From contig CM114271.1 of the NCBI GenBank assembly GCA_050084515.1, positions 27,466,001-27,530,000 of the forward strand: a stretch of DNA of 64,000 nucleotides. The letters are read 5' to 3'. The notes beneath the pieces are model-generated. The model did no database searches and was not told where the DNA came from. It worked only from the letters and a program-made list of their open reading frames with translations. Shown one piece after another: positions 1 to 64,000 of this stretch. The number at the start of each line of letters is the position of its first letter. Positions within the stretch are counted from its first letter, which is position 1. The position numbers and the translations under genes are program-made. Source of the stretch: Blasia pusilla (Eukaryota).

Positions 1-1500
1 CTTTGGCTATATCAAAAGAGATTGAAGAAGTGGTAGGTTCTCTCCCACAAGTTGCGCTTTTATCACTACTTGTATCATTAACAAAAGAGAAATCGCATTG
101 CTTGCAAAGCATCAATACGTATGTTTGATGAATCCAAGAAGGAATAGGAAAATTGGAGTACAAGAAACAACTCATTTTTTCTAGGATGGAGCACTCAAGA
201 AGGACATGGATGTAGCCATGATGTGTATTTGAATGGCATATTAGGCAAGGAAATGTTGGACAGTCTCTCTAAACATGTACTGCAGTCCTACAAATAAAAC
301 ACCGCACCTCTTGTTGGTATGCATCATTTCCTTTCTTTCTAAAATCACCTTTCAAGACAAAAAAAAATTATTAAATGTCACATCTATGCTCACAACTATC
401 CAATGTGCACTCGGATCCCATATCATGTATTACTTCCACAAAGCTCCCATATTTGAGGAAGATAGGCTTCCTTGATTTTAATTTGCAATTTTTCTGACCA
501 CATCATCCTAGGATTTTTCCAATCAAAAGTAGTAGAGGGTGAATGATTTACCAAAATGCATAGAGTGTCTACTTCCTTTGCCCAAAAACTCTTCTCCAAT
601 ACAACATTGTTGATCTTATTCGTTGCTCTCTCCAACACTAGAAGCAATGTATTGTTTAGACACTAGCTTTTACAATTAGTCTTGGTTGTAAATCAGAGAT
701 TATGAATAATGACCAGATATAAAACTAACAATATTGTAGTGTTTAAGGACTTGGCGTATTGGATTCCCAGTTGTAAATAGACTTATCATCAATCTTACAT
801 GGCATGGTGGCAAGATATGACTTTGATATTTTGACACTAGATAGAGTAGAGTCATCAATTTTATGAGAATGATATGGCTCTAGTGACATGATGAGATAGA
901 GTGTAATAATGTGTAACACGTGCATGTATTTTAGATTCTTTAGTTGGACATTAGTATCATAAGTAATTAATTCACTAATATTCGTCTCAAAATAAGTCAC
1001 ATGTCCATATTTTGGTGTGCCATGTGGATTGTGGAGAACTATATTTAGTTGTAAATAAATGACATTTGTCTCTAATAGCTTATGCTTATCTGGTGAATTC
1101 CTACTTTAGAGACTATGGTCAGTTATCTTATGATTAGTTTTGGTTGTAGAATGTTAGGTGTAGTTGTAAATTGAGGCATATGACCAGTTTGGTACTTAAT
1201 GTAGTTGTATGGAATACCAAAACCAATCATCATTCTCATTTGAGAGTATGAGAGTATAAATGCCAACTTTCAACATTAACATTCTGTATGAGTGAATGTC
1301 CAGCAAGGATGTATTTTGTAGTTTCGTAGAATGAGTTGACATCGATATCTCAATTATGTGTCCACATTGTTTTTCGCAACCACAATTTCATGGACGCCAA
1401 TCCTTGTGATGTCTAGGATGAAGTAGTTGGAAATGTTGCAAATGTGTACAAGAGCTCTCTATGCTCAAAGCCAAGAGTCATCACATTGGCCATAGCAAAC
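1..1500 (-). mobile_element. Degenerate Ty1/Copia pol remnant (integrase region)
   Basis: ORF 423-647 reads LEKSFWAKEVDTLCILVNHSPST..WKNP (Copia integrase FWAEAVNTACYLVNRSPS); downstream WDPSAHWIVVSIDVTF; many stops. Boundaries approximate. Confidence 0.65.
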
Positions 1501-1677
1501 TGAATATCCTCTCAACTTCTCAGATTACTTAGGGAAGAAGAGTTGTCTATCAGAGAGGAGAAAAACTTGTGGGAGCCTTTAGGATCCAAATCTTGTCTTC
1601 ATAGTTGTCTTCTCTTCATCTTCTTCTATAATTCAAATTTGATAATACCCTTGCCTTAGGTTAATCTTGGTTAAATA

Positions 1678-1803
1678 TGTCGTGCGCATACACATCGCTA
1701 CACAACATACATCGCTGTCACCGAACACACACACAAACACGTATGATCCCATGCTAACTCATGGCATCCAAACAACGAGACAAGAAGTACCAAAATATCT
1801 CCA
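1678..1803 (-). repeat. Terminal repeat segment A2 of copy 1
   Basis: Near-identical direct repeat of 2321-2446 (tgtcgtgcgcatacacatcg...aaaatatctcca). Confidence 0.92.
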
Positions 1804-1805
1804 AT

Positions 1806-2318
1806 AAAGTAAGCTCCAATCTCTCTCTACACCATCTCACACCATAGCTCTCAAAGGTGTGCACTCTCTCTCATGTCAAACCAAACCCACTCTCCTAATG
1901 AGAGGCTTGGGTTACACTTACAAGGCAAGGTACCATAGCTCCGCCGCCTCATGCCAAGAGGTTCAACAAAGAGAGAATGAGATCTCAGGCTCTCTCTCCT
2001 TGAGGTATACGCCTCCCCTCTCCCAAGCTCTCTCCATGGTAACCTATTCTCCCAAGTCACCTCCTTGGCTCTTGACCTGATGAAGGAGGTCAAGGGCCAA
2101 TTAACAAAAATAGTAAGTCGATCATATACTAAAAATGGTACTTACCTAAAATAGTAAGTTCCTCAATATGGCTCCAAATGAGCCGAAACGAAGGGGAAAC
2201 CTGCTATCTCAGGTTTCCAAGGGCCTCAGTAGGTCAACCTCAACCTATTGGGCGTGTCCTCCACTACTCATGAAGGCGCTCTATTAGATCCCACCGATCT
2301 ATCCTAAAAGAGGTGACA
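1806..2318 (-). repeat. Terminal repeat segment B2 of copy 1
   Basis: Highly similar direct repeat of 12051-12563 (aaagtaag...cctaaaaga.gtgaca). Confidence 0.93.
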
Positions 2319-2320
2319 GC

Positions 2321-2446
2321 AGTCGTGCGCATACACATCGCTACACAACATACATCGTTGTCACCGAACACACACACAAACACGCATGATCCCATGCTAA
2401 CTCATGGCATCCAAACAACGAGACAAGAAGTACCAAAATATCTCCA
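2321..2446 (-). repeat. Terminal repeat segment A1 of copy 1, directly after the PPT
   Basis: Repeat of 1678-1803; on the minus strand it follows AGGGGGG-CAAT and starts with TG. Confidence 0.9.
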
Positions 2447-2450
2447 ATTG

Positions 2451-2458
2451 CCCCCCTA
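2451..2458 (-). promoter_or_regulatory. Polypurine-tract-like plus-strand primer site, copy 1
   Basis: Minus strand GCTAGGGGGG-CAAT-TG; same context in copy 2 (GCTAGGGGGG-CGGT-TG, ~27690-27704). Confidence 0.7.
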
Positions 2459-2628
2459 GCTGGTAGTTAGGTCCCTCTAACTCCAGATAGCCATCTATCC
2501 GTACCTACCATGACATACATCTCTCGGACGCTAAGAGCAAGAAGGCCGGGTGCTCATGTGGCCCCATCGTTAGTCGCCTCCTTGTCATCCATGTCACAGA
2601 GACAAGTCGGAATGTAGAACTACCTTCT

Positions 2629-3900
2629 CTATGTACATCTAGGACACATCCATCGTCCCTGAGGAACCCTAGTGAGAGGTGGCGTCAAACATGCCATATG
2701 CCATCCTCTCGAACACCCATCACAGACTAGCATCGTGGCCGCACCACGGGCAGAACCACACAACATACAACGCAAGCCTGTAGGAACTACTGCTAAGCTC
2801 GGATCTACTCTACGATCAATGTTAGGAAGGTGACATGGTGCACAATTACGCACATGGTCCTTCCATACCATACCATCGCGTCCCTCCAGCAAGAGAACAC
2901 TCGAAGGCAAAATGTCACGCACTCTCAGGATAGTGCGCCCTGCAGTCACATCCAACGTCGTCGGTGCCGTCTGCTGCAAGTAGACATAATCTCCTTGATG
3001 AAACCTCCGGATAGTTGGTCGATAACCACCACCTCGAATAGTCGCATACCTCAACGTATCCCGATGCTGTGCAATCGCCAAGTTCTCGAACGCCATGGGC
3101 ATCACTCTCCGAAATAACTCAGCCCTCTGAGAACATGCTCGCACCCATACATCTGGGTCATCAAGGTTGACATCTCACCAAGCATCTCGACGAATGGCGA
3201 GGTAAATCTGGCTCGGCCATAAAGTAGCAAATACGGTGAAAAAGACGCTAAGGATGCCTGCTGAATCTGTATCCCATCGCCAACCATGGCAACTGGAGGT
3301 CCCAATCTCCTAGGTGACCTCTCTGCAAGCCATACTTGCGTAAACCCCTCTTCACCGTCTGCACAACTCTCTCCGCTAATCCATCCGCCTCACGATGATC
3401 TCGCGAAGTCGCGGCGGTGGTCGATCGGCCTTTGATCACACAAGGTCCGGAACTCACCGCAAAACTCGGTACTGGTCTATCAACACCTCAGCCGGTGAGC
3501 CATAATGACTCAGCACTCTGTCAAGGAAGGCATAAGCTACTCCCTCACTTGCTTTGTCAGGCAATGCAACCAACTCGATCCACTTCGAGAAGTGCTCGAC
3601 CATCATCAACACATAACGACTGTGACGCTCCGTCAAGGGCAAAGGTCCTGCAAAATCCAAACTCCATCTATACCCTAAGCCCATGATCGGTAATGGATGC
3701 AACTGTGGAGTCGGAGCATTGAACGATGCTCGGACCCGATCACACACCATGCACTTGGCAACAAACTGCAGAACGTCAGTCTGCATGCCTCGCCACCAAT
3801 ACTGAATCTGGAGCAAGCTATACGTCCGCTTCACCCCAAAGTGACCCAACTCCTCATGGGCATGCTGCACTAGTCGTGCTCTCTGCAAAGGATGTGGCAC
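2629..3900 (-). pseudogene. Gypsy integrase with C-terminal PHD finger (frameshifted)
   Basis: HAHEELGHFG...CMVC zinc finger, WSLDFAGP, VLIDQ, DGLAERVVQTVK; PHD CMLC...LVCDGCSRGWHMACL...VPQGRWMCPRC at ~2630-2770. Confidence 0.9.
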
Positions 3901-4329
3901 TACGCGTACTCTGCCATCCTCCCAAACCCTCAAAACATGTGTCCCCTCCCAACGGAACCGTCTGGCCCGCTGTAGGATCCGATCCCGCTCTATAGCATCC
4001 ATGGTGCTTGCAAGGCTGGCAGTACGAAGGTACTCTAAGACTACTCCATCATCATGAATATCTCGGCCACTTGTCGTGTCCTCACTGGCCTTGGGATCCA
4101 AGGACTCTCTACTAGACCTCGCCATCGAAGTCTCCACACTCTGGCTCTTCATAGCCAACATGCCTAAATAGGCTGACGCGTGCCATCCTGGCACCGACTC
4201 CTCATCACTCTCTCCATGCCATCGAGATCCAGTCGCATCTCGCTGACTCGGGCATGGGTTACGACTCAACCCATCTGCATCCAGGTTGAGCGTCCCAGGT
4301 CTATGTACCACCTGAAAATCATACTCCTG

Positions 4330-5696
4330 CAACAACAAAGCCCATCTCGCAAGCTTCCCTGTAAGCAGCCGGACTCCATCAACCACTTCGGTGGTTGATG
4401 ATCGATGATGATGGTAAAGGGTTGCCGAATAAATAACGTCTAAAATGCGCGACGGCCCACACCATGACCAAGCACTCACCCTCATACGAGTTGTACTTCG
4501 CCTCTCTGGCGTTGTTCGAGCGGCTAGCATAAGCCACCACGAACTCTCTACCCTCATCATCATCTTTGGGTGAGCACCGCTCCAAGCCCCAACATGCTCC
4601 AATCTGTGTGCAACTGGAAAGGACGCCCCCTGATCGGTCTCCTCAAGATGGGTGCGGACGTCAACCTGTCCTTGAGCAATTGAAATGCTCGCTCCTACTC
4701 ATCCCCCCAGTGCAACTCGTGATCCACCTTGGTCAGCAAGGTCAGCGGCTTCGCAATCGAACTGAATCCCTTGACGTATCGCCGATAGAAGTTCGCCAAT
4801 CCCATGAATGCGCGAACACGACTCACATCTGTAGGGCGTGGAATGCGTGAGATAGCCTCTACCTTCGTCTGCTGAACACCAAGGCCCCCTCGATATATGG
4901 TATGACCCAAGTACTCAATCTGGTCGCAGAAGAACTTGCACTTGCCTGGATGTAGCTTCAGCCCATGTAATTGCAATCGTCAAAACACCTCCTCTAGATG
5001 TTGCTCATGCTCCTCAAACGTGGCGCTAAAGACTACGATGTCATCAATATAACACCTAGCAAAATCCAGACCAGCCAAGATCCTATCCATGACCCTCTGA
5101 AACTCAGCCGGGGCGTTCTTTAACCCAAATGGTAAGAACCGCCACTGGTACAAACAATCCTTCCCGTGAGGATCCATGCCCCAAAATGCCGTCTTCTGCC
5201 TATCCTCCAATCTGATAGGCAGCTGATGGTACCCCGCTCGCAAATCCAATGAATTGAAGACCTTTGCATGACCAATCGCATCAAAGATCTCCTCAGGGGT
5301 GGGCATGGCATACCTATCGGACTTCGTCTGCCGATTGATAGGTCGGTAATCCCCACACATCCGCCTATCCGTCCAATTGCCATGCACATCCTTCTTGGCG
5401 GGCATGACAGTGGCAGATGCATACTCCCCATGCGACATCTCCACTAGTCCTGCTCCGACCAAGTCCTGGCTCCTACTCTGAATCAGAGCCCTCTCCATAT
5501 CACTGTACCTATAGGGTCGTCGGAAGATCGGCATATCACTCGACAACTCAATGCGGATCCACGGTCCCTTCAGCGTACCCAAATCCTCCATGCTAAACGC
5601 AAAGCAGCTCCTATAACTCCTAAGGAACTGATGTATTCGGCGCCGCTCTCCTCCTGTCAACTTAGGGCCCATATCTGGCTCCCAAGTCTCCATCAT
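4330..5696 (-). pseudogene. Gypsy reverse transcriptase and RNase H (frameshifted)
   Basis: RMCGDYRPIN, SLDLRAGYHQ, LPFGLKNAP, YIDDI; RNase H VVAYASR...YNSYEGECL, KLARWALLLQEYDF. Confidence 0.95.
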
Positions 5697-6039
5697 GACT
5701 ACGGTAGGACTCTCCGGCGCGGGTATCGGTGGTTGCTATGATGCAACCCCGTCTCGAACAACAACACTTCGGCCGCTCTCCTGCAGCCAAGCGCAAACTC
5801 GATCTCCTCCACGTCCGATTGCCCAAAACCACGCTCGATGTTGTGGCTATCATCTCCTTGCGTACCTTCAAAACATCCCAAGAAGTCCAAGGGTGTCTCT
5901 CCCGATCTCCCCTGGTGCGTAGATCTCCTCGGGTCTCGCCCCCAGCCACTACCTCCACCGTCTCGGTAGGCATGGGGCTCACCAACGCAACTTGTGATTG
6001 TGATCATCGCGATCTCATACGACGCTGCTCGCCACTCCC

Positions 6040-6990
6040 AAGCCGAGGATCCATGTCAGCGATTTAGGTCCATCTCTGACCCAAGACATGGCGTCGTGAT
6101 GCCCTCGACATCTTGATGGTACTGCGGTCACTCCTGTGGGAAATCACATCGCTCGCTCTCTCTCGTCGGCGTTGGGCTCCACCAACCGCTGAACCTGGTC
6201 ATCCCAAACCAAGCCAGGACCGGCCTCCTTGTATGCATAGGAAGCGGGAAAACTCACAAACATGGGCAAGGCTGCCCGCGGCCTGCCTACCCTATTGACC
6301 ACAGTCAGCGGTGGTCGATCATCGTGCCTCATTGCCTGTGATCGACGACCTGGATCCAGAATGGAATCCTCTAACAAAGGGGAGGGGCGCTCCACTCTCG
6401 CATAGGCCCTCCATAACACCGCATGGGGCACCAAGTTGGTCCACCATAGACGCGGGCGATGGGCTCTAGAACCTACACTCGCCGCATCCAAGAACACTGC
6501 TGGGCCAATCCAGGCACGCACCTAATGAGCACTCGTCACGACCCGTGACCTGGAGTCTCCTAAGATCGGCACATTCTCCAGAATGTAGGATGGAGAACAG
6601 GCGGGCGCTCTGCAGCTCTTTGTAAGACCCTCACAATCTCCCAAAACAACTTTGGACCGAGTGTGACCAACCCGCTGCCTCGTCCGAAGACTCGATTGTA
6701 CGACATGGCCAATCGGGCAATGACCAAATCAATGGTCCCTACCGCTCTAAGCCTGCGCCCCAACAACAAAATATCCCTCGGTAGGGAACCTGTTACCAGA
6801 TCTGGACTTGCATGAACAATAAGTCGGGAAAACGAGGCGTAATTGCGCCACATGTCATAGTGAGACGCGCCCGCAACATCATCACTCTCCACATACAAGT
6901 CTTGTTGTACTCGCACTCCTGCAAAAAAAGACTAACCCAAAGTGCTAATCCCTCCAAAGAGATCTAACACTCGAATACCCTCCTCGGGGT
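6040..6990 (-). pseudogene. DNMT3-like C5 cytosine methyltransferase domain inside pol (frameshifted)
   Basis: PEEGIRVLDLFGGIST (motif I), IDLVIA../WPC (IV, frameshifted), LFWEIVRVL, YILENVP (VI), AHRPRLWWTN (VIII), DERERAM (IX). Confidence 0.85.
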
Positions 6991-7299
6991 ACACCACACA
7001 ATGGGTGTGGTATCCAAGGGTGTCATCGTAGCACTCCTGCTACCTTGGGTTCCTCGGACCCCTCACGCTGGTGCAAACGCCTCGCTCCACGCGGTCTTCA
7101 CGTGCTCATCTGCCAATCGTTGAAGCTCCTCAGCGGCACCTCTCCTCCACGGAATGATGCAGCTCCCATAACACTCCTCTCCATAGAAATGTCAGGAACG
7201 GGAGTATCCTCTGCATGGACATGTCCCTCAATCAAATCACTAGGCCAAGTGAGGGCACTTTGCTAAATCTTTGCTAGGTCGCCATCTCTCTGGCGTTTC

Positions 7300-7760
7300 A
7301 TCATCCGCACTTGTGAATCGAACGGGTAATGAGCTAAGGCGCCCATCACCGATCGCCATCCAGTGCAGAGGGGCCGACTCCTCCCAAGTAATCAAGGAAA
7401 ACCCCATCGGGTATAACACTGCTCCACCAACCAAGACGTCGTAGGACTCAGCATCAGTCACTATCGCCTTGGCGCGCACCACGGACTCATCTATAGGATG
7501 TCCCGGGTGAATCCTCACCATGACCTCCTGTCGGGTGATATACTGTGTGGTACTCGCTCCACCCAAGGATGTCTGTATCCGAAATGGACAACACTCCACA
7601 TCGGCTCTCGTCAAGCCCAATCCTCTGAATGAAGCTTTCCCCAACATCAAGGGTTTCCCCGACAAGATGCGCTGCGGACTAAAAGCTCTACCTCCAGGAC
7701 TCGCCAACTGGAAGACCTCTCCTCGGTTATCCAGCAACACAACACCAGGAGAAGCCATGG
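7300..7760 (-). pseudogene. Aspartic protease region of copy 1 (active-site motif partly deleted)
   Basis: VLLDNRG...RILSGKPLMLG...YDVLVGGAVL; homologous to the intact VLLDSGAQPLMLG of copy 2. Confidence 0.75.
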
Positions 7761-8399
7761 CACGCTCTATCGCGGGTCTAGCGGGCATCTCCGCCATCCT
7801 AGCAGCCGCAGCCTGCCATGAATCTGACGTGGACGGCCTGAGCATCCGCTCCAAGGGCAGGTCCATCACCTCCTCTGCAATCACCTCCGAACATGATGCA
7901 GGAACTCCAACTCCGCGCTCACATAGTGAAGCGGCCAGCCGAAAAGCCTCGGCAGGCGTACCCCCCAACGTCACAACATCGGAAGCAGAAAATAAAGGAG
8001 TGCAGTACACAATGGTGGCCGCCCCCAACAACGTGCTCGACACATGCCCCTCCTGAGCCTCAACAATAGGAGTCGTCGCACTTGCTTCTCCCATCGCCCT
8101 CCGTGCCTGCATACCAGCAACATTACCAACTCTCCAAGAACTTTGATGAGGACCCATCGGTGGGGTCCTCATCGCTTTGGACAACGTGAAAGATTGAGGA
8201 AGCCTAGTCAAATCTTGGCTTCCCCTCATTTGTGGATCAACTCTGCGGCCGCTCCTCCATGCGTCACAAGCTGCGGCGGCCTCCATGTGGGCAACCCCGC
8301 ACATCCATCCGGATCCTCCGGATCTCTGGCGCTCCATATGATGTCGATGCCCACGGATCCGGCATCGGGTAACCTCAATGCCATAGCGGCAATCTGCTC

Positions 8400-10250
8400 C
8401 TCGTAGGCCGCAGTATCGGCGACCATCCCAGCCTCACGTCTGGCATCTCCCTCGGTGCGTCTAGGTGGTGGTACTCTACCTCCTCCACGGGCAGCTCCAC
8501 CACCCTATCGGGCAACTCCAGCTCCTCGTCCCCTAACGGGACCACCTGGTGCACGATCTCTAGGCCCACCCGGACCGGCTACTCGATTTGGTGCCCTCTC
8601 GGCCTCGGTCGGACATAACTTTCAGATGTAAACTGAAACACCTGGCGCGTGTATGACCATACCTCTGACAATAGTCACAATGATAACCTCCTGGTGTAGC
8701 ACTATCTCCTCCTCCATGCTGAGGCACACGTCCATGACCCTGACGAGTGCAATCGCGCTGATGATGGGCTCCATCACATGACCAACAAGTAATAGTAGGC
8801 GGCTGCAGCTGAGCCGCATATGAAGGCGCAGGTCTCTGTGGCACGGCCTCCCGGTATCCTCCCTGAGCTCCTGGTGCCACAGTCGACCTATGTCATGACC
8901 ATACGGATTATGTCGTAGAGTATGGTGTGCTGGTAGAGGCCATTCCTTATGTAGGACCGTAGTGGCTTGGTAGAGATGCGGTTCCATCCATAGGGTTGGG
9001 GGTTACTCACTTGGGGGTGACTTTCCCAGTAGGGCCCGCTCTTAGGTTGGAGGATATAAGGTGGCTTGCCCTCAAAGAACAGTCAATTCTTTGAGTTGAG
9101 CCTGTTGCGTTGGGAGTTAGCCTTGGTAGTGAGTAGAGCTCTTGGCTATGGTGTTTCCCGCAAGCTTCGACCTAGATTCTCCCATCGTGGAGTGGGTTTG
9201 GCTCGATTGTATGTGATTTAAACGTGTTTTATGACGATGAGGTCTTTCACGGATTTCAGTTGTGGTACACTTGCGTTTGTGGATACTCTCGTCTATGTTA
9301 TGTATGTATGTGCGTATGGTATGTCAGCGATGTATGTTGTATGACGATGTGGATTCGCACGACACCTATCTCGGAGTCCACGTTGCTGCACAGGTGGTGC
9401 AGACAATCGTGACTGCTCTCGCCTAGAACCCATGGTGGCTACGCTCTCCTCCGCCATGTTGCGCTCAATGTTCTCGGCGGTCCTAAAAACATCTCTCAAC
9501 GTAGGGGAGGTGTTCATAAGAAGCACCCCCTCCCGCACCCGTGTCCGCAGGGTCCGGTCCAGCATCGCGTACCATGATTGGATAGCCTGAGCCTCTGTCA
9601 CCCCTTGAGTGACGTCGATCAACCGGCGCAAGCAAGTGTAAGCCTCACGCAAACTCTCATCCAGGCGCCTCTAGAAGTCGTGGATGCTCCGCAACTTCTC
9701 CGTCCGTACCCCCTGGTAGCTCGCCCTCAACTCAGCAAAGAACTCAACCACAGGGTTGAACCTGGGATGGCCCCGACTAGATGGGCAACTGCTCCCATGC
9801 GAGTGACTCCTCCTAAAACGTCACTAGTGGAAGAGGCAATAGCCTCTCCTGACTCCTCCTCCTTATCTGGGAACGGCTCCGTCCATGACACATAATGTGG
9901 GTCATAGTAGAGCCTCCACGCCTCGATCTCACATGCATATCTCTAAGAGAACTCATGGTAATCGTCCATGGGCGCCCCCTCTAAATGCTGGAACATACCG
10001 TTCCATGCTGTAAATGGGTTGAACTCTCTAGAGTTTCTGGCCCATTGGGAGTCGCACCAACTCCTAAACTCGCTATAAAATCGTGCAACTCAATCGTGCC
10101 CCTCTTTTGCACTGAAAACCTACGTGGTCCTCTATCCCGGTCGTCCATCTCGTACGCCCGACTGGTAGGACCATTCACAACGTGTGGCGATGTGCTCACA
10201 AACTCCTCTACACCCTCCCCTCGTCGGCGATGACACGAGGAAGGAGGTGA
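8400..10250 (-). pseudogene. gag of copy 1 with two zinc knuckles, interrupted by an insertion at 8891-9364
   Basis: CWSCDGAHHQRDC and CDYCQRYGHTRARC; ESLREAYTCLRRL capsid-like segment; collinear with copy 2 gag. Confidence 0.8.
8891..9364 (+). mobile_element. Solo terminal-repeat element of a related family inserted in gag
   Basis: TGTC...GACA termini, 4-bp TSD CCTA (8887-8890 and 9365-9368); right end resembles the reverse complement of segment A (cgatgtatgttgt...cgcacgaca). Confidence 0.85.
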
Positions 10251-12050
10251 GGTGGTCCCTCACGTGGAGACCCTCGGAACCTCGCGCCACTCGCGTAAAA
10301 CCTCTAGAGCTACTCTCGGGTTCACCACCTCGCCTCTCAAAGTCCCGAACGGACTCCGTGATGACCCTCGTGCCCCTCTCACCTGATCACTCTGAACCTC
10401 GTGAGGAATCCCTCAATCACTCATCCCAAACATGCGGCACTCGATCTACACTCTCTCTCCCCGAGACGTATAACGTGCGGCAACACGTGGCGTGGTGCGG
10501 CAAATCGACCAGGCTATCATCTCATCGACAACCTACCCTCAACTTCGGACATCCCACACAGGTCTATGTCCCCTAGACCACATACATAAATGATGCTCTC
10601 AGCATCCACACACCCAATATCCCCAAATAAATCCCAGAATCCCTCACACGTGTAGGGTAAAGGACCAGAATGGGTAACCTGAACACATGTCGATGTCGCT
10701 CCTCAGCAACTGCAAATCTCGACCCCAACTTGATCGTGGAGACAACTCCTCCAATCAGCAAGTCATACTCCTCCCGTAGTGATGCTGCTCAAAACTCCTC
10801 GATAGACAATGCGGTCCCAGCGGAACGGTGCGGCGTTGCAGGCGGCACGGAACGGCTACGAACGGCACGGCCCTCGATGGTGGGATGCGGCACTCGGCGG
10901 CATACCATCCTCAATCAATAATAATCCCTCACTCTGCTCCACAATGACGGTGCGGCTCCGCGATCGAGACGGTGCGGTGCGGCCACGAGCGGCACGGCGC
11001 GGCAATCGGCGACGCGTTGCGGCTACGGGCGTCACGGCACGATACTCGATCGTCGTCGAGCGGCTTCCAATCACAACATAGCAGCATGAAATCAAAACTC
11101 AAACACCATAACCGGAGGTCATCTGCCATCACTGGTTGATGAAGAAACTGCGATGACGGTGGCGGCCAAAACAAAGTACGTGCTGGCGACGCAAGTCAAG
11201 GAATCAACGAACGTCGTGGAAGACCACACCATGGAGAGCTTGGTATGAGATCTTGATGTGAGATTTCTTAGATTTATTGGGGATATTTTGGTACTTCTTT
11301 TCTCGTTGTTTGGATGCCATGAGTAAGCATATGCCTCCACTCCGTAATGGCGGCAATGGCACCCAAAGTGTGGACAATGGACGGTGGACCGTTGACAGTG
11401 ACGGCTGACCGCTGATGGTGATGGCCGACCGGTGACGGTTGACCATTGACGGTGACTATGATGGCGACGGCCGCCGCCGGTGTGGCGGCTGATTTAGGGT
11501 TTGCACAATTTAACCCTAAAAATCGCCTAGCAATGGCAGCTTTACAAGATTGACCCTAACTTTTTGCTCGCAACTCCAAATTGTGCACTATTTGTTGCAC
11601 ATCCTGCACAGCTTCACGATCTACGTGAGCATCAAAAAATATTTAGAATCGGACATTGCAGTAAAGATTGACGGGGACTGTCGTAAAGCCCAATGTCTCT
11701 TTCTCCTACACAAAATTCGGCAGCGCTCCCGCGCTGATTTCTCCCAACGAAAATGTAACATCTGTAAAAATACAAATCAGCAAGCTACATGGTGCTCTCG
11801 AGAGCACCAGCATGGGCAACCTGCCCCCATACTCAATCCCTATCAAAAATTGGGCAGCGCTTCCGCGCGCCACTCTTCCACACGAAAAATCGGTAAATGC
11901 AAAGAATAATGAAAGCAACCCTTGCTCCGGTGAGCACTCCCATGAGCCGCTGAACGGGGAACACGGTCCCCAACCTGCAAAAACAGCGAGTGACCAGAGA
12001 GCTCCCCCATGAAGCTCTCTCACTCTCTCATTCTCTCATTCTCTCTTTGT

Positions 12051-12563
12051 AAAGTAAGATCCAATCTCTCTCTACACCATCTCACACCATAGCTCTCAAA
12101 GGTGTGCACTCTCTCTCATGTCAAACCAAACCCACTCTCCTAATGAGAGGCTTGGGTTACACTCATAAGGCAAGGTACCATAGCTCCGCCGCCTCATGCC
12201 AAGAGGTTCAACAAAGAGAGAATGAGCTCTCAAGCTCTCTCTCCTTGAGGTATACCCCTCCCCTCTCCCAAGCTCTCTGCATGGTAACCTATTCTCCCGA
12301 GTCACCTCCTTGGCTCTTGATCTTATGTAGGAGGTCAAGGGCCACTTAACAAAAATAGTAAGTCGATCATATACTATAAATGGTACTTACCTAAAATAGT
12401 AAGTTCCTCAATATGGCTCCAAATGAGCCGAAACGAAGGGGAAACCTGCTATCTCAGGTTTCCAAGGGCCTCAGCAGGTCACCCTCGACCTACTGGGCGT
12501 GTCCTCCACTACTCATGAAGGCGCTCTATTAGATCCCACCGATCTATCCTAAAAGACGTGACA
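12051..12563 (-). repeat. 5' terminal repeat segment B1 of copy 1
   Basis: Repeat of 1806-2318; no adjacent A segment. Confidence 0.92.
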
Positions 12564-13680
12564 AATACTTGGATCCTACCACCGCATCATACAAGTTATC
12601 TACCATAGGCAACAGATACTTGTTCTTAATAGCCTTTTTCTTCAATGCCCTATAATCCACACACAATCGGAGAGAACCATAGTTTTTTGAGTTTAAAAGG
12701 GAAGGGCGTCGAAGCTCCAACCTAATTATGTGGATGAACATGTTTTCCTCCAATACCTCAATATGCCCATACAAGAGTTGAAGTTCGTGGGGAGTCATTC
12801 TCGAATCTCCATGGGTTCCTCCCCATTGGGGTAATTATGTATTTAAGTTCAATCTTATGATCCACATCTCTCTCAGAGTCTCAGGAGAAAACCATTTTGG
12901 AAGTTCCCCAGTCAAGACATTCCAATCCTTCCAAGATTTTCCTCATCTTAGGCATGAGATCCCCCGTAAGTTCCTCCTTTAGTGATATCTTGTTATGTTC
13001 AGACTCCATAGGTTTCAACTTGACTCCCTGACATTGGAACCCACCCTTAAGACCCTTCTCAAATGTTTTTAACAGACATCATAAGAGCATGATATTTTAC
13101 TTGATTAACGCTCAAAATTTGAGGACACACATTTGCAGTTTGAATCTCAAGAACCCTCATGGTATTTCCATCACAAAGAGAAAACTCTAATATGTCTTTG
13201 GCTGATCTAATAACTTAAATTAGCATTTGTATGCAAAAACCTAAGTGATGAAATCATATCCATTCTACATAGGCTACATACTTCAAGAAGACCTCAACTC
13301 CCCCAATGGCCCTAGGAATCTAATAAGTCCCAAAATATGCTTTCCCTTAGTCATATATTGATTGAGATGTTTAATGTCCATCTCAGTCCTATGCATGGGT
13401 AACTTCATCAACCACATACTCCATTCAAGCTTGTGGTTGATCCTTCAACGCCTCAAACATGGCATGTTGGATCTCATTGAGATTCGTCGGTGATTAGACC
13501 CCCATGACCTTCCTTTGAGAGTATCCCCTCATCCTCTTTTTCAATGATAATGACTCCTTGGGCACATGTGCTTGGGCTTCGAGTCCCTCAAGGTTGAGGT
13601 CTTCCAACAAGTTTCCAAGAGTCTTCAGCAAGGATTTTTTTTTCCAAACGGTGTTTTTTCCTTGTATCCCTCATTTTGAT

Positions 13681-14018
13681 CAAGGTTGCATATGGACAAA
13701 GTCCATCTTTGCGGACATGTCCATATCCGTGGACTTATGTCTGTCTTATAGAAGGTCTTGTCCACATGGGTCCCATCAACCCCTCCTTTCTCATCCTCCC
13801 CCACTTGTCTACATTTCTTCCTCCTCCCACCTCCACTCCTTCCCCCCTTATTCCCCCGCCCGCCCGCCCTTGCTCCACCTTTGACCATGAACTATAAGTA
13901 TAGGCCCCACATTTTGTAATCCATGTCCATGCACATGTCCAAACTTTTCCGTCGTAGAGACGGACAAGTTTGGACATGTGCTCAATGGATAAGTCCGTCT
14001 CTAGGACGGACAAGTCCA
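13681..14018 (+). mobile_element. hAT-type MITE, right end disrupted
   Basis: Starts CAAGGTTGCA; internal sequence similar to 53235-53542. Confidence 0.7.
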
Positions 14019-14045
14019 TTGAGTATGGCCTACATGGTGGTTTTC

Positions 14046-14266
14046 TCTTAGGGTGTGGAGTGCTTTGAATTGAGGCAAAGAAGAGTAGAGGTCAAAATCT
14101 GCAACATAATCTAAGAGAAAACCACCATGTAGGCCATACTCAATGGATGGACCCACCAAAATCATCCATTGAGTATGGCCTACATGGTGGTTTTCTCTTA
14201 GATTATGTTGCAGATTTTGACCTCTACTCTTCTTTGCCTCAATTCAAAGCACTCCACACCCTAAGA
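14046..14266. repeat. Apparently perfect ~104-bp inverted repeat with 13-nt loop
   Basis: 14046-14149 is the reverse complement of 14163-14266; additional partial direct copy at ~14017-14051. Confidence 0.9.
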
Positions 14267-14829
14267 TTTGCAAGTGGAAGTTTTGGATTGAGTCTCAACC
14301 ACTCAACCACTTGCGCGTTCCATAAGTACCTATGTAGTCACCAAGCGCTAATCAAATTTGAGACTCCCAAGGTGCATATTGTCCCCCAAAGAGACTCTTC
14401 CCCAAGCCTCAACCACAAGTCGCTCGCCTAAACTAGAGCTTGTTGTTAATTCCTCAAGGTGTATCTCAAATGATCCCTTAACTTAAACCTGAAACGGGGC
14501 CCGACACGCATCATGGTTTATCCCTTGTTCATGGAATTCAGCGTGTAGGGAGGGAGACACTTCCTTCCCTCCCCCCCAACTATAGGTAATTCTATGGTTC
14601 TCCACACTTTTCCCATCGTCCATCCTAGGCCCTTCATTTTAGCCCATAACCCAAATATGCTTAACGTTTGCGTCTCGCGGACCCGCATTTAACTAGCTAG
14701 TTAACCCTTAAGATAGCTTGGCACAATCTCCATATAGATGCATAGATTCTCCAACTGCCAAACCCCCAAATGCATCTTGGAGCTTAGACCTTTGTTTTAT
14801 GTAGTTCATGAGAATATGAGAAAGATGAG

Positions 14830-14914
14830 AGAGAAAATCCAACGGTCACTACCTGCTCCTCACTCATGTTGAGCTCCATACACTCAGACAACTCAAAGAC
14901 CTTCAATGTGGGCT
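14830..14914 (-). pseudogene. gag fragment of the copy-2 family (left part, split by the MULE)
   Basis: Matches ~34000-34086; continues at 26574 after the TSD. Confidence 0.85.
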
Positions 14915-15337
14915 GAGGTGCGGTAAGAGGAGAGGAAGAGAGGAAGAGAGGAGAGAGGAGAGAGGAGAGAGGAAACTACCTTCAACCGAAAGAGATAATT
15001 TTTTTAAGAGAGTTTCCTGTGATTTGAAGAGAGTTTTCGTTGGGTTGAAGAGAGGAAACTTTTTGTGTGAATTTTTTTGCACTTTTCTGCTCAGTTCTTA
15101 AGCACTCCCACAGTTTTTTTTTTCCTCTTCTACATATTTGGAAACCCCTCTAAGTCCGACGAGTTGCAAATTGCACAAAATTTAGAAAACTGAAAAATCA
15201 GTGGAATCATAAGTGTGGAACCAATCACTTTTTCCATCCAAGGTCTGGAAAAAATCTATCATTTGCCCTGGGCTAAATAGAGTTCAAGCTCAAAGTGAAG
15301 GTTTTGGAGAATGAATCTAAAACCTCATTTTGCATCC

Positions 15338-18300
15338 TCAAAGTGGTTTGTTTAAAATAATACCCACTTCTTTGAGGGACAAAATTGGTTGGTGCATTCC
15401 TACTCCTACCTCCGACTCTCTTAAAACTACAAGCAACACATAGTACATTTGCTTACAAGGGAAATACCTTTTGCCACTTGTCTCTCTTTGGACAAAGTCA
15501 TCACATGAACATGTGGGAAAGCAACAGATGTGCACCACATACACCCCCGTGACACTTGAATTTACAGTGTTGTTCCTGACCCAAGACATCCTTCCTATTC
15601 CATTGCCACTGTGGACATCTTTTGTGGAGATGATCTCTATTTTTGCCTCTCGAGGTGATGCAATTCGCTTTGCTCTCTCCACCGTTGGCCTACACAATCT
15701 GTTTCTCTTCACCCCATTTCTAGACTAAGAGAGAAATAGTGGATTGAGATCATCCACCTTCTCCGGGTACATGTTGACATCAATCTTGGGTTGAATACAA
15801 AATGCGAAGGTCTGTGTAATGCGAACATACTCTGAACTTCCTCCGTCTACGAGTTTGAAACTGGCACTTGTAAGATTGTCCACTTCGTCTTGAGTGCAAT
15901 TCGTACCTGCGGCGATGGGCCAAATCGTGGGGGTATTCCCCGGAGCTCTAATGGCAACCGGATAAGACTTTTGGAAAGCGCAAGATTCATTTGGGCAGAA
16001 GAAGTACTTTAATTGATCTCCGATCCTCGTGAAACGATCAAAGGTTTTGAGTCCCCAAAACCCAGGCAGTGGTCGTCCAGTCCTTGCACAGTTCTTATTT
16101 AGGAAAGTGCCGCATGCTCTCCTAATGCCATCAGATCCTGCCATGCAAGTGGGTCCACGTCCAGGGTTGCTTGGAGATATAAGCCACCGTTTCAGGTTGC
16201 AATCCACCTCCATGACCGGAATCCCATATTGTTGAACCACCCCAGCGACCGGATGTTACGAACTTCCAGCAACGGAGGGCTTTTGAAATAAAACATTCAC
16301 TGATTTTGGAGAAGTTACTCCATCACGGATTTAGGAGCAATCCCAGGTCCTTGAATACCTAGGCGGCATAATTTCCTCATCCAAATCAATCACCGGATTT
16401 GTTCCTCGATGCTGCCTCTTCACCTGCCTGAAGTCAAGATACTTATCTGGTCTCCACGAGTCTCGCTCGGACTGCTCTACCACCATCTGTATGGGACGTA
16501 TTGAAATGTGCCCACGAATATCCCCACCAAAATGTACGTCTTGTTCGAGGGGAGTTCCTGCTAGGCACCGGTTGAAGGCTTCCACATAGAGTTTCTCATC
16601 ACCAGATCTCAAAGCCGCCCTGACATAGAGCTCGTAGATCAAAGGCCCCCTTCCTTTTGTTATGCCTTTTGTGAGGAAGATATGGAATGCTTCAGACTGT
16701 AGCATTGCTCTTGCCTGGTCTTGTTGGCATGCCTCTACAAGTGAAATTCTTTGGCATGCTTGTGAGGACCTCTAGGAGGAATGAACACTTTCTGCTCCAC
16801 TTGTGTTGGGGCAGAGGGAATTTTCATGAATGTTCAATCCTTACAACGACCCCAATGTGAGAAGGGAACGAAAAGGGCATGCCTGACAAAGAAATAAGCT
16901 AACTGTCAAAACCAGACGGGTTGCAAGGCCGAGGCATCCCCTGAACAACTGAGCGACCTGTCGGTTCCTGACGTGTTGCAATACCCAGGAACCACCTAGT
17001 CGGATTTTGACGGGTTGCAAGTAAATTTGGCCATGCGACTTGCAATCCGTCCTTTTCCGACTGGTTGCACACTCACACAACCCCTCAACCCGTCCTTTTC
17101 CGACTGGTTGCACTCTCAGGAAACCCGTCATCCCATCCGATTCCGACGGGTTGCAAGTAAATTTGGCCGTGCAACTTGCAACCCATCGGTTTCCGACTGG
17201 TTGCACACTTACGCAACCCGTCGGTAAGCGATGGGTTGAACACTTAAGGAGGCAACTTGTCGCATCCGACAAGTTTCTTGGTTTCTTTGGTTTGAAATCC
17301 CTATAGTGCCCACGCTTCTCACCTTTAGCTGCAACTCTTCAAACAATTTTCAGCGAGACAAATTAGTGAACTCACCTCCTGCATGAAGTTTCCCAATTGT
17401 CTCATTCGTACAGTCCACCAACTCAACCAAGAGCATAGCTCTTTGTACTTCCCCTCAATCTCATGTTTCCTCCACCACCCATGAATTTTTTTTCTTGGCA
17501 TTCCATGGCCTGTTTCAAGGTTTTGCTATCCTTGCAGCGTTGGAGTAGAGTGACATGCTCCGTCCTCTTATTCTCCTTGATGCAAGATTTGGTGTACCGG
17601 GCCACAGAATGTTGCAAATGGAAAGCATCCGACCTTTCTCTCTCCGGTTGAACCTCCCAACCCCAAAACACTTCACTGATAGCAATCCACCCAGGTTGTG
17701 CATTGTCCGCCATGAACCCATAAATTTCCGGAGGTGGCCTTTTGTTTTCCTTCACCACCTCCAATAAGAGTAACCAGCAAATCTTCAAACTGCCAACGTC
17801 TTCTGCTTTTACTTCACAGACAAATATAGTTTTGAGTCCCTTCTCCACATGGTCATAAACGTGAGCACCCATTTTCAACCATCCGTTCAGCACTCTATAG
17901 CAAATATCAAAGCTTACCCAACTGCCGTAAAGATCTTCCCATTCCCTCATTTGGTCTATAAGATTGAGGCCACTCGACGAACCTGTCGTTGACCTTTTGA
18001 AGACATAGGCCTTGGATCCTTTGCCTCCCTGGCCCATGAAGTGCCATCTGTGAATGAATGGAAATCTGGAGTTGGCCTTGATTCTGGAAATGGCATCCAT
18101 TTCGGCCATCTTTCCATCCAATACCTGTATTTGACCTAGCAAATTCCGGAAGCACTCAGGATCAGCGAGAAATGCGAGATTTTCCCAGAGTTGTTTCTCC
18201 TCAACAGCCGTGATCTCGCCCTGTCCAGGGATTCCAAGCAGTTGTTCACAATTTGTGATGTTTTTGTTAACTTGATCACTTCGGGCTTTGAACCCAGAGA

Positions 18301-19200
18301 GTTTTTGTAGACCTCGGCCACTTTCTTCGCCACATCTTCCTTGATGTGTCTCTGAATTGCATCGGTCACAGGATGAGTGTGGGAGCCAACATGAACTGCC
18401 AACCTTGTGTACTCTGACGTGGAACCCAAGTCGTGGACAATGAAAAATATGTATGTAGGACATGCTCCAACGCAGAAAGGGGATGCTTGACAATAAGGAC
18501 ATCGATGGCCTCCCGGCGGTATGGTGGCACCGACCTCATATGGAGTTTCTGCATTCTTGGGAGGGAATTGCGACGTATTGACCTGCCCGTTGCGTTCTAG
18601 ATACGGGCATGCTGGACTTCTACACTCCAAGGCTCCAACGCATTGGCGGCGGGAGACAATCCAAGGACCATCTGGAATTAAAGCACTAGTCCGTTGAAGC
18701 CTGCACCATCAATGAGAATCACAATTTCTGTCCATACCCTTCAAGCGTCCTCCATCTTTCTTTTGACCAGGAGCAGCAAGTGGAAGCAACTCAAAAATGC
18801 AATTACCATCGTACGTGGGCGGCAGCTCATCGACAAGAATGTGTTTGACCATTTTCAAGGCCAGAGACAATAGCAAACTATTGCCTGATATTCGCAAGAG
18901 GAACGAGTAGGCGGACATAGGGCCTGGTTGGTGTCTGACCGATCCACTGAGGTTGACAACATCGGGAATTTCTTCAGGAAGTACAACATTGTAACGAATG
19001 TGTGAAGTTGGAGTCGATGCCGGATCTACTGAGCTAGGAGTTGCAAAAGTAGAGCTCGATGCACTAGAAAATTCTCGACGGTCTACTTGGGAAACATAGG
19101 AATTCAGATGCAAGCCGTAAACTCTATATTGACCATTTTCTAGAGGTAGAAGATTCCATACTTTACGGTCTGCAATCACTCACTGGATTGTCTCACCTAT
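15338..19200 (-). pseudogene. MULE-type transposase: GCM-like zinc domain, DDE core, SWIM finger (stops/frameshifts; probable intron ~16883-17375)
   Basis: QCVGALECRSPAC...CPYC...C...HVGSHTHP; VSFD (D1), FMAD (D2), DAFH (C/DxxH), PNTSGAESVH (E, ~16775-16810); CSCDDF...PCKQ SWIM; GT-AG sites at 17375 and 16883. Confidence 0.8.
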
Positions 19201-20530
19201 TATGTCCTACGTACCGTCCATCCTAACATCCTTGGACACAAAGATTATTCCAATTTGGAGAAGAAATCGAAGTGAGAGAAAATTTTCATCCACTAGTATG
19301 AAAGACTCACGAGCTTGCGGTCAAACGATTTCTGATTGAGGAAGGGCCGCTAGATGACTGCCACAAGTGAGCTTCACATAATTATCCATTCCCAAAAGAT
19401 TCCACCGTGAGGAGACTGAGAATGAGAATGAGGATAAGAATGGGAATGGGTATGAGAATGAGAATGAGAATGTTCAATTTATAGTGAATAGGGGCTCAGA
19501 TTCTCCTGACAGAATTTGACTGACAAGATGAAGTTTGGTAGGTGAGATTGTCTGACATGATGGATTCAATTCTATTGCAACCTGTCGGAGTCCGATGGGT
19601 TGCAGAATTTGGGAATCACAGACGTGGGTTGCGAAGCACCCAGTTCCATTTTTTGTTTCCGTGTCCCAATGCAAATTGGAAGCCGTCGGAGTCCGTTGGG
19701 TTGGTACCCGCTGCATGCCGACCAATGGTCTTTTGAGACGATTTTGCTAGCATCAAACACGAGACATCTCTTGCATTTTCTAACGTAACTAATCGCTCGG
19801 GACTGTTACGGGATTTTCCAACTCAGGGTAGACCTTGTGACCCATCGGATTGCAAGAGGTTTCCTCGGAACTACCCGTTGTCACATTGTTACCAGAGGGA
19901 TAGAAAAGAGTGCAACCTGTCTGTAACCGATGTGTTGCCCATGTACCTCGCCTATTATCCCAAGATGAGGGAAGCGTGCAACCCGTCGGCCTACGACAAG
20001 TTGCGCGGGTACCCCGCCTTGTTATCCCAAGACGAGGGAAGGGTGCAACCCCCCGGTCTCCGACGGGTTGCGCGGGTACCTCGCGTTCTTGCCCCAAGAC
20101 GGCAGAGGCACGCAACCTGTAGGACTCAGACGGATTGCCAGAATAGCTCGGCTAGGACGGATGCCTCCAACCCGTCAGAGACCGTTGGGTTCATGGTTTT
20201 CACGTCCAGACTTCTATAACGGCCAACACGTCGCCGTCGAAACGACGGTGCGACCCAACGATCAGCTCAACGGCTCGAAAAGTATAAATAGGCTAGGGTT
20301 TGCTCATTTCCGATTTTTCATTTCGCGATCTCGATTTCTCTTCAGCGCAGCATCGGACCAAATACCAAGGGGCGCTTTACACGGTGACTCATCGCGAGAC
20401 ACATCGCGAGACGATTCAAGCGACTCATGGAGGCGACTCATCCGAGCGACTCATCAAGGCGACTCGTCGAGGCGACTCATCGTGCACATAAACTAATTTC
20501 GTTGTCGAGGAGGTGGCATTTTCCGGAACA

Positions 20531-23500
20531 ATGACGAGGAAAAAAACTCAAGCAAGCAAGCCTGGGAGCTTCACTCCCAAGTCCAAGACTCCTGCGTCAC
20601 CATCTCCAAGGCCTCGTTCGGCCAATGAGATAAGGCAGCAAGAGATCGAAGAGCGCAAAAGGGAAGCGGAGATGCACAAACAAGAGCTTCTTGCAAAACG
20701 TGTTGAGGAGGCGATCGAAAAACAGAACGCAGAGGCTGAGGCGTCGTAGGCCTTGAAGAAAAGCATCGCCGGGGGGGAGTGTGAAAAGAACCGTCTGGAC
20801 GCGTCGGTGAGGAGAGCAGAATTGGCAAAAGCTTGAAGGGAAAAAGAGATTGCCATTGAAGAAAGCCGGGTCCGTCCAATCGAAAGTATTGAGATGCAGG
20901 AAATGTCTCTGATGAAGTCCGAGGACACAATCAATATAAAATCGGCTGAGGAAATGGGCGAAGTTCAAGTGACGGATGATGAGGTCATGAGGACCGCCAG
21001 CGTGGAGATGGTGGACATCTCTAAAGAAGCAGGAGAGCGGTCTTCCTCGTCTCTTAGCCCGGCGGAAGAAATCAACCTCTATCGGATCGACGAGTTTCCA
21101 GTGGACTTGCCATTTCTTTGTCCCAGCAGCGGTTGGCTAAGACATATCGACCCAATCTTCGAGCGGGTAATATACAAAGTTTGTTCTTTGAGTTATGTGA
21201 AGGCCCATGTTGCAATTCATTGGCAATTCAGTGTAGTTTATTGACCTTGTCCCCGTTGTGACAGGTGGTAAAGCAAATGGCACTGATGGAGGGCCAGAAC
21301 GCCCCGAGAATTCCACTTTTTTGATTGCGGACAATGGAGTAGGTCCGCAAAATTCAGTCTGACGAGGATATTGCGAAGCTGAAACAATCGGCAGCGACAA
21401 CATCCTACGTCAACAGCTTCCCTCCTCTATGTTCAGCCTTACGATGAACATGGAACCCAAGCGCTGGTGACGGAGGAGGACTTGGAAGCGCTCAACACAT
21501 TCTGTAGGATGAGAGATCAGGAATTCAGAAGGGCGATTGAGGGGACGGAATTCAGCTGGATGCGGAACCTGTATTTCTTCATCTGGGATGGAAACCACAG
21601 GTTCATGGCGTGGACCCAGTTTGCAGAGGAGTGCCAAAACTCATTGGAGGCGCATTTTTGCGTGAAGGCACTCGTGCTACATCCATACCCTCATCACATA
21701 GCGACGGTGGAGATGGCCATGCATGTCATGAACACGTAAGTTTCCTCTTCCTTTCTTTTGATTGCTGCAAACTGTCGGACTTCGACGAGTTGTTTAACTA
21801 GTGGTAACAATACATCGGATGCCTTAAAGCAACTTGTCGAAGTTCGACGAGTTGCTTGACTGGCTGCTGTTTTTAGGATATTTTTGGCCGAAAGCAACTT
21901 GTCGAAGTCCGACGAGTTGCTTGACTAGCCGCTGTTTTTAGGATGTTTTTGGCCGAAAGCAACTCGTCGGAGTCCAACGAGTTGCTTGACTAGCCACTAT
22001 TTTTAGGATGCTTTTGGCCGAAAGCAACTCGTCGGACTCCGACGAGTTGCTTGATTGGCCGCTATTTTTACGATGTTTTTGGCCGAAAGCAACTCGTCGG
22101 AATCCGACGAGTTGCTCGATTGGCCGCTGTTTTTAGGATGCTTTTGGCCGAAAGCAACTCGTCGGAGTCCGACGAGTTGCTCGACTGGCCGTTGTTTTTA
22201 GGATGCTTTTGGACGAAAGCAACTCGTCGGACGTCACTTGATTTTTGGCGTCAAATTGCAGCTTTACTTGAAATTGCGCAACCTGTCGGACTCTGACGAG
22301 TTGATATGTTCACTTTTCCAGCGGAGACCACTCTTTGAATACAAATTATCTGACAACCCGTCGGAGTCCGACTGGTTGTAACCAAACAATCACAAATCGG
22401 AATGCTATCCGTCGGACTCCGATGGGTTGCAATATTTAGCTCGTAGCTACCATTCCGACCATGAGGTGTGGCAACCTGTCGGAGTCTGACGGGTTGTAGG
22501 AACCCATGTAGCTTGCAAAAATTCTTATATTGTGTTTGGATGTGCAGGATTGTATCTGAGGGGAATGTCACCCACCACTGGATCCAGAATTGCGATCGGG
22601 TGAAGAAAGTGCTAACGACGCACCCGGCAGAGTACAAGGGGTTCTTGGGCGATGCTTGTAAATGAGATGCTGGCGAAGGGGGCTCAAATAAAAAAAAAGA
22701 CTTGGGAAAATATATTTATTTCCCAAGATGCAGCCGTGACAATCCTTGCTGGTTGAAGCTACAGGCCACCAAGAAGAGCGCTTCATTGGAGTTGGAGCGG
22801 AGGAAGAATATGTCTGTGTCTGAGCGTGCTAAGTTCATCCAAGTTGCAGTATCTGCAGCTACGAAGTACACTGCAAGGAAGATCCAGCGCTACATCGCCA
22901 TTCTCAACCCCAAACTTGGCCCCGATTTCTACAAGGAGCTGAAGGCGATAGTCAAGCGCCAGCGGAAGAGGGATGAAGATCTGCAGGGTCGGATTGGGGA
23001 GAAAGTATCTCTCAATCGCGTCCATCGATTTGCCTTGTCTGGAATTTCAGAATTTAGGAGAATCCGACTGATGAAAATCAGTCTCGAGGGCATAGAGGCC
23101 CAAAAGAGGGCGGCACACCATCCTCCGGGTGTCTCTGTTCCAGTGATCTCCCACTGGCTCCGTGAATGATCATTCTGGGACGCGTTGCGGCCTCTCGAGA
23201 AGTCCATGCTCGTGGGTCTCCAAGCCGAGCTGAAAAAAATAGAGCCTGTTCCGAAGGAAGCAAACCTAGAGAGTGGTAAAGATTTCGAACTTTGGCTGGA
23301 TGACATCTGGGACAAGCCCATAAAAAACCCACTCTTCAGGATGATGTTTAAGGATCACATCCTCCCTCAAGCAGACCTTGATGAAGAAATAGAAGCGAAG
23401 AAAAAAGATTTCACAAAGAAAAAATGAGATCTTCAAGGGCAGGCGGCCAATGCATCTCGACTAAGAGCTACCCAACGCATGGTATTCAGGTACCTCGTCC

Positions 23501-24783
23501 ATTGTAAGAATGCAGGTACGTGGCGAAAAATACCGGCAGCCTGCAAATTGTGGGCTTCTCCGCTTGATGGAGAGACATTTTCCATGTACGACATGGAGAT
23601 GGCTCAAAGCATGTCTGACTGGGAGGTGGAGAATTGCCCCATCTGGCTGGACTTCAACAACCCTGAGGACATAACCGAGAAAAACTTACGCATGGACTAT
23701 GATGCAGAGGCCGCAGGTAGGGACGACATCCCCAATTTCGTGCAGCCTGAAGACGTTTTTGAAGGAGATGCAGAGGAGCAAGCCCTCGAGACAGCGGAGT
23801 TGGTGTCAAAGGTTGTCACCGCCAAGGACAAATCTACGGCGGGTCTCAAAGCCAAGGTGAGGGGATCGAAGAATTTTGAGGCCGAGTCTTCCCAAAAAGA
23901 GGCTGAGAATTCAATGCGAGAGGCAGAATCGTCCGGGCGGGCGGGGAGAGAGGGTCGGACCAGGTCCTCCACCAGAGTCAGAGGTAATAGAGACCCCAAC
24001 AAGCCAACCACAGACTCGGGAAAAGCGGAAGCGCTTCCCACGGGTTGCTCATGGCAAAAAAAATCACTAACACTTGTAAAACAACCCGTCGGACTCCGAC
24101 ATGTTGCTCCAATGTTAGGACTATAACTAAGTTCTCTAGGGTTAAACGAAGTTCTTTGGGGACGAGTTGCACATTGTGTCACCATACTGATAGTAGACCT
24201 TTCTTGTTGTTGCATACTGAAATTAGCTCTTTCTTGTTGGTGACATTGTTTCCAACGTGCTTCTTTACAGATGGACCACTCCTTTGTCTACTGTTTTGTA
24301 AGGCCCGAGCACAACTTCCAATTGTTTCAGATCCTCGATCCAGTGGATCCATGCTCCGATGGGTACAGCTTAGATAGTTTATACAATTCTCCCCCGGGAA
24401 TTTACATGCAAAATGGTACCCCCTTACTTGGAGGAAGGGAAAAGTCGCCAGTGCTGATGCAAACGCTCATCGAGCTCTGCTCAAGGCCGGGTGACTTGGT
24501 GTTCGACTTAGTGGGCCTTTCAAGGGCGAGTATCAGAGGCGCCTGGGATAGTGGCAAGAACATTCTCTGCCTTGAGGGAAGCCATGAATTGTTTGACCTT
24601 TGCAAAGAGGCAAAGGCAGATTACGACAGGCTAGTTGGGGCGTATAACTCTCCTCCGAAGCCGAGAGCTCCGGTTCCAGACCCACCATTGTTAGTGACAC
24701 CATCCTCACTTCCCACGATTCCAAAAATTGGGAGGGCAAGGCCGATAGTAATTCTGGAAGAGCTCTCGAACGATGATGAGTGA
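20531..24783 (+). pseudogene. MULE cargo gene: coiled-coil N-terminus, ParB-like DGNHR motif, C-terminal N4/N6 DNA-methyltransferase-like segment (stops present)
   Basis: Chain of same-strand ORFs; YFFIWDGNHRFMAW at ~21570-21612; REKSPVLMQTLIELCSRPGDLVFDL...GKNILCLE at ~24436-24580; probable introns 21736-22547 and one ending at 24270; TATAAAT at ~20283. Confidence 0.55.
21826..22231. repeat. Intronic tandem repeat, 65-bp unit x6 plus a partial unit, each with a ~31-bp palindrome
   Basis: Units start at 21826, 21891, 21956, 22021, 22086, 22151, 22216; consensus core AAGCAACTCGTCGGA-N-TCCGACGAGTTGCTT. Confidence 0.93.
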
Positions 24784-24834
24784 GTTCAAAGAACTCAAGG
24801 ACCCAGCTTGACTGCAGCGTTTTGGAGTAGGGAT

Positions 24835-25890
24835 TTATTTGATGATGAGGCAAAAAAATTCTTAGAATAGATCAAATGTAAAGTTCAGAGCTTCCTTCGG
24901 ATGTAATAAAGGACAAGATTTTTTCGAACTATGATGGTGTTTGTAAAATTTTTCTGAATATCTTTATTTGTCTTATCAATTGTGATCGTCTATGTACTCT
25001 GACAATTCATATTGCAACCTGTCGGATTCCGATAGGTTGGCTGCGTGAGTGATTGGACTCTTTCCCTGTTAGTCCAACTTTAGAGGCATTCTGGCGGGCT
25101 TCTTCACTTTGGCACCTTCCCCTAGTTTCGTCAAACAAGTCTTAGGCTTCCTCTCTTCTCTAAGACGTGTTGGATTCCTACTACCTGTCGGATTGCCATG
25201 ATGGTGTCTCCAAGGACGGAGCACATATGGATATTGGATGGGTGTCACCTTGCAGAGCGTACAAGATTTATTGCCGAGGAAGGCGGAGGGACTCAAATCA
25301 GGTTACATGGGACCGTTATGGTGTACCTAGGGGGTGCCAAGGCTCTCAAATTTGCCTACATTTTCGATCCCCATCTACAATCGGCCAGAGAAGCCACTGG
25401 TATCCCAAGACATTCCTTTTGTAAAGGAATCTAGGAGAGTTAGGAGTAAATTTGTAGATGACGAGGCTGAAGAAATCATAGACTAGATCAAATGTACATT
25501 TCCGAGCTTCCTTCGGATGTAATAAAGGACAAGATTTTTTTCAAACGATAATGGTGTTTGTAAAAGTTTGCTGAATATTTTTTTTTAACTTGTCGATTGT
25601 GTTCGTCTAGCTACTCATAATGTTTATTTTGCAACCCGTCTGATTCCGACGGGTTGCAACTTTTCACTTTTTGACCACTGCAACTTTTTAACCATTTCTA
25701 GGCGAGCTGTCGGATTCTCACAGGTTGGCTGCTTGAGGGATCGGACTCTTTCCTTGTGAGGCCAACTTCTGAGGCATTGTGGCGGGCTTCTTCACTTTTG
25801 GCTTGTTCCCCTAATATCGTCAAACCAATCGTAGGCTTCTTTTCATCTCTAAGACGTGCTGGATTCCTACTACCTGTCGGATTGCCATTT
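24835..25890. repeat. Diverged direct duplication in the right arm of the MULE
   Basis: ~24840-25200 resembles ~25457-25890 (shared gagcttccttcggatgtaataaaggacaagatttttt and ggattcctactacctgtcggattgccat). Confidence 0.8.
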
Positions 25891-26573
25891 CAGATTCCCA
25901 ACCAGTTGGATTTTCGTGGGTGCAGGGTGGAATGGAATCACTTCTCAAAAGCTTTCCTTTTTTATGGTGAGCTTGCTTGCAAGGGGTGCAAGCCATCTGA
26001 TTCTGACAGGTTGCAAGAGTTGCAACCTGTAAAATTCCGACGGATTGGGAGGGGTGCAACTTCTGGGTTTCTCAGATTTAGGATGTGAATGAAGGGACAT
26101 CAGTTCCTCTTTACTCCAGACAGCTAACAATCTTTTGGTTCAATTATCATCTCCTGTGTTCACATTTCACAAAGTTGGTCTTTATTTGAACCTTTCATTG
26201 AGATGAGATTGCTACTTTTGGTCATATTATTTGCCAATGGTCCTCCAACAAAAATACCCCTAAGCACATCTTACTGTAGACTGAGCCAGGAAATGTGAAG
26301 AAACTTAGGCTCACATGGAGAGTGATGGAAAAATGTTTGTAGTGGTCTTATGATGTCTACTTGTTTTTCATCCCCTGGAAAAAAAAGGTTTCTTTAGGCC
26401 CAAATGTGAACCACTACCTACTCTCTTCTAAAGATTTCATGAATTTGAAAGCAAACAAAAATTTCAAATATGTCAAAAAACTTTGAAGAAAGGAGGCGGA
26501 TTTGGCCCTTTTTTTTTAAGAGAGACTCTCCTCTCTTCCTCTCTTCCTCTCTCCTGCCAGAATACCAACCCCC

Positions 26574-27232
26574 ATGTGGGCTTTGCTTTGTGAATCAGCA
26601 CCGCATCTTGGACTCTCCTCCGTAGTTCTTGGTCAAGTACCCCGTACCAATACTGGATTGATTGCGCCTCACTCACTCCATACGTAGCAATGATCAGCCT
26701 CCTCATGCGTGTGAATGCCTCTCTTAGACTCTCACCTGATCGTCGCTGAAAATCCTGTAGACTCTTCAGCTTGTCGGTGCGTACGCCATGGTAGCTCTTC
26801 CCCGACTGTCGGAAGAACTCCACTGTGGGGCTAAAGCTCGATGGCCCTCTACCACCAGAGATCTTTGCCACATCACGTGTCTAACTGCCCTCCTCTCCAT
26901 CTAGTCTCCTGGCTGATGGTGTGGGTCTCTCTCCTCTCACAATCCCATCATATGCCTCGTGACCACTAGTGGACATATACCCTGGAGCCCAATACATCCT
27001 CCAGGCATCGATCTCTACTAAATATAGTGATCAAAACTCCATGTAATCATCCATCAAAGGACCCTCCAAGTGCTGGAATAACCCCTTCCATGCCATGAAA
27101 GGGTTGAACCGTGTCGGGGTCCGTATCTCCTGGAAGTCGCACCACGTGTCAAACTCCTGGATAAAATCATCTAAGTCGATGGTGCCCACTGCACCCAAGA
27201 AACGACGCATTCCCCGATGGCCCATGTCGTCC
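26574..27232 (-). pseudogene. gag fragment of the copy-2 family fused to a truncated B repeat
   Basis: Diverged copy of ~34078-34730 (GTIDLDDFIQEFDTW...FNPFMAWKGLFQHLEG). Confidence 0.85.
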
Positions 27233-27769
27233 AACATGAGAAAGATGGCTTAGGAAAGCGATCTTCCTCTCTTATATAGGGTTGGGAAGAGCCAAAAGGC
27301 TCTTTCCCTAAAAGTAGCCCTCCCGTTGGTAACCTGCGCGCACAGGTTACTAGGGGCGGGTGACCTGGTCAACAAGTCATTCGGCTGTGAAAGACCTCAA
27401 CATGAAAGTTGTCAAAAACAACGTTCGTGACACAATGGACCTATCCTCAACCTCATCCAACACAGTGGGACAAAGTTACACTCCAGATAGTCCATTGGCT
27501 CCTACGCCCTATCCACGATAGATCTCCGCCTATCAACTACCCAGATGTGACAGTTGTCGTGCGCATACATATCGCTACACAACATACATCGCTGGTCACA
27601 TCTACACCACACAACATCAATCTTCCCCACACATGGGTCGATCCACACATGTACAAAAATCAACTTATACATATACATGGAGATCACACAACCGCCCCCC
27701 TAGCTGGCAATTGGATCCCCCCTAACTCCAGATAGAAAATATCACATATCTCTCACATTACCTACAACC

Positions 27770-29060
27770 CTATACACATCCATCGTCCCGTGGGAACCAC
27801 ATCAAGGGGGGGGTCAGACATGACATATGCCACCCTCGAGAACAACCATCACATACCAATATGGTGGTTGCACCCCTCGCAGATCCGCACAACATACACC
27901 TCAAGCCTCTAGGTACCACTGCCAAGCTCGGATCCACTGGCTCATCTACGTTCGGAAGATGATATGGCCCACAATTGCGCACATGATCCTTCCAAACCAT
28001 ACCATCTCGTCCCTCCAACATGAGGACTCCGGTCGGTAATAACTCGCGTACACGTAGGATCGTGCGCCCTGCAGTGACATCTAGCGTCGTGTGTGCCTCT
28101 AGCTGTAAATACACGTAATCTCCAGGATGAAACCTCCTAATCCTTGGACAATAACCTCCTCCACGAATGGTCGCGTACCTCAATATATCTCTATGTTGAG
28201 CAATAGCTAAGTTCTCAAAGGCCATAGGCATAACTCTAGGAAAATCCTCCGCCCTTTGAGAACATGCTTATATCCACACATCTGGATCATCAAGATCTAA
28301 CACCTCTACCATGTCACATCGAATCGCTTCAGGTAAATCTGGCTCTCTCTCAAAGAGAAAAAAGTACGATGAAAATGACGCCAAGGATGCCTGTCGACTA
28401 AAGCGATAATCCATAGCCAACCATGGCAAGTGTAGGTCCCACTCCATCAACTATCCCTACTGCAAGCCATAATTGCGCAATCCTCTCTTCACCGTCTGTA
28501 CCACTCTCTCCGCCAACCCATCTGCCTCAAGATGATCTCTGGACGTGGTGCGGTGATCTATCAGCACCTCATCACACAAGGCCTGAAACTCTCCCCTGAA
28601 CTCGGTACGTTGGTCAGTCAACACCTCCGCCGGTGCACCAAAGTGACTAAGCACATGATCTAGAAATGCATAAGTTGGTTCCTCGCTCACCTTGTCCGGT
28701 AGTGCCACCAACTCTATCCACTTGGAGAAATGCTCCACCATAACCAACATGTACATATGATGACGCCCCGTCAATGGCAAAGGTCCCGCAAAGTCTAAAC
28801 TCCACCGATAACCTAAACCCATAATCAAAAAAGGATGTAACTACGGAGTGGGAGCATTGAAGGATGCTAGCACTCTGTCACATATCATACATCTGGCCAC
28901 AAACTGTTGTACCCCAGTATGCATGCCGCGTGACCAATACTAAATCTGGAGTAAGCTGTAAGTACGCTTCACTCCAAAATGTCCCAACTCCTCATGGGCA
29001 TGTCGTACTACACATGCTCGCTAGGAAGGATGAGGTACCACTCGTATCCTACCATCTCCC
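27770..29060 (-). pseudogene. Integrase plus PHD finger of copy 2
   Basis: WSLDFAGP, VLTDQRTEF, DGLAERVVQTVK; CMLC...LVCDGCSRGWHMSCL. Confidence 0.9.
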
Positions 29061-29439
29061 CATACCCGCAAAATGTGAGTCCCCTCCCACCTGAACCTCT
29101 TGGCTCTCTGTAGGATCCGATCCCGCTCCCTTGCACTCACTATGCTTGCTATGACGCTAGTGCGCAAGAACTCCAAAACCTCCACGTCGTCATGGATATC
29201 ACGACCACCTGTCGCCTCCTCACTGATCTCCGGATCCAAAGACTCATCATCCAATCCCACCACTGAAGTCACCACATGTGGTTGACCTGCCATAGTCAAC
29301 CAACAAAGATAGGCATATGCATGCCAATCGGGCACCATCTCCTCATCACTCTCTCCGTGCCATCGAGCTCCTGTGTCGTCTCTCTGACTCGAACCTAACC
29401 CATCCGCATCTTGGTTCAGCCGACTTGGCCTATGAACCA

Positions 29440-30760
29440 CCTCAAACTCATACTCCTATAGTTATAGAGCCCACATGGCAAGCTTTCCCGTAAGCTTGTC
29501 AGACTCCATCAACCACCTCAAGGGCTGATGATCAGTGAAAGGGTTTCCGAATAAATAGCACGTGAAATGTGCCACGTCCCACACTGCAGCCAAGCACTCT
29601 CCCTCGTAGGAGTTGTACTTTGCCTCTGCAATATTGTTCTATCGGCTCGCGTAAGCCACCACGAACTCCCTCTCCTCGTCATCCCTCTGAGTAAGCACTG
29701 CTCCTAGACCCAACATGCTCCAATCCATATGTAACTGGAATGGGCGACCCCTAACGGATCTCTGTAAAATGGGTGAGGACGTCAACCTATCCTTGAGCTC
29801 CTGAAATGCTCGCTCCTGATATTCTCCCCACAACCAAACCTGATTTGCTAACTGATCGCATGAGCGTTTTGAGACTATTTTATGAATATCCAAGGTTACT
29901 TTGCCTTACTTCAATGTGTTAGACATTGAAGTAAGGTAAAGTCTCGTCAACAAGGTCAAAGACTTTGCAATCGCACTAAGACCCTTGACATATCGTCAAT
30001 AGAAGTTCGCCACTCTAAGAAATGCTCGGACTTGACTCACATGTGTAGGGCGTGGAATCTGCGCAATAGCCTCTACCTTCGTCTGTTGAACGCCTAACCC
30101 ACTCGGGTATATGGTGTGTCCCAAATACTCAATCTCCTCCTGAAAGAATCTTCACTTGCCTGGATGTAACTTGAGTCCATGTAACTGCAATCGCCGAAAC
30201 GCCTCCTCCAGGTGTCGCTCATGCTCCTCAACCGTGGAATTGAAGATAAGAATATCATCTATGTAACATCGTACAAACTCCAAGCCAGCCAGAATCCTAT
30301 CCATCACTCTCTGAAACTCTGCAGGCGTGTTCTTCAACCCAAATGGTAAGAACCGCCACTGGTACAAGCAATCTCTCCTGAACCGATCTATTCCCCACAA
30401 TGTTGTCTTCTCCTTGTCCTCCACCCTGATAGGAAGCTGATGATAGCCAGCACGGAGATCTAACGTACTGAAGATACATACTCCCCATGTGATAACTCCA
30501 CAAGTCCTGCCTCCAACAAGTCATGACTCCTACTTTGAATCAAGGCTCGCTCCATATTGGAATACATGTAGGGTCGACGAAAGATCGGCGTATCACTAAC
30601 CAACTCAATCCGTATCCCGGGACCCTTCAGCGTACCCAAGTCTCTCATACTGAAGGCAAAAAAACTGACATGCCCTCTTAGAAACCTATGAACTTGCCAT
30701 CGCTCTCCTCCTATCAACTTGAGATCTATCACAGGTTCCCAAGTCTCCATCGTGACCTCA
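29440..30760 (-). pseudogene. RT and RNase H of copy 2 (internal deletion near 30474)
   Basis: LPFGLKNTP, YIDDI, PFQLHMDWSMLGLGAVLTQ, VVAYASR. Confidence 0.9.
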
Positions 30761-31059
30761 CTCGGAGAGGACGCAACCTCCGGCTTTGGTTGCCATGTAG
30801 CAACCCTAGCCACCTCCGCAACAGCCACTCCACTCTGACCTCCTACACCATGCTCCATATCCAAAAAATGAACATGTGTTACTCTGGCCACCTTCGCACT
30901 CTCCGCTCGAACGACGTCCCAAGAAGTCCATGGGTGCCTATCTCTCCTCGTCTCGCCCCCAGCCAATGCCTGTATAGACCCTGGAGGCAATGGTCCAACT
31001 CGTGGACGTGACGGCATGGATGACACTCGCATCCGGCTCTGCTCAGCCATACCTGGGCT

Positions 31060-32010
31060 GACTATCCATGTGAGACATTTGAGGTCCATCGCCTGCCCCA
31101 ACACCTGTCTGCGGGATGCCTCAGTCATCCCTGGCACCGCCGTAGTACCTGTAACAAACCCCATGGTGCGCTCGCGCTCATCTGCTGGAGGCTCCTCCAA
31201 TGCTTCGGTCACCTCATCCCAAATCATGTCTGTCCCTCCCTGACGAAAGGCATGGGATGCTGGGAAGCTCACCAATGTAGGTACGGCTGCCCTCAACTCC
31301 CCCATCCTATTGGCCATCGCCAACGGTGGTCTATCATCCCACGTCACCACCTGAGATCGACGCCTTGAGCCCAAAATAGCATCCACTGTGAGATGTGGTG
31401 TTGTCTGGACTCCATCATATGCTCGACTCAGTACCTCTGATGGTATCAAGTTCGTCCACCACAATCGTTGACAATGGGCACCTGATCCAACTCTTCTGAA
31501 TCTAACAACACAGCAGGTCCCAACCAAGACCTCACCTGATGCACACTCGTCATCACACGTGCACGAGTGTCTCCCAACAACGGCACGTTCTCCAAAATGT
31601 ACGTTGGAGAACATGTATAACTCTCCTGCAAGTGTCGTACTACTCGTAGCATCTCCCAAAACATCCTTGGCCTCGGATCCTGCAATCCAAATCCTCGGCC
31701 AGCTGATGAATGACCCTGACATGGCCATCCAGCAATCACCAAATGAATGGTGCCAACTCTATCCAAATCTTGCGCCCCCACCAAAGAGATGTCGACGGGT
31801 AGTGTATGCTAATATCCCCGTACTGCAGATATCGGCAACAACTCAGGATACCTCTGGACCAATCTTGCCACGTAACGTAATGATACTCGCCGCACGGTCT
31901 TATCTCTCTCCACATAAAGGTACTGATGCACCTGTATGCCCGCCTGCAATACTGCTGGCAATCTAGTGCTAATCCTCCGAAGAGATCTAACACCCTAATA
32001 CCCTCCTCTG
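31060..32010 (-). pseudogene. DNMT3-like C5 cytosine methyltransferase domain of copy 2
   Basis: GIRVLDLFGG/IS...AGIQVHQYLYVERD (I, II), LVIAGWPCQGHS (IV, catalytic PC), YILENV (VI), AHCQRLWWTN (VIII), ERERTMGF...RRQVLGQAMD (IX, X). Confidence 0.9.
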
Positions 32011-32344
32011 GGCACTGCCACACAACGGGTGTGGTATCCAGTGGGGTCAAGGTCTCCACTCCAAGAACCCGATCGCCACGTGACTCTCGCTGCTGCGCGA
32101 TAAAAGCATGACTCCACGCTTGCCTCACGAGGTCATTGGCACTCCTCTGTAGCTCTCGAGTCGTACCCCACAATGGTGAAGAGGTCTCGCCAACATGGGA
32201 AGAGACACCCGCCATGGCCTGTCTCTCCGTGGGACTATCCGCTACTAGGACATCCTCCGCATGTGCGTTCCCCTCCAACAACTCTCTTGGCGAGCTAACA
32301 CTAGCTGTGAAAGCTGCCAACGTGGTCACAGACTCGCCTCGTGA

Positions 32345-32818
32345 TCAACCACCTCGTCCCCCATATTGCACAGGTAACTGACTCATCCGCATATCACCTG
32401 ACCGCCACCGTGGCTGATAAGCAACGGTCTCCTCCCAAAAGTCAAGGATGAATCCTAGGTGATATAACACTATACTCCCCACCAACACATCGTACGACTC
32501 AACTGGTGTCGTAATCGCACGTGTGCGCACCATAGCACTATCCGTCGCATGCTCTGGCTGGACTCTGACAACTATCTCATGTCGAGTCATATACTGCATG
32601 GGTGACATGCCCCCAATCGAGGTCTGTATCTGGAAGAGACAAGGATCAATGTCGGCCTTCCGTAACCCCAATGCTAAACACGCCGCCTTCCCTAACATCA
32701 AGGGTTGCGCTCCCGAATCAAGTAGGACGCGCTGCAGGTGGTATACTATCCCCGTCGGACTAACCAAGCAAAATACTCCAGCTCGGTTATCCAGTAACAC
32801 TATTCCAAGTGTCACCAC
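32345..32818 (-). pseudogene. Aspartic protease of copy 2
   Basis: VLLDSGAQPLMLG...YDVLVGSIVL. Confidence 0.85.
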
Positions 32819-33366
32819 TGCTTGCTCTATGGCCGATCAAGCGGCAATATCTACCAACTTCATCGCCGCCGCATGCCATGACTCTATGGGGAACGTCCCG
32901 AGCACCGGCTCTAAGGGCGATTCCACCACCTCCTCAACTACCTCTGAACAAGAAGCAATCACCTCTCCACGCTCACACAACATGGCGGCCAGCCGGAACA
33001 CCTCATCGGGTCCAACTCCCAACGTCGCCAACTCTATGGCGGAAAATAGTGGAGTCTGACTCACTCTAGTGGCCACCTCCAACACTTTGGTCAACACTGA
33101 CTCCACTTGAGCAGTTAAGTTATAGGAGTTGTCATACGAGTTGTCACTCCAACTCCGCGTGACGTCAACATAGGTACCTAAGCTGTAGGCACCGCAGGTT
33201 GTCGAGGCACCATCGATGGTGTGTGTAGTGTCTCCGACAATGTGAATGACTGTGGAACCCTGGCTTGCCGCCCATCGGTCCCCTCTGGTGGGTCAATCTC
33301 AACTCCACCTCTCGATGGATCGGTGCCTCTCGCAGCACCCTGAGTCACCACTGCAGCCGCCTCAAC

Positions 33367-34905
33367 CTAGGCTGCACTACACATAAACCCCATACTAGCG
33401 AGATCCTCACCCGGGTTAGGGTAAGAGATAGAATCTAGAGTCACACTAGCTGCTCGTAGCTCCGTGCCTTCCCTAAGCTGCATCATCGTCATGGCAGCAA
33501 TCCTCTGCTCTAATTGATCGATGCGTGAGAGAAGTGCCGGCTCTAGTGGTCTTGCTCCATCTCCTCTGGCTGGTGGTGGTCCTCTACCACCACGTCTAGG
33601 AAGGACTCCCCGACGTCCTCCAAGACGACCGCTCCCAGGCCCTCGGCCTACCTCTGGACGTACCTCTTGGTGAAGGTCAAAACATCTATCCCTAGTGTGA
33701 CCATATCTGTGGCAATAGTCACACTCGGGCTGTGGTGAGGCCATCCTCTGTGGCTCCCGAGAAATTGGAGGCGCTCGTGGTCCTCTCCCATGCTGTGGGC
33801 AGTCTCTTTGTCTATGGGCCCCTCCACACGTCCAACAGAACCACATCGGTCCCTGCTGGGCAACATATGTAGGTACGGGTCGTTGCCTCATAGGCTCACG
33901 GTACCCGCTCTGCCCTCTAGGCATCGGCCCGCTCCCATGGTACTGGTGCTCGCTCTGGCACGTGTGGGGTCACCGTCGCTTGTGGACCCGTTGACTCTCG
34001 AGAAAATCCAGCGGTCACTACCTGCTCCTCATTCATGTTGAGCTCAATACGCTCAGACAACTCAAAGACCACCTTCAATGTGGGCTTCGCTGTGTGAATC
34101 AGCATCGCATCTCGGACTCTCCTCCATAGTTCTCGGTCCAAGATTCCCACTACCAATCTTGGACTAATCGCGCCTCGATCACTCCATACGTAGCAATGAT
34201 CAAACTCCTCATGCGTGTGAATGCCTCTCTCGACTCTCACCGATCGTCGCTGAAAATCCAGAGACTCTTGACTTGTCGGTGACGCCCTGGTAGCTCTTCC
34301 CGATCGCCGAAGAACTCCCTTTGTGGGGTTGAAGCTAAGTGGCCCTCTACCACCAAAGATCTTTGCCATAATGCCTGTCTCACTGCCCTCTTCTCCATCT
34401 AGTCTCCGGGCTGATGGTGTGGGTTTCTCTCCTCTCACAATCCCATCATATGCCTCTCGACCACTAGTGGACAATACCCTGGAGCCCAATACATCCTCCA
34501 GGCATCAATCTCTATTGAATATAGTGATCAAAACTCCATGTAATCATCCATCAAAGGACCCTCCAAGTGCTGGAACAACCCCTTCCATGCCATGAAAGGG
34601 TTGAACCGTGTCGGGGTCTGTATCTCCCGGAAGTCGTACCACGTGTCGAACTCCTGGATAAAATCATCTAAGTCGATGGTGCCCACTAAACGCGAGAAAT
34701 GACGCATGCCCCGATGGCCCATGTTGTCCATCTGCTGCCAAGTGATACTGCCTTCCTCTGCGATCTCGTCACCAGACCCAGTGTCTAGTGATGATGATCC
34801 AGCCACGGATGGATGTCGAGGTAGCTCCTCACTGGTAACCCCTCGGTATCTCACTCCACTCCGTGTCACACCACTACTACTGCTCCCACTACCCCGTTCT
34901 TCCAA
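33367..34905 (-). pseudogene. gag of copy 2
   Basis: CWTCGGAHRQRDC and CDYCHRYGHTRDRC knuckles; frameshifted upstream capsid-like ORFs. Confidence 0.85.
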
Positions 34906-35708
34906 ACCCTGGAAGAACGCCGTGATGACAAACCCTGTCTCACCCGCTCAAGCACTCAGACTCACTGAGAGTCTCCCATACGCCTCACTAGCTCACCTAT
35001 GCTAACGTCAATCGCGTGATGACACACCCGGCCTCACGCACACTCAACACTCGGACTCACCATGAGCCTCCCAACTGACTCACCTAACCTAGCGACACTC
35101 TCGTGTCATACATGCGACCCCTACGCGGCAACTACCGTATAGCCACCAACATGCTACACATGAAAAGAGTCTACACTCGTCGCCATCACTACACCCACCT
35201 AGCACCGCTACTACCCGATACCCAGCACTCCCAATCACACACGACAAGTGCGAGAAAAGGGACTCGAATGGGTAACCTGATCACGCCCTCCAACCTACGC
35301 ACCGTCAACACTCACTCCTCCATGTGGTATGGCAACCTCTGCAACACGACACTCTCCTCGACCAACACGTCGAACTTCACGTCAGCATCAACACATGTGT
35401 CTCCACCACATCCCTTGCACCCACAGTCGATAAAGAACTATCGAGTCAACCCCCAATCGACTTGCAATGACTGACAAACTCCCGTCGCGAATCCCATCCA
35501 CGCTCGTGAATCACCAAATGCAAAAACGAGCTCCCACTGCGCAACTCGCCTCAACCACATCCAATTGCTCAACCTCGTAGCCTGAGTCAACTTGGTATGG
35601 CTCCACTCCTACCACGTACATCCTGTCTGACCATGTCAATATGACCTCGACCACATCCGGGCTCTCAACCACGTCTGCCCTACCTCTACCACGTTGATGC
35701 ACGGGGGG

Positions 35709-36391
35709 GGAGGAGGCCTCCCCAAGTGCGGGGCGGGGATGGGTAAGGGACGGCCGTGGCTCTGGCCGCCTCCCCACCTCGTCTGCCTCCGCCTTTGCAC
35801 CCGTTCGTCGCCGCGCCCGTCCTCTGCGACCTAAACCAAAATTTCCTGCACTCTAGCCTATACTCCTACCTTGGCCGTGTATGTACGTATGAGCTAGGCG
35901 GCTACGACCTAACCGCCTTACTTAACAGCCCCCCGGTGGTTGCAAGCCCTAACTCTCCTTCCTGGTTACTCCTGACATTCCGGCTATTACACGACGTTAC
36001 ATTTGCCGTCACAACTGCGCTACACCCTGTTGCTGTCCCCAATCAATCCGGAGGAGGCCTCCCCAAGTGCGGGGCGGGGATGGGTAAGGGACGGCCGTGG
36101 CTCTGGCCGCCTCCCTGCCTCATCTGCCTCCGCCTTTGCACCCGTTCGTCGCCGCGCCCGTCCTCTGCGACCTAAACCAAAATTTCCTGCACTCTAGCCT
36201 ATACTCCTACCTTGGCCGTGTATGTACGTATGAGCTAGGCGGCTACGACCTAACCGCCTTACTTAACAGCCCCCCGGTGGCTGCAAGCCCTAACTCTCCT
36301 TCCTGGTTACTCCTGACATTCCGGCTATTACACGATGTTACATTTGCCGTCACAACCTGCGCTACACCCTGCTGCTGTCCCCAATCAATCC
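35709..36391. repeat. Near-identical tandem duplication, 341-bp period, in the leader of copy 2
   Basis: 35709-36049 repeated at 36050-36391. Confidence 0.93.
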
Positions 36392-39300
36392 GTACCAGCA
36401 AAATCTGAGAAAAACGGACAGCGCTTCCGCCCACGGCCTTCCGAACACAAAAATGACCAACACTCGCAACACACGCGTCTCTAAGGGCTCCCGACCAAGG
36501 CAACTCGCTTGCCTACCTGCAAACAACGAATTCCCACCAGCCCCCTGACATCTTTCTCATGTAAAAATAAAGAGTAGTAAAAACAGCACACCCGGCCTAA
36601 AACTCCACTCCTCAGTCTACATCGGCATATCAAGCCTCGTCCACCCTGTGCTATCAAGGAATCCGGACGCTAGCACCCTTGTCCTATCTCACACACATAC
36701 AAGAGAGGTGCTCCAACGGCCCAACATGAGAAAGATGGCTTAGGAAAGCCATCTTCCTCTCTTATATAGGGTTGGGAAGAACCAAAAGGGTCTTCCCCTA
36801 AAAATAGCCCTCCCGTTGGTAACCTGCGCGCATAGGTTACCAAGGGTGGGTGACCTGGTCAACAAGTCACCCGGTTGTGAAAGACCTCAACAAGAAAGTT
36901 GTTAGAAACAATGTTCCTGACACAATGGACCTATCCTCAACCTCATCCGACACAGTGGAACAAAGTTACACTCAAGATAGTCCGCTGGCTTCTACGCCCT
37001 ATCCACGATAGATCTCAGCCTATCGGCTACCCAGATGTGACAGCTAGCATTTGTCTTAACTCCCGTGGTTTGGTTGTCTTCTCGCCCTGCACCTTTCTAT
37101 ACTCAGAAATATTAAATGGTGTGGTGGTGTACCTATGCTATGTACTAGGCACCGTTATGGAGGAGGATGTATAGAATGGAACCATAGGTTATGCATGCCC
37201 GTATCATGTCCATCCTCTCCACCTCTTTTCCATCCCCTCTCCACTTATTTTCCCCCTTCCTAATCCCTATTCCCTTGCATGTCCATGATCCCACTTTGTA
37301 CTCCTCTCTCCTTTATGTTTGTTAGGTGACTTCTTTCCTCTCCTATATGACCCTTCCTCATTGGTGATCCCTTTCTACATTCATTCTCTCTCCCCCTCTT
37401 CATGATCTTGTGGTCCTTTTCTCTCAATTCAATTTTCAATTTTTATTCATGGATTCCTCTCGCCTCCTTGACATAGACAATGGATGAGCATGAGAGGATG
37501 GAGCATGAGAGAGGGTCATCCCTTCATTCTCCTCCTTTCTTTTTTTTTCTATTGGATGATTCTCTTTTTTTTTTATAGTTGGAAAATAAAGATTATCATT
37601 ATATTGCTAGATGATGCAATCTATACATCTAGTATGGTTATTCTCGTGTGATGAAATGGGCCAAAGGAACCTTTTCAATCCTTTCGCATACGGCCCATCA
37701 CTTTACGGATAGGAAGGCCTCCCCCCACCTCCCTTAATGTTTTTTTGATGTATTTGATGATAAAAAAACTAATAAGAGAATAAAAACTACATCAAACATT
37801 TCATAGATATAATATAATTTTATAAGATTTATTTAAAACATTTTTCTTTTATTTCAAATATATTCATGGCACTCAAATATTTACTAAAAAATATCTTCAT
37901 AATTATCTTAGTCTTGACACTTTGAACCAATCAAATTGCTCACCTTTTGGACCAGTAAAATTCCTCAAAATTGATTTAATCATATTTAAGAATTATGAGA
38001 ATTAACTACAATAAATAATATAAACATAACTTATGCTTAATATAATAAGATCAACTTTAGTATTCCAAAATCTAGACGCATTCTCTAATAAAAATAAGAA
38101 TTTATATTATGATTGTGGGAGAGTGCTTTTTTTTATTTGGAGACACCTCTATTCCCAACATTAGACAACAAAAAAATATTTCAAAAAATTTAATTTTTTT
38201 ATAGTATATTAATATTTTCCCTTCATAAACTAATATTACTCTTCTAACACTTTTTTAATATAACTCTTCAAACACTTTTTTTTCGTGCATCTTACTATAA
38301 AATAAAAATACGTACCTCCTAAATAAACATCCCAACGATGTCGGTGACGTGAGAGAGAGGACTGGAGCATGAAACCAGTGGCACAGCATGGCGCTTTTAA
38401 CGGTGGTACTCTCGCTTCAGGCGAGCGAATGAAACCGATGACTTGCGCAAGGGGGAGACGAGGATTTGGGCTGTGAGACGGTCGAGTGGGACGAGAGCTT
38501 GCGGAGTCGACGGCCGTCGGTCAATGGAGGCCTGTGTGGCATATGCTCGAGCTCGGGGCGGGAAGAAAACTTTGAGAATCTTGGGTCGCCCACGTCAACG
38601 TGAGACTGCGAAGGCAGCTGAAGGAAATGTGTGCCGATCGTGATCTGGTTCGATTTGCTTTGACTCGTGGGGATTCTCGGGAGGTTTACCGCGTCAGCAG
38701 AGCGAACTCAGCGAACGATCGGCCATTTCGCCCTCGCAACTTCGGAAGGTTTACTCAAGGGAATCCGCGACTCGGGGGCAGGGAAGTTCTTGAACTCGAC
38801 TCTCGCCGGCGTTGAGGTCCGACCTCCTGTACGAGAGGGTGGCCGGGTTTGAGGGTTGATTCGATTTGCTTCGTGGGATCTCAGCGTGGGATTCGAAGGC
38901 ACCGATGTTGTCAGCTTTCGGCTGTGTGATCGCTTTGATTTGACTCACTGCGGTTCGGCGTAGAGAGGCAGACGACGTCAGCCTGCGAGAGAGCCCGCTC
39001 ATTGGACTCACGGGGAAGCGTTGCCGAGACGGATCCGAGGGCTGTGACAGGCATGTGAAACTGGTTTAGGCGGTGCTGAGTTGAATAATGTGCATAGTTG
39101 ACTCGTTCGAAAGGGAACGTGCTCTCTGAAGATGGAACTAGCCGATCGATGTCAGTGGATGGGGTGGAGTGGAGAGGCAGATCGTTAGTATGACTCTCCC
39201 TGGTAAGGGAACGGACGAAGCAGGCAGCGAGCAACTGGGGAATACGGTTCTGGCGACGTGCCAGAACTACAGGCATAAGCTAGTGCAGTGCAGTGCAGGT

Positions 39301-40822
39301 CATGGCCACGTAGGAGGACAGGGGCAGGCAAACTCCAATATCACTCGACAATCAACAATAAACTTTCACCACATATGATTCAACGGCTGCAGGTGGTTGC
39401 CGATGCGGGCGTTGCCCTGTACATTCGGACGACCGCACTGCGGGCCAATTCCCGCTTTAGAGGAAGGTAGAAAGTGCAGAAATCTCCCAAGTGAGACCTT
39501 CCCGCGGTGGGTGAGCTCATGAGAAAAACGCGTCACTTTGCAGGTTGAGAAGAGTCTAGGTCATTCATCTCACTGGCTCAGATCGCTTCCATAGCGATTG
39601 CGACAGATCCACGGTCCGTAGGAAAGAGGCAATAACGTAGCGATGAAGCGGCAGCCCGTTCAGCGTCCCCGGGCCGCTCTAGCAATCGGGAGGGTGAGCT
39701 GAGAGACGATAGGAGTGCGGCGCAGATTACCACTACTCATGAATCTGCCACCTTGGGCGATGGGTTCTTTCGTTCTTTCACCTCCTCAAAAGTTAAGTTG
39801 CTCCTGTGGAGTCTGACAGACGCAGCAATTATGGCACAAACGATTACCGTTTCAACTCATGTGGATCTTCAGGGCGAATCAAGAGAACGCGGTCTCTTTA
39901 AATCCGTTACCGTCAGACTTCCCGCTTGTTTCAGAGGGCAGAGCGAATGTGGCCATGCGGTAGGGAGAACCCAGTAAAGCAGATCAATCATGCTACTGCC
40001 TTGCGGAAAGTTTAAAAGATATATTAAACAATCGGCGGATGCATATGGACAGCTGACCTAATTTCCTCGGAATCCTGCAGATGTGCCCGATGCTCCACAG
40101 CTACCCATAAACACGAGAATGGACCGTTACAAAAGATAGCAGAGTTAAGGGACCTCCATCATCGCCTCTACTCGCGCGAAAACCATTTCGAACTCACCAA
40201 TGCGGACGAGGCAGCAAAACGCATCCCTGGACTGTACTTGGAATTGAATGCTCGGTGGAACAGAAGCATACTACGAGGAGAAACATGGGAAACATGTACC
40301 GGGAGCGAGGAGCAGAGAAAAGAAAAGATCCTGGCATGTAATGGACGGTGCCAAGTGAACAAACATTCAGAATCTGTTCTCGCTTGGGCTACTGCAGCTG
40401 CTACAGAGGCAGGGCACCCGCAGAGCCAGAGAGTCGGGTCAATTCACAAGCTTCAGACTCTATTCACCGACAGGAAGAGGTACACGATACATACAGGAAA
40501 ACTGACCAGTCCGACGGAACCGTAGAGGCAAAAGCATGAGCGCATCCTAACAGCCTCACCCTAGCCGTCAGTCTGTCTAAACATTGCTGACGAACGAGCG
40601 AGCGAGCGTGTAGTGTTTCTTACAACTAAAGCAAACAACCTGAAAGCAGAGCACCTACAAGAAAGAGTGGGCCAGGTTCTAATCCGGAGGCTCCAAGAAC
40701 TGCCCTAGATAGACGATCTCTCGATTACATTCATCGCTTATTCATGTCTGAAAGCATTAGGTAGAAACCTCGAATTGTCCTGCTCGTTTGGCGATTACAC
40801 TTTGCCACCTCAGGATTTACAA

Positions 40823-41464
40823 CTAATGGCAGGCGGAATCGTATGGTGCTCCCAAGAGCTCCGGCCCATTAAGACCCGGGTTGTTCTCGAAGCTCTTGAG
40901 CGAGAAGCGAGAGAATGAGCCTGTCGTAGGGATGGTTCCGCAGAAATTGTTGTCGGAGAAATCCACGACCTTCAAGTTTGGAAGAGCAGTAAGCTCGTTG
41001 GGAATACGGCCTCGCAATTGATTGTTGTTAACACGGAAGAAGACGAGCGACTTCAGCTTCCCGAGCGACGAAGGAATCTCACCGGTGAAATTGTTGTAGT
41101 ACAAATCCAAGCTCACGAGGTTTTCAAGCTCCCCGAGCTCCTTGGGAATACTGCCCTCCAACTTGTTCTTGGAGAGCTCCAAGTACTGCAAGCTGCGCAA
41201 GCTCCCCAGCTCGGGCACCAGCGACCCCGAAAGCCCTGCATTTCCCAAATCCACGCGCACCACCTCATTCTCACGGTTGCAAGTCACATGAAACCAAGTG
41301 CAAGCGTTCACCAAAGTCGGATCCCAGCTCTGCAGCACATTCTCCGGGTCCTTCAAATTCCTCCGCAAAGCGAAGAGCGCATCCCCTTGATAATCGGCGA
41401 CGATGTAGGGCATCCCTGCCACCATCAGCAACCCCACCAGGCTCACCACCCACGGTGCCATCAT
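40823..41464 (-). CDS. Secreted leucine-rich-repeat protein (SERK-ectodomain-like, LRR1 type), 213 aa, no TM or kinase domain
   Basis: Hydrophobic signal peptide, [42 protein letters not shown], plant LRRs LxxLxLxxNxLxGxIP, ending [11 protein letters not shown]; uninterrupted ORF in a GC-rich island. Confidence 0.92.
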
Positions 41465-44400
41465 CTACGCCCGACCTGTCTACGCCTCCTCCTTCTCTGT
41501 CGACAACAACAAACTTCTCTTCCTCCTCTCCTCTCCTCTTCTCGCACCCTTCCTCGTGCGATCTTTCACTGCCCTAGAATTCGCTCCACGCTACCCTAAC
41601 CCGACAACACTCCTACTCCAACACCGACTCTGCCCTCCTGTGCTCCGCCCGCTCCCCTCCCCTCCGGCTCCGCAACACAACTCGTCACCGCACTCTTCGT
41701 CGATGTTCCAATTGCCCCCACGCTTTGCGGACGACGCTGCGAGTGATCCTCTTGTCTGTGTGTCCGTCTGTACGTCTGTCTCTGTCTGTCTGTCTGTCTC
41801 GCGGCCTGTCTCTGTCTGTCATTCTGTCTGCGTGTCTGTCCCGGACTGGCAAGCGAACTCACAGAAGCTACCGTACCCAGGGTCCGGGGAGTTTCGTCGT
41901 GACAACCGGTACATTTCCGGTCTCTACAAACCCGAGCGGCAATTTTCGACGTTTTCTTCATTCCAGCCGGCTAAACAGGTACGAATACAAAGGACACCCT
42001 CCCTCCCTGAACCTTCGGTTTTTGGCCGGTAAGTGACGACCTTAATCGGAAATTCTCAGATTCTTCCGGCCAGCTCAACACGTAACCCCGGTTCTCCCCG
42101 GACATTGACCGTACCTACCGCTCCACTCCGTCCTTAATGCTCTTTATAGTACTATCCTGCTCGCAGGCGTTCCATGTGATCTCATTCTCTCTCGTCCCTC
42201 GTGCAGCGAGGGAATTGAAGGATCGTGAGTCTTGACAAACCGGCGAATCACCGGTCACCGGTGCGCTTCACCATGGACGGAGATTCGACCAGACTCCGTC
42301 CCCACGCCGGGGCCCACGGAACTTCCCCTCGGAAGGACTTTAAGGACCTTCACCGTCGACAGTCCGTCGGATCGCCAGATTCACGACTCCGACTTCCACG
42401 CCCCGTCTGGAGGAACGGACGCGCTAACCACATACGAACCCCGTTCCTCCGTCTGGAGGAACGGAGTTCGTAGGTGGTTAGCTTTCTCCCGTCCACGACC
42501 CAACAGCGTCCAAACGGAATCATGAGGATTTACATATAATAAACTACACTTTCTGAAGAAAACGCACGGCTTTAAGAGATACTCAACGTAAAGTGTGGGA
42601 ACTCAAATATGACATCCATCGGGCTTCGTAGATGACATCGCCATGGCAAACTTTAGGCGTCCGCCCTCCAAGACAGACTCATTTGGAGGGCCCACTACTA
42701 GAGAAAAGGCTAAAATGAAGTGGTCTCCGTGACCATGGGACGCGTGACAATGGAGTGGAAGGGGTGGAGAGACCCACTTGAGATCATCCACATTCACCGC
42801 ATTAATTCTTAGAATTGATTGTAGGACAGCGTCGGGGCATTACATATGTCATAATGGGAATAATAACAATTATTTACTTACAAGGAGGGAAAGGCGGTGA
42901 CACCTGATCAATTTAAATTTCATGTTGAATTTTAATTATTAATTTAATAGTTGTTAGTAGTATGTTATGGGGAGGGATTAGAAGAGTTCTTTCATGATGA
43001 CGTAAATTATGTCTATATCTTTAATGGAATAATAAGTCAAAGTAACATCATGCTTGAATTTGTCCTTTCATTCAAGTTAGATGGTTAATATGATATTGAT
43101 AGAAAAAATAAAGTTGAGTAGAAGGGAAAATATTTTTATAAATTCATGATTAGTCATTTAATTAATATATATTATAATGGGTTATATTTAGTGTAAAATG
43201 AGGCAAAATATTGAGATAATCTTTAATAAGAAAAAAATAAATTTTTTTCTTTTAATTCATATTTGATAGGAAGGGAAATTGAATTTTAATGGAGAAAGAG
43301 TAGATATTATTCAAATTTTATAGAATGATGGAATTATTTAGGGGAGTGAGGTATTGTTTAAATTTTAATTAAAGATTGGAATTACTTAAAAGAGTGGAAT
43401 GTTATTACTCTTCTAAGATTTAATAAAAATTTAATAAATATATTTGAAATTTAAATTTTGAAATAAAATTTATGATTATTAGTTAAAATAATCATGTTAA
43501 TTCATATTTGATTTTTTAGGATAGGAAAATGAATTTCAATGGAAAAAGAAAATAATTAGGTAAATTAAAACTAACGACTAATTTATTCAGCGGATGTTAT
43601 TTTGGTGGGAAAAGTAGAAGGGGAAGAGTGTGTCTTTTTTAAACTTTTGTGGAGGAATGAAATTATTTAGGGAGTTGAGTACTATTTAAATTTTAACTCA
43701 AGAATCTAATTATTTAAAAGTGAAATATTCTTAATGTTTCAAGATCTAAGAAATTGAAATTTAAACTTAAATTTTGCGATGAAAAAATTTCTAAATTATT
43801 AAAAAATCATTTTTTGCGCAAGCATGGGCATGCTAATTCGTAGGTGTTAAAAACATACCAATAATGGAGTCCCATTCTTCATTGGGAAATTCATGCATCC
43901 CATCTGTTAAATGTTTCATTCATACTTGAATTTGTTTTAATATTAGAAGCAAATTCTTATACGGCTCTCTTTTCAAGAGTGTTGTCTCTTTATCACCTCT
44001 CTTGGAACCAAGGTTTGGACATAATATTCATTCTTTGTAATAACAATTGGTTTGAAAATGTCTTCTACTAATCTAGATACAATACTTGCGGAAGGCCATC
44101 CTCTCACAGAAATTATAATTCATCAACTGGCTTGGGCCCCACTGAACAAATTACGCATCCAACCCTACCTCCCAAATCAGAGATAAGGATAAACAGATAG
44201 CAATGAATAATCCCCAAAGAAAGAAAATGTAGTAAACGTCTCTTTACTTGCATCTGAGAATGCAACACTAAAGCGATTTCCTACATTTAGCTATCGTTGA
44301 TTGTTGGCGGGGTTTATTAAATGAGAAATTAGTATATCCTACTTACCAAATGCCTATACATATGTACAATGAAAAGGAATTCCCAAAAAATGATATTTTA

Positions 44401-46614
44401 TATCTATGTTATTATGGGGGGAACAATTCCTACATGGCGGAAGCCAAATTAGTGACACGTGTCAAATTTGAAGTTTTTTCTTTTGACATATGTTATTTTC
44501 AAAATGTTCATATTCTTTTTAGTCTAGATTTGGGCACGACTCCACTTAAATTCTTTTCCCCACCGTGCAACAGCTGAATAAGCAAGTTTAGGAAGGTGTG
44601 ATTATTACTCAAGTCATGAGTGCTAATTATTTTTCAAATTCGAATTGGATCATGTATGACACGTTTCATTACTTCCTAAAAATACTTTTGGTCACGATTA
44701 ATTGGGGTCATTAGAGATTGGTAAGAGAGTGCCCTTAAACCTCACTTATTAAACAGGGACTGTGTATGGCACACTCTCTTATGGGTCCTTACTAGTATCT
44801 ACATATTGCAAGACAAAATGCCAAAAAGCCCTACATATTTCCTAAGGTTAAAATAGTGAGTCCAAGAAGTGGTTTTTTGCACTTGCAAAGTAGAAGTTTT
44901 GGCCTTGCAAAGGCCTCATCAAGTAGTGATTTTTTTTGCTCGCAAAAAATAAATTTCTCTTTTTTTGCTTAATTTGGATTCATTTTGGGTATGTAAAACA
45001 TATTTCAAGGGGGATTTGATTTGTTTTTTTAGGGATGTCTTTGCTTTTTTTCCCAAATGAAAAATGGGATTACCCACAATCCAAACGTAGTTAGTAACCC
45101 TAGGACCCACGTTTGATGTAACACATTGTAATATGCCTAATTTAGTGTTTGAATCCTTTAGTATTCAACTATTTTCCAAAAGGTGGAACTTTTGTCTTCA
45201 AAAGTGGTGAAAGAATAAATAGAGTACAATTATACACTTTAAAGGCTAAATATCAATATTGATAATAATTTTCTCTTCAAAATCTCTATGATCCTAGAGG
45301 AAAATTTCTCTTCGAGATGTTTTCTTAAGTGAGAGTTAAAGATGCCAGTACTGAGAAGTAAAATAAATGGAAGGTAAATGAGGCCCAAGTACAGCCAATG
45401 AAGAAAGGATGACTTTTCTTGCTTTTGGAACTCAAGCAGTCAACGCAAGTTACTTTATGTCACACAAATTTCTCCCATTTATGCATTCAACATTTCCAAA
45501 TTGATATCTTCTTTCCTCTATCTAATCAATAAATGTCCCTAATCAAATATTTAAGGATACCACCATTCACTGAGTTGATTGGGATGATATCTTCTTTTTT
45601 TTCATCAAAGACATAAGAGAAGTATGACAAATACAATGCATGCAAGTTTATCTCCTTGCAGGTCTAGAATCATCTCATATCATGAATGTAGTTTAATGAA
45701 TGCTCCCCGTCTTTATTTTTCTCCTCTCTATTTGTACTTATCTCTCCAAGGCTAGTATGAAGATTCAAAACACCTTTACAGAAGAGTCACATGCAAAGAT
45801 TTTGGGCAAACTAACTGCATTTATGGTTTTCCAACTTGGAGCTTATCAATCCCAAAGTATTTGTGAAGTAATTGTTACATCATCACATGACATCCCAAGA
45901 TTCATGTGGTTTCCATCTTTGAATTACGTGAGTCATGTGTGTTCATTATCAAAGTCTTCGCACCTTTTTGCTATGTCACCATATTTAGAATCCACGTACT
46001 AACTCTTCTTGAAGCTTAGTTCAATCCCCATCATTCTTCTTTACACATAACTTGCGTTGTTTTTTGTTGATTTGTCTTTGCTAAAGAGCTCTAGGTCTCA
46101 TGGGCTTCGCAAAGACCAATAGAGTCTTTGCTCCTTACTCCAATGTATTACTTTTATGATCTTCATTTACTTAACAAAGACCATATGTTAAAAACATCCT
46201 TCCCTCTTTATTTCTTCTTTGACTGTGAATTGATATTTACAAGAAGACTTTATCTTTGCTTCCTTCCTACCCTAAGCACCTTTTCTTTCTCAAAAGAATC
46301 TTCATATTTACACTTTTCACATTAAAAACAATCATTTTTTAAATATGTTTGCCTCACATTTGACTAGATATCCCTCAAGATGGCTTGGTGGAATCTTCTT
46401 GCAGATTATGCAACTCTAGACTCCCCAAATGCATCTTGGATCTTGGACCTTCATTTTGTATGTCTTATGGTCATAGTTTGTATTCACTTCTATTGTTTGG
46501 CGTCTCGTGTTTCGTGACTAGTCTCATGGTGTCTCACCCTTCTTGAGTACTATTGTATTCTTTGCTACTCATCCTTGACTTGGAGCTTGGATCAAGGGTC
46601 TCACACCTTACTTG

Positions 46615-46910
46615 CATGGTTGGACAAAAATGGACATGGATGAACAAGTTTAGACTGTCCACGGACATGAATTGCAAAAGTGGGGCCCACACTTATAATT
46701 TATGATGGAAGGAAGGACAAGAACGGGCGGGGTAATAAGGGGTAGGGAGTGGAGGTAGGAGGAGGAAAAAACAAGAAAGTGCATATCACAAAGGCAAGGG
46801 AGAATGAGAAAGAAGGGGGAGATGGCTCAAATGGGCCCCATGTGAACAAGTCCTTCTAGGTGGGACAGACGTAAGTCCACAAACACGAACTTTGTCCATA
46901 TGCAACCTTG
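46615..46910 (-). mobile_element. hAT-type MITE
   Basis: CATGGTTGGA...TGCAACCTTG termini; 8-bp TSD cttacttg/cttacttt. Confidence 0.8.
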
Positions 46911-47673
46911 CTTACTTTCCTTTCCCTTATCCATATGAATACGCCCTTTCCCACCTAAGGCTAGTCTTAGGCGCGTACCTATCACGACTAGAATTAGTCA
47001 CGTAACCAATTTTTCCACCCTTCCTAGTTTTACAACTAGCTAGTCTAGGTTCTGATATTGGTGGATCACACTAAGGTCTATCCTCTTAGGATCTAAGATC
47101 ATTACTCGCTTCTCAGGTCCTCGCTAGCATGAGCACCATAGACTTAGATATTCACAATGTCTTTTTGATAAAATTAACGCAGCTTTATCATCACAAGTCA
47201 CCACTTGAAATTACTGCCTTGGATTGGAGATAACACACATTTTCAAGTACTATGTCCTTTCATCTCCATCATAAGCTCGCCTCAAAAACTCTTAGAGTAG
47301 AAGGTGTTCCCATCACCATGATAATGATGTGCACGTGATCCAACACTTGCCACATCTAAAAACAATGTTGGTCCCAAAAAGATCTCACTTAATGCATACT
47401 CATTATAACTCATGCATGAGTGTTTACCCAAAAAAACATATTCTCAAAAATTTACATTGGAAAATTAAACCCTTGCCCAAAATTATAGATGACTCACCAA
47501 AAAAATAATTATAATTGAATTATAATTTAGTTGAAAGAAAATATTTATTGCACTAAAATCATTTATTATCTCAAATTTGGAAGTAGTTACAAGTTGGTGA
47601 GCGCTCTATTTGTAGAGTTGCAAGTTAACTATAATTTATCTGTATTTTCTTTCTCAACTTACTTGGAGGTTGC

Positions 47674-48001
47674 TTGGTTGCACAAAAATGGACAAGTCCG
47701 TCCTTGGGACCAAGGTTGTATGTGGAGAAATTCCATGCCCGTGGACTTACATTCGTCTTATGGAAGGACTTGTCCATATGGACCTCACCTTCCTCTTCTT
47801 TCTCATTCTCCCCACTTGCCTTGATGTTCCATACTCTCTCGCTTCTTCCTCCCTACACCTTCACTCCCTTCCCCCTTATTGCCCCACTTGCCCTTTCCTA
47901 ATCTTCCATCATGAATTATAAATATGGGTCCCACCTCTTGCAATCTATGTCCACCGACATGTTCAATTTTGTTTGTCCATGTACGTTTTTGAGCAACCAT
48001 G
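47674..48001 (+). mobile_element. hAT-type MITE (same family)
   Basis: Similar to 53235-53542; ends gcaaccatg; abuts an inverted copy. Confidence 0.65.
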
Positions 48002-48508
48002 CATGGGATGGACAAGTCTGGACATGTCTATGAACATGGATTGCAAGAGATAAGGCCCACACTTTATAGTTTATGTCACATCTGTAAGGATAGGTTGACA
48101 AGATCTAGTAGATCGCCTTTGAGGATAGTGGAGGAAAACCTCATGAGGTCGAGGATGACCAGTTGAGGCTACAGATAACTTGAGAGAGCAAGTTTCCCTT
48201 TGGTTCCAACTCATTTACAGCCATATAGATAAACTTACTATTTTGGGTAAGCTATCATTTTGAATATAGTTGATTTTCCACTTTGGGAAGTGGCCCTTGG
48301 ACTCCAACATCAGGTCAAGATCCAAAGAGGTGACCGGCGAGCATATGTTATCATGTAGAGAGTTTGGTAGAAGGAATGGGATACACCCAAGGAGAGAGAG
48401 CTTTGGTGCTCATTCTCTCTTTGTTGAACCTCTAGTCATGAGGCGACGAGCTATGGTTCTCCTTGCCTTTTGTGTGTAATCCATGCATCGTTAGGAGAGT
48501 GGGTTTGG

Positions 48509-48624
<116 letters not shown>

Positions 48625-48629
48625 TGTAT

Positions 48630-49769
<1,140 letters not shown>

Positions 49770-52700
49770 GTGTGCACCATGGAGAGACACTCTTGTGAGA
49801 GAGATATTTGATTTACAGAGAAAGAATGAGCTCCAAAGCTCTCTCTCCTTGGGTATACCCCCGTCCCTTTCCCAAGCTCTCTCCATGTAATCTATTCTTG
49901 CAGGTCATCTCCTTGGCTTTTGACATGTTGTAGGAGATCAAGGGCCACTTCCCAAAGTGGAAAATCAACTACACTCAAAACCGTAACTTACCCAAAATTG
50001 ATTGGAGATATTTTGGTATTTGATTGTCTTGATGTTTGGACGTGATGAGTTAGCATGGGATTATGTGTGTTTTCCGTGGCAGGGATGTATGTTGTGTAGC
50101 AATGTGTATGCGCATGACATTCATGATGGAAGGTAGGTCAAGGGCAAGTAGGGCCATAAGGGAGGAGGAAGTGGGGATGGAGGGAGGAAGAAACATGAAA
50201 GTATGGAATACATAGGAAAGTGGGGGGAATGAGAAAGAATTGGAAGGTGGATTCCATATGGAAAAGTTTTTCCATATGATGGATGTAAGTCCGTAGACAT
50301 GGACATGTCCACGGACATGGACATTGTCTACACGCAACCTTGAAGGTTGTAGGATACGTCGTAGAACTCCCAAATTATCTCAATTCATAACATTAAGTTT
50401 TATGATAAAATTGATCAAACCCAATACCAAACCAAAATATTGGGAGCACAGCATGAAGTATGCATGGGTACAAAAAAATTAATGGAGAAGATACACACGA
50501 TAAGCACAAATTCGAAGGGAAAGGGTATCTAATAAGCACTCTTATCATACCTTAGAAGACCCTTATTACTCATATGTATAGTTTACCATATTAACTCCTA
50601 ATACATCCATGGAGTTGAGAAAGGTTTCTTAGAGATGCTATCTTCTTTTCATTTTTCCCTTCATACTCTCCATTTTGAGAAAAGAAGAAGTAGAAAGGAC
50701 ATTGGGTGATCAATAGTTGGTTATGACCACTTTTCAATATCCAAATCTATTCTTTATCAATTATATACCCCTTCCATCCCTTTCTTGCTCTAGTTGCCAA
50801 AGATGTGCCTCAACGTGACTAGGGTGGTCCCATTCCTTACAATTTCTTGGTAGCCATAAAATCAATGGTTTTCAGATCAATCACATGATTCACATATATG
50901 TGCGTCCTTATGAACACCATATATTAAATAGATAATTTTGTCCATCCTTGATGTTGGGATCAAATTATGAGGGCTTCTTAAAGCTCGGAAAAGTACATAT
51001 AGAAGCACAAAATAGAAAGCTCAAATATGCTCTCCAAAAGTTGAGATTGGATATGACCTTCCTTCCTTTGATGAGTTTTTAGGTTTGATTGAGAAGTTGT
51101 GATACAAAGCCTCCAAAAGATAGAATCCAAGTACTTTTTGGGAAAAAATATCCTTGAAAGATTTAGTAATTATTTTCAAACACCAAAGTTAGTTAATGAA
51201 GTATACATACTACTATAAAATATATGTTGTTATCATGAACACATACAAATACTAACATCCGCAACACAACATTACCACATCTTAGTTAGCCAATACATAG
51301 AGTTCTATTGTGTTGATGGCATAGAGAGTCAACGGGTTGTTCAAGCATAACTTTGTCTCGAAGTGTCAAGTGAGGTTGGCAACAACTCCAATGTGTCAAG
51401 ATTTTCATTTCAAAAAATCCCTCTATTTTGCTATTTGGGGCCAGATGACCCAGTAATCAAGTCAATGGTCACCTGGTAACCTACGTGTGTAGGTTACCAT
51501 TTGGGGCTAATTTGGGGGAAGGGTTCTTTTGACTCTTGCAGAGTGTATAAAGGTGAGGGAGAGAGCTTTCACAAGCCAGCTTTCTCTTGTTGAGCCTTTG
51601 AATCACTAGGGTTTTTAGGGTTTTCTAGGACCTTAGGTGCTAGAGTTCATATTCCCTTATGGTAGAGAGTGGATGTGGCTTGATATGCCAACATAGATTT
51701 AAGAGTAGATTTTATTGTTTGTGCCCATTTTACTTTAATTTTATATGAGATGTCAGGGGTGAGGGAATTTTTTGTGTGTAGGTGGGCAACCAAGTTTCAT
51801 CATTGGAGAACCCTAGAGACATTGTGTTTACCTTAGGTTGATTTTTTCTTTGGAAGGTTTTGCGCTCAAGCGCAAAATGTTTTTGGCCAAGTTTTGGTAG
51901 TAGTAGACTAATGCAGGGTAGTAATAGAGTCTTGGGAAGTAGTGCTTACGTGTAGCAGGCAATAGTGTTGTCAAGAGAGCGATTCTTAGTGGTGAGTTTG
52001 AGTGTTTGAGTATGTGAGGAAAGGTTTTCATCATTTTCTTCTTCCAAGGTTTGGAAGAATAGGGTAGTTTGAGCACTACTAGTAGTGAAGGTATGCGGGG
52101 CAAAGTGAGGTACTAAGGGGTTTTGAATGAGGAGCTAACTAGACTCCCATCTATGGTTGGATTCTTATCATTGGACAACGAGTTTATTCACAAGATTATA
52201 GACCAAGACAATGGTACATTGGGAAATATGGAAAACATGATCCATTTGTGCACGAGTAATTTCTCAAGTATGGTAGGCATCATGGATCTAGATGATTTCA
52301 TCCACGAGTTCCACATGTGATATGACTGCCAAGAGATACCTGCCCCTACACAATTCAACCCTTTCATGGCATGGAAGGGTTTGTTCTAACATTTGGAGGG
52401 ACTTCTTATGGATGACTATTGAGAGTTTTGATTTTACGCACTGTAGAGATTGATGCGTGGAGGGTGTATTGGGCTCTAGGGTATGTGTCTCCTACTGGTT
52501 GTGAGGTATATGATGGGATAATGAGAAACAATAGATCCACACCATCATCTTAAGGACTAGATGGGGATGTTGTGATTGATGGCAAGGAGGTGATAGAGAC
52601 CTTTGGTGGTAGAGGGCCACTAAATTTCAATCACATAGTGGAGTTCTTCAGAGATTTTGGAAGGAACTACAAGAGCGTGCAAATTGACAAGCTAAAGAGT

Positions 52701-53234
52701 TAACAAGATTTTCAAGAAAGATCAAATGAGAGTTTATGGGAAGTATTCATATACATATGTGACGGCTGATTAATGTTACCCTGAATCAGCCGTATGTAGT
52801 TACACAAGGGGAGGTGTTTCGGCTGTAGTTATGTGTGAGTTTGGAAAGGTTATTGTCTCTCTTACAAATTCAAAGGTATTAGTTAAGGAGGTGGTGGAGT
52901 TGCCCTTGGAGCAAGTGCTCAAGACTTTCCCCAATAATTTGTGGTAGGCAATGAATGTTAGGTGGTAAATAAATGAGGTAGACTTGCTATAGCGCAAGCC
53001 ATGGTGACACTAGATGTGATGTTGTTGGACAATCGAAGCAAGGTGTTGCGCTTGGTTAGGCCAACATATACATTGAACCATCCATAGTGCATCCTACTTG
53101 ATTCAAGAGCGTAACCCTTAATCTCAAAGAAAGAAATCTTGTAAGTGTTAGGGTTTCATAAAAGGAGACATTGAGCTAAGTCCCTTTGAGATATAGACCT
53201 CCATTAGGGATGCACCACCCGCATAGTTCATGAC

Positions 53235-53542
53235 CAAGGTTGCATATGGACAAATTCCGTATCCACGGACATATCCATGTCTGTGGACTTGCGTCCATCC
53301 TATAGAAGGACTTATCCATGTAGGTCCCATCTCCTCCTTCTTTCTCTCCCACCCACTTGCCTTTGTGATCCTTACTTTCTCGTTTCTTCCTCCTCCCACC
53401 TCCACTACCTCCCCAATTATTGCCTTCCACCATGAACAATAAGTATGGGATCCACCTTTTGCAATCCATGTTTGTGGAAAAGTCCAAACTTGTATCTCCA
53501 TGTCCGTCCTAGGACATAGTTATCCATTTTTGTGCAACCATG
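53235..53542 (+). mobile_element. hAT-type MITE
   Basis: CAAGGTTGCA...TGCAACCATG; 8-bp TSD ttcatgac/ttcaagac. Confidence 0.82.
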
Positions 53543-54857
53543 TTCAAGACTCGGAGTTAATTAACAAACTTGAGCCAAAGTGTACTCTAGATAGTGCGAT
53601 AGCGGGCAGTTGTGCAATTATGGCATCAAAAGAGTCATAGAATGTATTGGTAGGGAGTAATGTGTTATGTCCTCTTGGTTTCATCGTCTTTTTTTGGAGG
53701 AGACGATTGCATATCGAAAAGGATGGCGATCAAGTGATGGTCGGATGAGCCATCTAACTATGTGGTTTGCAAGGCATATTGGTGGTGATCCATGATGTAA
53801 GATAGTGATCTCCTTGGAAACATTCATAAATGATGTTACATGGTTAGAAGAATTATTGGAGTGGAAGGCCCATGTGGAAGACAACGTTGTAGCAAAGAGT
53901 CCCATTGAGAGAAATGCCATGATGGGTGTCTCTTTCCATGGTACAAAGACCTCTTCACCATTGTAGGATACAAGTGTTGACTTTCTGTGGAATGCAAATG
54001 AGCTTTGGAGGTAATCTTGAAGCTTTGCCTTTATTTTGGAGTAGAGAGAGTCAAGTAACCATCATGCTCTTAGATTGGAAACTTGACACTCTTGGATACG
54101 ACACTTGTTATGTGGCACTTTCCAAAGGAGGATGTGAGAGTGCTAAATCTCTTCGGATGGATTAGCACAAGATTAGTTATGGTGTTGACATACAGTTGCA
54201 TCAGTGCCTCGATGTTGAGAGAGATGAGATTTCACAACAAGACTAATTATGCATTGTGGAAAAGATAGTTGATCCGAGCTTGGCAGTAATACTTGTGGGC
54301 TTGAGATATATGTTATGTGGTCCGTGAGAGGTATAACCACCATGTTGGTGTGTGATGGTTTCTCTAGAGGGTGGTACATGTCCTATGTGAACCCCCTCCC
54401 CTCTTCATGTAGTTCCGACAAGACGATGGTTATTTTCCATATGATTATAGGATAGTAGAGTAGATCATGTTGAGCTACCTGGAGTTAGGAGACCCAACTT
54501 CATGTTACATGGATGGATGTGTGATCTTGGTGTACAAGCATGAGTATATATTTTTGCATGTATATGAATCTACTCGTGTGTTGGGAAGACTGGTGATGTT
54601 TGTTGTGTAGATATGATCAATAATGTGTATATGCACAAAAATTTTCAAATCTCAATTAATTGACACGTAGAGTTCTATCGTCTTGACGACATAAAGACTC
54701 AAAGTCAACAAGTTGTTCAAGCATAACTTTGTTCCAAGATGGTAGATAAGGTTAACAATAGCTCCATTGCATTGGGAATCTCATTTCAAAAAATCCTTCT
54801 TTTTTGCTATTCTAGGGAGATGTGACCTATTGACTGAGTTAAGGACCACCCGATGAC

Positions 54858-55197
54858 CAAGGTTGCATGGAAATGTACAAGTACGGACATGCCCAACGGG
54901 TCCCTCCTCGCACCCTCGCCCAACCTAAGCTCGGTGAGCCCATAATGTAGACCCGGGATGTCCTTGCTTGCGGTTGAGCCTGCCATGCGGGCCCTGTGCA
55001 ACTCAACTGCGGGCCTGAGCCTGCCCAATGGGGGCCAAGTCCGCCCTACAGGCTACAAAATGGGTGCAGGCTCGGCTAGCCCGGGTCTAAATTATGGAAT
55101 CGCGTGCGGGTCGCGGGTACCTAGGCCGACACAGACCTGTCCATCCTAGGGACGTAAATAGGTTTGCACACATGGACTTTTTCTGTGGGCAACCTTG
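54858..55197. mobile_element. hAT-type MITE with the same TIRs but a different GC-rich interior
   Basis: CAAGGTTGC...GCAACCTTG; TSD ccgatgac/tcgataac. Confidence 0.65.
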
Positions 55198-58100
55198 TCG
55201 ATAACATGTGTGCGTAGGTTACCTTTGGGGCTATTAAGGGGGAGAGCTCTTTTGGCTCTTCCCAAGGGTATAATGATGATGGGGAGGGCTTTCAAAAGCC
55301 ATCTTCCTCATGTTGAGTCTTTGGGGCACTAGGGTTTTTTGGGTTTGCATGAAATATAACACATGGAAAATTTATCTACAACATCATAGTGGGAGAATTA
55401 GCTAGTAAATACAATACTCTATAAATCGTTGAATACCAATCAAGCCATCAAAATCCCCCCTCCTACGTGAAAGAATCTAGGTCTAATGCATCATCGCTAA
55501 CATATGGCCCTAATTTATGCTTGAGGGACTCAATTTTATAAAGATGGTGCCCTCCAAGCCTCTCGAAGTATACCCCTCCCGAAGGCCACATAATTCCAAG
55601 AAGGTAATGTATGTACATAGGTCACCCCAACTTGCAAAATGACGTTGCTAACCAATTTAAAACAAACCAAGAATTTCAAAAACCCTCCAAGAAGTCCTAG
55701 AAAGTTCCTAGAGGGTGTCATGTTTGATCGCATGTCATAATGGGAAGCCAACATATCATTAATAGAGTCTCTACTACTTTCAACTACAAATGTATTCCCT
55801 CTATTAGGCCACACTATCTACACTCATTCAACGATAATATTAGGGTTAAAAATGATACACCATGGCCATTTTTCATATTATGATCATCTTCCTTTAGGAA
55901 TCAACCGAAGATTATCCAAGAGAAAAAGGATTTTTTTGGGGTATAGTTATGTGTATAATCCATTTTCAAATGCTCCCTTGCATTTATGGTAAATGGTAAA
56001 ATAAAATAGCCTATACATAATTTTTTTGAAAATGACATTCAAGAAGCAATTAGGATTTCATTATTTTATAATTAAAACATAAATTTGAAACCAACCAATA
56101 TGGAAGAGTATGAAATTAAACCCATATATTAACATTAACAACTTGGTAATTTTGTGTACTTTATTTAATTCCATATTAGAACAATGTATTGGAGCGGACT
56201 CCTAATAACCATAAGGGGGAATAAGTTACACTCTAATACAAATAGGGATGGTTGAGCCCTTTCCAAAATTGTGGGAGGAAATTATGTTGTGCCACATCAA
56301 AGCTCTTCCCACACTATACTCTAGATATGAAAAGCATGATTGTTCAAGAACCACCATTATGGTCAACTAAGGTATACCCACTCCCATAAGAGTCATTCAT
56401 AAAAGCATTTCAATCTTCCCCTTTTGACTCTTTTTTGGAATTGAACACTCAAGCATATGTTGGGTTGTCCAAGTTATGACAAATGTTAATATTGTTTGTA
56501 AAACCAATAGAACACCTTTTAAGATAACTAAGATGAATTTTAAGGATGACTTAAATATTTGGAAATAAAATAGAGATTTATGTTTTGGAAAATTTTTTTG
56601 GGAGAATATTCCCGTAATGAGCATGTCTTGTTGAAATTGAAAGAAATACGGTGAAATTTCCAAACGAACAACTTTTCTTAGGCAACTTATGGGCTTTTGT
56701 TAACCTAAGATCTTTCGGATTTCTTTTCAACCCTTCTTTTTGGTTGTGTGATAAAGGGTGGAACGATTATCTTCTGTTCTCCATTTACCATTAAAAATTA
56801 AATTAAATCTTTCTACTCTATTTTTATAGTATGATCTCAGCCAGGAAATTTTTAAAAATTGGTGATTTAAAATAAAAGAGTTGGATACAAATAAAGTTTT
56901 TACTGGAAAGACTCAAAAATAGCATTTTATCCTCGCCATAACAAGAATAAAATAAAATATTGCAATCAAGACCCCAAAGGGGTCGGCGTCGTATCGGGTG
57001 AAGAGAATCCGAAATTATAAAATGGCAGTAAAAAACTATAGACCCATCAATCAATGCAAAACTATAGATAATAAGTGCTCTTGGTGGAAGCAATGCTTCC
57101 TATCAATTCCTGGCCTTAATCAACTGGCAGTTTAAATGCATTTAGTGTGCCCATTCAATGACAAGTACAATTGTCCTTATGGTCTATTAATATACCATTT
57201 CATTCATTATTAAGAATATTTTATTTAATATATTTATAAGAATTTAATTGTCATGTTCTCATGTCCCGATTGGAGTTGAAAAAGCATCCAGGGCATGATT
57301 TTAAATTTATTCTACTCCATCTCTTACAACCTCTGTCCTCTGCAATTAATATTTCGAATTCTCTCTATAAAAAAAATCTTAATACAATTAGATATGCTTC
57401 TTACAAAAGGATCCTTTATTAATATTTCTAAAAGTTTTCCAAGGTACTTAAAGTTATATTGTAACACACAATAATACTTTCAACTTAGAGAGATTATAAG
57501 AGAGCCTGGTTTATTTCACTATTAAGCTTTTGCAAAATTAAGTTGTAAAAATTTCAGAAAATTATATAGTGCCCAGATGGTAAGGAATAAAGAACCAACT
57601 AGTTTTTTGGGTAGTGGAATAATAATGGTTGTTTGGGGATGAATTCATGGTGAGATTCATCAAGTATGAAAAATTGGAAGGAATTTTGAGGTATATGTAT
57701 AAATTTATATATATGAAAGAAATTGGATTTCCCTTAGAAACGTACTAGTGTGGCATAAAAAAAATCTTTCTTTTCTATTGCCCTCTTAATTTAACTATTC
57801 CCTTAATTTTCTCAATTAAATTAATATGTGTCCTCAATAGAAGAGCCGCTAAAGGACATATGAGAACACCAAGATGAGGACTTATGGAATTCCATCCTCT
57901 ATGAATAGTATAGATAAAGATATATGAGGAATGCATGATGAACGTGAACCTATCTTTTTTTTTTCTAGTGAAGTGAAATTTTGTTGTTTACGTCATACAT
58001 TTAAACATCACTATGTAATTTGTATTTTTTCACCATCAAGACACTTATAGAATAGGACGCCAACTTCAATCGGAGAATGTAGACATGTGAATAATCATGT

Positions 58101-58228
58101 GCCAAAAAATATCCATTAAAATCCGAAGGCAAGGAGCATCATAGCTCAGCTGCCTCATGGAAGGAGGTTTTTCGTATATCATTGGTATCATCATCCATAT
58201 GGTCATAAAACTAGACTCCATTACCAAT

Positions 58229-58513
58229 CATGGCTGCACAAAATAGACAAGTCCATCCCTAGGACGGAAAAGTTTGGACATGTCCACACACATAGATTGC
58301 AAGAGGTGGGGCCCACACTTATAATACATGATGGAAGGTAGGATAAGGGCAAGTGGGCAATAAGAGGGGAGGGAGGAAGAAACGGGAAAGTGTGGAACAT
58401 TTAGGCAAGCAAGGGGAATGAGAAAGAAGGGGAAGGTGAGACTCACATGGACAAATCTTGCCATAGGATAGACGTAAGTCCGTGGACACGGACTCTGTCC
58501 ACATGCAACCTTG
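58229..58513 (-). mobile_element. hAT-type MITE
   Basis: CATGGCTGCA...TGCAACCTTG; 8-bp TSD ttaccaat/taaccaat. Confidence 0.82.
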
Positions 58514-58532
58514 TAACCAATCATAGATCCAA

Positions 58533-58534
<2 letters not shown>

Positions 58535-58593
<59 letters not shown>
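58535..58593. repeat. (AG)n microsatellite
   Basis: Seen directly. Confidence 0.95.
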
Positions 58594-58598
<5 letters not shown>

Positions 58599-59299
58599 CT
58601 ATGCCCTTTCTTACCTACAGCCCATCTCGACTAGCATTAGTCATATGGCCAATTGTGCGGCCCTTCTTAGTCTCACGACTAGCTAGTCTAGGTTGCAACT
58701 TTGGTGGGTAACACAAAGGTTTCTCTTCCTTGGACTTTCATACATGACTTACTTATTGGATCCCTACTAATATGAGCGCCATAGACTTCGCTATTCACAA
58801 AACTCTCCTACTTAGTTGAGTTGACGTCCTCATCAACTTGAGTTAGCCCCGCCTTAAGGATGCAATAGGTAGTCCTTGGTTTGAATTCCCCAATACCTTG
58901 AATTTTTGGCCTAGTCCTTCTTTGTAAACCTAAGCGTATGCCAATCTAATATATCTTTGGGAGTTAGGTCATACTAAGTACATGAAAATTAGACCCCATT
59001 TTCGATAGCTAATCGTGTCAAGCTCAAAACCACCACCTAATCTCGTAAATGCCACGAAAAAACAAGTTATGCAACATTCACAATACATGCATCTCAATGA
59101 AAAAACTGAAACTCATTCCCCATTCAAGATAAATTTGAACATTTTTTGAATTCCCGGAGCTTCCAAAAATTTTCATACTTTTAATAGAAAACTCCAACGA
59201 AAATTGTGGTCAATGAAAATTCTACAAACTAGGCCACTACAGTCAAGCTATAGGCCAAACTCAAGTCTTACCATCACTTTCCCTATAAAATACCTCCAG

Positions 59300-62200
59300 A
59301 AGTTCCTCAACATGAGTAAGATTACTCTTTGGTTCCCATGTTCTTTTGTACAAATCATAACATTTCCATAGCACCAAGTACTAGTTTACTAACCTTCTTC
59401 CTCTCCTTACTCTACGCTCCTCCAATATAGTTGGAACTCAAACTCTCCATGGTCTTCGACTGTGATCCGATTAGATCATAGCATTATTTTCTAAGAGGGA
59501 TTTTGATCATCCATTAATGCCTTTAGCTTGGTCACTGACATGGAAAATATCATTCTTGATGCTTTCCATATAAGTGAAGGGTCCTGCATATATTGGCGCC
59601 ATCTTTCCATAAATACCTATAAGTACTTAGTAAGACCTTAGTCTTACCTAGACAAGATCCACAATTTCATGGCTCACATCTCCCTTATGAACATCAGCTT
59701 GCCACTCACCTGGTAAGCCCCAATGTTTGAAAATAAAGTAAAAGAAAACATTGCTCAACGTCGTTACAAGCGACAAAATGATGTTCATAGTGAACAAGTA
59801 ATTTGGGGTGCATTCTATCAACGTGGAAGCCTCTCTATAGTCCTTCAAGTTATCTTCCAAGAAGTCCTCAAATGCCAAAACATAACTCCTCACTTTAAAT
59901 TTTTTTGGTTGTTCAAACCAAGTTTGGACCCTCTAATTGAATCCCATTACAAAAATAAATGGCATGTATCTTATCATCGAATGCATGGATATTTATACTT
60001 AAACGTAGCCATAGGCAAATTTCTTTCCTAATCCTTTTGATCTACCAAAACACATGTTTCAGATATTGCTACAGTTCTAAATTTACATATTTTGCTTGAT
60101 TCGCAATGTTTGAGTGATAGCTTGAACATAGGAGAAAATCTTATTATGGTGCCTAAAACGGACATGTATTATATTTAGAGAAAAACTTGGTTTCTCGATC
60201 ATATAATTAGTCACTTCTTAAGCCCCAATGTTTGAAAACCTGATCAAAGAAAATATGAGCTATTTCCAATGTCGCAATTGTATTTTGGGTTAGAATGAAA
60301 AACTCATATCTTGAAAAAATTGATAAATGACTATCATGATCAAATTACATAAGTTTAACTCTAGCAATCCCATATTGAAATCCATGGCACACTTCCCTAT
60401 GGTCCATTTAAGAGCGAGAAAGGTTGAAGAAGCCCCTATGTCTTGCCAAAGTTTGTTCATTTCTGTTGGCAAACCTAACACAATTGGATATACTTTATGA
60501 TATCCTTATCTTGAGATGACCAATAGGAACAATTCTTGAGAATTTCCAAAATCTCCATCTAGCCTCGTTGACCAACCTAATGTGCATCATGATGAATCTT
60601 GGGAACCTTGGTCCTTAAACTCTTGGGAATAAATCTTCTTTGTTTCTTTCATTTCAAAACACCATCCATGAGTATAACATGCCTCACTCTCACCCCCTTA
60701 TTCAGAGCCTCTAACCTTCCTTGGGCCATTTCATTGTTTTGGTAGCTAGGCCCCCATCACTAAGCTTCTCCAAATTCCTCTAAAGTATTTCAACATGTAC
60801 TATTGCTCCTACCTACTCAAGGCATTTCTACCACATTCTCCTTTTCTGGCTTATGGAAGATTTCCATATTGATCTTGCTTAGTATTTTTGCCAATGGAGT
60901 TTTTTTGGTGATAGCTTCTTTTGGCATCAGCCAAAAGAAGCCATCACCAAAAATTTTTTTCTCTAACTTGGCTGACTTACAAGAAACTAGTAAGTCCTAG
61001 TACCCCAGTCGCAATTTTTGATGCTTTGGTCCAAACTTTGAATGTGACCCACATTTTTTACAACCTGAGTAGATGAGGATTGCTAACCAAAAACTTTACT
61101 TTCTTAAACGCCTCTTAACACTCCTCGAATGATCATAACACCAAGGAGGTTCAACATCAAAGGCTATAGTGGTTTAGCAATCTTGGCATGTATCTTCAAT
61201 AGAAGGTAACAAATTTAACAAATAACCTTGTCACAGTCAAATTATTTATTGGTGGCCACAGCTTGATAGCCTCAAGCTTTTCATGAATGGATTGCTTACA
61301 TAGTCAATATATGTGCCAAGAATTCAACTTCTTGGAACATGTAGAAGATTTTGCAAACAACTTGTTCATCCTCAAACGCCCCAAGACTTACTCAAAGAGA
61401 ACCTCATATTCCTCTTAGGTCATCGAATATGATATCATCAAAGGACATGCACCACTGCTTCAAAATTCTATCATCAAAGATAGAATTTTGAAGGGTCATG
61501 AAAGTAATGGTTGCATTAATTAGTCTGAATGATATCACTAAGAACTTGTAGGATCCAAATGTGGTCCTCATGATTGTCTTATGTTCATTCCCTTTGCAAT
61601 TTGGATTTTTTAATACCCTTGCCTTAGGTAAATCTTGGTAAATACTTGGACCCTTCCACCACATCAAACAAGGCATCTACCAAAGGTAATGGATACTTGT
61701 TCTTGATAGTATTTTTCTTCAAGGCCATGTAATCTACTCAAAACTCCATAGACCCATCCATTTTTAAGATGAAAATGGAATTCGAAGGAGTTCTCTCGAT
61801 GTCGACTTACTTGGATTAATGAACCTGCTTTCCTCCAATGCCTTAGTATGCATATATAAGAGTCTCCTTTCTTGGGGAGTTATCCTGCAAAGTTTCTTCA
61901 CGATTGGGGTTGTTCTAGATTATACTTCAATCTTATTATCCATGTCTCTCCCAAGAGGAAATCCTTTTAGAAGTTCCCTGATCAAGACATCCCCAAATCC
62001 TTCCTAGGGATAAGATTTCCTTTAAGTTCCTCCATTAGTGGTACCTCTATCTCGTTAGTGTCTAAACATGGTTGCACAAAAACGGACAAGTCCATCTCTA
62101 GGACAGACATGGATTACCAGAGGTGAGGCCCACACTTATAGTTCATGATGGAAGGTCGGGCAAGGGCAGGTGGGGCAATAAGGGGGGAGGAAGTGGGGGT

Positions 62201-64000
62201 AAAGGGAGGAAGAAATAGGAAAGTCTCCTTTCAGGTTCCATTTTTTAAGGTTCACTTAAGGTTGCTTCTTGCTTTGAACTGAGTGCTTGCTAGGTTTTGA
62301 ACCTCTTGGGTTTTGTCCTTGTCTCTTTGGGTTTCCTCTTGTTAAACTTGCCAAATGGTGCTCCCGCCTTCATAGCTAGGACCATCTTGTCTCTTCTATC
62401 TCTTCACTTGCCACTTTTTGATTTTCCATATCATTAATGGCTACCTTTAACTTCCCAAACTTGGTTTCCAACATTGCATTTTTCTTCCTCTGTTTCCTTT
62501 TCAACTTATTTGGCATGGGCTCCATAACTTTTAAGACTTCGTTGGCTGGTGACATGTCATCAATCACCACCAACTTCTTTTGGAATTGAATGATGAAGCT
62601 TATAATCGAGCCTCCCAACCACATCTACTGCAACTGAATCCTAGCTAGGATCTCTCATTCTAGAGCGCTTAACACCCCATCATTTTTAAGGTGAGCGCCC
62701 TCAATCAAAGTTTGTAGTATTTTTTTTCCTTTTAGAATTCTTGATACCACATGAGTTCACATGCATGTTGCCAACTTCAAAGAGGCATTGACTCCCGATT
62801 TGGCTCTTGAAATATGATAATTCCCGAAAAAATGCTCCATCTTAATCATCCACTTATTGAGGCACTTGATGTCTATCTCGTCCCTATACACAAGTAACAT
62901 GTTCCTCACATCTCTCAATTGATACCTTGGGGACAAGATGGAAGTTGATCAATAAGACTTCATGGACTCTCCAACCATATTCTCCATTTGGGCTAAGGGT
63001 TGATCCTTCAACGCCTTAAAGATGGCTCTATAGACCTCAAGGAAGCTCACAAGTGGTTGGACCCCCATGAGCTTCTTTTAAGACTCCATGCTTGCCATCC
63101 TTTCTCACTAGAAATATGTGTGTGGGCTTTTGCACTTGGGTGTTGAGGCCCCCAACATTGAGCTAGCTCTTCCAATGAGTCACAAAGAGTCTTTTGAAAG
63201 GATTTTTTGCCAAACGATATTTCGTCCATGTATCCCTCATTCTAATTGGACATCTCATCGAATCTCTCAAGGTACAAAAAATTTAGTAGGAGATATAGGC
63301 CTATATTCTTAATCCACCATCCCTCCATCCTCCCCCATTGCAAGGAGGTTCAAGATCCATCACTTTCTTCTTACTACTACATGGCTTACCCTTGTCTTTG
63401 GCCATGTTGATCGTTGCTGCTGAAATTGCACAGTAATTGTGGCATGTTTCCTGGTTTATTATGCTACTACATCATAGACTTCAACGTCTACTCCCAATTG
63501 CCTATCTACAAAGCACTCTTGACCTTGAGATTTTCATGCATAAGTCTTAGGTCGAGTGTCATAGATCCAACCATTTACTCGGTCTGTACGTAGTTGAGTA
63601 ACTACCAAACACTAATCAGTTTTAAGTCTCCCAAGGTGCATAACATCTCCTTGGGAAGCTCCTTCCCCAATTCTTGACCAATCTCCTTAATTTTTTTTGC
63701 CTTTATTGGAGTGCTTTGCTAAATTCCTTAAGGTGCGCCCTTAATGGTTCCTTAAATCAAGCCTGAAAGATGGCCAAACATTCATCACAGTCAATCCCTT
63801 GTTCATGATATAGAGATAGTAAAAATTTCTCTAGTCTATGAACATTTTTTAGTAAGTCTCTAATTAGGACTCAATATTTGAGTCGTAGGCCAAGGTCCAA
63901 AGTTGGTGTCCATTACTTGTTCACTTGGACTTGGTTTGGTGTCAAAACCCCAATGCCAACCTCTCAATCCATCCCATGCCTTTGGTTCACCCCCATAGTT
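59300..64000 (-). mobile_element. Old degenerate Gypsy element (same family as 12564-14830)
   Basis: RT remnant HKTIMRTTFGSYKFLVISFRLINATITF...FDDI and KNKYPLPLVD; nucleotide similarity to 13430-14530; partial MITE at ~62087-62225. Boundaries approximate. Confidence 0.7.

Follow-up and report, generated by a model that had tools for sequence, protein, structure and literature searches.

Permuted terminal repeats in a Gypsy-DNMT3-type retrotransposon of the liverwort Blasia pusilla

Introduction

Retrotransposons that carry a cytosine methyltransferase next to Gypsy domains have a described precedent in the alga Klebsormidium nitens, where KnitGypsy-Dnmt3, which has a methyltransferase of Dnmt3 type within pol, combines the Gypsy domain set with DIRS-type repeats in the order A-coding-B-A-B (de Mendoza et al., 2018; PMC5890265). 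The portions of that report considered here give no termini, target site duplication (TSD), att site, boundaries for the polypurine tract (PPT) and PBS, or mechanism (PMC5890265).

Split direct repeats (A1-B1-A2-B2), of which one stands at the 5' end and three stand at the 3' end, with an internal junction in which the two ends of the element are put together, are described for the PAT-like and Ngaro tyrosine-recombinase retrotransposons (PMC4157794). Self-priming is described for the Tf1/Sushi/Tcn1 chromoviruses, which have ordinary identical LTRs (PMC6317226). In addition, the integrases of foamy virus and HIV-1 are reported to cleave the palindromic LTR-LTR junctions of 2-LTR circles (PMC1180852; PMC1905944; PMC4372172). 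The palindrome in retroviruses is the U5/U3 joint itself, and this route is minor or disputed.

The window discussed here is the whole stretch of 64,000 nucleotides of Blasia pusilla DNA that was analysed, and it contains a decayed copy, element 1, of a Gypsy-DNMT3-type LTR retrotransposon (gag-PR-Dnmt3-like methyltransferase-RT-RH-DDE integrase-PHD). The original prediction for this locus knew of no description of such a case for a Gypsy element, and its claim of novelty fails on the Klebsormidium precedent (PMC5890265). Going by the available description of the algal element, the repeat layout has already been noted once, in a related alga, and what is added here is a liverwort member, for which the termini, the TSD, the att site and the sites of priming are described.

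Termini and repeat order

Element 1 occupies 10.9 kb on the minus strand of the window (12563-1678) and reads, in its own sense, B1, internal region, a G-run PPT, A1, gc, B2 and A2 (B-internal-PPT-A-GC-B-A). It starts with TGTCAC and finishes with CGACA (TGTC...GACA ends), and it is abutted on both sides by TATT in the element sense, or AATA on the plus strand, which forms a 4-bp TSD (12567-12564 on the 5' side; 1677-1674 on the 3' side, at the end of A2). Excising the element with one TATT leaves a continuous host Ty3-type reverse transcriptase (RT) frame, reading ...GSKYLTKINLRQGYYQI... across the rejoined site.

The two copies of B (B1, 12563-12050; B2, about 2318-1805; both on the minus strand) are 96.5% identical over 514 nt, with 18 differences, and B1 starts directly with TGTCAC, with no A before it. 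Alignment of A1 (minus strand, about 2448-2321; aligned part 2448-2322) with A2 (minus strand, about 1805-1678; aligned part 1805-1679) covers 127 nt at 98.4% identity (E 1.7e-59), with 2 differing sites. A2 ends in CGACA and has one base in common with the end of B2, so that the B2/A2 junction reads cttacttt/attggag.

Between A1 and B2 lies an att-like junction (2315-2324, minus strand) made of the end of A, GC and the start of B. Its family reading, GACAGCTGTC, is a 10-bp palindrome in which both integrated ends stand back to back with 2 nt between them. Element 1 itself reads GACT-GC-TGTC here; nearly all family reads carry the base that gives GACA-GC-TGTC, and at this palindrome-making place (2321) the base accounts for 3526 of a depth of 3529.5 in X3 and for 25/25 and 60/60 RNA reads. 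A second copy in the window, described below, has GACA-AC-TGTC at the corresponding junction (27558-27549). Several parts of the original prediction are thereby confirmed: that the AATA TSD and the rejoined host RT fix the boundaries, that B alone stands at the 5' end and PPT-A-B-A at the 3' end, and that the internal A/B junction resembles the two termini joined by 2 nt.

An alignment of eight junctions and ends from five lineages has CACGACA at the end of A in all eight (CATGACA in copy 3), and TGTCAC follows the end of A in all four internal junctions that reach that far. Copies 1 and 2 agree at 96% over the final ~45 nt of A, whereas the remaining repeat sequence is not alignable. Reads that run out of the end of B enter the leader (agreement 0.92 for 16 X1 contigs and 0.82 for 39 X22 reads) and not a variety of flanking sequences; insertion therefore does not end there. 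Two listed contig pieces (X1 record 1 and X3 record 11) cross the B/A junction, with 27 letters on the shorter side; because the bar for junction-crossing pieces was 31 letters on that side, the reads give no independent proof of this junction in other copies of the genome.

Conservation of the layout

The window holds two further copies. Copy 2 (26574-37042, minus strand) belongs to a diverged family, with about 75% identity in pol, and has the form B-internal-A-B plus a second internal part: B' (37042-36721), a 2-kb leader, gag to PHD, a PPT, A ending at 27555, the nucleotides ac and B (27552-27231), after which comes a second gag piece (27233-26574) that is leader-deleted and truncated. Copy 3 (48074-50119, plus strand) is a rearranged and internally deleted derivative that starts with TGTCAC, ends with GCGCATGACA and consists of B, an inverted piece of B and A; its flanks, TTTA and TTCA, are alike at three of the four TSD bases. 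Both copies had been predicted to show B...A-B, which holds for copy 2 (A-ac-B) but not for copy 3, where the inverted piece of B is present and no internal A-B junction was found.

The left end coincides with the start of B in all three window copies, which represent two diverged families, and the right end coincides with the end of A in both window copies that have a right end. Element 1 is the only complete copy with a verified TSD; copy 2 is without a right end, copy 3 is rearranged, and the related locus L002 is without its 5' half.

Relatives outside the window have the same order of parts. L002, from an unrelated assembly and with 60% identity in the integrase, reads PPT-CA-A (106 nt)-GC-B-A-flank, with its two copies of A identical; L001 reads PPT-A-GC-B-PBS; and L003 (45% identity) has a PPT, about 117 nt and then GCACGACA-GC-TG at the contig end. 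The motif CACGACA-GC-TG lies downstream of the PPT in both L001 and L003. Judged from the sequences of these independent relatives, the permuted layout is a trait of the clade.

Protein domains

Several of the coding regions of element 1, all on the minus strand, were located by tblastn with the ORFs of copy 2. The degenerate gag region (8599-10386), with an N-terminal part and two CCHC zinc knuckles, is matched at sense positions 2178-3154 and 3672-3965, and its CCHC motifs were seen in the translation of copy 2. An aspartic protease region (7315-7773) was found in the same way, with an LLDSGA motif in copy 2; the protease of L001 matches Asp_protease_2 at E 7.8e-4, under the Pfam cut-off. 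The reverse transcriptase (4980-5735; RVT_1, E 4.9e-21) is followed by RNase H and an integrase with an H2C2 zinc finger and a DDE core (3454-4698; Integrase_H2C2, E 5.4e-17; rve, E 7.5e-7), which is frameshifted past the second D, and by a C-terminal integrase part with a PHD finger (2629-3174; PHD, E 1.2e-11). In copy 2 the integrase can be seen to carry the D, D and E motifs, and DD35E motifs are conserved throughout the family.

Between protease and RT lies the remnant of a C5 cytosine DNA methyltransferase (6474-7244), homologous to a copy 2 ORF (31446-31808) that matches PF00145 at E 4.9e-10; the motifs FGG, PCQ and ENV were read in copy 2, to which this region of element 1 corresponds. 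PF00145 is present in copy 2, L001 and L003, and among solved structures the L001 domain best matches DNMT3A, 3B and 3C (E about 5e-8). In L001 and the copies of the window the methyltransferase precedes RT, and in L003 it lies between RNase H and integrase.

The original prediction of a DDE integrase, and not a tyrosine recombinase, agrees with the H2C2 and DDE domains and with a scan for the tyrosine recombinase domain PF00589, which was found in none of 35 ORFs (30 from two window copies and 5 from L001 and L003). The best matches of the element proteins are from the liverworts Riccia, Calypogeia and Marchantia, and K. nitens proteins that combine integrase and PHD have 38-39% identity to the window integrase.

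Priming sites and internal complementary regions

In Tf1 self-priming, the 5' end of the RNA is complementary to a site directly after the 5' repeat. A putative Tf1-like self-primer binding site lies at the corresponding place in element 1, directly after the end of B1 (12034-12049, minus strand), and is complementary to a B1 segment (B positions 338-353; 12211-12226, minus strand) that is the predicted RNA 5' end and self-primer. This segment is a perfect reverse complement of the leader start over 15-16 nt, a length reached in none of 2000 shuffles of B, and a TATA-like GTATACC lies ~31-33 nt upstream of the predicted RNA 5' end in B1; no clear start is listed for the element in the read data. 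B2 carries the same self-primer motif at about 1982-1967, and L001 has an analogous site with 17/19 matches (7412-7430 versus 7236-7254). The resemblance to the Tf1/Sushi/Tcn1 elements (PMC6317226) lies in a repeat segment, placed at the expected transcription start, that is reverse-complementary to the bases directly after the 5' repeat.

The PPT (ctaGGGGGG, then CA; 2449-2462, minus strand) ends 2 nt before A1, the same ...TAGGGGGGGCA precedes A in L001 and L002, and in all three elements A begins 2 nt past the polypurine run. With the start of A set 2 nt past the PPT and the end of B at the putative self-primer site, the LTR defined by reverse transcription would be A+B, which supports what had been proposed as the true LTR. 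On this reading of the sequence, the repeat built by RT is A+B while the integrated ends sit at the internal palindrome. In element 1 and L002, no priming site was found beside the B start or the A end. The linear cDNA defined by RT has no CA at its right end, which is negative evidence that is compatible with circular permutation.

Two internal segments are complementary to the repeats. ICR1 (11225-11330, minus strand) is the reverse complement of the junction between the end of B and the start of A, that is, of the joined cDNA ends (113 nt, 83%, E 1.4e-20), with 52/55 matches in its A half and 41/57 in its B half (Fisher p = 0.002). Copy 2 and L001 gave no match to ICR1, which is known from the element 1 family and not clade-wide. 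ICR2 (9299-9370, minus strand) shows a weaker match, in reverse complement, to the final ~63 nt of A (72-76%; score 36 over 63 nt), and its start is the inverted terminus; it was not found in copy 2.

Discussion

Element 1 has the pol order PR-RT-RNase H-integrase with a DDE integrase and H2C2 finger, TG...CA ends and a short TSD (4-bp TATT), as expected of Ty3/Gypsy elements (Metaviridae); the equal terminal LTRs of that group are replaced by B alone at the 5' end and A-B-A at the 3' end, with the PPT abutting A1. A Dnmt3-type C5 methyltransferase inside pol, recognized from solved-structure matches, and the A-coding-B-A-B layout with Gypsy domains place it with the Gypsy-DNMT3 elements as these are described for Klebsormidium, from which it differs in its host, a liverwort and not an alga. 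Insertion in the DIRS order (DIRS1, PAT, Ngaro, VIPER) typically occurs without a TSD. Element 1 shares split direct repeats with this order, and an ICR-like segment in element 1 only, but has a 4-bp TSD and no tyrosine recombinase in place of the DDE integrase among the 35 ORFs. PAT and Ngaro differ from it likewise in that element 1 has Gypsy-type RT and RNase H, a PPT, a self-primer site and TG...CA ends.

We lean towards the reading that elements of this clade are integrated as circular permutations of what reverse transcription makes, with the palindrome opened by the DDE integrase. The linear cDNA would be A-B-internal-A-B, and its U5 end (the end of B) would join the U3 start (the start of A) to give a 2-LTR circle or a head-to-tail concatemer. 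The integrase of the element would then cut after each CA of one internal palindrome, CACGACAGCTGTCAC, leaving recessed CA-3'OH ends and 2-nt 5' overhangs, as in a processed retroviral end, and insertion of the opened molecule would yield B-internal-A-B-A. Of the possible forms, this one alone would have all that the next cycle needs in the stretch that runs from the B1 transcription start to where B2 ends. Because a head-to-tail linear form yields the same product, a closed 2-LTR circle is not singled out as the substrate. Against the circle model, retroviruses normally integrate linear cDNA, and their 2-LTR circles are usually deemed dead ends. The proposed step resembles the foamy-virus and HIV-1 reactions in that a DDE integrase would act on a palindrome of two element ends in circular DNA; in element 1, however, the palindrome is internal to the LTR that RT defines, and the provirus keeps its U5/U3 joint (B/A) intact.

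Reverse transcription alone might instead make a terminally redundant linear cDNA, either through unusual priming or through one more template switch, leading from the B end to the A start; the integrase would then trim or use ends at the A/B palindrome, and no closed circle would form. Its product would be the same, so that sequence cannot tell the two apart, and the 1-nt overlap at the B/A junction is what a copy-choice jump leaves. ICR1, the reverse complement of that junction, could template it in the element 1 family; its lack in copy 2 and L001 means that it cannot be a general mechanism, and with no priming site found next to where B starts or where A ends, we regard this route as unlikely. 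Integration of a circular cDNA by a tyrosine or host recombinase, with ends not set by the DDE integrase, would account for the match to the PAT and Ngaro layout; given the absence of PF00589 from the 35 ORFs scanned, the TGTC...GACA ends and TSD that mark DDE integration, and the DD35E motifs conserved through the family, it is very improbable.

The same low standing applies to a secondary origin of the layout, in which unequal crossing-over, nested insertion or deletion would have rearranged an ordinary A-B...A-B element. Copy 2 (B-internal-A-B-internal') does resemble a product of unequal recombination and copy 3 is clearly rearranged, but this explanation is largely refuted by the exact TSD and rejoined host frame at the start of B and end of A, by the identical left end in all three window copies, by PPT-A-GC-B-A in L002 and the att motif in L001 and L003, and by the layout likewise reported for Klebsormidium. 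Least credible is an A-B-A end created by assembly: repeats are prone to mis-joining and the locus is known from an assembly and not from spanning long reads, yet the differences between B1 and B2 and between A1 and A2 mark distinct copies, the entire block is only about 770 bp, and the independent assembly of L002 has the same block followed by flank.

A broader form of the permutation reading is tentative: the whole streptophyte clade of Gypsy-DNMT3 elements, from Klebsormidium to liverworts, may integrate obligatorily from circular 2-LTR cDNA by way of a conserved 10-bp palindrome inside the LTR. If so, the circle-precursor route of retroviral integration, long abandoned, would have a natural and fixed counterpart in these elements, which would also represent a convergence with tyrosine-recombinase retroelements that accounts for the split direct repeats common to both.

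Boundaries and order of the repeats

Self-comparison of the Gypsy-type element at window positions 12563-1678 on the minus strand (element 1; 10,886 bp) revealed two families of direct repeats, A and B. Read in the sense direction, its order is B1, leader and coding region, ctaGGGGGGca, A1, gc, B2 and A2, where the two B copies (B1, 12563-12050; B2, 2318-1805; both minus strand) are 514 nt long and 96.5% alike with 18 differences, and the two A copies (A1, 2448-2321; A2, 1805-1678; both minus strand) are 127-128 nt long with 2 differences. The element starts with TGTCAC and ends with CGACA, TATT is found on either side of it, and a Ty3-type reverse transcriptase (RT) frame in the host sequence is uninterrupted again once the element and one TATT are excised (...GSKYLTKINLRQGYYQI...). 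The TATT at both ends and the restored host frame therefore indicate that the boundaries and the permuted order, both part of the original prediction, are real. The accompanying concern that the A-B-A end was a misassembly is answered by the repeats themselves, since B1 differs from B2 and A1 from A2, so this end is not an assembly duplicate. The divergences of the A pair and the B pair are compatible with a single age (Fisher p = 0.39). The insertion lies within the RT of another, old Ty3-type retrotransposon (900-1677 plus 12568-13400, minus strand), an AT-rich sequence that contains stops.

Conservation of the layout in copies and relatives

In all three copies in the window (element 1; copy 2, 37042-26574, minus strand; copy 3, 48074-50119, plus strand), the left end lies at the TGTCAC of B without a preceding A, and in both copies that possess a right end it lies at the ...G(C/T)GACA of A. 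Copy 2 represents a diverged family, with pol DNA that is ~75% alike and repeats that align solely over the final ~45 nt of A (96%) and the initial bases of B, and it reads B-internal-PPT-A-ac-B (PPT, polypurine tract). Past its second B, this copy runs into a second gag piece without the 2-kb leader and is then truncated, so that the second unit looks like a product of unequal recombination plus deletion. The leader loss has its break at a 3-nt match (tgg; 27231-27233 vs 36721 and 34730), as a template switch or an end-joining deletion would leave, and the 2-kb leader of copy 2 also contains a 341-bp tandem duplication (98%; 35709-36392). Copy 3 is short and rearranged: it has TTTA/TTCA flanks and contains a 1-kb insert, (GA)n arrays and part of B in inverted orientation, and the A-B order once ascribed to it is absent. 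Its two long (GA)n arrays (48510-48625 and 49650-49767) lie on either side of the insert, which is ~1 kb of unrelated sequence; the piece of B (positions ~166-353) that is inverted beside them begins right after a sequence resembling the self-primer site, like a snap-back product.

An integrase scan of prokaryote genome contigs for relatives identified four loci, one of which (L004; 27% identity over 100 residues, on a 1-kb contig) was left out, while 32 pattern matches among viral contigs included no relative. The remaining loci, L001 and L002 from a cyanobacterial MAG and L003 from a Minisyncoccia MAG, are eukaryotic contigs of the Gypsy-DNMT3 kind (Gypsy elements that carry a Dnmt3-type methyltransferase) filed under bacteria, which indicates binning contamination. 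L002 (integrase 60% identity) reads ...TAGGGGGGGCA, an A of 106 nt that ends TTTACACGACA, GC, a B of ~360 nt that starts TGTCACGGG..., a second, 100% identical A, and unrelated flank. L001, which is from the same assembly and 87.6% alike, has intact PR-DNMT and RT-RH-IN-PHD regions. Its order is PPT-A-GC-B, and a 19-nt site directly behind this B agrees at 17 positions with a stretch further inside B; its contig begins and ends with the same 127 nt, as expected when a collapsed repeat is assembled into a circle. L003 (45% identity) has a G-run, ~117 nt and then GCACGACA-GC-TG at the contig end. Across eight aligned junctions or ends from five lineages, A ends in CACGACA in all but copy 3 (CATGACA), and the four internal junctions long enough to show it have TGTCAC after the 2-nt spacer. 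The permuted layout is a clade trait and no one-off; the initial observation was right and more general than it had supposed.

Coding content

When ORFs were scanned one by one with Pfam, element 1 matched RVT_1, Integrase_H2C2 plus rve and a C-terminal PHD finger, and copy 2 (37042-26574) matched PHD and C5 DNA methylase (PF00145, E 4.9e-10). Translations and tblastn of these two copies, both of which contain stops and frameshifts, gave the gene order gag (two CCHC knuckles), protease (DSG), methyltransferase, RT, RNase H, integrase and PHD. The D, D and E motifs of the integrase are intact in copy 2 and conserved over 18 aligned relatives. The search for a tyrosine recombinase that had been proposed as a check yielded no Pfam match among 35 ORFs (30 from both strands of the two copies and 5 long ORFs from L001 and L003), and the family has a DDE integrase instead.

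The Dnmt3-like C5 methyltransferase (FGG, PCQ and ENV motifs) lies between protease and RT on the minus strand, at 31446-31808 and in the neighbouring frames 31736-32344 and 30460-31758 in copy 2, and at ~7244-6474 in element 1; for the methyltransferase of L001, an intact relative, the best matches among solved structures are DNMT3A, 3B and 3C. The closest protein relatives of these elements are in liverworts (Riccia, 73%; Calypogeia; Marchantia) and Sphagnum, with Klebsormidium nitens integrase plus PHD proteins at 38-39% and many further relatives among JGI sequences, and many annotated 'proteins' of Marchantia polymorpha, Sphagnum and Calypogeia are this retrotransposon Dnmt3-like methyltransferase domain. 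In L003 (3061-9516), which has a single intact ORF of 2152 aa, the methyltransferase follows RNase H and precedes integrase and is not found before RT, so within the clade this domain has either changed place or been acquired twice.

Elsewhere in the window, ten ORFs matched no Pfam family. Six 65-bp units form a tandem array at 21761-22280, in a GC-richer stretch whose ORFs are without a Pfam match, and a perfect inverted repeat of 104 nt (14046-14149 and 14163-14266; 100% complementary) has a 13-nt spacer.

Reverse transcription and the repeat joints

The start of A1 is 2 nt past the G-run of the PPT, and the 15-16 nt directly after B1 are a perfect reverse complement of B positions 338-353, a length reached by 0 of 2000 shuffles of B; a TATA-like box is located 31-33 nt upstream of these positions. 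Tf1 uses a self-priming mechanism, and the complement after B1 is predicted to allow self-priming of this type. Self-priming has also been described for plant Tcn1 elements (PMC6317226). With the PPT beside A and the self-primer site after B, the plus strand would begin at the A start and minus-strand synthesis would leave the B end as the other cDNA end, so the expected product of reverse transcription would be A-B-internal-A-B, with A+B as the LTR. The B2/A2 joint in the genome (cttacttt joined to attggag, with one shared base) is exactly the two predicted cDNA ends fused. The A1/B2 joint places both integrated ends back to back across a 2-nt spacer; it reads GACT-GC-TGTC in element 1, and at place 2321 nearly all family reads have GACA-GC-TGTC, a 10-bp palindrome.

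Element 1 also contains two internal reverse complements of its repeat ends. ICR1, 720 nt into the leader, is a 113-nt reverse complement of the joint of B end and A start (83%, E 1.4e-20), with an A half (52/55) that is better preserved than the B half (41/57; p = 0.002), and ICR2, in gag, is a weaker complement of the A end. ICR1 and ICR2 may aid 5'-3' pairing or templating of the joint in the element 1 family only; no such complements were found in copy 2 or L001, so they were dropped from the general mechanism and are outside the general design.

Genomic and RNA reads

Window 900-3200 was compared, at 90% likeness, to the contigs from two DNA runs and the raw reads from two RNA runs, all with the same species label. 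There were 128,417 matching contigs in one DNA run (X1) and 7,159 in the other, and summed word depth, which is not equal to copy number, was 10^4 to 10^5 in the element vs <10 in the flank; the family appears highly repeated. RNA was almost wholly element-sense (e.g. 171 vs 11.5 and 211 vs 6.8 in bin 1901-1977). Reads that exit the B end enter the leader, with agreement of 0.92 and 0.82, which fits a B end that is no insertion end, and loose read ends beside the A start resemble the continuation of ICR1, indicating that ICR1 is common in the element 1 family.

The B/A joint was crossed by two of the contig pieces listed, with a shorter side of 27 letters that is under the 31-letter threshold, and by none of the RNA reads listed from the two RNA runs, so the reads alone do not prove this joint in other copies. 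RNA depth was 58 and 38 at place 1814 (the B end) vs 9 and 18 at 1742-1744 (in A2), with 39 reads of one RNA set (X22) passing from B to leader. These figures suggest that part of the sense RNA continues beyond B into A; they were not counted as evidence since no spanning read is listed. A separate RNA joint, 2007 to 2502 (4 + 8 reads, 3-nt overlap), is without GT..AG and was not seen in the DNA contigs; it connects sequence immediately upstream of the PPT with the part of B around the TATA-like box, so that the PPT, A and ~310 nt at the beginning of B are left out.

A model for integration

The layout could be explained if the U5 end of the cDNA were joined to the U3 start, in either a 2-LTR circle or a concatemer of head-to-tail units, and integrase then cut one internal palindrome after CA on each strand. 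With a 2-nt spacer, this cut would leave both CA-3'OH ends recessed behind 5' overhangs of 2 nt, like retroviral ends after 3' processing, and insertion of the opened molecule would give B-internal-A-B-A. Since the internal A1-GC-B2 would be transcribed, the cut site would be passed to the next generation. A2 would be a by-product, although one could speculate that its T-rich joint with B serves transcript termination, and cuts at two different sites would yield B-internal-A or B-A, which would be replication-incompetent.

The original prediction was that integrase opens a circle inside the LTR. The anatomy, the DDE integrase, the TG...CA ends and the target-site duplication (TSD) are observed, and cleavage of palindromic LTR-LTR junctions by integrase has been reported for foamy virus and HIV-1 (PMC1180852, PMC1905944, PMC4372172). 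The closed form of the substrate is unproven, as a linear concatemer produced by an extra template jump fits the sequence too, and the two cannot be separated on this basis. Integrase action on joined cDNA is thus an interpretation that is well founded in logic, with the circle itself as its unproven part.

Relation to known elements and implications

TOC1 of Chlamydomonas, which has been called a non-autonomous DIRS element, has split direct repeats. Such repeats define the PAT and Ngaro tyrosine-recombinase elements (PMC4157794), and the DIRS arrangement has been defined as A-coding-B-A-B (Fig. 1e, PMC5890265). KnitGypsy-Dnmt3 of Klebsormidium, which has Gypsy domains, is said in a figure legend to have repeats 'the same as that of a DIRS retrotransposon' (Fig. 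4c legend, PMC5890265; de Mendoza et al., 2018), so the earlier claim that no Gypsy element had been described in this way was too strong, this layout having been noted once. A 2026 preprint names 'streptophytes (Gypsy-DNMT3)', and in the literature searched, supplements aside, there was no account of the termini, TSD, att site, priming sites or mechanism for a permuted Gypsy layout. Element 1 is therefore a liverwort representative of a known, barely described kind, and what is new here is the anatomy, which suggests that integrase acts at the internal palindrome.

The permuted order has practical consequences, as such elements will be missed, or given wrong boundaries, by LTR finders that assume equal repeats at both ends, and dating them by LTR divergence must pair B1 with B2 or A1 with A2. 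The family is sense-transcribed and apparently highly repeated, and bench tests are feasible since relatives are annotated in Marchantia polymorpha. The split-repeat layout is common to LTR and DIRS-order elements, and is a possible mechanistic bridge between them. Circular precursors were the subject of classical experiments on retroviral integration, and the question had been thought settled against circles; if the ends of these elements are set at the internal palindrome, a retroviral-type integrase can routinely use joined cDNA, whether circular or concatemeric.

Follow-up and report, generated by a model that had tools for sequence, protein, structure and literature searches.

Inverted-repeat arms that point to Tf1-type self-priming, and permuted ends, in a PHD-finger clade of Ty3/gypsy-type elements

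The Ty3/gypsy-type elements represented in the window (the whole 64,000-nt stretch of DNA analysed here) most probably prime reverse transcription with the 5' end of their own RNA. Such a Tf1-like mechanism had been proposed in the initial annotation, and it is well supported by the position and geometry of two complementary arms, their covariation between families, the spacing of a TATA-like box, and sense transcription through R-U5 and the PBS. From these features we infer where transcription starts, that RNase H nicks the RNA, and that the nicked RNA acts as the primer. The window copies themselves are degenerate relics, and no activity is claimed for them.

Arms and repeat boundaries in the window copies

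Copies 1 and 2 are degenerate minus-strand elements of the Ty3/gypsy type with RT, RNase H, integrase, and PHD-finger domains (Table 1). The boundaries of the repeats were derived from self-BLAST and pairwise alignment, independently of the arms. The initial annotation reported a perfect inverted repeat of 16 bp in copy 1 and another of 14 bp in copy 2. Both are exact, and the inverted repeats are thus confirmed as real and as described there. The minus-strand TATATAA reported for copy 2 is also present (36762–36768), with its first T 31 nt upstream of 36737. The upstream arm of copy 1 starts 176 nt before the end of the 5' long repeat (L). We searched for the longest perfect complement to the repeat in the sequence starting at most 3 nt from the repeat end, using 5000 dinucleotide-preserving shuffles per repeat as the null model for copies 1 and 2. 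The longest complements were 16 nt in copy 1 and 14 nt in copy 2; the maxima among the shuffles were 12 and 11 nt, respectively, and the observed arm length was equalled in 0/5000 shuffles for each copy.

Table 1. Positions of the features of copies 1, 2, and 3 in the window
Feature	Position	Strand	Remark
Copy 1 5' repeat L	12051–12563	-	begins TGTCAC; 96.5% identity to 1805–2318 in self-BLAST
Copy 1 U3	12227–12563	-	part of 5' L
Copy 1 TATA-like box	12250–12254	-	GTATAC; first T 28 nt upstream of the arm
Copy 1 upstream arm, putative self-primer (R start in 5' L)	12211–12226	-	exact complement of 12035–12050
Copy 1 R-U5	12051–12226	-	part of 5' L
Copy 1 PBS (ctcattctctctttgt)	12035–12050	-	first bases after 5' repeat; complements the self-primer
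Copy 1 polypurine tract AGGGGGGCAA	2448–2457	-	directly upstream of S'
Copy 1 S', internal copy of short repeat S, 127 nt	2321–2447	-	98.4% identical to 1679–1805
Copy 1 2-nt spacer after S'	2319–2320	-	junction read
Copy 1 3' repeat L	1805–2318	-	second copy of the primer sequence at 1966–1981
Copy 1 terminal S	1678–1804	-	ends ...CGACA; actual right-hand terminus of the insertion
Copy 2 5' repeat L	36563–37042	-	TGTCAC start at 37042; only 36721–37042 repeated, at 27231–27552
Copy 2 putative self-primer, 14 nt	36724–36737	-	TATATAA upstream; paired with 36549–36562
Copy 2 PBS (catctttctcatgt)	36549–36562	-	exact reverse complement of 36724–36737
Copy 2 downstream L	27231–27552 (alignment to 27553)	-	ends 3 nt after the primer sequence
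Copy 3, internally rearranged relative of copy 1	48074–50119	+	empty-site paralogues (family D14)

TGG is absent from the first 23 nt after the repeat end in copies 1 and 2, and from at least 17 nt after it in all four of the arm families compared below. The claim that a TGG-type PBS is lacking therefore holds, and the arm starts at the end of the repeat unit to the base. The 3' copy, with its L|S junction, sets this end of L independently: since the same end of L is joined there to S instead, the base at which the PBS arm starts is the true repeat end. ARAGORN detected no tRNA genes in the window or in 38 loci, and Rfam gave no matches at gathering thresholds.

Covariation, transcription, and the proposed mechanism

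Four unrelated arm sequences with a common geometry were found, two in the window (one shared by copies 1 and 3, the other in copy 2) and two in related contigs (the L006 group and L024). The perfect complementarity extends over 16, 14, 17, and 16 bp in these families, and in all four the PBS arm starts immediately after the repeat or 1 base earlier. In copies 1 and 2 and the L006-family loci, 175–177 nt separate the start of the upstream arm from the end of L; the loop is 158–161 nt long in these copies and 172 nt in L024.

Paired bases were counted at fixed offsets, because in the MAFFT alignment (A3) the PBS arms were not in register between families. Watson–Crick pairs with the partner arm of the same family numbered 16/16 in W_c1 and L006 and 15/16 in W_c2, L021, and L027, versus 3–8/16 across families (three families tabulated). 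L024, outside this table, forms a perfect 16-bp pair. A double compensatory change separates L021 from L006 (CA>TG in the primer and TG>CA in the PBS). The counts bear out the earlier assertion that pairing is kept despite sequence change. Loci L004 and L006 were treated as one observation because their stop codons are identical, and L034, apparently internally deleted since only about 600 nt separate its 5' L from the protein match further downstream, entered the pairing table but not the TSD count. Older copies in the L006 group have lost part of the pairing (13/16 in L042; 12/16 in L019, L034, and L056; 11/16 in L007; 9/16 in L023), and no site was found at the expected place in L010 and L052. 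The distant L075/L066 family has the same end architecture and pairs at most 10/16 bases, from which the self-priming signal appears not to be universal in the clade. An inverted-repeat scan (at least 12 nt, loop of 120–200 nt) over 80 loci and the window gave 36 matches; on inspection, the 20-nt match in L036 and the 19-nt match in L063 proved to be unrelated repeat or palindromic sequence and were discarded. When the RNA spanning the predicted start and the PBS was folded, the arms paired in the minimum-energy structure as well as in the centroid structure, with z values of −4.67 and −2.91, and the consensus fold of eight copies retained the arm helix.

The upstream arm had been placed at the expected transcript start, and the promoter spacing agrees with this: a TATA-like box lies 26–31 nt upstream in all families examined, with its first T at −28 in copy 1, −31 in copy 2, −26 in the L006 3' copy and L042, and −26 in L024. 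Three raw-read RNA-seq runs with the same species label (X9, X10, and X11) were mapped at a 90% identity threshold, and 488–690 reads per run fell on 11600–12700. The first mate was on the plus strand for more than 90% of the depth, which in most stranded libraries indicates minus-strand RNA. The reads show element-sense transcripts through R-U5, the PBS, and the leader, with the depth decreasing in this order (171, 65, and 27 in X9). From bin 12229–12265 to bin 12192–12228, the depth rises in all three runs (121 to 171 in X9, 213 to 253 in X10, and 112 to 146 in X11). This rise coincides with a stretch (12229–12300) where the expressed copies differ from copy 1, so that reads falling below the 90% threshold may account for part of it. 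At 12226, read starts did not pile up in any of the three runs, the sole site listed being 11741 in X9. Most of the reads (341–526 of the 488–690 per run) are only 90–95% like the window, and thus they report the family rather than the window copy. The expressed relatives have an extra TA behind 12250, resulting in TATATAC, and loose read ends occur at 12254.

In the mechanism that we propose, transcription would start where the upstream arm begins, about 26–31 nt downstream of the TATA-like box in the 5' repeat. The 14–17 nt at the 5' end of the RNA would then pair, across a loop of about 160 nt, with the complement beginning right after the repeat. The RNase H of the element would, by analogy with Tf1, nick the RNA after the duplex, and the freed RNA 3' end would prime minus-strand strong-stop DNA, so that no tRNA would be needed. 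The PBS of the new copy would be templated by the primer itself and the arms would be re-matched in every round of replication. Such recopying would explain why families carry different yet mutually complementary arms.

The arms might instead form a conserved leader RNA structure involved in packaging, dimerisation, or translation control, with a tRNA fragment or another small RNA serving as the primer nearby. R-U5 is indeed structured and partly conserved between families, the L075/L066 family is without the long-range repeat, and a non-canonical primer is conceivable, the window and the 38 loci offering no host tRNA genes for comparison. However, a purely structural helix need not start at the exact repeat end, yet it does so in four families; moreover, the L|S junction puts the start of minus-strand DNA exactly at that end, and at least the first 17 nt behind it are free of TGG. 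We consider this explanation unlikely.

It is more improbable still that the arms act as DNA (a hairpin, a recombination site, or a protein-binding palindrome) unrelated to priming, since a protein-binding site would conserve its sequence, whereas only complementarity is kept here. What speaks for a role of the DNA is the location of several breakpoints at or in the arms: they are found in the truncated downstream L of copy 2, in L065 (likewise truncated), in L018/L062 (which carry a deletion), and in copy 3 and L038, both with fold-back structures. Such breakpoints are, however, equally expected from reverse-transcription errors at the end of the primer/template. In copy 2, R-U5 is present only once, because the downstream L is truncated 3 nt past the upstream arm; this L is joined to a duplicated gag-like segment of 670 nt (26561–27233 matches 34065–34730). 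Copy 3 begins on the left with the start of L (TGTCAC), ends on the right with the end of S (...GACA), and is flanked by the duplication TTTA/TTCA. It carries the primer sequence at 48409–48424 and, at 49815–49830, a PBS-like sequence preceded by the U5 end and followed by antisense U3. In both copy 3 and L038, which were rearranged independently, U5-PBS runs straight into antisense U3. These joints count in favour of self-priming, as they would be expected from copying through a primer that still bore the upstream U3, although they could also have arisen if the DNA itself folded back at the inverted repeat. Finally, coincidental matching of low-complexity CT/GA-rich sequence, for which the CT/GA-rich arms of copy 1 and the nearby GA microsatellites might be cited, is refuted by the shuffles of both copies and by the recurrence of the geometry in other families, with non-repetitive arms in those of L006 and L024.

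On the self-priming reading, the range of the mechanism is widened by the four primer/PBS pairs, which covary and come from a Gypsy clade with a PHD finger in bryophyte-like genomes, and the covariation series offers clean natural test material for the mechanism.

Affiliation and comparison with known elements

The domain order is RT, RNase H, and a DDE integrase with an H2C2 zinc domain (rve and Integrase_H2C2), as in Ty3/gypsy elements. A C-terminal PHD finger (PF00628) is present in both window copies and most relatives. The chromodomain that marks the Tf1/sushi and Tcn1 elements (PF00385) was found in only 2/83 homologues among the matches listed, at 27–29% identity. A C5-methyltransferase domain occurs in 7/83 relatives among the matches listed, and the combination of RT, RNase H, integrase, and PHD finger is common among the relatives. 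The nearest named relatives of the window proteins are streptophyte proteins, and the neighbours of a window protein in the protein atlas are generic RNase H/integrase clusters only. A full-length relative (P0005) matched the Ty3 Gag-Pol polyprotein (7q5b) with an E value of 4e-101 and the Ty3 RT (4ol8) with one of 3e-76. Ty3 of Saccharomyces cerevisiae is thus the closest solved structure and has the order RT, RNase H, integrase in common with the present elements; it uses a tRNA primer and has conventional LTRs. The family belongs to a Ty3/gypsy-type clade of bryophytes and charophytes with a DDE integrase and a C-terminal PHD finger. Its elements are evidently abundant, at least 557 related stretches having been confirmed.

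The likeness to Tf1 concerns the predicted mechanism. The duplex is 14–17 bp here, versus reportedly 11 nt in Tf1, and a PHD finger accompanies the integrase here, versus a chromodomain in the Tf1/sushi group. Tf1 and Tf2 of Schizosaccharomyces pombe, Tj1, and the wider Tf1/sushi group have, as here, a PBS after the 5' LTR and no tRNA PBS. In the sections of PMC4600332 used here, Tf1 is cited as the demonstrated case of self-priming; the PBS of Tj1 from S. japonicus directly follows the 5' LTR and complements the LTR-internal predicted 5' end of the mRNA, and a cleavage site is proposed.

In plants, self-priming has been predicted for the Tcn1 clade, found in mosses and club-mosses, and for the Ty1/copia TAR elements, according to the available part of Neumann et al. 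2019 (PMC6317226). These are likewise plant LTR retrotransposons with no tRNA PBS whose self-priming is predicted from sequence, and Tcn1, like the present clade, inhabits non-seed plants; by the same partial text, 95% of Tcn1 elements have an aromatic-cage chromodomain, whereas the present clade has a PHD finger. The initial annotation did not mention these earlier plant predictions, as they appear in that text. Another comparison is with KnitGypsy-Dnmt3 of Klebsormidium nitens, described as an LTR Gypsy element in the passages at hand from de Mendoza et al. 2018 (PMC5890265), which mention neither a PBS nor split repeats for it. Homologues of the RNase H-integrase ORF of the window include 'retrotransposon proteins' of Klebsormidium. 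In contrast to the Gypsy relatives bearing PHD and DNMT domains, the 20 window ORFs scanned contained no methyltransferase domain.

Permuted element ends

The copies read L-PBS-internal-PPT-S-NN-L-S, with TGTC...GACA termini and 4-bp target duplications. In copy 1, the flanking TATT at 12564–12567 is repeated as TATT at 1674–1677, and comparison with an empty-site paralogue at 61545–61780 shows that 1678–12563 was inserted as a single unit with this 4-bp TATT duplication. The block TTAGAGGGACCTAAC..AGCTAGGGGGGC is kept in L006-family loci, and S begins directly after it. The A1-int-B1-A2-B2 layout was found in copy 1 of the window and in L001/L029, L002, L006, L014, L016, L020, L042/L056, L052, and L075. 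Among ten insertions with both ends, the TSDs are perfect in five, have one mismatch in four, and are unclear in one; the TSD of L023 allowed no unambiguous reading. TG..CA termini and 4-bp TSDs are thus present, but the right terminus is S and not the long repeat. This permutation of the ends had been overlooked in the initial annotation.

The PPT and the PBS delimit a conventional LTR consisting of S-NN-L; the genomic copies start at L and end at S. The L|S joint corresponds to the U5 end joined to the U3 start, and each copy contains within it a palindromic end-to-end site, ...GACA-NN-TGTC.... We tentatively propose, with some doubt, that the integrated form may be a circular permutation of the reverse-transcription product in an integrase-bearing Ty3/gypsy lineage. 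The layout suggests integration via an internal end-to-end junction, and by the mechanism that we infer, the integrase would cut this junction in circular (2-LTR-circle-like) or concatemeric cDNA rather than the ends of linear cDNA. Integration via an end-to-end circle junction was once proposed for retroviruses and later abandoned. If confirmed, permuted ends in elements with a DDE integrase would be more surprising than the self-priming, and the elements would be a natural system in which integration may run from an internal end-to-end junction.

The layout is identical to the split direct repeats (A1-int-B1-A2-B2) of the DIRS order, and TOC1 of Chlamydomonas is said to have it too. DIRS-order elements encode a tyrosine recombinase and are not known to produce a target-site duplication, whereas the present clade has a DDE integrase, 4-bp duplications, and TGTC..GACA termini; the tyrosine recombinase domain (PF00589) was found in 0/83 homologues among the matches listed. 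For the DIRS order (PAT-like, Ngaro, and VIPER elements), the excerpts of PMC4157794 and PMC5890265 give a long repeat on the left and short-long-short on the right. Ends of the present type, L-int-S-NN-L-S, are not described for Tf1-type elements in the portions considered of PMC4600332, PMC6317226, and PMC2864245. A Gypsy element with a DDE integrase and split direct repeats was likewise not encountered in the literature searched, which is weak evidence of novelty since Repbase Reports and most subscription journals lay outside that search. Pipelines that require a tRNA PBS and TSDs flanking an LTR pair would reject or mis-delimit these elements. In Neumann et al. 2019 (PMC6317226, as far as its available text goes), only LTR pairs with TG..CA ends and directly flanked by TSDs were accepted; elements with an additional terminal S would fail this filter, because the TSDs must directly flank the LTRs. 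'Unit' copies of the form L-int-S are also frequent, with 13 independent loci; on the junction model, they would have arisen either when both junctions were cut or through S-by-S recombination.

Complementary arms at the repeat boundaries

The direct-repeat pairs found by BLAST of the window against itself and the minus-strand ORFs between them, which encode RVT_1, Integrase_H2C2, rve, and a C-terminal PHD finger, identify copies 1 and 2 as minus-strand elements of the Ty3/gypsy type. Stop codons are abundant in both. The initial annotation had described an inverted repeat in each copy and a minus-strand TATA motif in copy 2, and direct reading of the sequence confirmed all three. In a position-anchored test, the longest perfect complement within the repeat was sought for sequence starting at most 3 nt from the repeat end. 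The complements reached 16 nt in copy 1 and 14 nt in copy 2, and the maxima among 5000 dinucleotide-preserving shuffles per repeat were 12 and 11 nt, respectively.

Positions of the features in the window and in related metagenome loci (L numbers)
Feature	Position	Detail
Copy 1, direct-repeat pair	1805-2318 / 12050-12563	96.5%
Copy 1, inverted repeat	12035-12050 / 12211-12226	exact, 16 bp
Copy 1, inserted unit	1678-12563	TATT duplication, 4 bp
Host element of copy 1	1560-1677, 12564-12720	
Uninterrupted paralogue of host	61545-61780	
Copy 2, direct-repeat pair	27231-27553 / 36721-37043	92%
Copy 2, inverted repeat	36549-36562 / 36724-36737	exact, 14 bp
Copy 2, TATATAA (minus strand)	36762-36768	first T 31 nt upstream of 36737
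Copy 2, tandem duplication in leader	35709-36392	~341 bp, 98% identical
Copy 2, downstream L breakpoint	27231-27233	truncation 3 nt past primer
Copy 3	48074-50119	duplication TTTA/TTCA
Copy 3, (GA)n arrays	48510-48622, 49640-49768	around ~1 kb of unrelated sequence
Copy 3, fold-back	49768-49998	sense U5-PBS into antisense U3
L038, fold-back	3361-3800	sense U5-PBS into antisense U3
L065 breakpoint	about 7107	truncation after 9th nt of primer
L018, L062 breakpoint	about 3321, about 1541	deletion joining PHD coding end to ~nt 14 of R
Perfect inverted repeat	14046-14266	104 nt, 13-nt loop
Tandem repeat array	21761-22280	65 bp, 6 copies

In the sense orientation of copy 1, the flank (...TATT) is followed by the long repeat L (12563 to 12051, starting with TGTCAC) and then by ACAAAGAGAGAATGAG..., so that the downstream arm (PBS) starts at the end of L. 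This end does not merely reflect where the alignment stops: the 3' copy has the identical last bases of L, but there they adjoin the short repeat S. The upstream arm (primer) starts 176 nt before the L end, and the geometry of copy 2 matches (175–177 nt). The downstream L of copy 2 is fused just past the arm to a duplicated gag-like segment, and because of this truncation R-U5 is present only once.

To collect relatives, the RNase H-integrase ORF was aligned with homologues (alignment A2) and a metagenome contig collection was then scanned; of 600 stretches, at least 557 encoded a relative, and the retained set comprised 80 loci. BLAST of the repeat references against all loci, followed by inspection, revealed two additional families with an identical layout. 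The arm of the L006 group, AACATAGTTCTTTGAGT, lies 176 nt before the L end and forms a perfect 17-bp duplex with the bases immediately following L; the arm of L024, GACATTCTTGTCAAGT, is complementary to the post-L bases over 16 bp without mismatch, across a loop of 172 nt. Pairing was scored at fixed offsets in 12 5' copies as Watson-Crick pairs out of 16. The scores were 16 in copy 1 and in L004 and L006 (one observation, as stops are common to both), 15 in copy 2, L021, and L027, 13 in L042, 12 each in L019, L034, and L056, 11 in L007, and 9 in L023, whereas primers paired with the PBS of another family at only 3–8 positions. L021 and L006 differ by a double compensatory change: where L006 has CA in the primer and TG in the PBS, L021 has TG and CA, respectively. 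The earlier proposal that pairing is preserved while sequences differ is thus borne out by four unrelated complementary arm pairs, the own-family versus cross-family scores, and the change in L021. The primer/PBS site is lost in L010 and L052, and in the L075/L066 family, which is more distant, no more than 10 of 16 positions pair.

Predicted self-priming and transcription

Tf1 is an established case of self-priming, and many Tf1/sushi elements have been proposed to share this mode. In the present elements, the upstream arm lies at the predicted RNA 5' end and the complementary arm exactly at the U5/PBS boundary; TGG is absent after the repeat, as the initial annotation had stated in noting the lack of a TGG-type PBS. 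These arm positions, the four complementary pairs, and the absent TGG fit self-priming of the Tf1 type, which we regard as well supported and quite likely for the family of copies 1 and 2, the transcription start being a predicted one. No tRNA genes were found in the window or the 38 loci scanned. In predicted RNA folds from this start to the PBS, the arms are paired in both the minimum-energy and the centroid structures, and the arm helix is kept in the predicted consensus fold of eight copies. The progeny PBS would be copied from the primer itself, so that the arms would be re-matched in every cycle and decay only after insertion, which agrees with the observed mixture of perfect and eroded pairs.

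In two independent copies, copy 3 (a rearranged relative of copy 1) and L038, sense U5-PBS runs straight into antisense U3, exactly at the primer/PBS inverted repeat. Such a fold-back is expected if a primer still joined to the upstream U3 was copied, but a DNA-level fold-back at the repeat would leave an identical structure. Three more rearrangement breakpoints lie within, or a few nt from, the primer sequence. The (GA)n arrays of copy 3 occupy the places of the GA-rich U5 and post-PBS sequence of copy 1.

A TATA-like box is present in every family, and the upstream arm begins 26–31 nt downstream of the first T of this box. Raw reads from three stranded RNA-seq runs labelled with the same species (X9, X10, and X11) were placed on 11600-12700 at 90% likeness, yielding 488–690 reads per run. 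The first mate lay on the plus strand for more than 90% of the depth, indicating, as in most stranded libraries, minus-strand RNA, which is the element sense. The X9 depth was about 0 in the flank past 12563 and 42–120 across U3, and coverage extended across the PBS as far as the leader (depth 27 at 12007-12043). From bin 12229-12265 to bin 12192-12228, the depth stepped up from 121 to 171 in X9, from 213 to 253 in X10, and from 112 to 146 in X11. Reads in U3 extended upstream into S', the internal copy of S (loose ends at 12563/12564), and 19 X9 reads passed from the L end into S (loose ends at 12050). No pile at 12226 was listed among the read-start sites of the three runs. Since most reads were only 90–95% like copy 1, the RNA data describe the family and not copy 1 itself; they agree with the predicted start but do not prove it. 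In expressed copies, an additional TA at 12250 makes a better TATA box. In each of the three runs, 2–5 reads connect 12186 back to 12015 across 7 inserted letters, which suggests that some expressed copies have a duplicated R-U5-PBS segment. The 8-nt post-PBS unit AGAATGAG, duplicated in copy 1, is absent from 10 of 30 X9 reads.

Self-priming of Tf1 and Tj1 is described in PMC4600332, and Neumann et al. (PMC6317226) predicted it for 12% of plant elements, namely those of the copia lineage TAR and of the Tcn1 clade, which occurs in mosses and club-mosses. The predicted self-priming here therefore represents no new kind of mechanism; what is new is the lineage. The present clade is set apart by domain content, with a PHD finger where the Tcn1/Tf1/sushi type has a chromodomain.

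Permuted element ends

The RT gene of another Gypsy element with a higher AT content (motif ...DYRALKKKAIKNKYLLP...GSKYLTKINLRQGYYQI) is interrupted by copy 1, which, as the uninterrupted paralogue shows, was inserted as a single unit. In the sense orientation, this unit comprises L, PBS, internal region, PPT AGGGGGGCAA, S' (127 nt), a 2-nt spacer, L, and S (127 nt, ending ...CGACA), with the termini TGTC... and ...GACA. Copy 3 has the same termini; copy 2 starts with TGTCAC with no S in front. The order S'-NN-L-S followed by flank recurs at the right ends of L001/L029, L002, L006, L014, L016, L020, L042/L056, and L052, and in the distant L075. The target-site duplications of full forms are AAGG/AAGG (L006), CATA/CATA (L042), AACA/AATA (L052), and ATTA/ACTA (L075).

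S always starts directly after the conserved PPT block and L always ends directly before the PBS, so that at the L/S joint the U5 end is joined to the U3 start, and the conventional LTR corresponds to S-NN-L. As read from these sequences, the elements represent a circular permutation of the conventional LTR arrangement. The joint differs by 0–20 nt among copies (in L016 an additional 20 nt are present, the end of which consists of the last PPT bases), suggesting that it is made anew and not copied. In 13 independent loci (L003, L008/L039, L010, L017, L019, L021, L023, L025, L034, L035, L040/L041, L044, and L078), a unit form, L-internal region-S, is followed by flank without the terminal L-S; where both ends are present, the duplications are TACA/TACA (L010 and L021) and GGTA/AGTA (L019).

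The internal S'-NN-L site reads ...GACA-NN-TGTC..., a palindrome if NN is GC. We infer, as the preferred reading, that the integrase cleaves this end-to-end junction in cDNA of circular or concatemeric form. A two-LTR circle cut at one junction would give the full form, and the unit forms would result from cuts at both or from later S-by-S recombination. At the sequence level, the combination of permuted ends and a DDE integrase is real and recurs.

The layout L-int-S-L-S is the A-int-B-A-B 'split direct repeat' layout of PAT, Ngaro, and VIPER, as outlined in PMC4157794 and PMC5890265; those elements use a tyrosine recombinase, whereas the present clade has a DDE integrase and target duplications. 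A literature search of incomplete coverage found no Gypsy element combining this layout with a DDE integrase. The survey in PMC6317226 accepted only LTR pairs directly flanked by target-site duplications, a requirement that the present clade would fail.

Protein relatives and other features of the window

The nearest named protein among the listed matches is from the liverwort Calypogeia fissa (70% identity), and further listed relatives are from Klebsormidium, Sphagnum, and Marchantia. Among the 83 homologues listed, whose domain orders were checked, most have a PHD finger, seven additionally have a C5 DNA-methyltransferase domain, and none has a tyrosine recombinase. The best solved-structure match of a full-length relative is Ty3 Gag-Pol. 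The C5 cytosine methyltransferase domain lies between RNase H and integrase in the homologues P0009, P0020, P0021, P0030, P0036, and P0055, and a Dam-type adenine methyltransferase family is listed for the clade relative P0060.

Elsewhere in the window, the perfect 104-nt inverted repeat could be a hairpin-forming element or an assembly artefact, and the 65-bp tandem array includes internal inverted repeats.

Follow-up and report, generated by a model that had tools for sequence, protein, structure and literature searches.

Introduction

Retrotransposons bearing a DNA methyltransferase (DNMT) have so far been named in text for dinoflagellates and one charophyte alga, neither of which is easy to handle genetically. 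De Mendoza et al. (2018, PMC5890265) describe both cases, as the sequence-only reading of the locus studied here had noted. In the charophyte Klebsormidium nitens, KnitGypsy-Dnmt3 carries an unrearranged Dnmt3-related domain within its Gypsy Pol ORF. The key catalytic residues are conserved, there are signs of purifying selection, and the repeats are the same as those of the DIRS retrotransposon, defined as A-coding region-B-A-B. SymbioDIRS-Dnmt3 domains methylate CG sites de novo in yeast; the isolated KnitGypsy domain gave no methylation there, a result that the authors call inconclusive. They propose self-methylation as the role of such domains, with experimental support for the dinoflagellate DIRS domains only, and raise RNA methylation for other DNMTs of transposable elements. 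The same paper documents that captures have recurred independently, and places the charophyte one in 'the K. nitens lineage' (PMC5890265). Two later texts that cite the K. nitens work treat the case as known: a preprint (10.64898/2026.05.21.726589) lists 'streptophytes (Gypsy-DNMT3)', and PMC12344493 refers to DNMT3s in retrotransposons 'as previously reported in streptophytes'.

Such elements pose a puzzle, in that a transposon bears the type of enzyme that hosts employ for transposon silencing. Here we analyse a window of DNA, by which we mean the whole 64-kb stretch that was examined, and find decayed Ty3/Gypsy-type elements with a methyltransferase domain in pol. Taken together, the evidence makes it very probable that these are copies of a marchantioid Ty3/Gypsy family of the KnitGypsy-Dnmt3 kind, with a DNMT3-type domain in pol and self-methylation as its proposed mechanism.

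Results and discussion

Organization of the element copies

A nest of decayed LTR-type elements occupies the minus strand of the window, comprising two Ty3/Gypsy-type copies and two or three fragments. Copy 1 (1679-12563, minus strand) is bounded by A-coding-B-A-B repeats, and copy 2 (27231-37043, minus strand) by its A repeats; their DNA identity is ~75-79%. Read along the minus strand, both share the order gag(CCHC), aspartic protease, DNMT, reverse transcriptase (RT), RNase H, DDE integrase and PHD finger. The sequence-only reading had placed the methyltransferase between protease and RT in both copies, and this is where we find it.

In copy 2, all features lie on the minus strand. Gag occupies 33193-34731, with its CCHC region in the ORF at 33367-33969, and is followed by an aspartic protease region at 32345-32869, which aligns with residues 724-1008 of the relative P0049, on which the Pfam protease matches were obtained. 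The DNMT3-type cytosine-C5 methyltransferase domain, a pseudogene, spans 31039-32131 (tblastn with the intact relative P0025, and PF00145). RT-RNase H lies at 29066-30741 (residues 696-1190 of P0009), a piece of the integrase core at 28457-28840, in an ORF resembling the copy 1 integrase, and a C-terminal PHD finger at 27770-28267 (PF00628, E 6.1e-07). The corresponding minus-strand features of copy 1 are the DNMT pseudogene at 6024-7101 (tblastn with P0025), RT-RNase H at 4350-5684 (Pfam RVT_1, E 4.9e-21), the end of RNase H with the integrase (H2C2 zinc finger and rve, by Pfam) at 3454-4698, and the PHD finger at 2629-3174 (PF00628, E 1.2e-11).

The assignment to Ty3/Gypsy follows from the PR-RT-RH-INT order, the DDE integrase (Integrase_H2C2, E 5.4e-17; rve, E 7.5e-07) and the Ty3-like RT, with RVT_1 and RT_RNaseH also recognized by Pfam. 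In the PDB, the polyprotein profile matched Ty3 Gag-Pol best (E 1.2e-78). This profile came from the full-length alignment A1, whose positions are scrambled because it mixes two domain orders; A1 was used only for conservation in the DNMT columns, for the fold-prediction alignment, and for recognition of Ty3, integrase and PHD. Chromoviruses are Ty3/Gypsy elements with an integrase chromodomain. Pfam found no chromodomain at the integrase C-terminus here, and a PHD finger (PF00628) stands there in both copies and in relatives.

A third, heavily decayed element lies on the plus strand (52258-54262), with remnants of gag (52258-52757), protease/linker (53590-53957) and DNMT motif I (54044-54190). 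The sequence-only reading had noted motif I in this copy. It is indeed present, but it has decayed to LNLFGWIST with stops. A fourth fragment on the minus strand (47160-47380) retains the DNMT motif VIII region, with stops. The elements have an observed-to-expected CpG ratio of 0.74-0.80 and the flanks one of 0.54-0.70, values that are uninformative on past methylation.

The methyltransferase domain is a pseudogene in every window copy

All of the methyltransferase motifs previously listed for this locus (I, II, IV, VI, VIII and IX/X) are present on the minus strand. The intervals first given for the domain, 31060-32010 and 6040-6990, fall inside it but are slightly too short at both ends. When the locus was compared with the PF00145 model, as had been suggested, window positions 31446-31808 on the minus strand matched with an E value of 4.9e-10 and 39.8 bits (cut-off 22). 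The other four of the five DNMT ORF pieces submitted, which are short or decayed, gave no PF00145 match at E<=0.1.

Aligned with P0025, the copy 2 domain extends over 32131-31039, in segments that fall in frames -1, -3 and -2 and jointly reach E 2.6e-124 (tblastn). Its motifs follow the canonical order: IRVLDLFGG (I), YVERD, AGWPCQGH (IV), ILENVP, AHCQRLWWTN, ERERTMGF and RRQVLGQAMDL. Motifs I, IV, VI, IX and X are kept, and motif VIII is altered. Recognition as a C5 methyltransferase follows from the PF00145 match together with the SAM loop of motif I, the Pro-Cys of motif IV and the ENV of motif VI in canonical order. Two frameshifts (near 31970 and 31510) and a single in-frame stop interrupt the reading frame.

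Copy 1 is more weakly matched (7101-6024, three frames, E 1.3e-77; tblastn with P0025). It retains motif I, ILENVP, RAHRPRLWWTN and ERERAM, and carries four in-frame stops and at least two frameshifts. Motif IV is destroyed, reading ARLAMSYN instead of AGWPCQGH, and motif X is gone through a frameshift.

The domain is thus real and occupies the same site in both copies, and it is dead in every copy in the window. Because all of these copies are pseudogenes, the earlier statement that the element encodes a methyltransferase applies to its past only. Chance motif matches were considered as a source of the pattern and rejected.

Terminal repeats

Copy 1 is flanked by split repeats. Read along the minus strand, A1 (12563-12050) is followed by the coding region, B1 (2448-2322), three bases, A2 (2318-1805) and B2 (1805-1679). 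The A pair is 514 bp long and 96.5% identical, and the B pair 127 bp and 98.4% identical. The sequences flanking the element, GTATT and ATATT, agree at four of five bases and may be a decayed 5-bp target duplication. In copy 2, the A repeats (A2, 27231-27553; A1, 36721-37043) are 323 bp long and 92% identical, and B1 is at ~27554-27692; a gag fragment stands in place of the missing B2. The full A-B-A-B set is therefore seen in copy 1 only, copy 2 having A, B and A without the last B.

No purine-rich tract or recognisable tRNA primer site was found adjoining the repeats. The elements depart from the standard pattern of two simple LTRs with a primer site and a polypurine tract, their repeats taking the form A...B-A-B.

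The domain is most similar to DNMT3 among solved structures

The kind of enzyme suggested for METHYLTRANSFERASE depends on how much of the domain is compared: a short piece is nearest to bacterial enzymes, whereas complete domains give a different picture, with DNMT3A/B/C first. The 120-aa piece of copy 2 alone found bacterial M.HaeIII and M.HhaI as its nearest PDB sequences (best E 4e-4), and DNMT3 was absent from its 14 PDB matches, which counts against the DNMT3 label. For the whole protein P0008, DNMT3A/B/C made up 25 of 27 PDB matches (best E 1.7e-08), the others including HaeIII (1e-3) and tobacco DRM (2.6e-3). A domain-only profile of 18 sequences (alignment A2) ranked DNMT3A at 1.1e-14 and DNMT3B/3C at ~5e-13, ahead of DRM (4e-10 to 1e-7), Dnmt2 (6e-5) and HhaI (1e-4); neither DNMT1 nor CMT (chromomethylase) appeared at E<=1 in this search. 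The relatives P0008, P0009, P0016 and P0049 match PF00145 with E values of 1e-8 to 2e-11.

Structure comparisons gave a similar ranking. The AlphaFold model of P0025 (pLDDT 93.4, pTM 0.92) returned DNMT3A/B/C in all Foldseek matches listed, to rank 50 (best E 1.7e-18, target TM 0.84). An independent method, VIA-align, compared the model with 48,161 chains and placed DNMT3B (Z 28.4; 278 residues at 2.6 A) and DNMT3A (Z 27.1) first, followed by M.MpeI (25.2), HhaI (22.1), ZMET2 (18.2), DNMT5 (18.0) and DNMT1 (17.6). The lead over the bacterial CpG methylase M.MpeI is modest, at ~2-3 Z units. An ESM Atlas feature search was non-discriminating, with PF00145 clusters of streptophytes and phages tied at 0.96.

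DRM is a plant DNMT3 derivative, and a non-permuted motif order sets DNMT3 apart from it. Motifs I to X run linearly in A2 and in both window copies, unlike those of DRM. Plant DRM2 was the second-best group in the sequence searches, and its match covers only the half from motif I to motif IV, at the C-terminal part of DRM, as fits a permuted DRM aligned with a linear domain.

The catalytic domain of mammalian DNMT3A/3B/3C is thus the best match in both sequence and predicted fold, with motifs I, IV, VI, VIII, IX and X in the same order and 278 of 291 residues superposed, at an identity of only ~22%. The differences are also clear. The catalytic loop has the PCQ of bacterial enzymes instead of the PCN of the aligned DNMT3A chain, which counts against a plain DNMT3 label; about 40 additional residues separate motifs VIII and IX; PWWP and ADD are missing; and the domain sits inside a retrotransposon polyprotein. 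As judged from sequence profiles and the predicted fold, the family possesses a full C5 cytosine methyltransferase in non-permuted order, and DNMT3A/3B/3C are the solved enzymes nearest to it. The earlier description of it as DNMT3-like is borne out by sequence profile, Foldseek and VIA-align, in each of which DNMT3A/B/C ranked first. The label should be taken as a ranking against solved structures, for which placement as a sister group, or as 'ChloroDNMT'-like (PMC12344493), would be the alternative.

A large family with two domain orders

Intact relatives occur in Marchantia polymorpha, Calypogeia and Sphagnum, with alignment E values of ~1e-124. Word-indexed searches recovered 58 and then 78 relatives. 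Among the close ones with a named source, M. polymorpha contributes many gene models, at 70-75% identity to the copy 2 piece; the other sources are Calypogeia fissa, Sphagnum troendelagicum and S. fallax. Proteins from Haematococcus lacustris, Monoraphidium neglectum and Hariotina reticulata are 35-57% identical to the Marchantia domain P0008 used as query. A HMMER search of 1.84 billion representatives returned 431 clusters at E<=1e-30, 1545 at <=1e-10 and 6636 at <=1e-3; all 150 clusters among the matches listed had E < 1e-58.

Across 51 relatives with 29-77% identity to the first sequence, the catalytic C140 and the E183 and N184 of ENV are invariant, and G55 (motif I), R223 and R225 (motif VIII) and G348 (motif X) are kept in at least 90%. 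Between copies 1 and 2, pN and pS are 0.415 and 0.737 for the DNMT and 0.217 and 0.687 for RT-RH. We quote no omega for the window copies because pS (0.67-0.76) is saturated, and only pN<pS stands. By these comparisons the family is large and has evolved under constraint.

Among 126 proteins with a DNMT match, 37 contain the domain alone, 42 show PR-DNMT and/or DNMT-RT, and 47 show RT-RH-DNMT and/or DNMT-INT-PHD. The set of 42 consists of the bryophyte clade, another clade ~50% identical to it, P0071 and P0115. The set of 47 includes chlorophyte proteins, with Pfam coordinates for four of its members. By these annotations, the DNMT precedes RT in liverworts and mosses and lies between RNase H and integrase in chlorophytes. 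The earlier proposal that the domain is a fixed part of the family, and not a one-off capture, agrees with the PR-DNMT or DNMT-RT order in 42 proteins and with the invariant catalytic residues.

In a tree of DNMT domains (50 rows, family members only, quick IQ-TREE search, no outgroup), a branch with SH-aLRT 95 sets the RH-DNMT-INT order apart. The bryophyte group, including both window copies, forms a clade-like set (SH-aLRT 100). Since a single branch divides the two orders, the module either moved within pol once or was exchanged between related elements.

Relationship to KnitGypsy-Dnmt3 and other elements

When set against the legends of Figures 1e and 4c of PMC5890265, the repeat layout of copy 1 is that of KnitGypsy-Dnmt3, with which the family also shares the Gypsy domain set, a non-rearranged DNMT3-related domain in Pol, conserved catalytic residues and signs of purifying selection. 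The two differ in host, a charophyte alga there and a land plant (a liverwort) here, and in that the window contains dead copies only. SymbioDIRS-Dnmt3 of Symbiodinium is similar in its DNMT3-type domain in Pol, its A-coding-B-A-B repeats and its variants in Pol domain order (PMC5890265), but it uses a tyrosine recombinase, where the present family has a DDE integrase (Integrase_H2C2 and rve) and a Ty3-like RT-RH. Chromoviruses and the 'EpiLTRs' (10.64898/2026.05.21.726589) are likewise Gypsy-type elements with chromatin- or methylation-related modules. In chromoviruses the integrase ends in a chromodomain instead of a PHD finger. Unlike the EpiLTRs, the present family has no adenine methyltransferase, and for the EpiLTR DNMT the reported sister group is DNMT4 instead of DNMT3.

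The shared odd repeat layout and domain set make a good but indirect case for common descent with KnitGypsy-Dnmt3, drawn wholly from descriptions of architecture and layout. We infer that the family is the land-plant (bryophyte) branch of the KnitGypsy-Dnmt3 lineage. If it is a branch of that lineage, the capture would predate 'the K. nitens lineage'; it looks older and wider than that phrase implies, with a module that has shifted within pol. Tentatively, there may be one ancient green-plant lineage, ranging from chlorophytes to liverworts and mosses and characterized by a DDE integrase, DIRS-like split repeats, a DNMT3-type methyltransferase and a PHD finger, in which the methyltransferase moved once in pol and which is still transcribed in liverworts. 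We consider this last synthesis possible rather than probable.

Proposed mechanism

In active copies, the DNMT would be synthesized within Pol and packaged alongside RT. It could then methylate CG sites de novo, either on new cDNA or where the element integrates. The integrase's PHD finger may read the state of the histone H3 tail and so select the chromatin in which the element lands; its position in the place of the chromovirus chromodomain suggests targeting via histone reading. Packaging with RT and methylation of cDNA or target site form a working model whose chance of being right we put not far below even. The copies in the window are no longer capable of any of the proposed steps.

Alternative explanations

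Two alternatives concern what the domain is and what it does. It could be a methyltransferase of bacterial, viral or green-lineage-specific DNMT origin that merely resembles DNMT3. The PCQ loop, the preference of the short piece for M.HaeIII and M.HhaI, the closeness of M.MpeI (Z 25.2) behind DNMT3 and the equal ESM Atlas scores of phage and streptophyte clusters would all suit such an origin; yet searches with the full domain place DNMT3A/B/C 5-10 orders of magnitude ahead of the bacterial enzymes, with DRM second, and DNMT3 supplies all of the top Foldseek matches listed, so that we regard this origin as decidedly unlikely. Somewhat unlikely, in our estimate, is that the domain is real and has a job other than cDNA self-methylation, whether action in trans on host chromatin, RNA methylation (a role already raised for other such DNMTs) or a structural role in Pol. 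The inactivity of the isolated KnitGypsy domain in yeast would fit another role. The retention of the catalytic Cys, ENV and the SAM-binding and motif VIII arginines in 51 diverse members argues for catalysis, as do the fit of the fold to DNA-bound DNMT3 structures (278 residues, rmsd 2.6) and the CG methylation by SymbioDIRS-Dnmt3 domains.

The others concern how the domain came to be in the element. A separate capture of a DNMT3-like gene by a bryophyte Gypsy element, with the likeness to KnitGypsy-Dnmt3 arising by convergence, would be in keeping with the recurrent captures on record and the ascription of the charophyte one to a single lineage. None of the named proteins among the 58 and 78 relatives recovered came from K. 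nitens, and the presence of the domain at two pol sites across the family means that the module moved or was captured more than once. Against this, the unusual A-coding-B-A-B repeats and the Gypsy domains are common to both elements, as far as the published descriptions go; the DNMTs of the two architectures are 35-50% identical to each other and ~22% to DNMT3A; and both architectures form one family in the profile search. Independent capture therefore seems quite unlikely. An artefact of nesting, in which a host DNMT3 gene interrupted by or lying beside Gypsy insertions gives the false appearance of an element-encoded domain, might be expected in a window that is itself a nest of decayed elements, such as the gag fragment at 26574-27233 adjoining copy 2. 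We rejected this reading and hold it to be extremely improbable, since it is contradicted by the recurrence of the domain at the same site in two copies that are only ~75-79% identical in DNA and by uninterrupted database ORFs with the orders PR-DNMT-RT-RH (P0009, P0060) and DNMT-RT-RH-INT (P0071); an intron-like break is also absent. Our preferred reading remains that of a Gypsy family with its own DNMT3-type domain, descended in common with KnitGypsy-Dnmt3.

Implications for land plants

A full-text literature search found no text naming a bryophyte DNMT-bearing retrotransposon, though the supplementary trees of PMC5890265 and PMC12344493 may contain sequences from Marchantia. The kind of element is already known; the land-plant branch, its size, its second architecture and its PHD finger appear unreported. 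For Marchantia, Calypogeia and Sphagnum, public protein sets already contain intact relatives as gene models that have drawn no comment, those of M. polymorpha including long open ones; the window adds only dead copies. If the reading as one ancient green-plant lineage is correct, mobile de novo methyltransferases are present in land plants. With such elements now seen in liverworts and mosses, M. polymorpha among them, the puzzle of a transposon with a silencing-type enzyme moves to a tractable land plant with methylomes and mutants. Whether the domain camouflages the cDNA of its own element or acts on the methylome of the host would then be open to genetics in Marchantia.

Host gene and transcription of relatives

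The window contains an intronless host gene for an LRR protein 1-like product (40823-41464, minus strand; ORF of 213 aa). It is 85% identical to its counterpart in Marchantia paleacea, 82% in Riccia fluitans and 79% in M. polymorpha, compared with 55-74% in vascular plants. Since the gene is closest to those of these liverworts, the window comes from a marchantioid liverwort, a land plant, and the land-plant occurrence that the sequence-only reading had said would be notable is upheld.

Three RNA runs with the same species label were mapped to copy 2. Depth was very low (0-6x), a level at which DNA contamination is also possible. Most reads were 95-99% alike and lay only partly on copy 2, and for this reason we attribute them to relatives. 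Coverage of the internal bins came almost wholly from pairs whose first mate is on the plus strand. At 31710-31744, the DNA of motif IV, 11-14 reads per run in all three runs matched these 35 bases only and extended on both sides into other sequence. Translated by hand, the extensions are in frame and give the family consensus flanking Pro-Cys; transcription of at least one relative whose catalytic loop is intact follows from this.

Repeat structure of the two copies

Copy 1 (window 1679-12563) carries split direct repeats in the order A-coding-B-A-B, where A and B are the repeat units, numbered below by occurrence, and it does so within an element that encodes a DDE integrase. About 720 nt inward of A1, the segment 11225-11330 is the reverse complement, at 83-95%, of 1751-1861 and 2394-2448, which comprise B sequence and the A2/B2 junction. 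This reverse-complement segment inside the element is reminiscent of the complementary region that DIRS elements carry internally. Neither a purine tract nor a tRNA primer site was seen beside the repeats.

The direct repeats of copy 1 (1805-2318 and 12050-12563) differ at 18 positions, 8 of them transitions, and those of copy 2 (27231-27553 and 36721-37043) differ at 26 positions, with transitions accounting for 20. The transition excess in copy 2, the older copy, may be a signature of deamination.

Adjoining the A2 repeat of copy 2, the expected site of B2 is occupied by a gag fragment (26574-27233) that shares 89% identity with the gag of copy 2 itself (34078-34730). This fragment is a neighbouring element, rearranged or recombined. 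In the long leader of copy 2, between A1 and gag, a stretch of 341-343 bp is tandemly duplicated with 98% identity (35709-36392).

Integrase terminus and placement of the methyltransferase

A PHD finger ends the integrase in both window copies (2629-3174 in copy 1 and 27770-28267 in copy 2, both on the minus strand) and in the database relatives P0072, P0085, P0094, and P0101. PHD fingers of CHD4, KDM5, KMT2D, ATXR5, and UHRF1 are among the PDB profile matches for the C-terminal part of the integrase. Chromoviruses, in contrast, have a chromodomain at this site.

Among database proteins, the homologous DNMT of chlorophyte-type relatives follows RNase H and precedes the integrase, instead of lying between protease and RT. 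Bearers of this order include Hariotina, Haematococcus, Monoraphidium, and many unnamed proteins, and in the DNMT tree the order makes up one side of a single branch.

Transcription of a relative

Three RNA runs (X20-X22) of the same species label contain reads that match copy 2 only in the DNA of the catalytic motif IV (31710-31744). These reads extend in both directions into in-frame coding sequence resembling the consensus. They point to transcription of a more intact relative under that species label.

Other features of the window

Successive long open frames of 128-370 aa lie between the two copies (15338-19179, minus strand), as does a tandem array of approximately eight 65-bp units with 71-91% identity to the reference (21761-22280). 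An intact, intronless gene resembling LRR protein 1 and SERK ectodomains (40823-41464, minus strand) is flanked by decayed elements.
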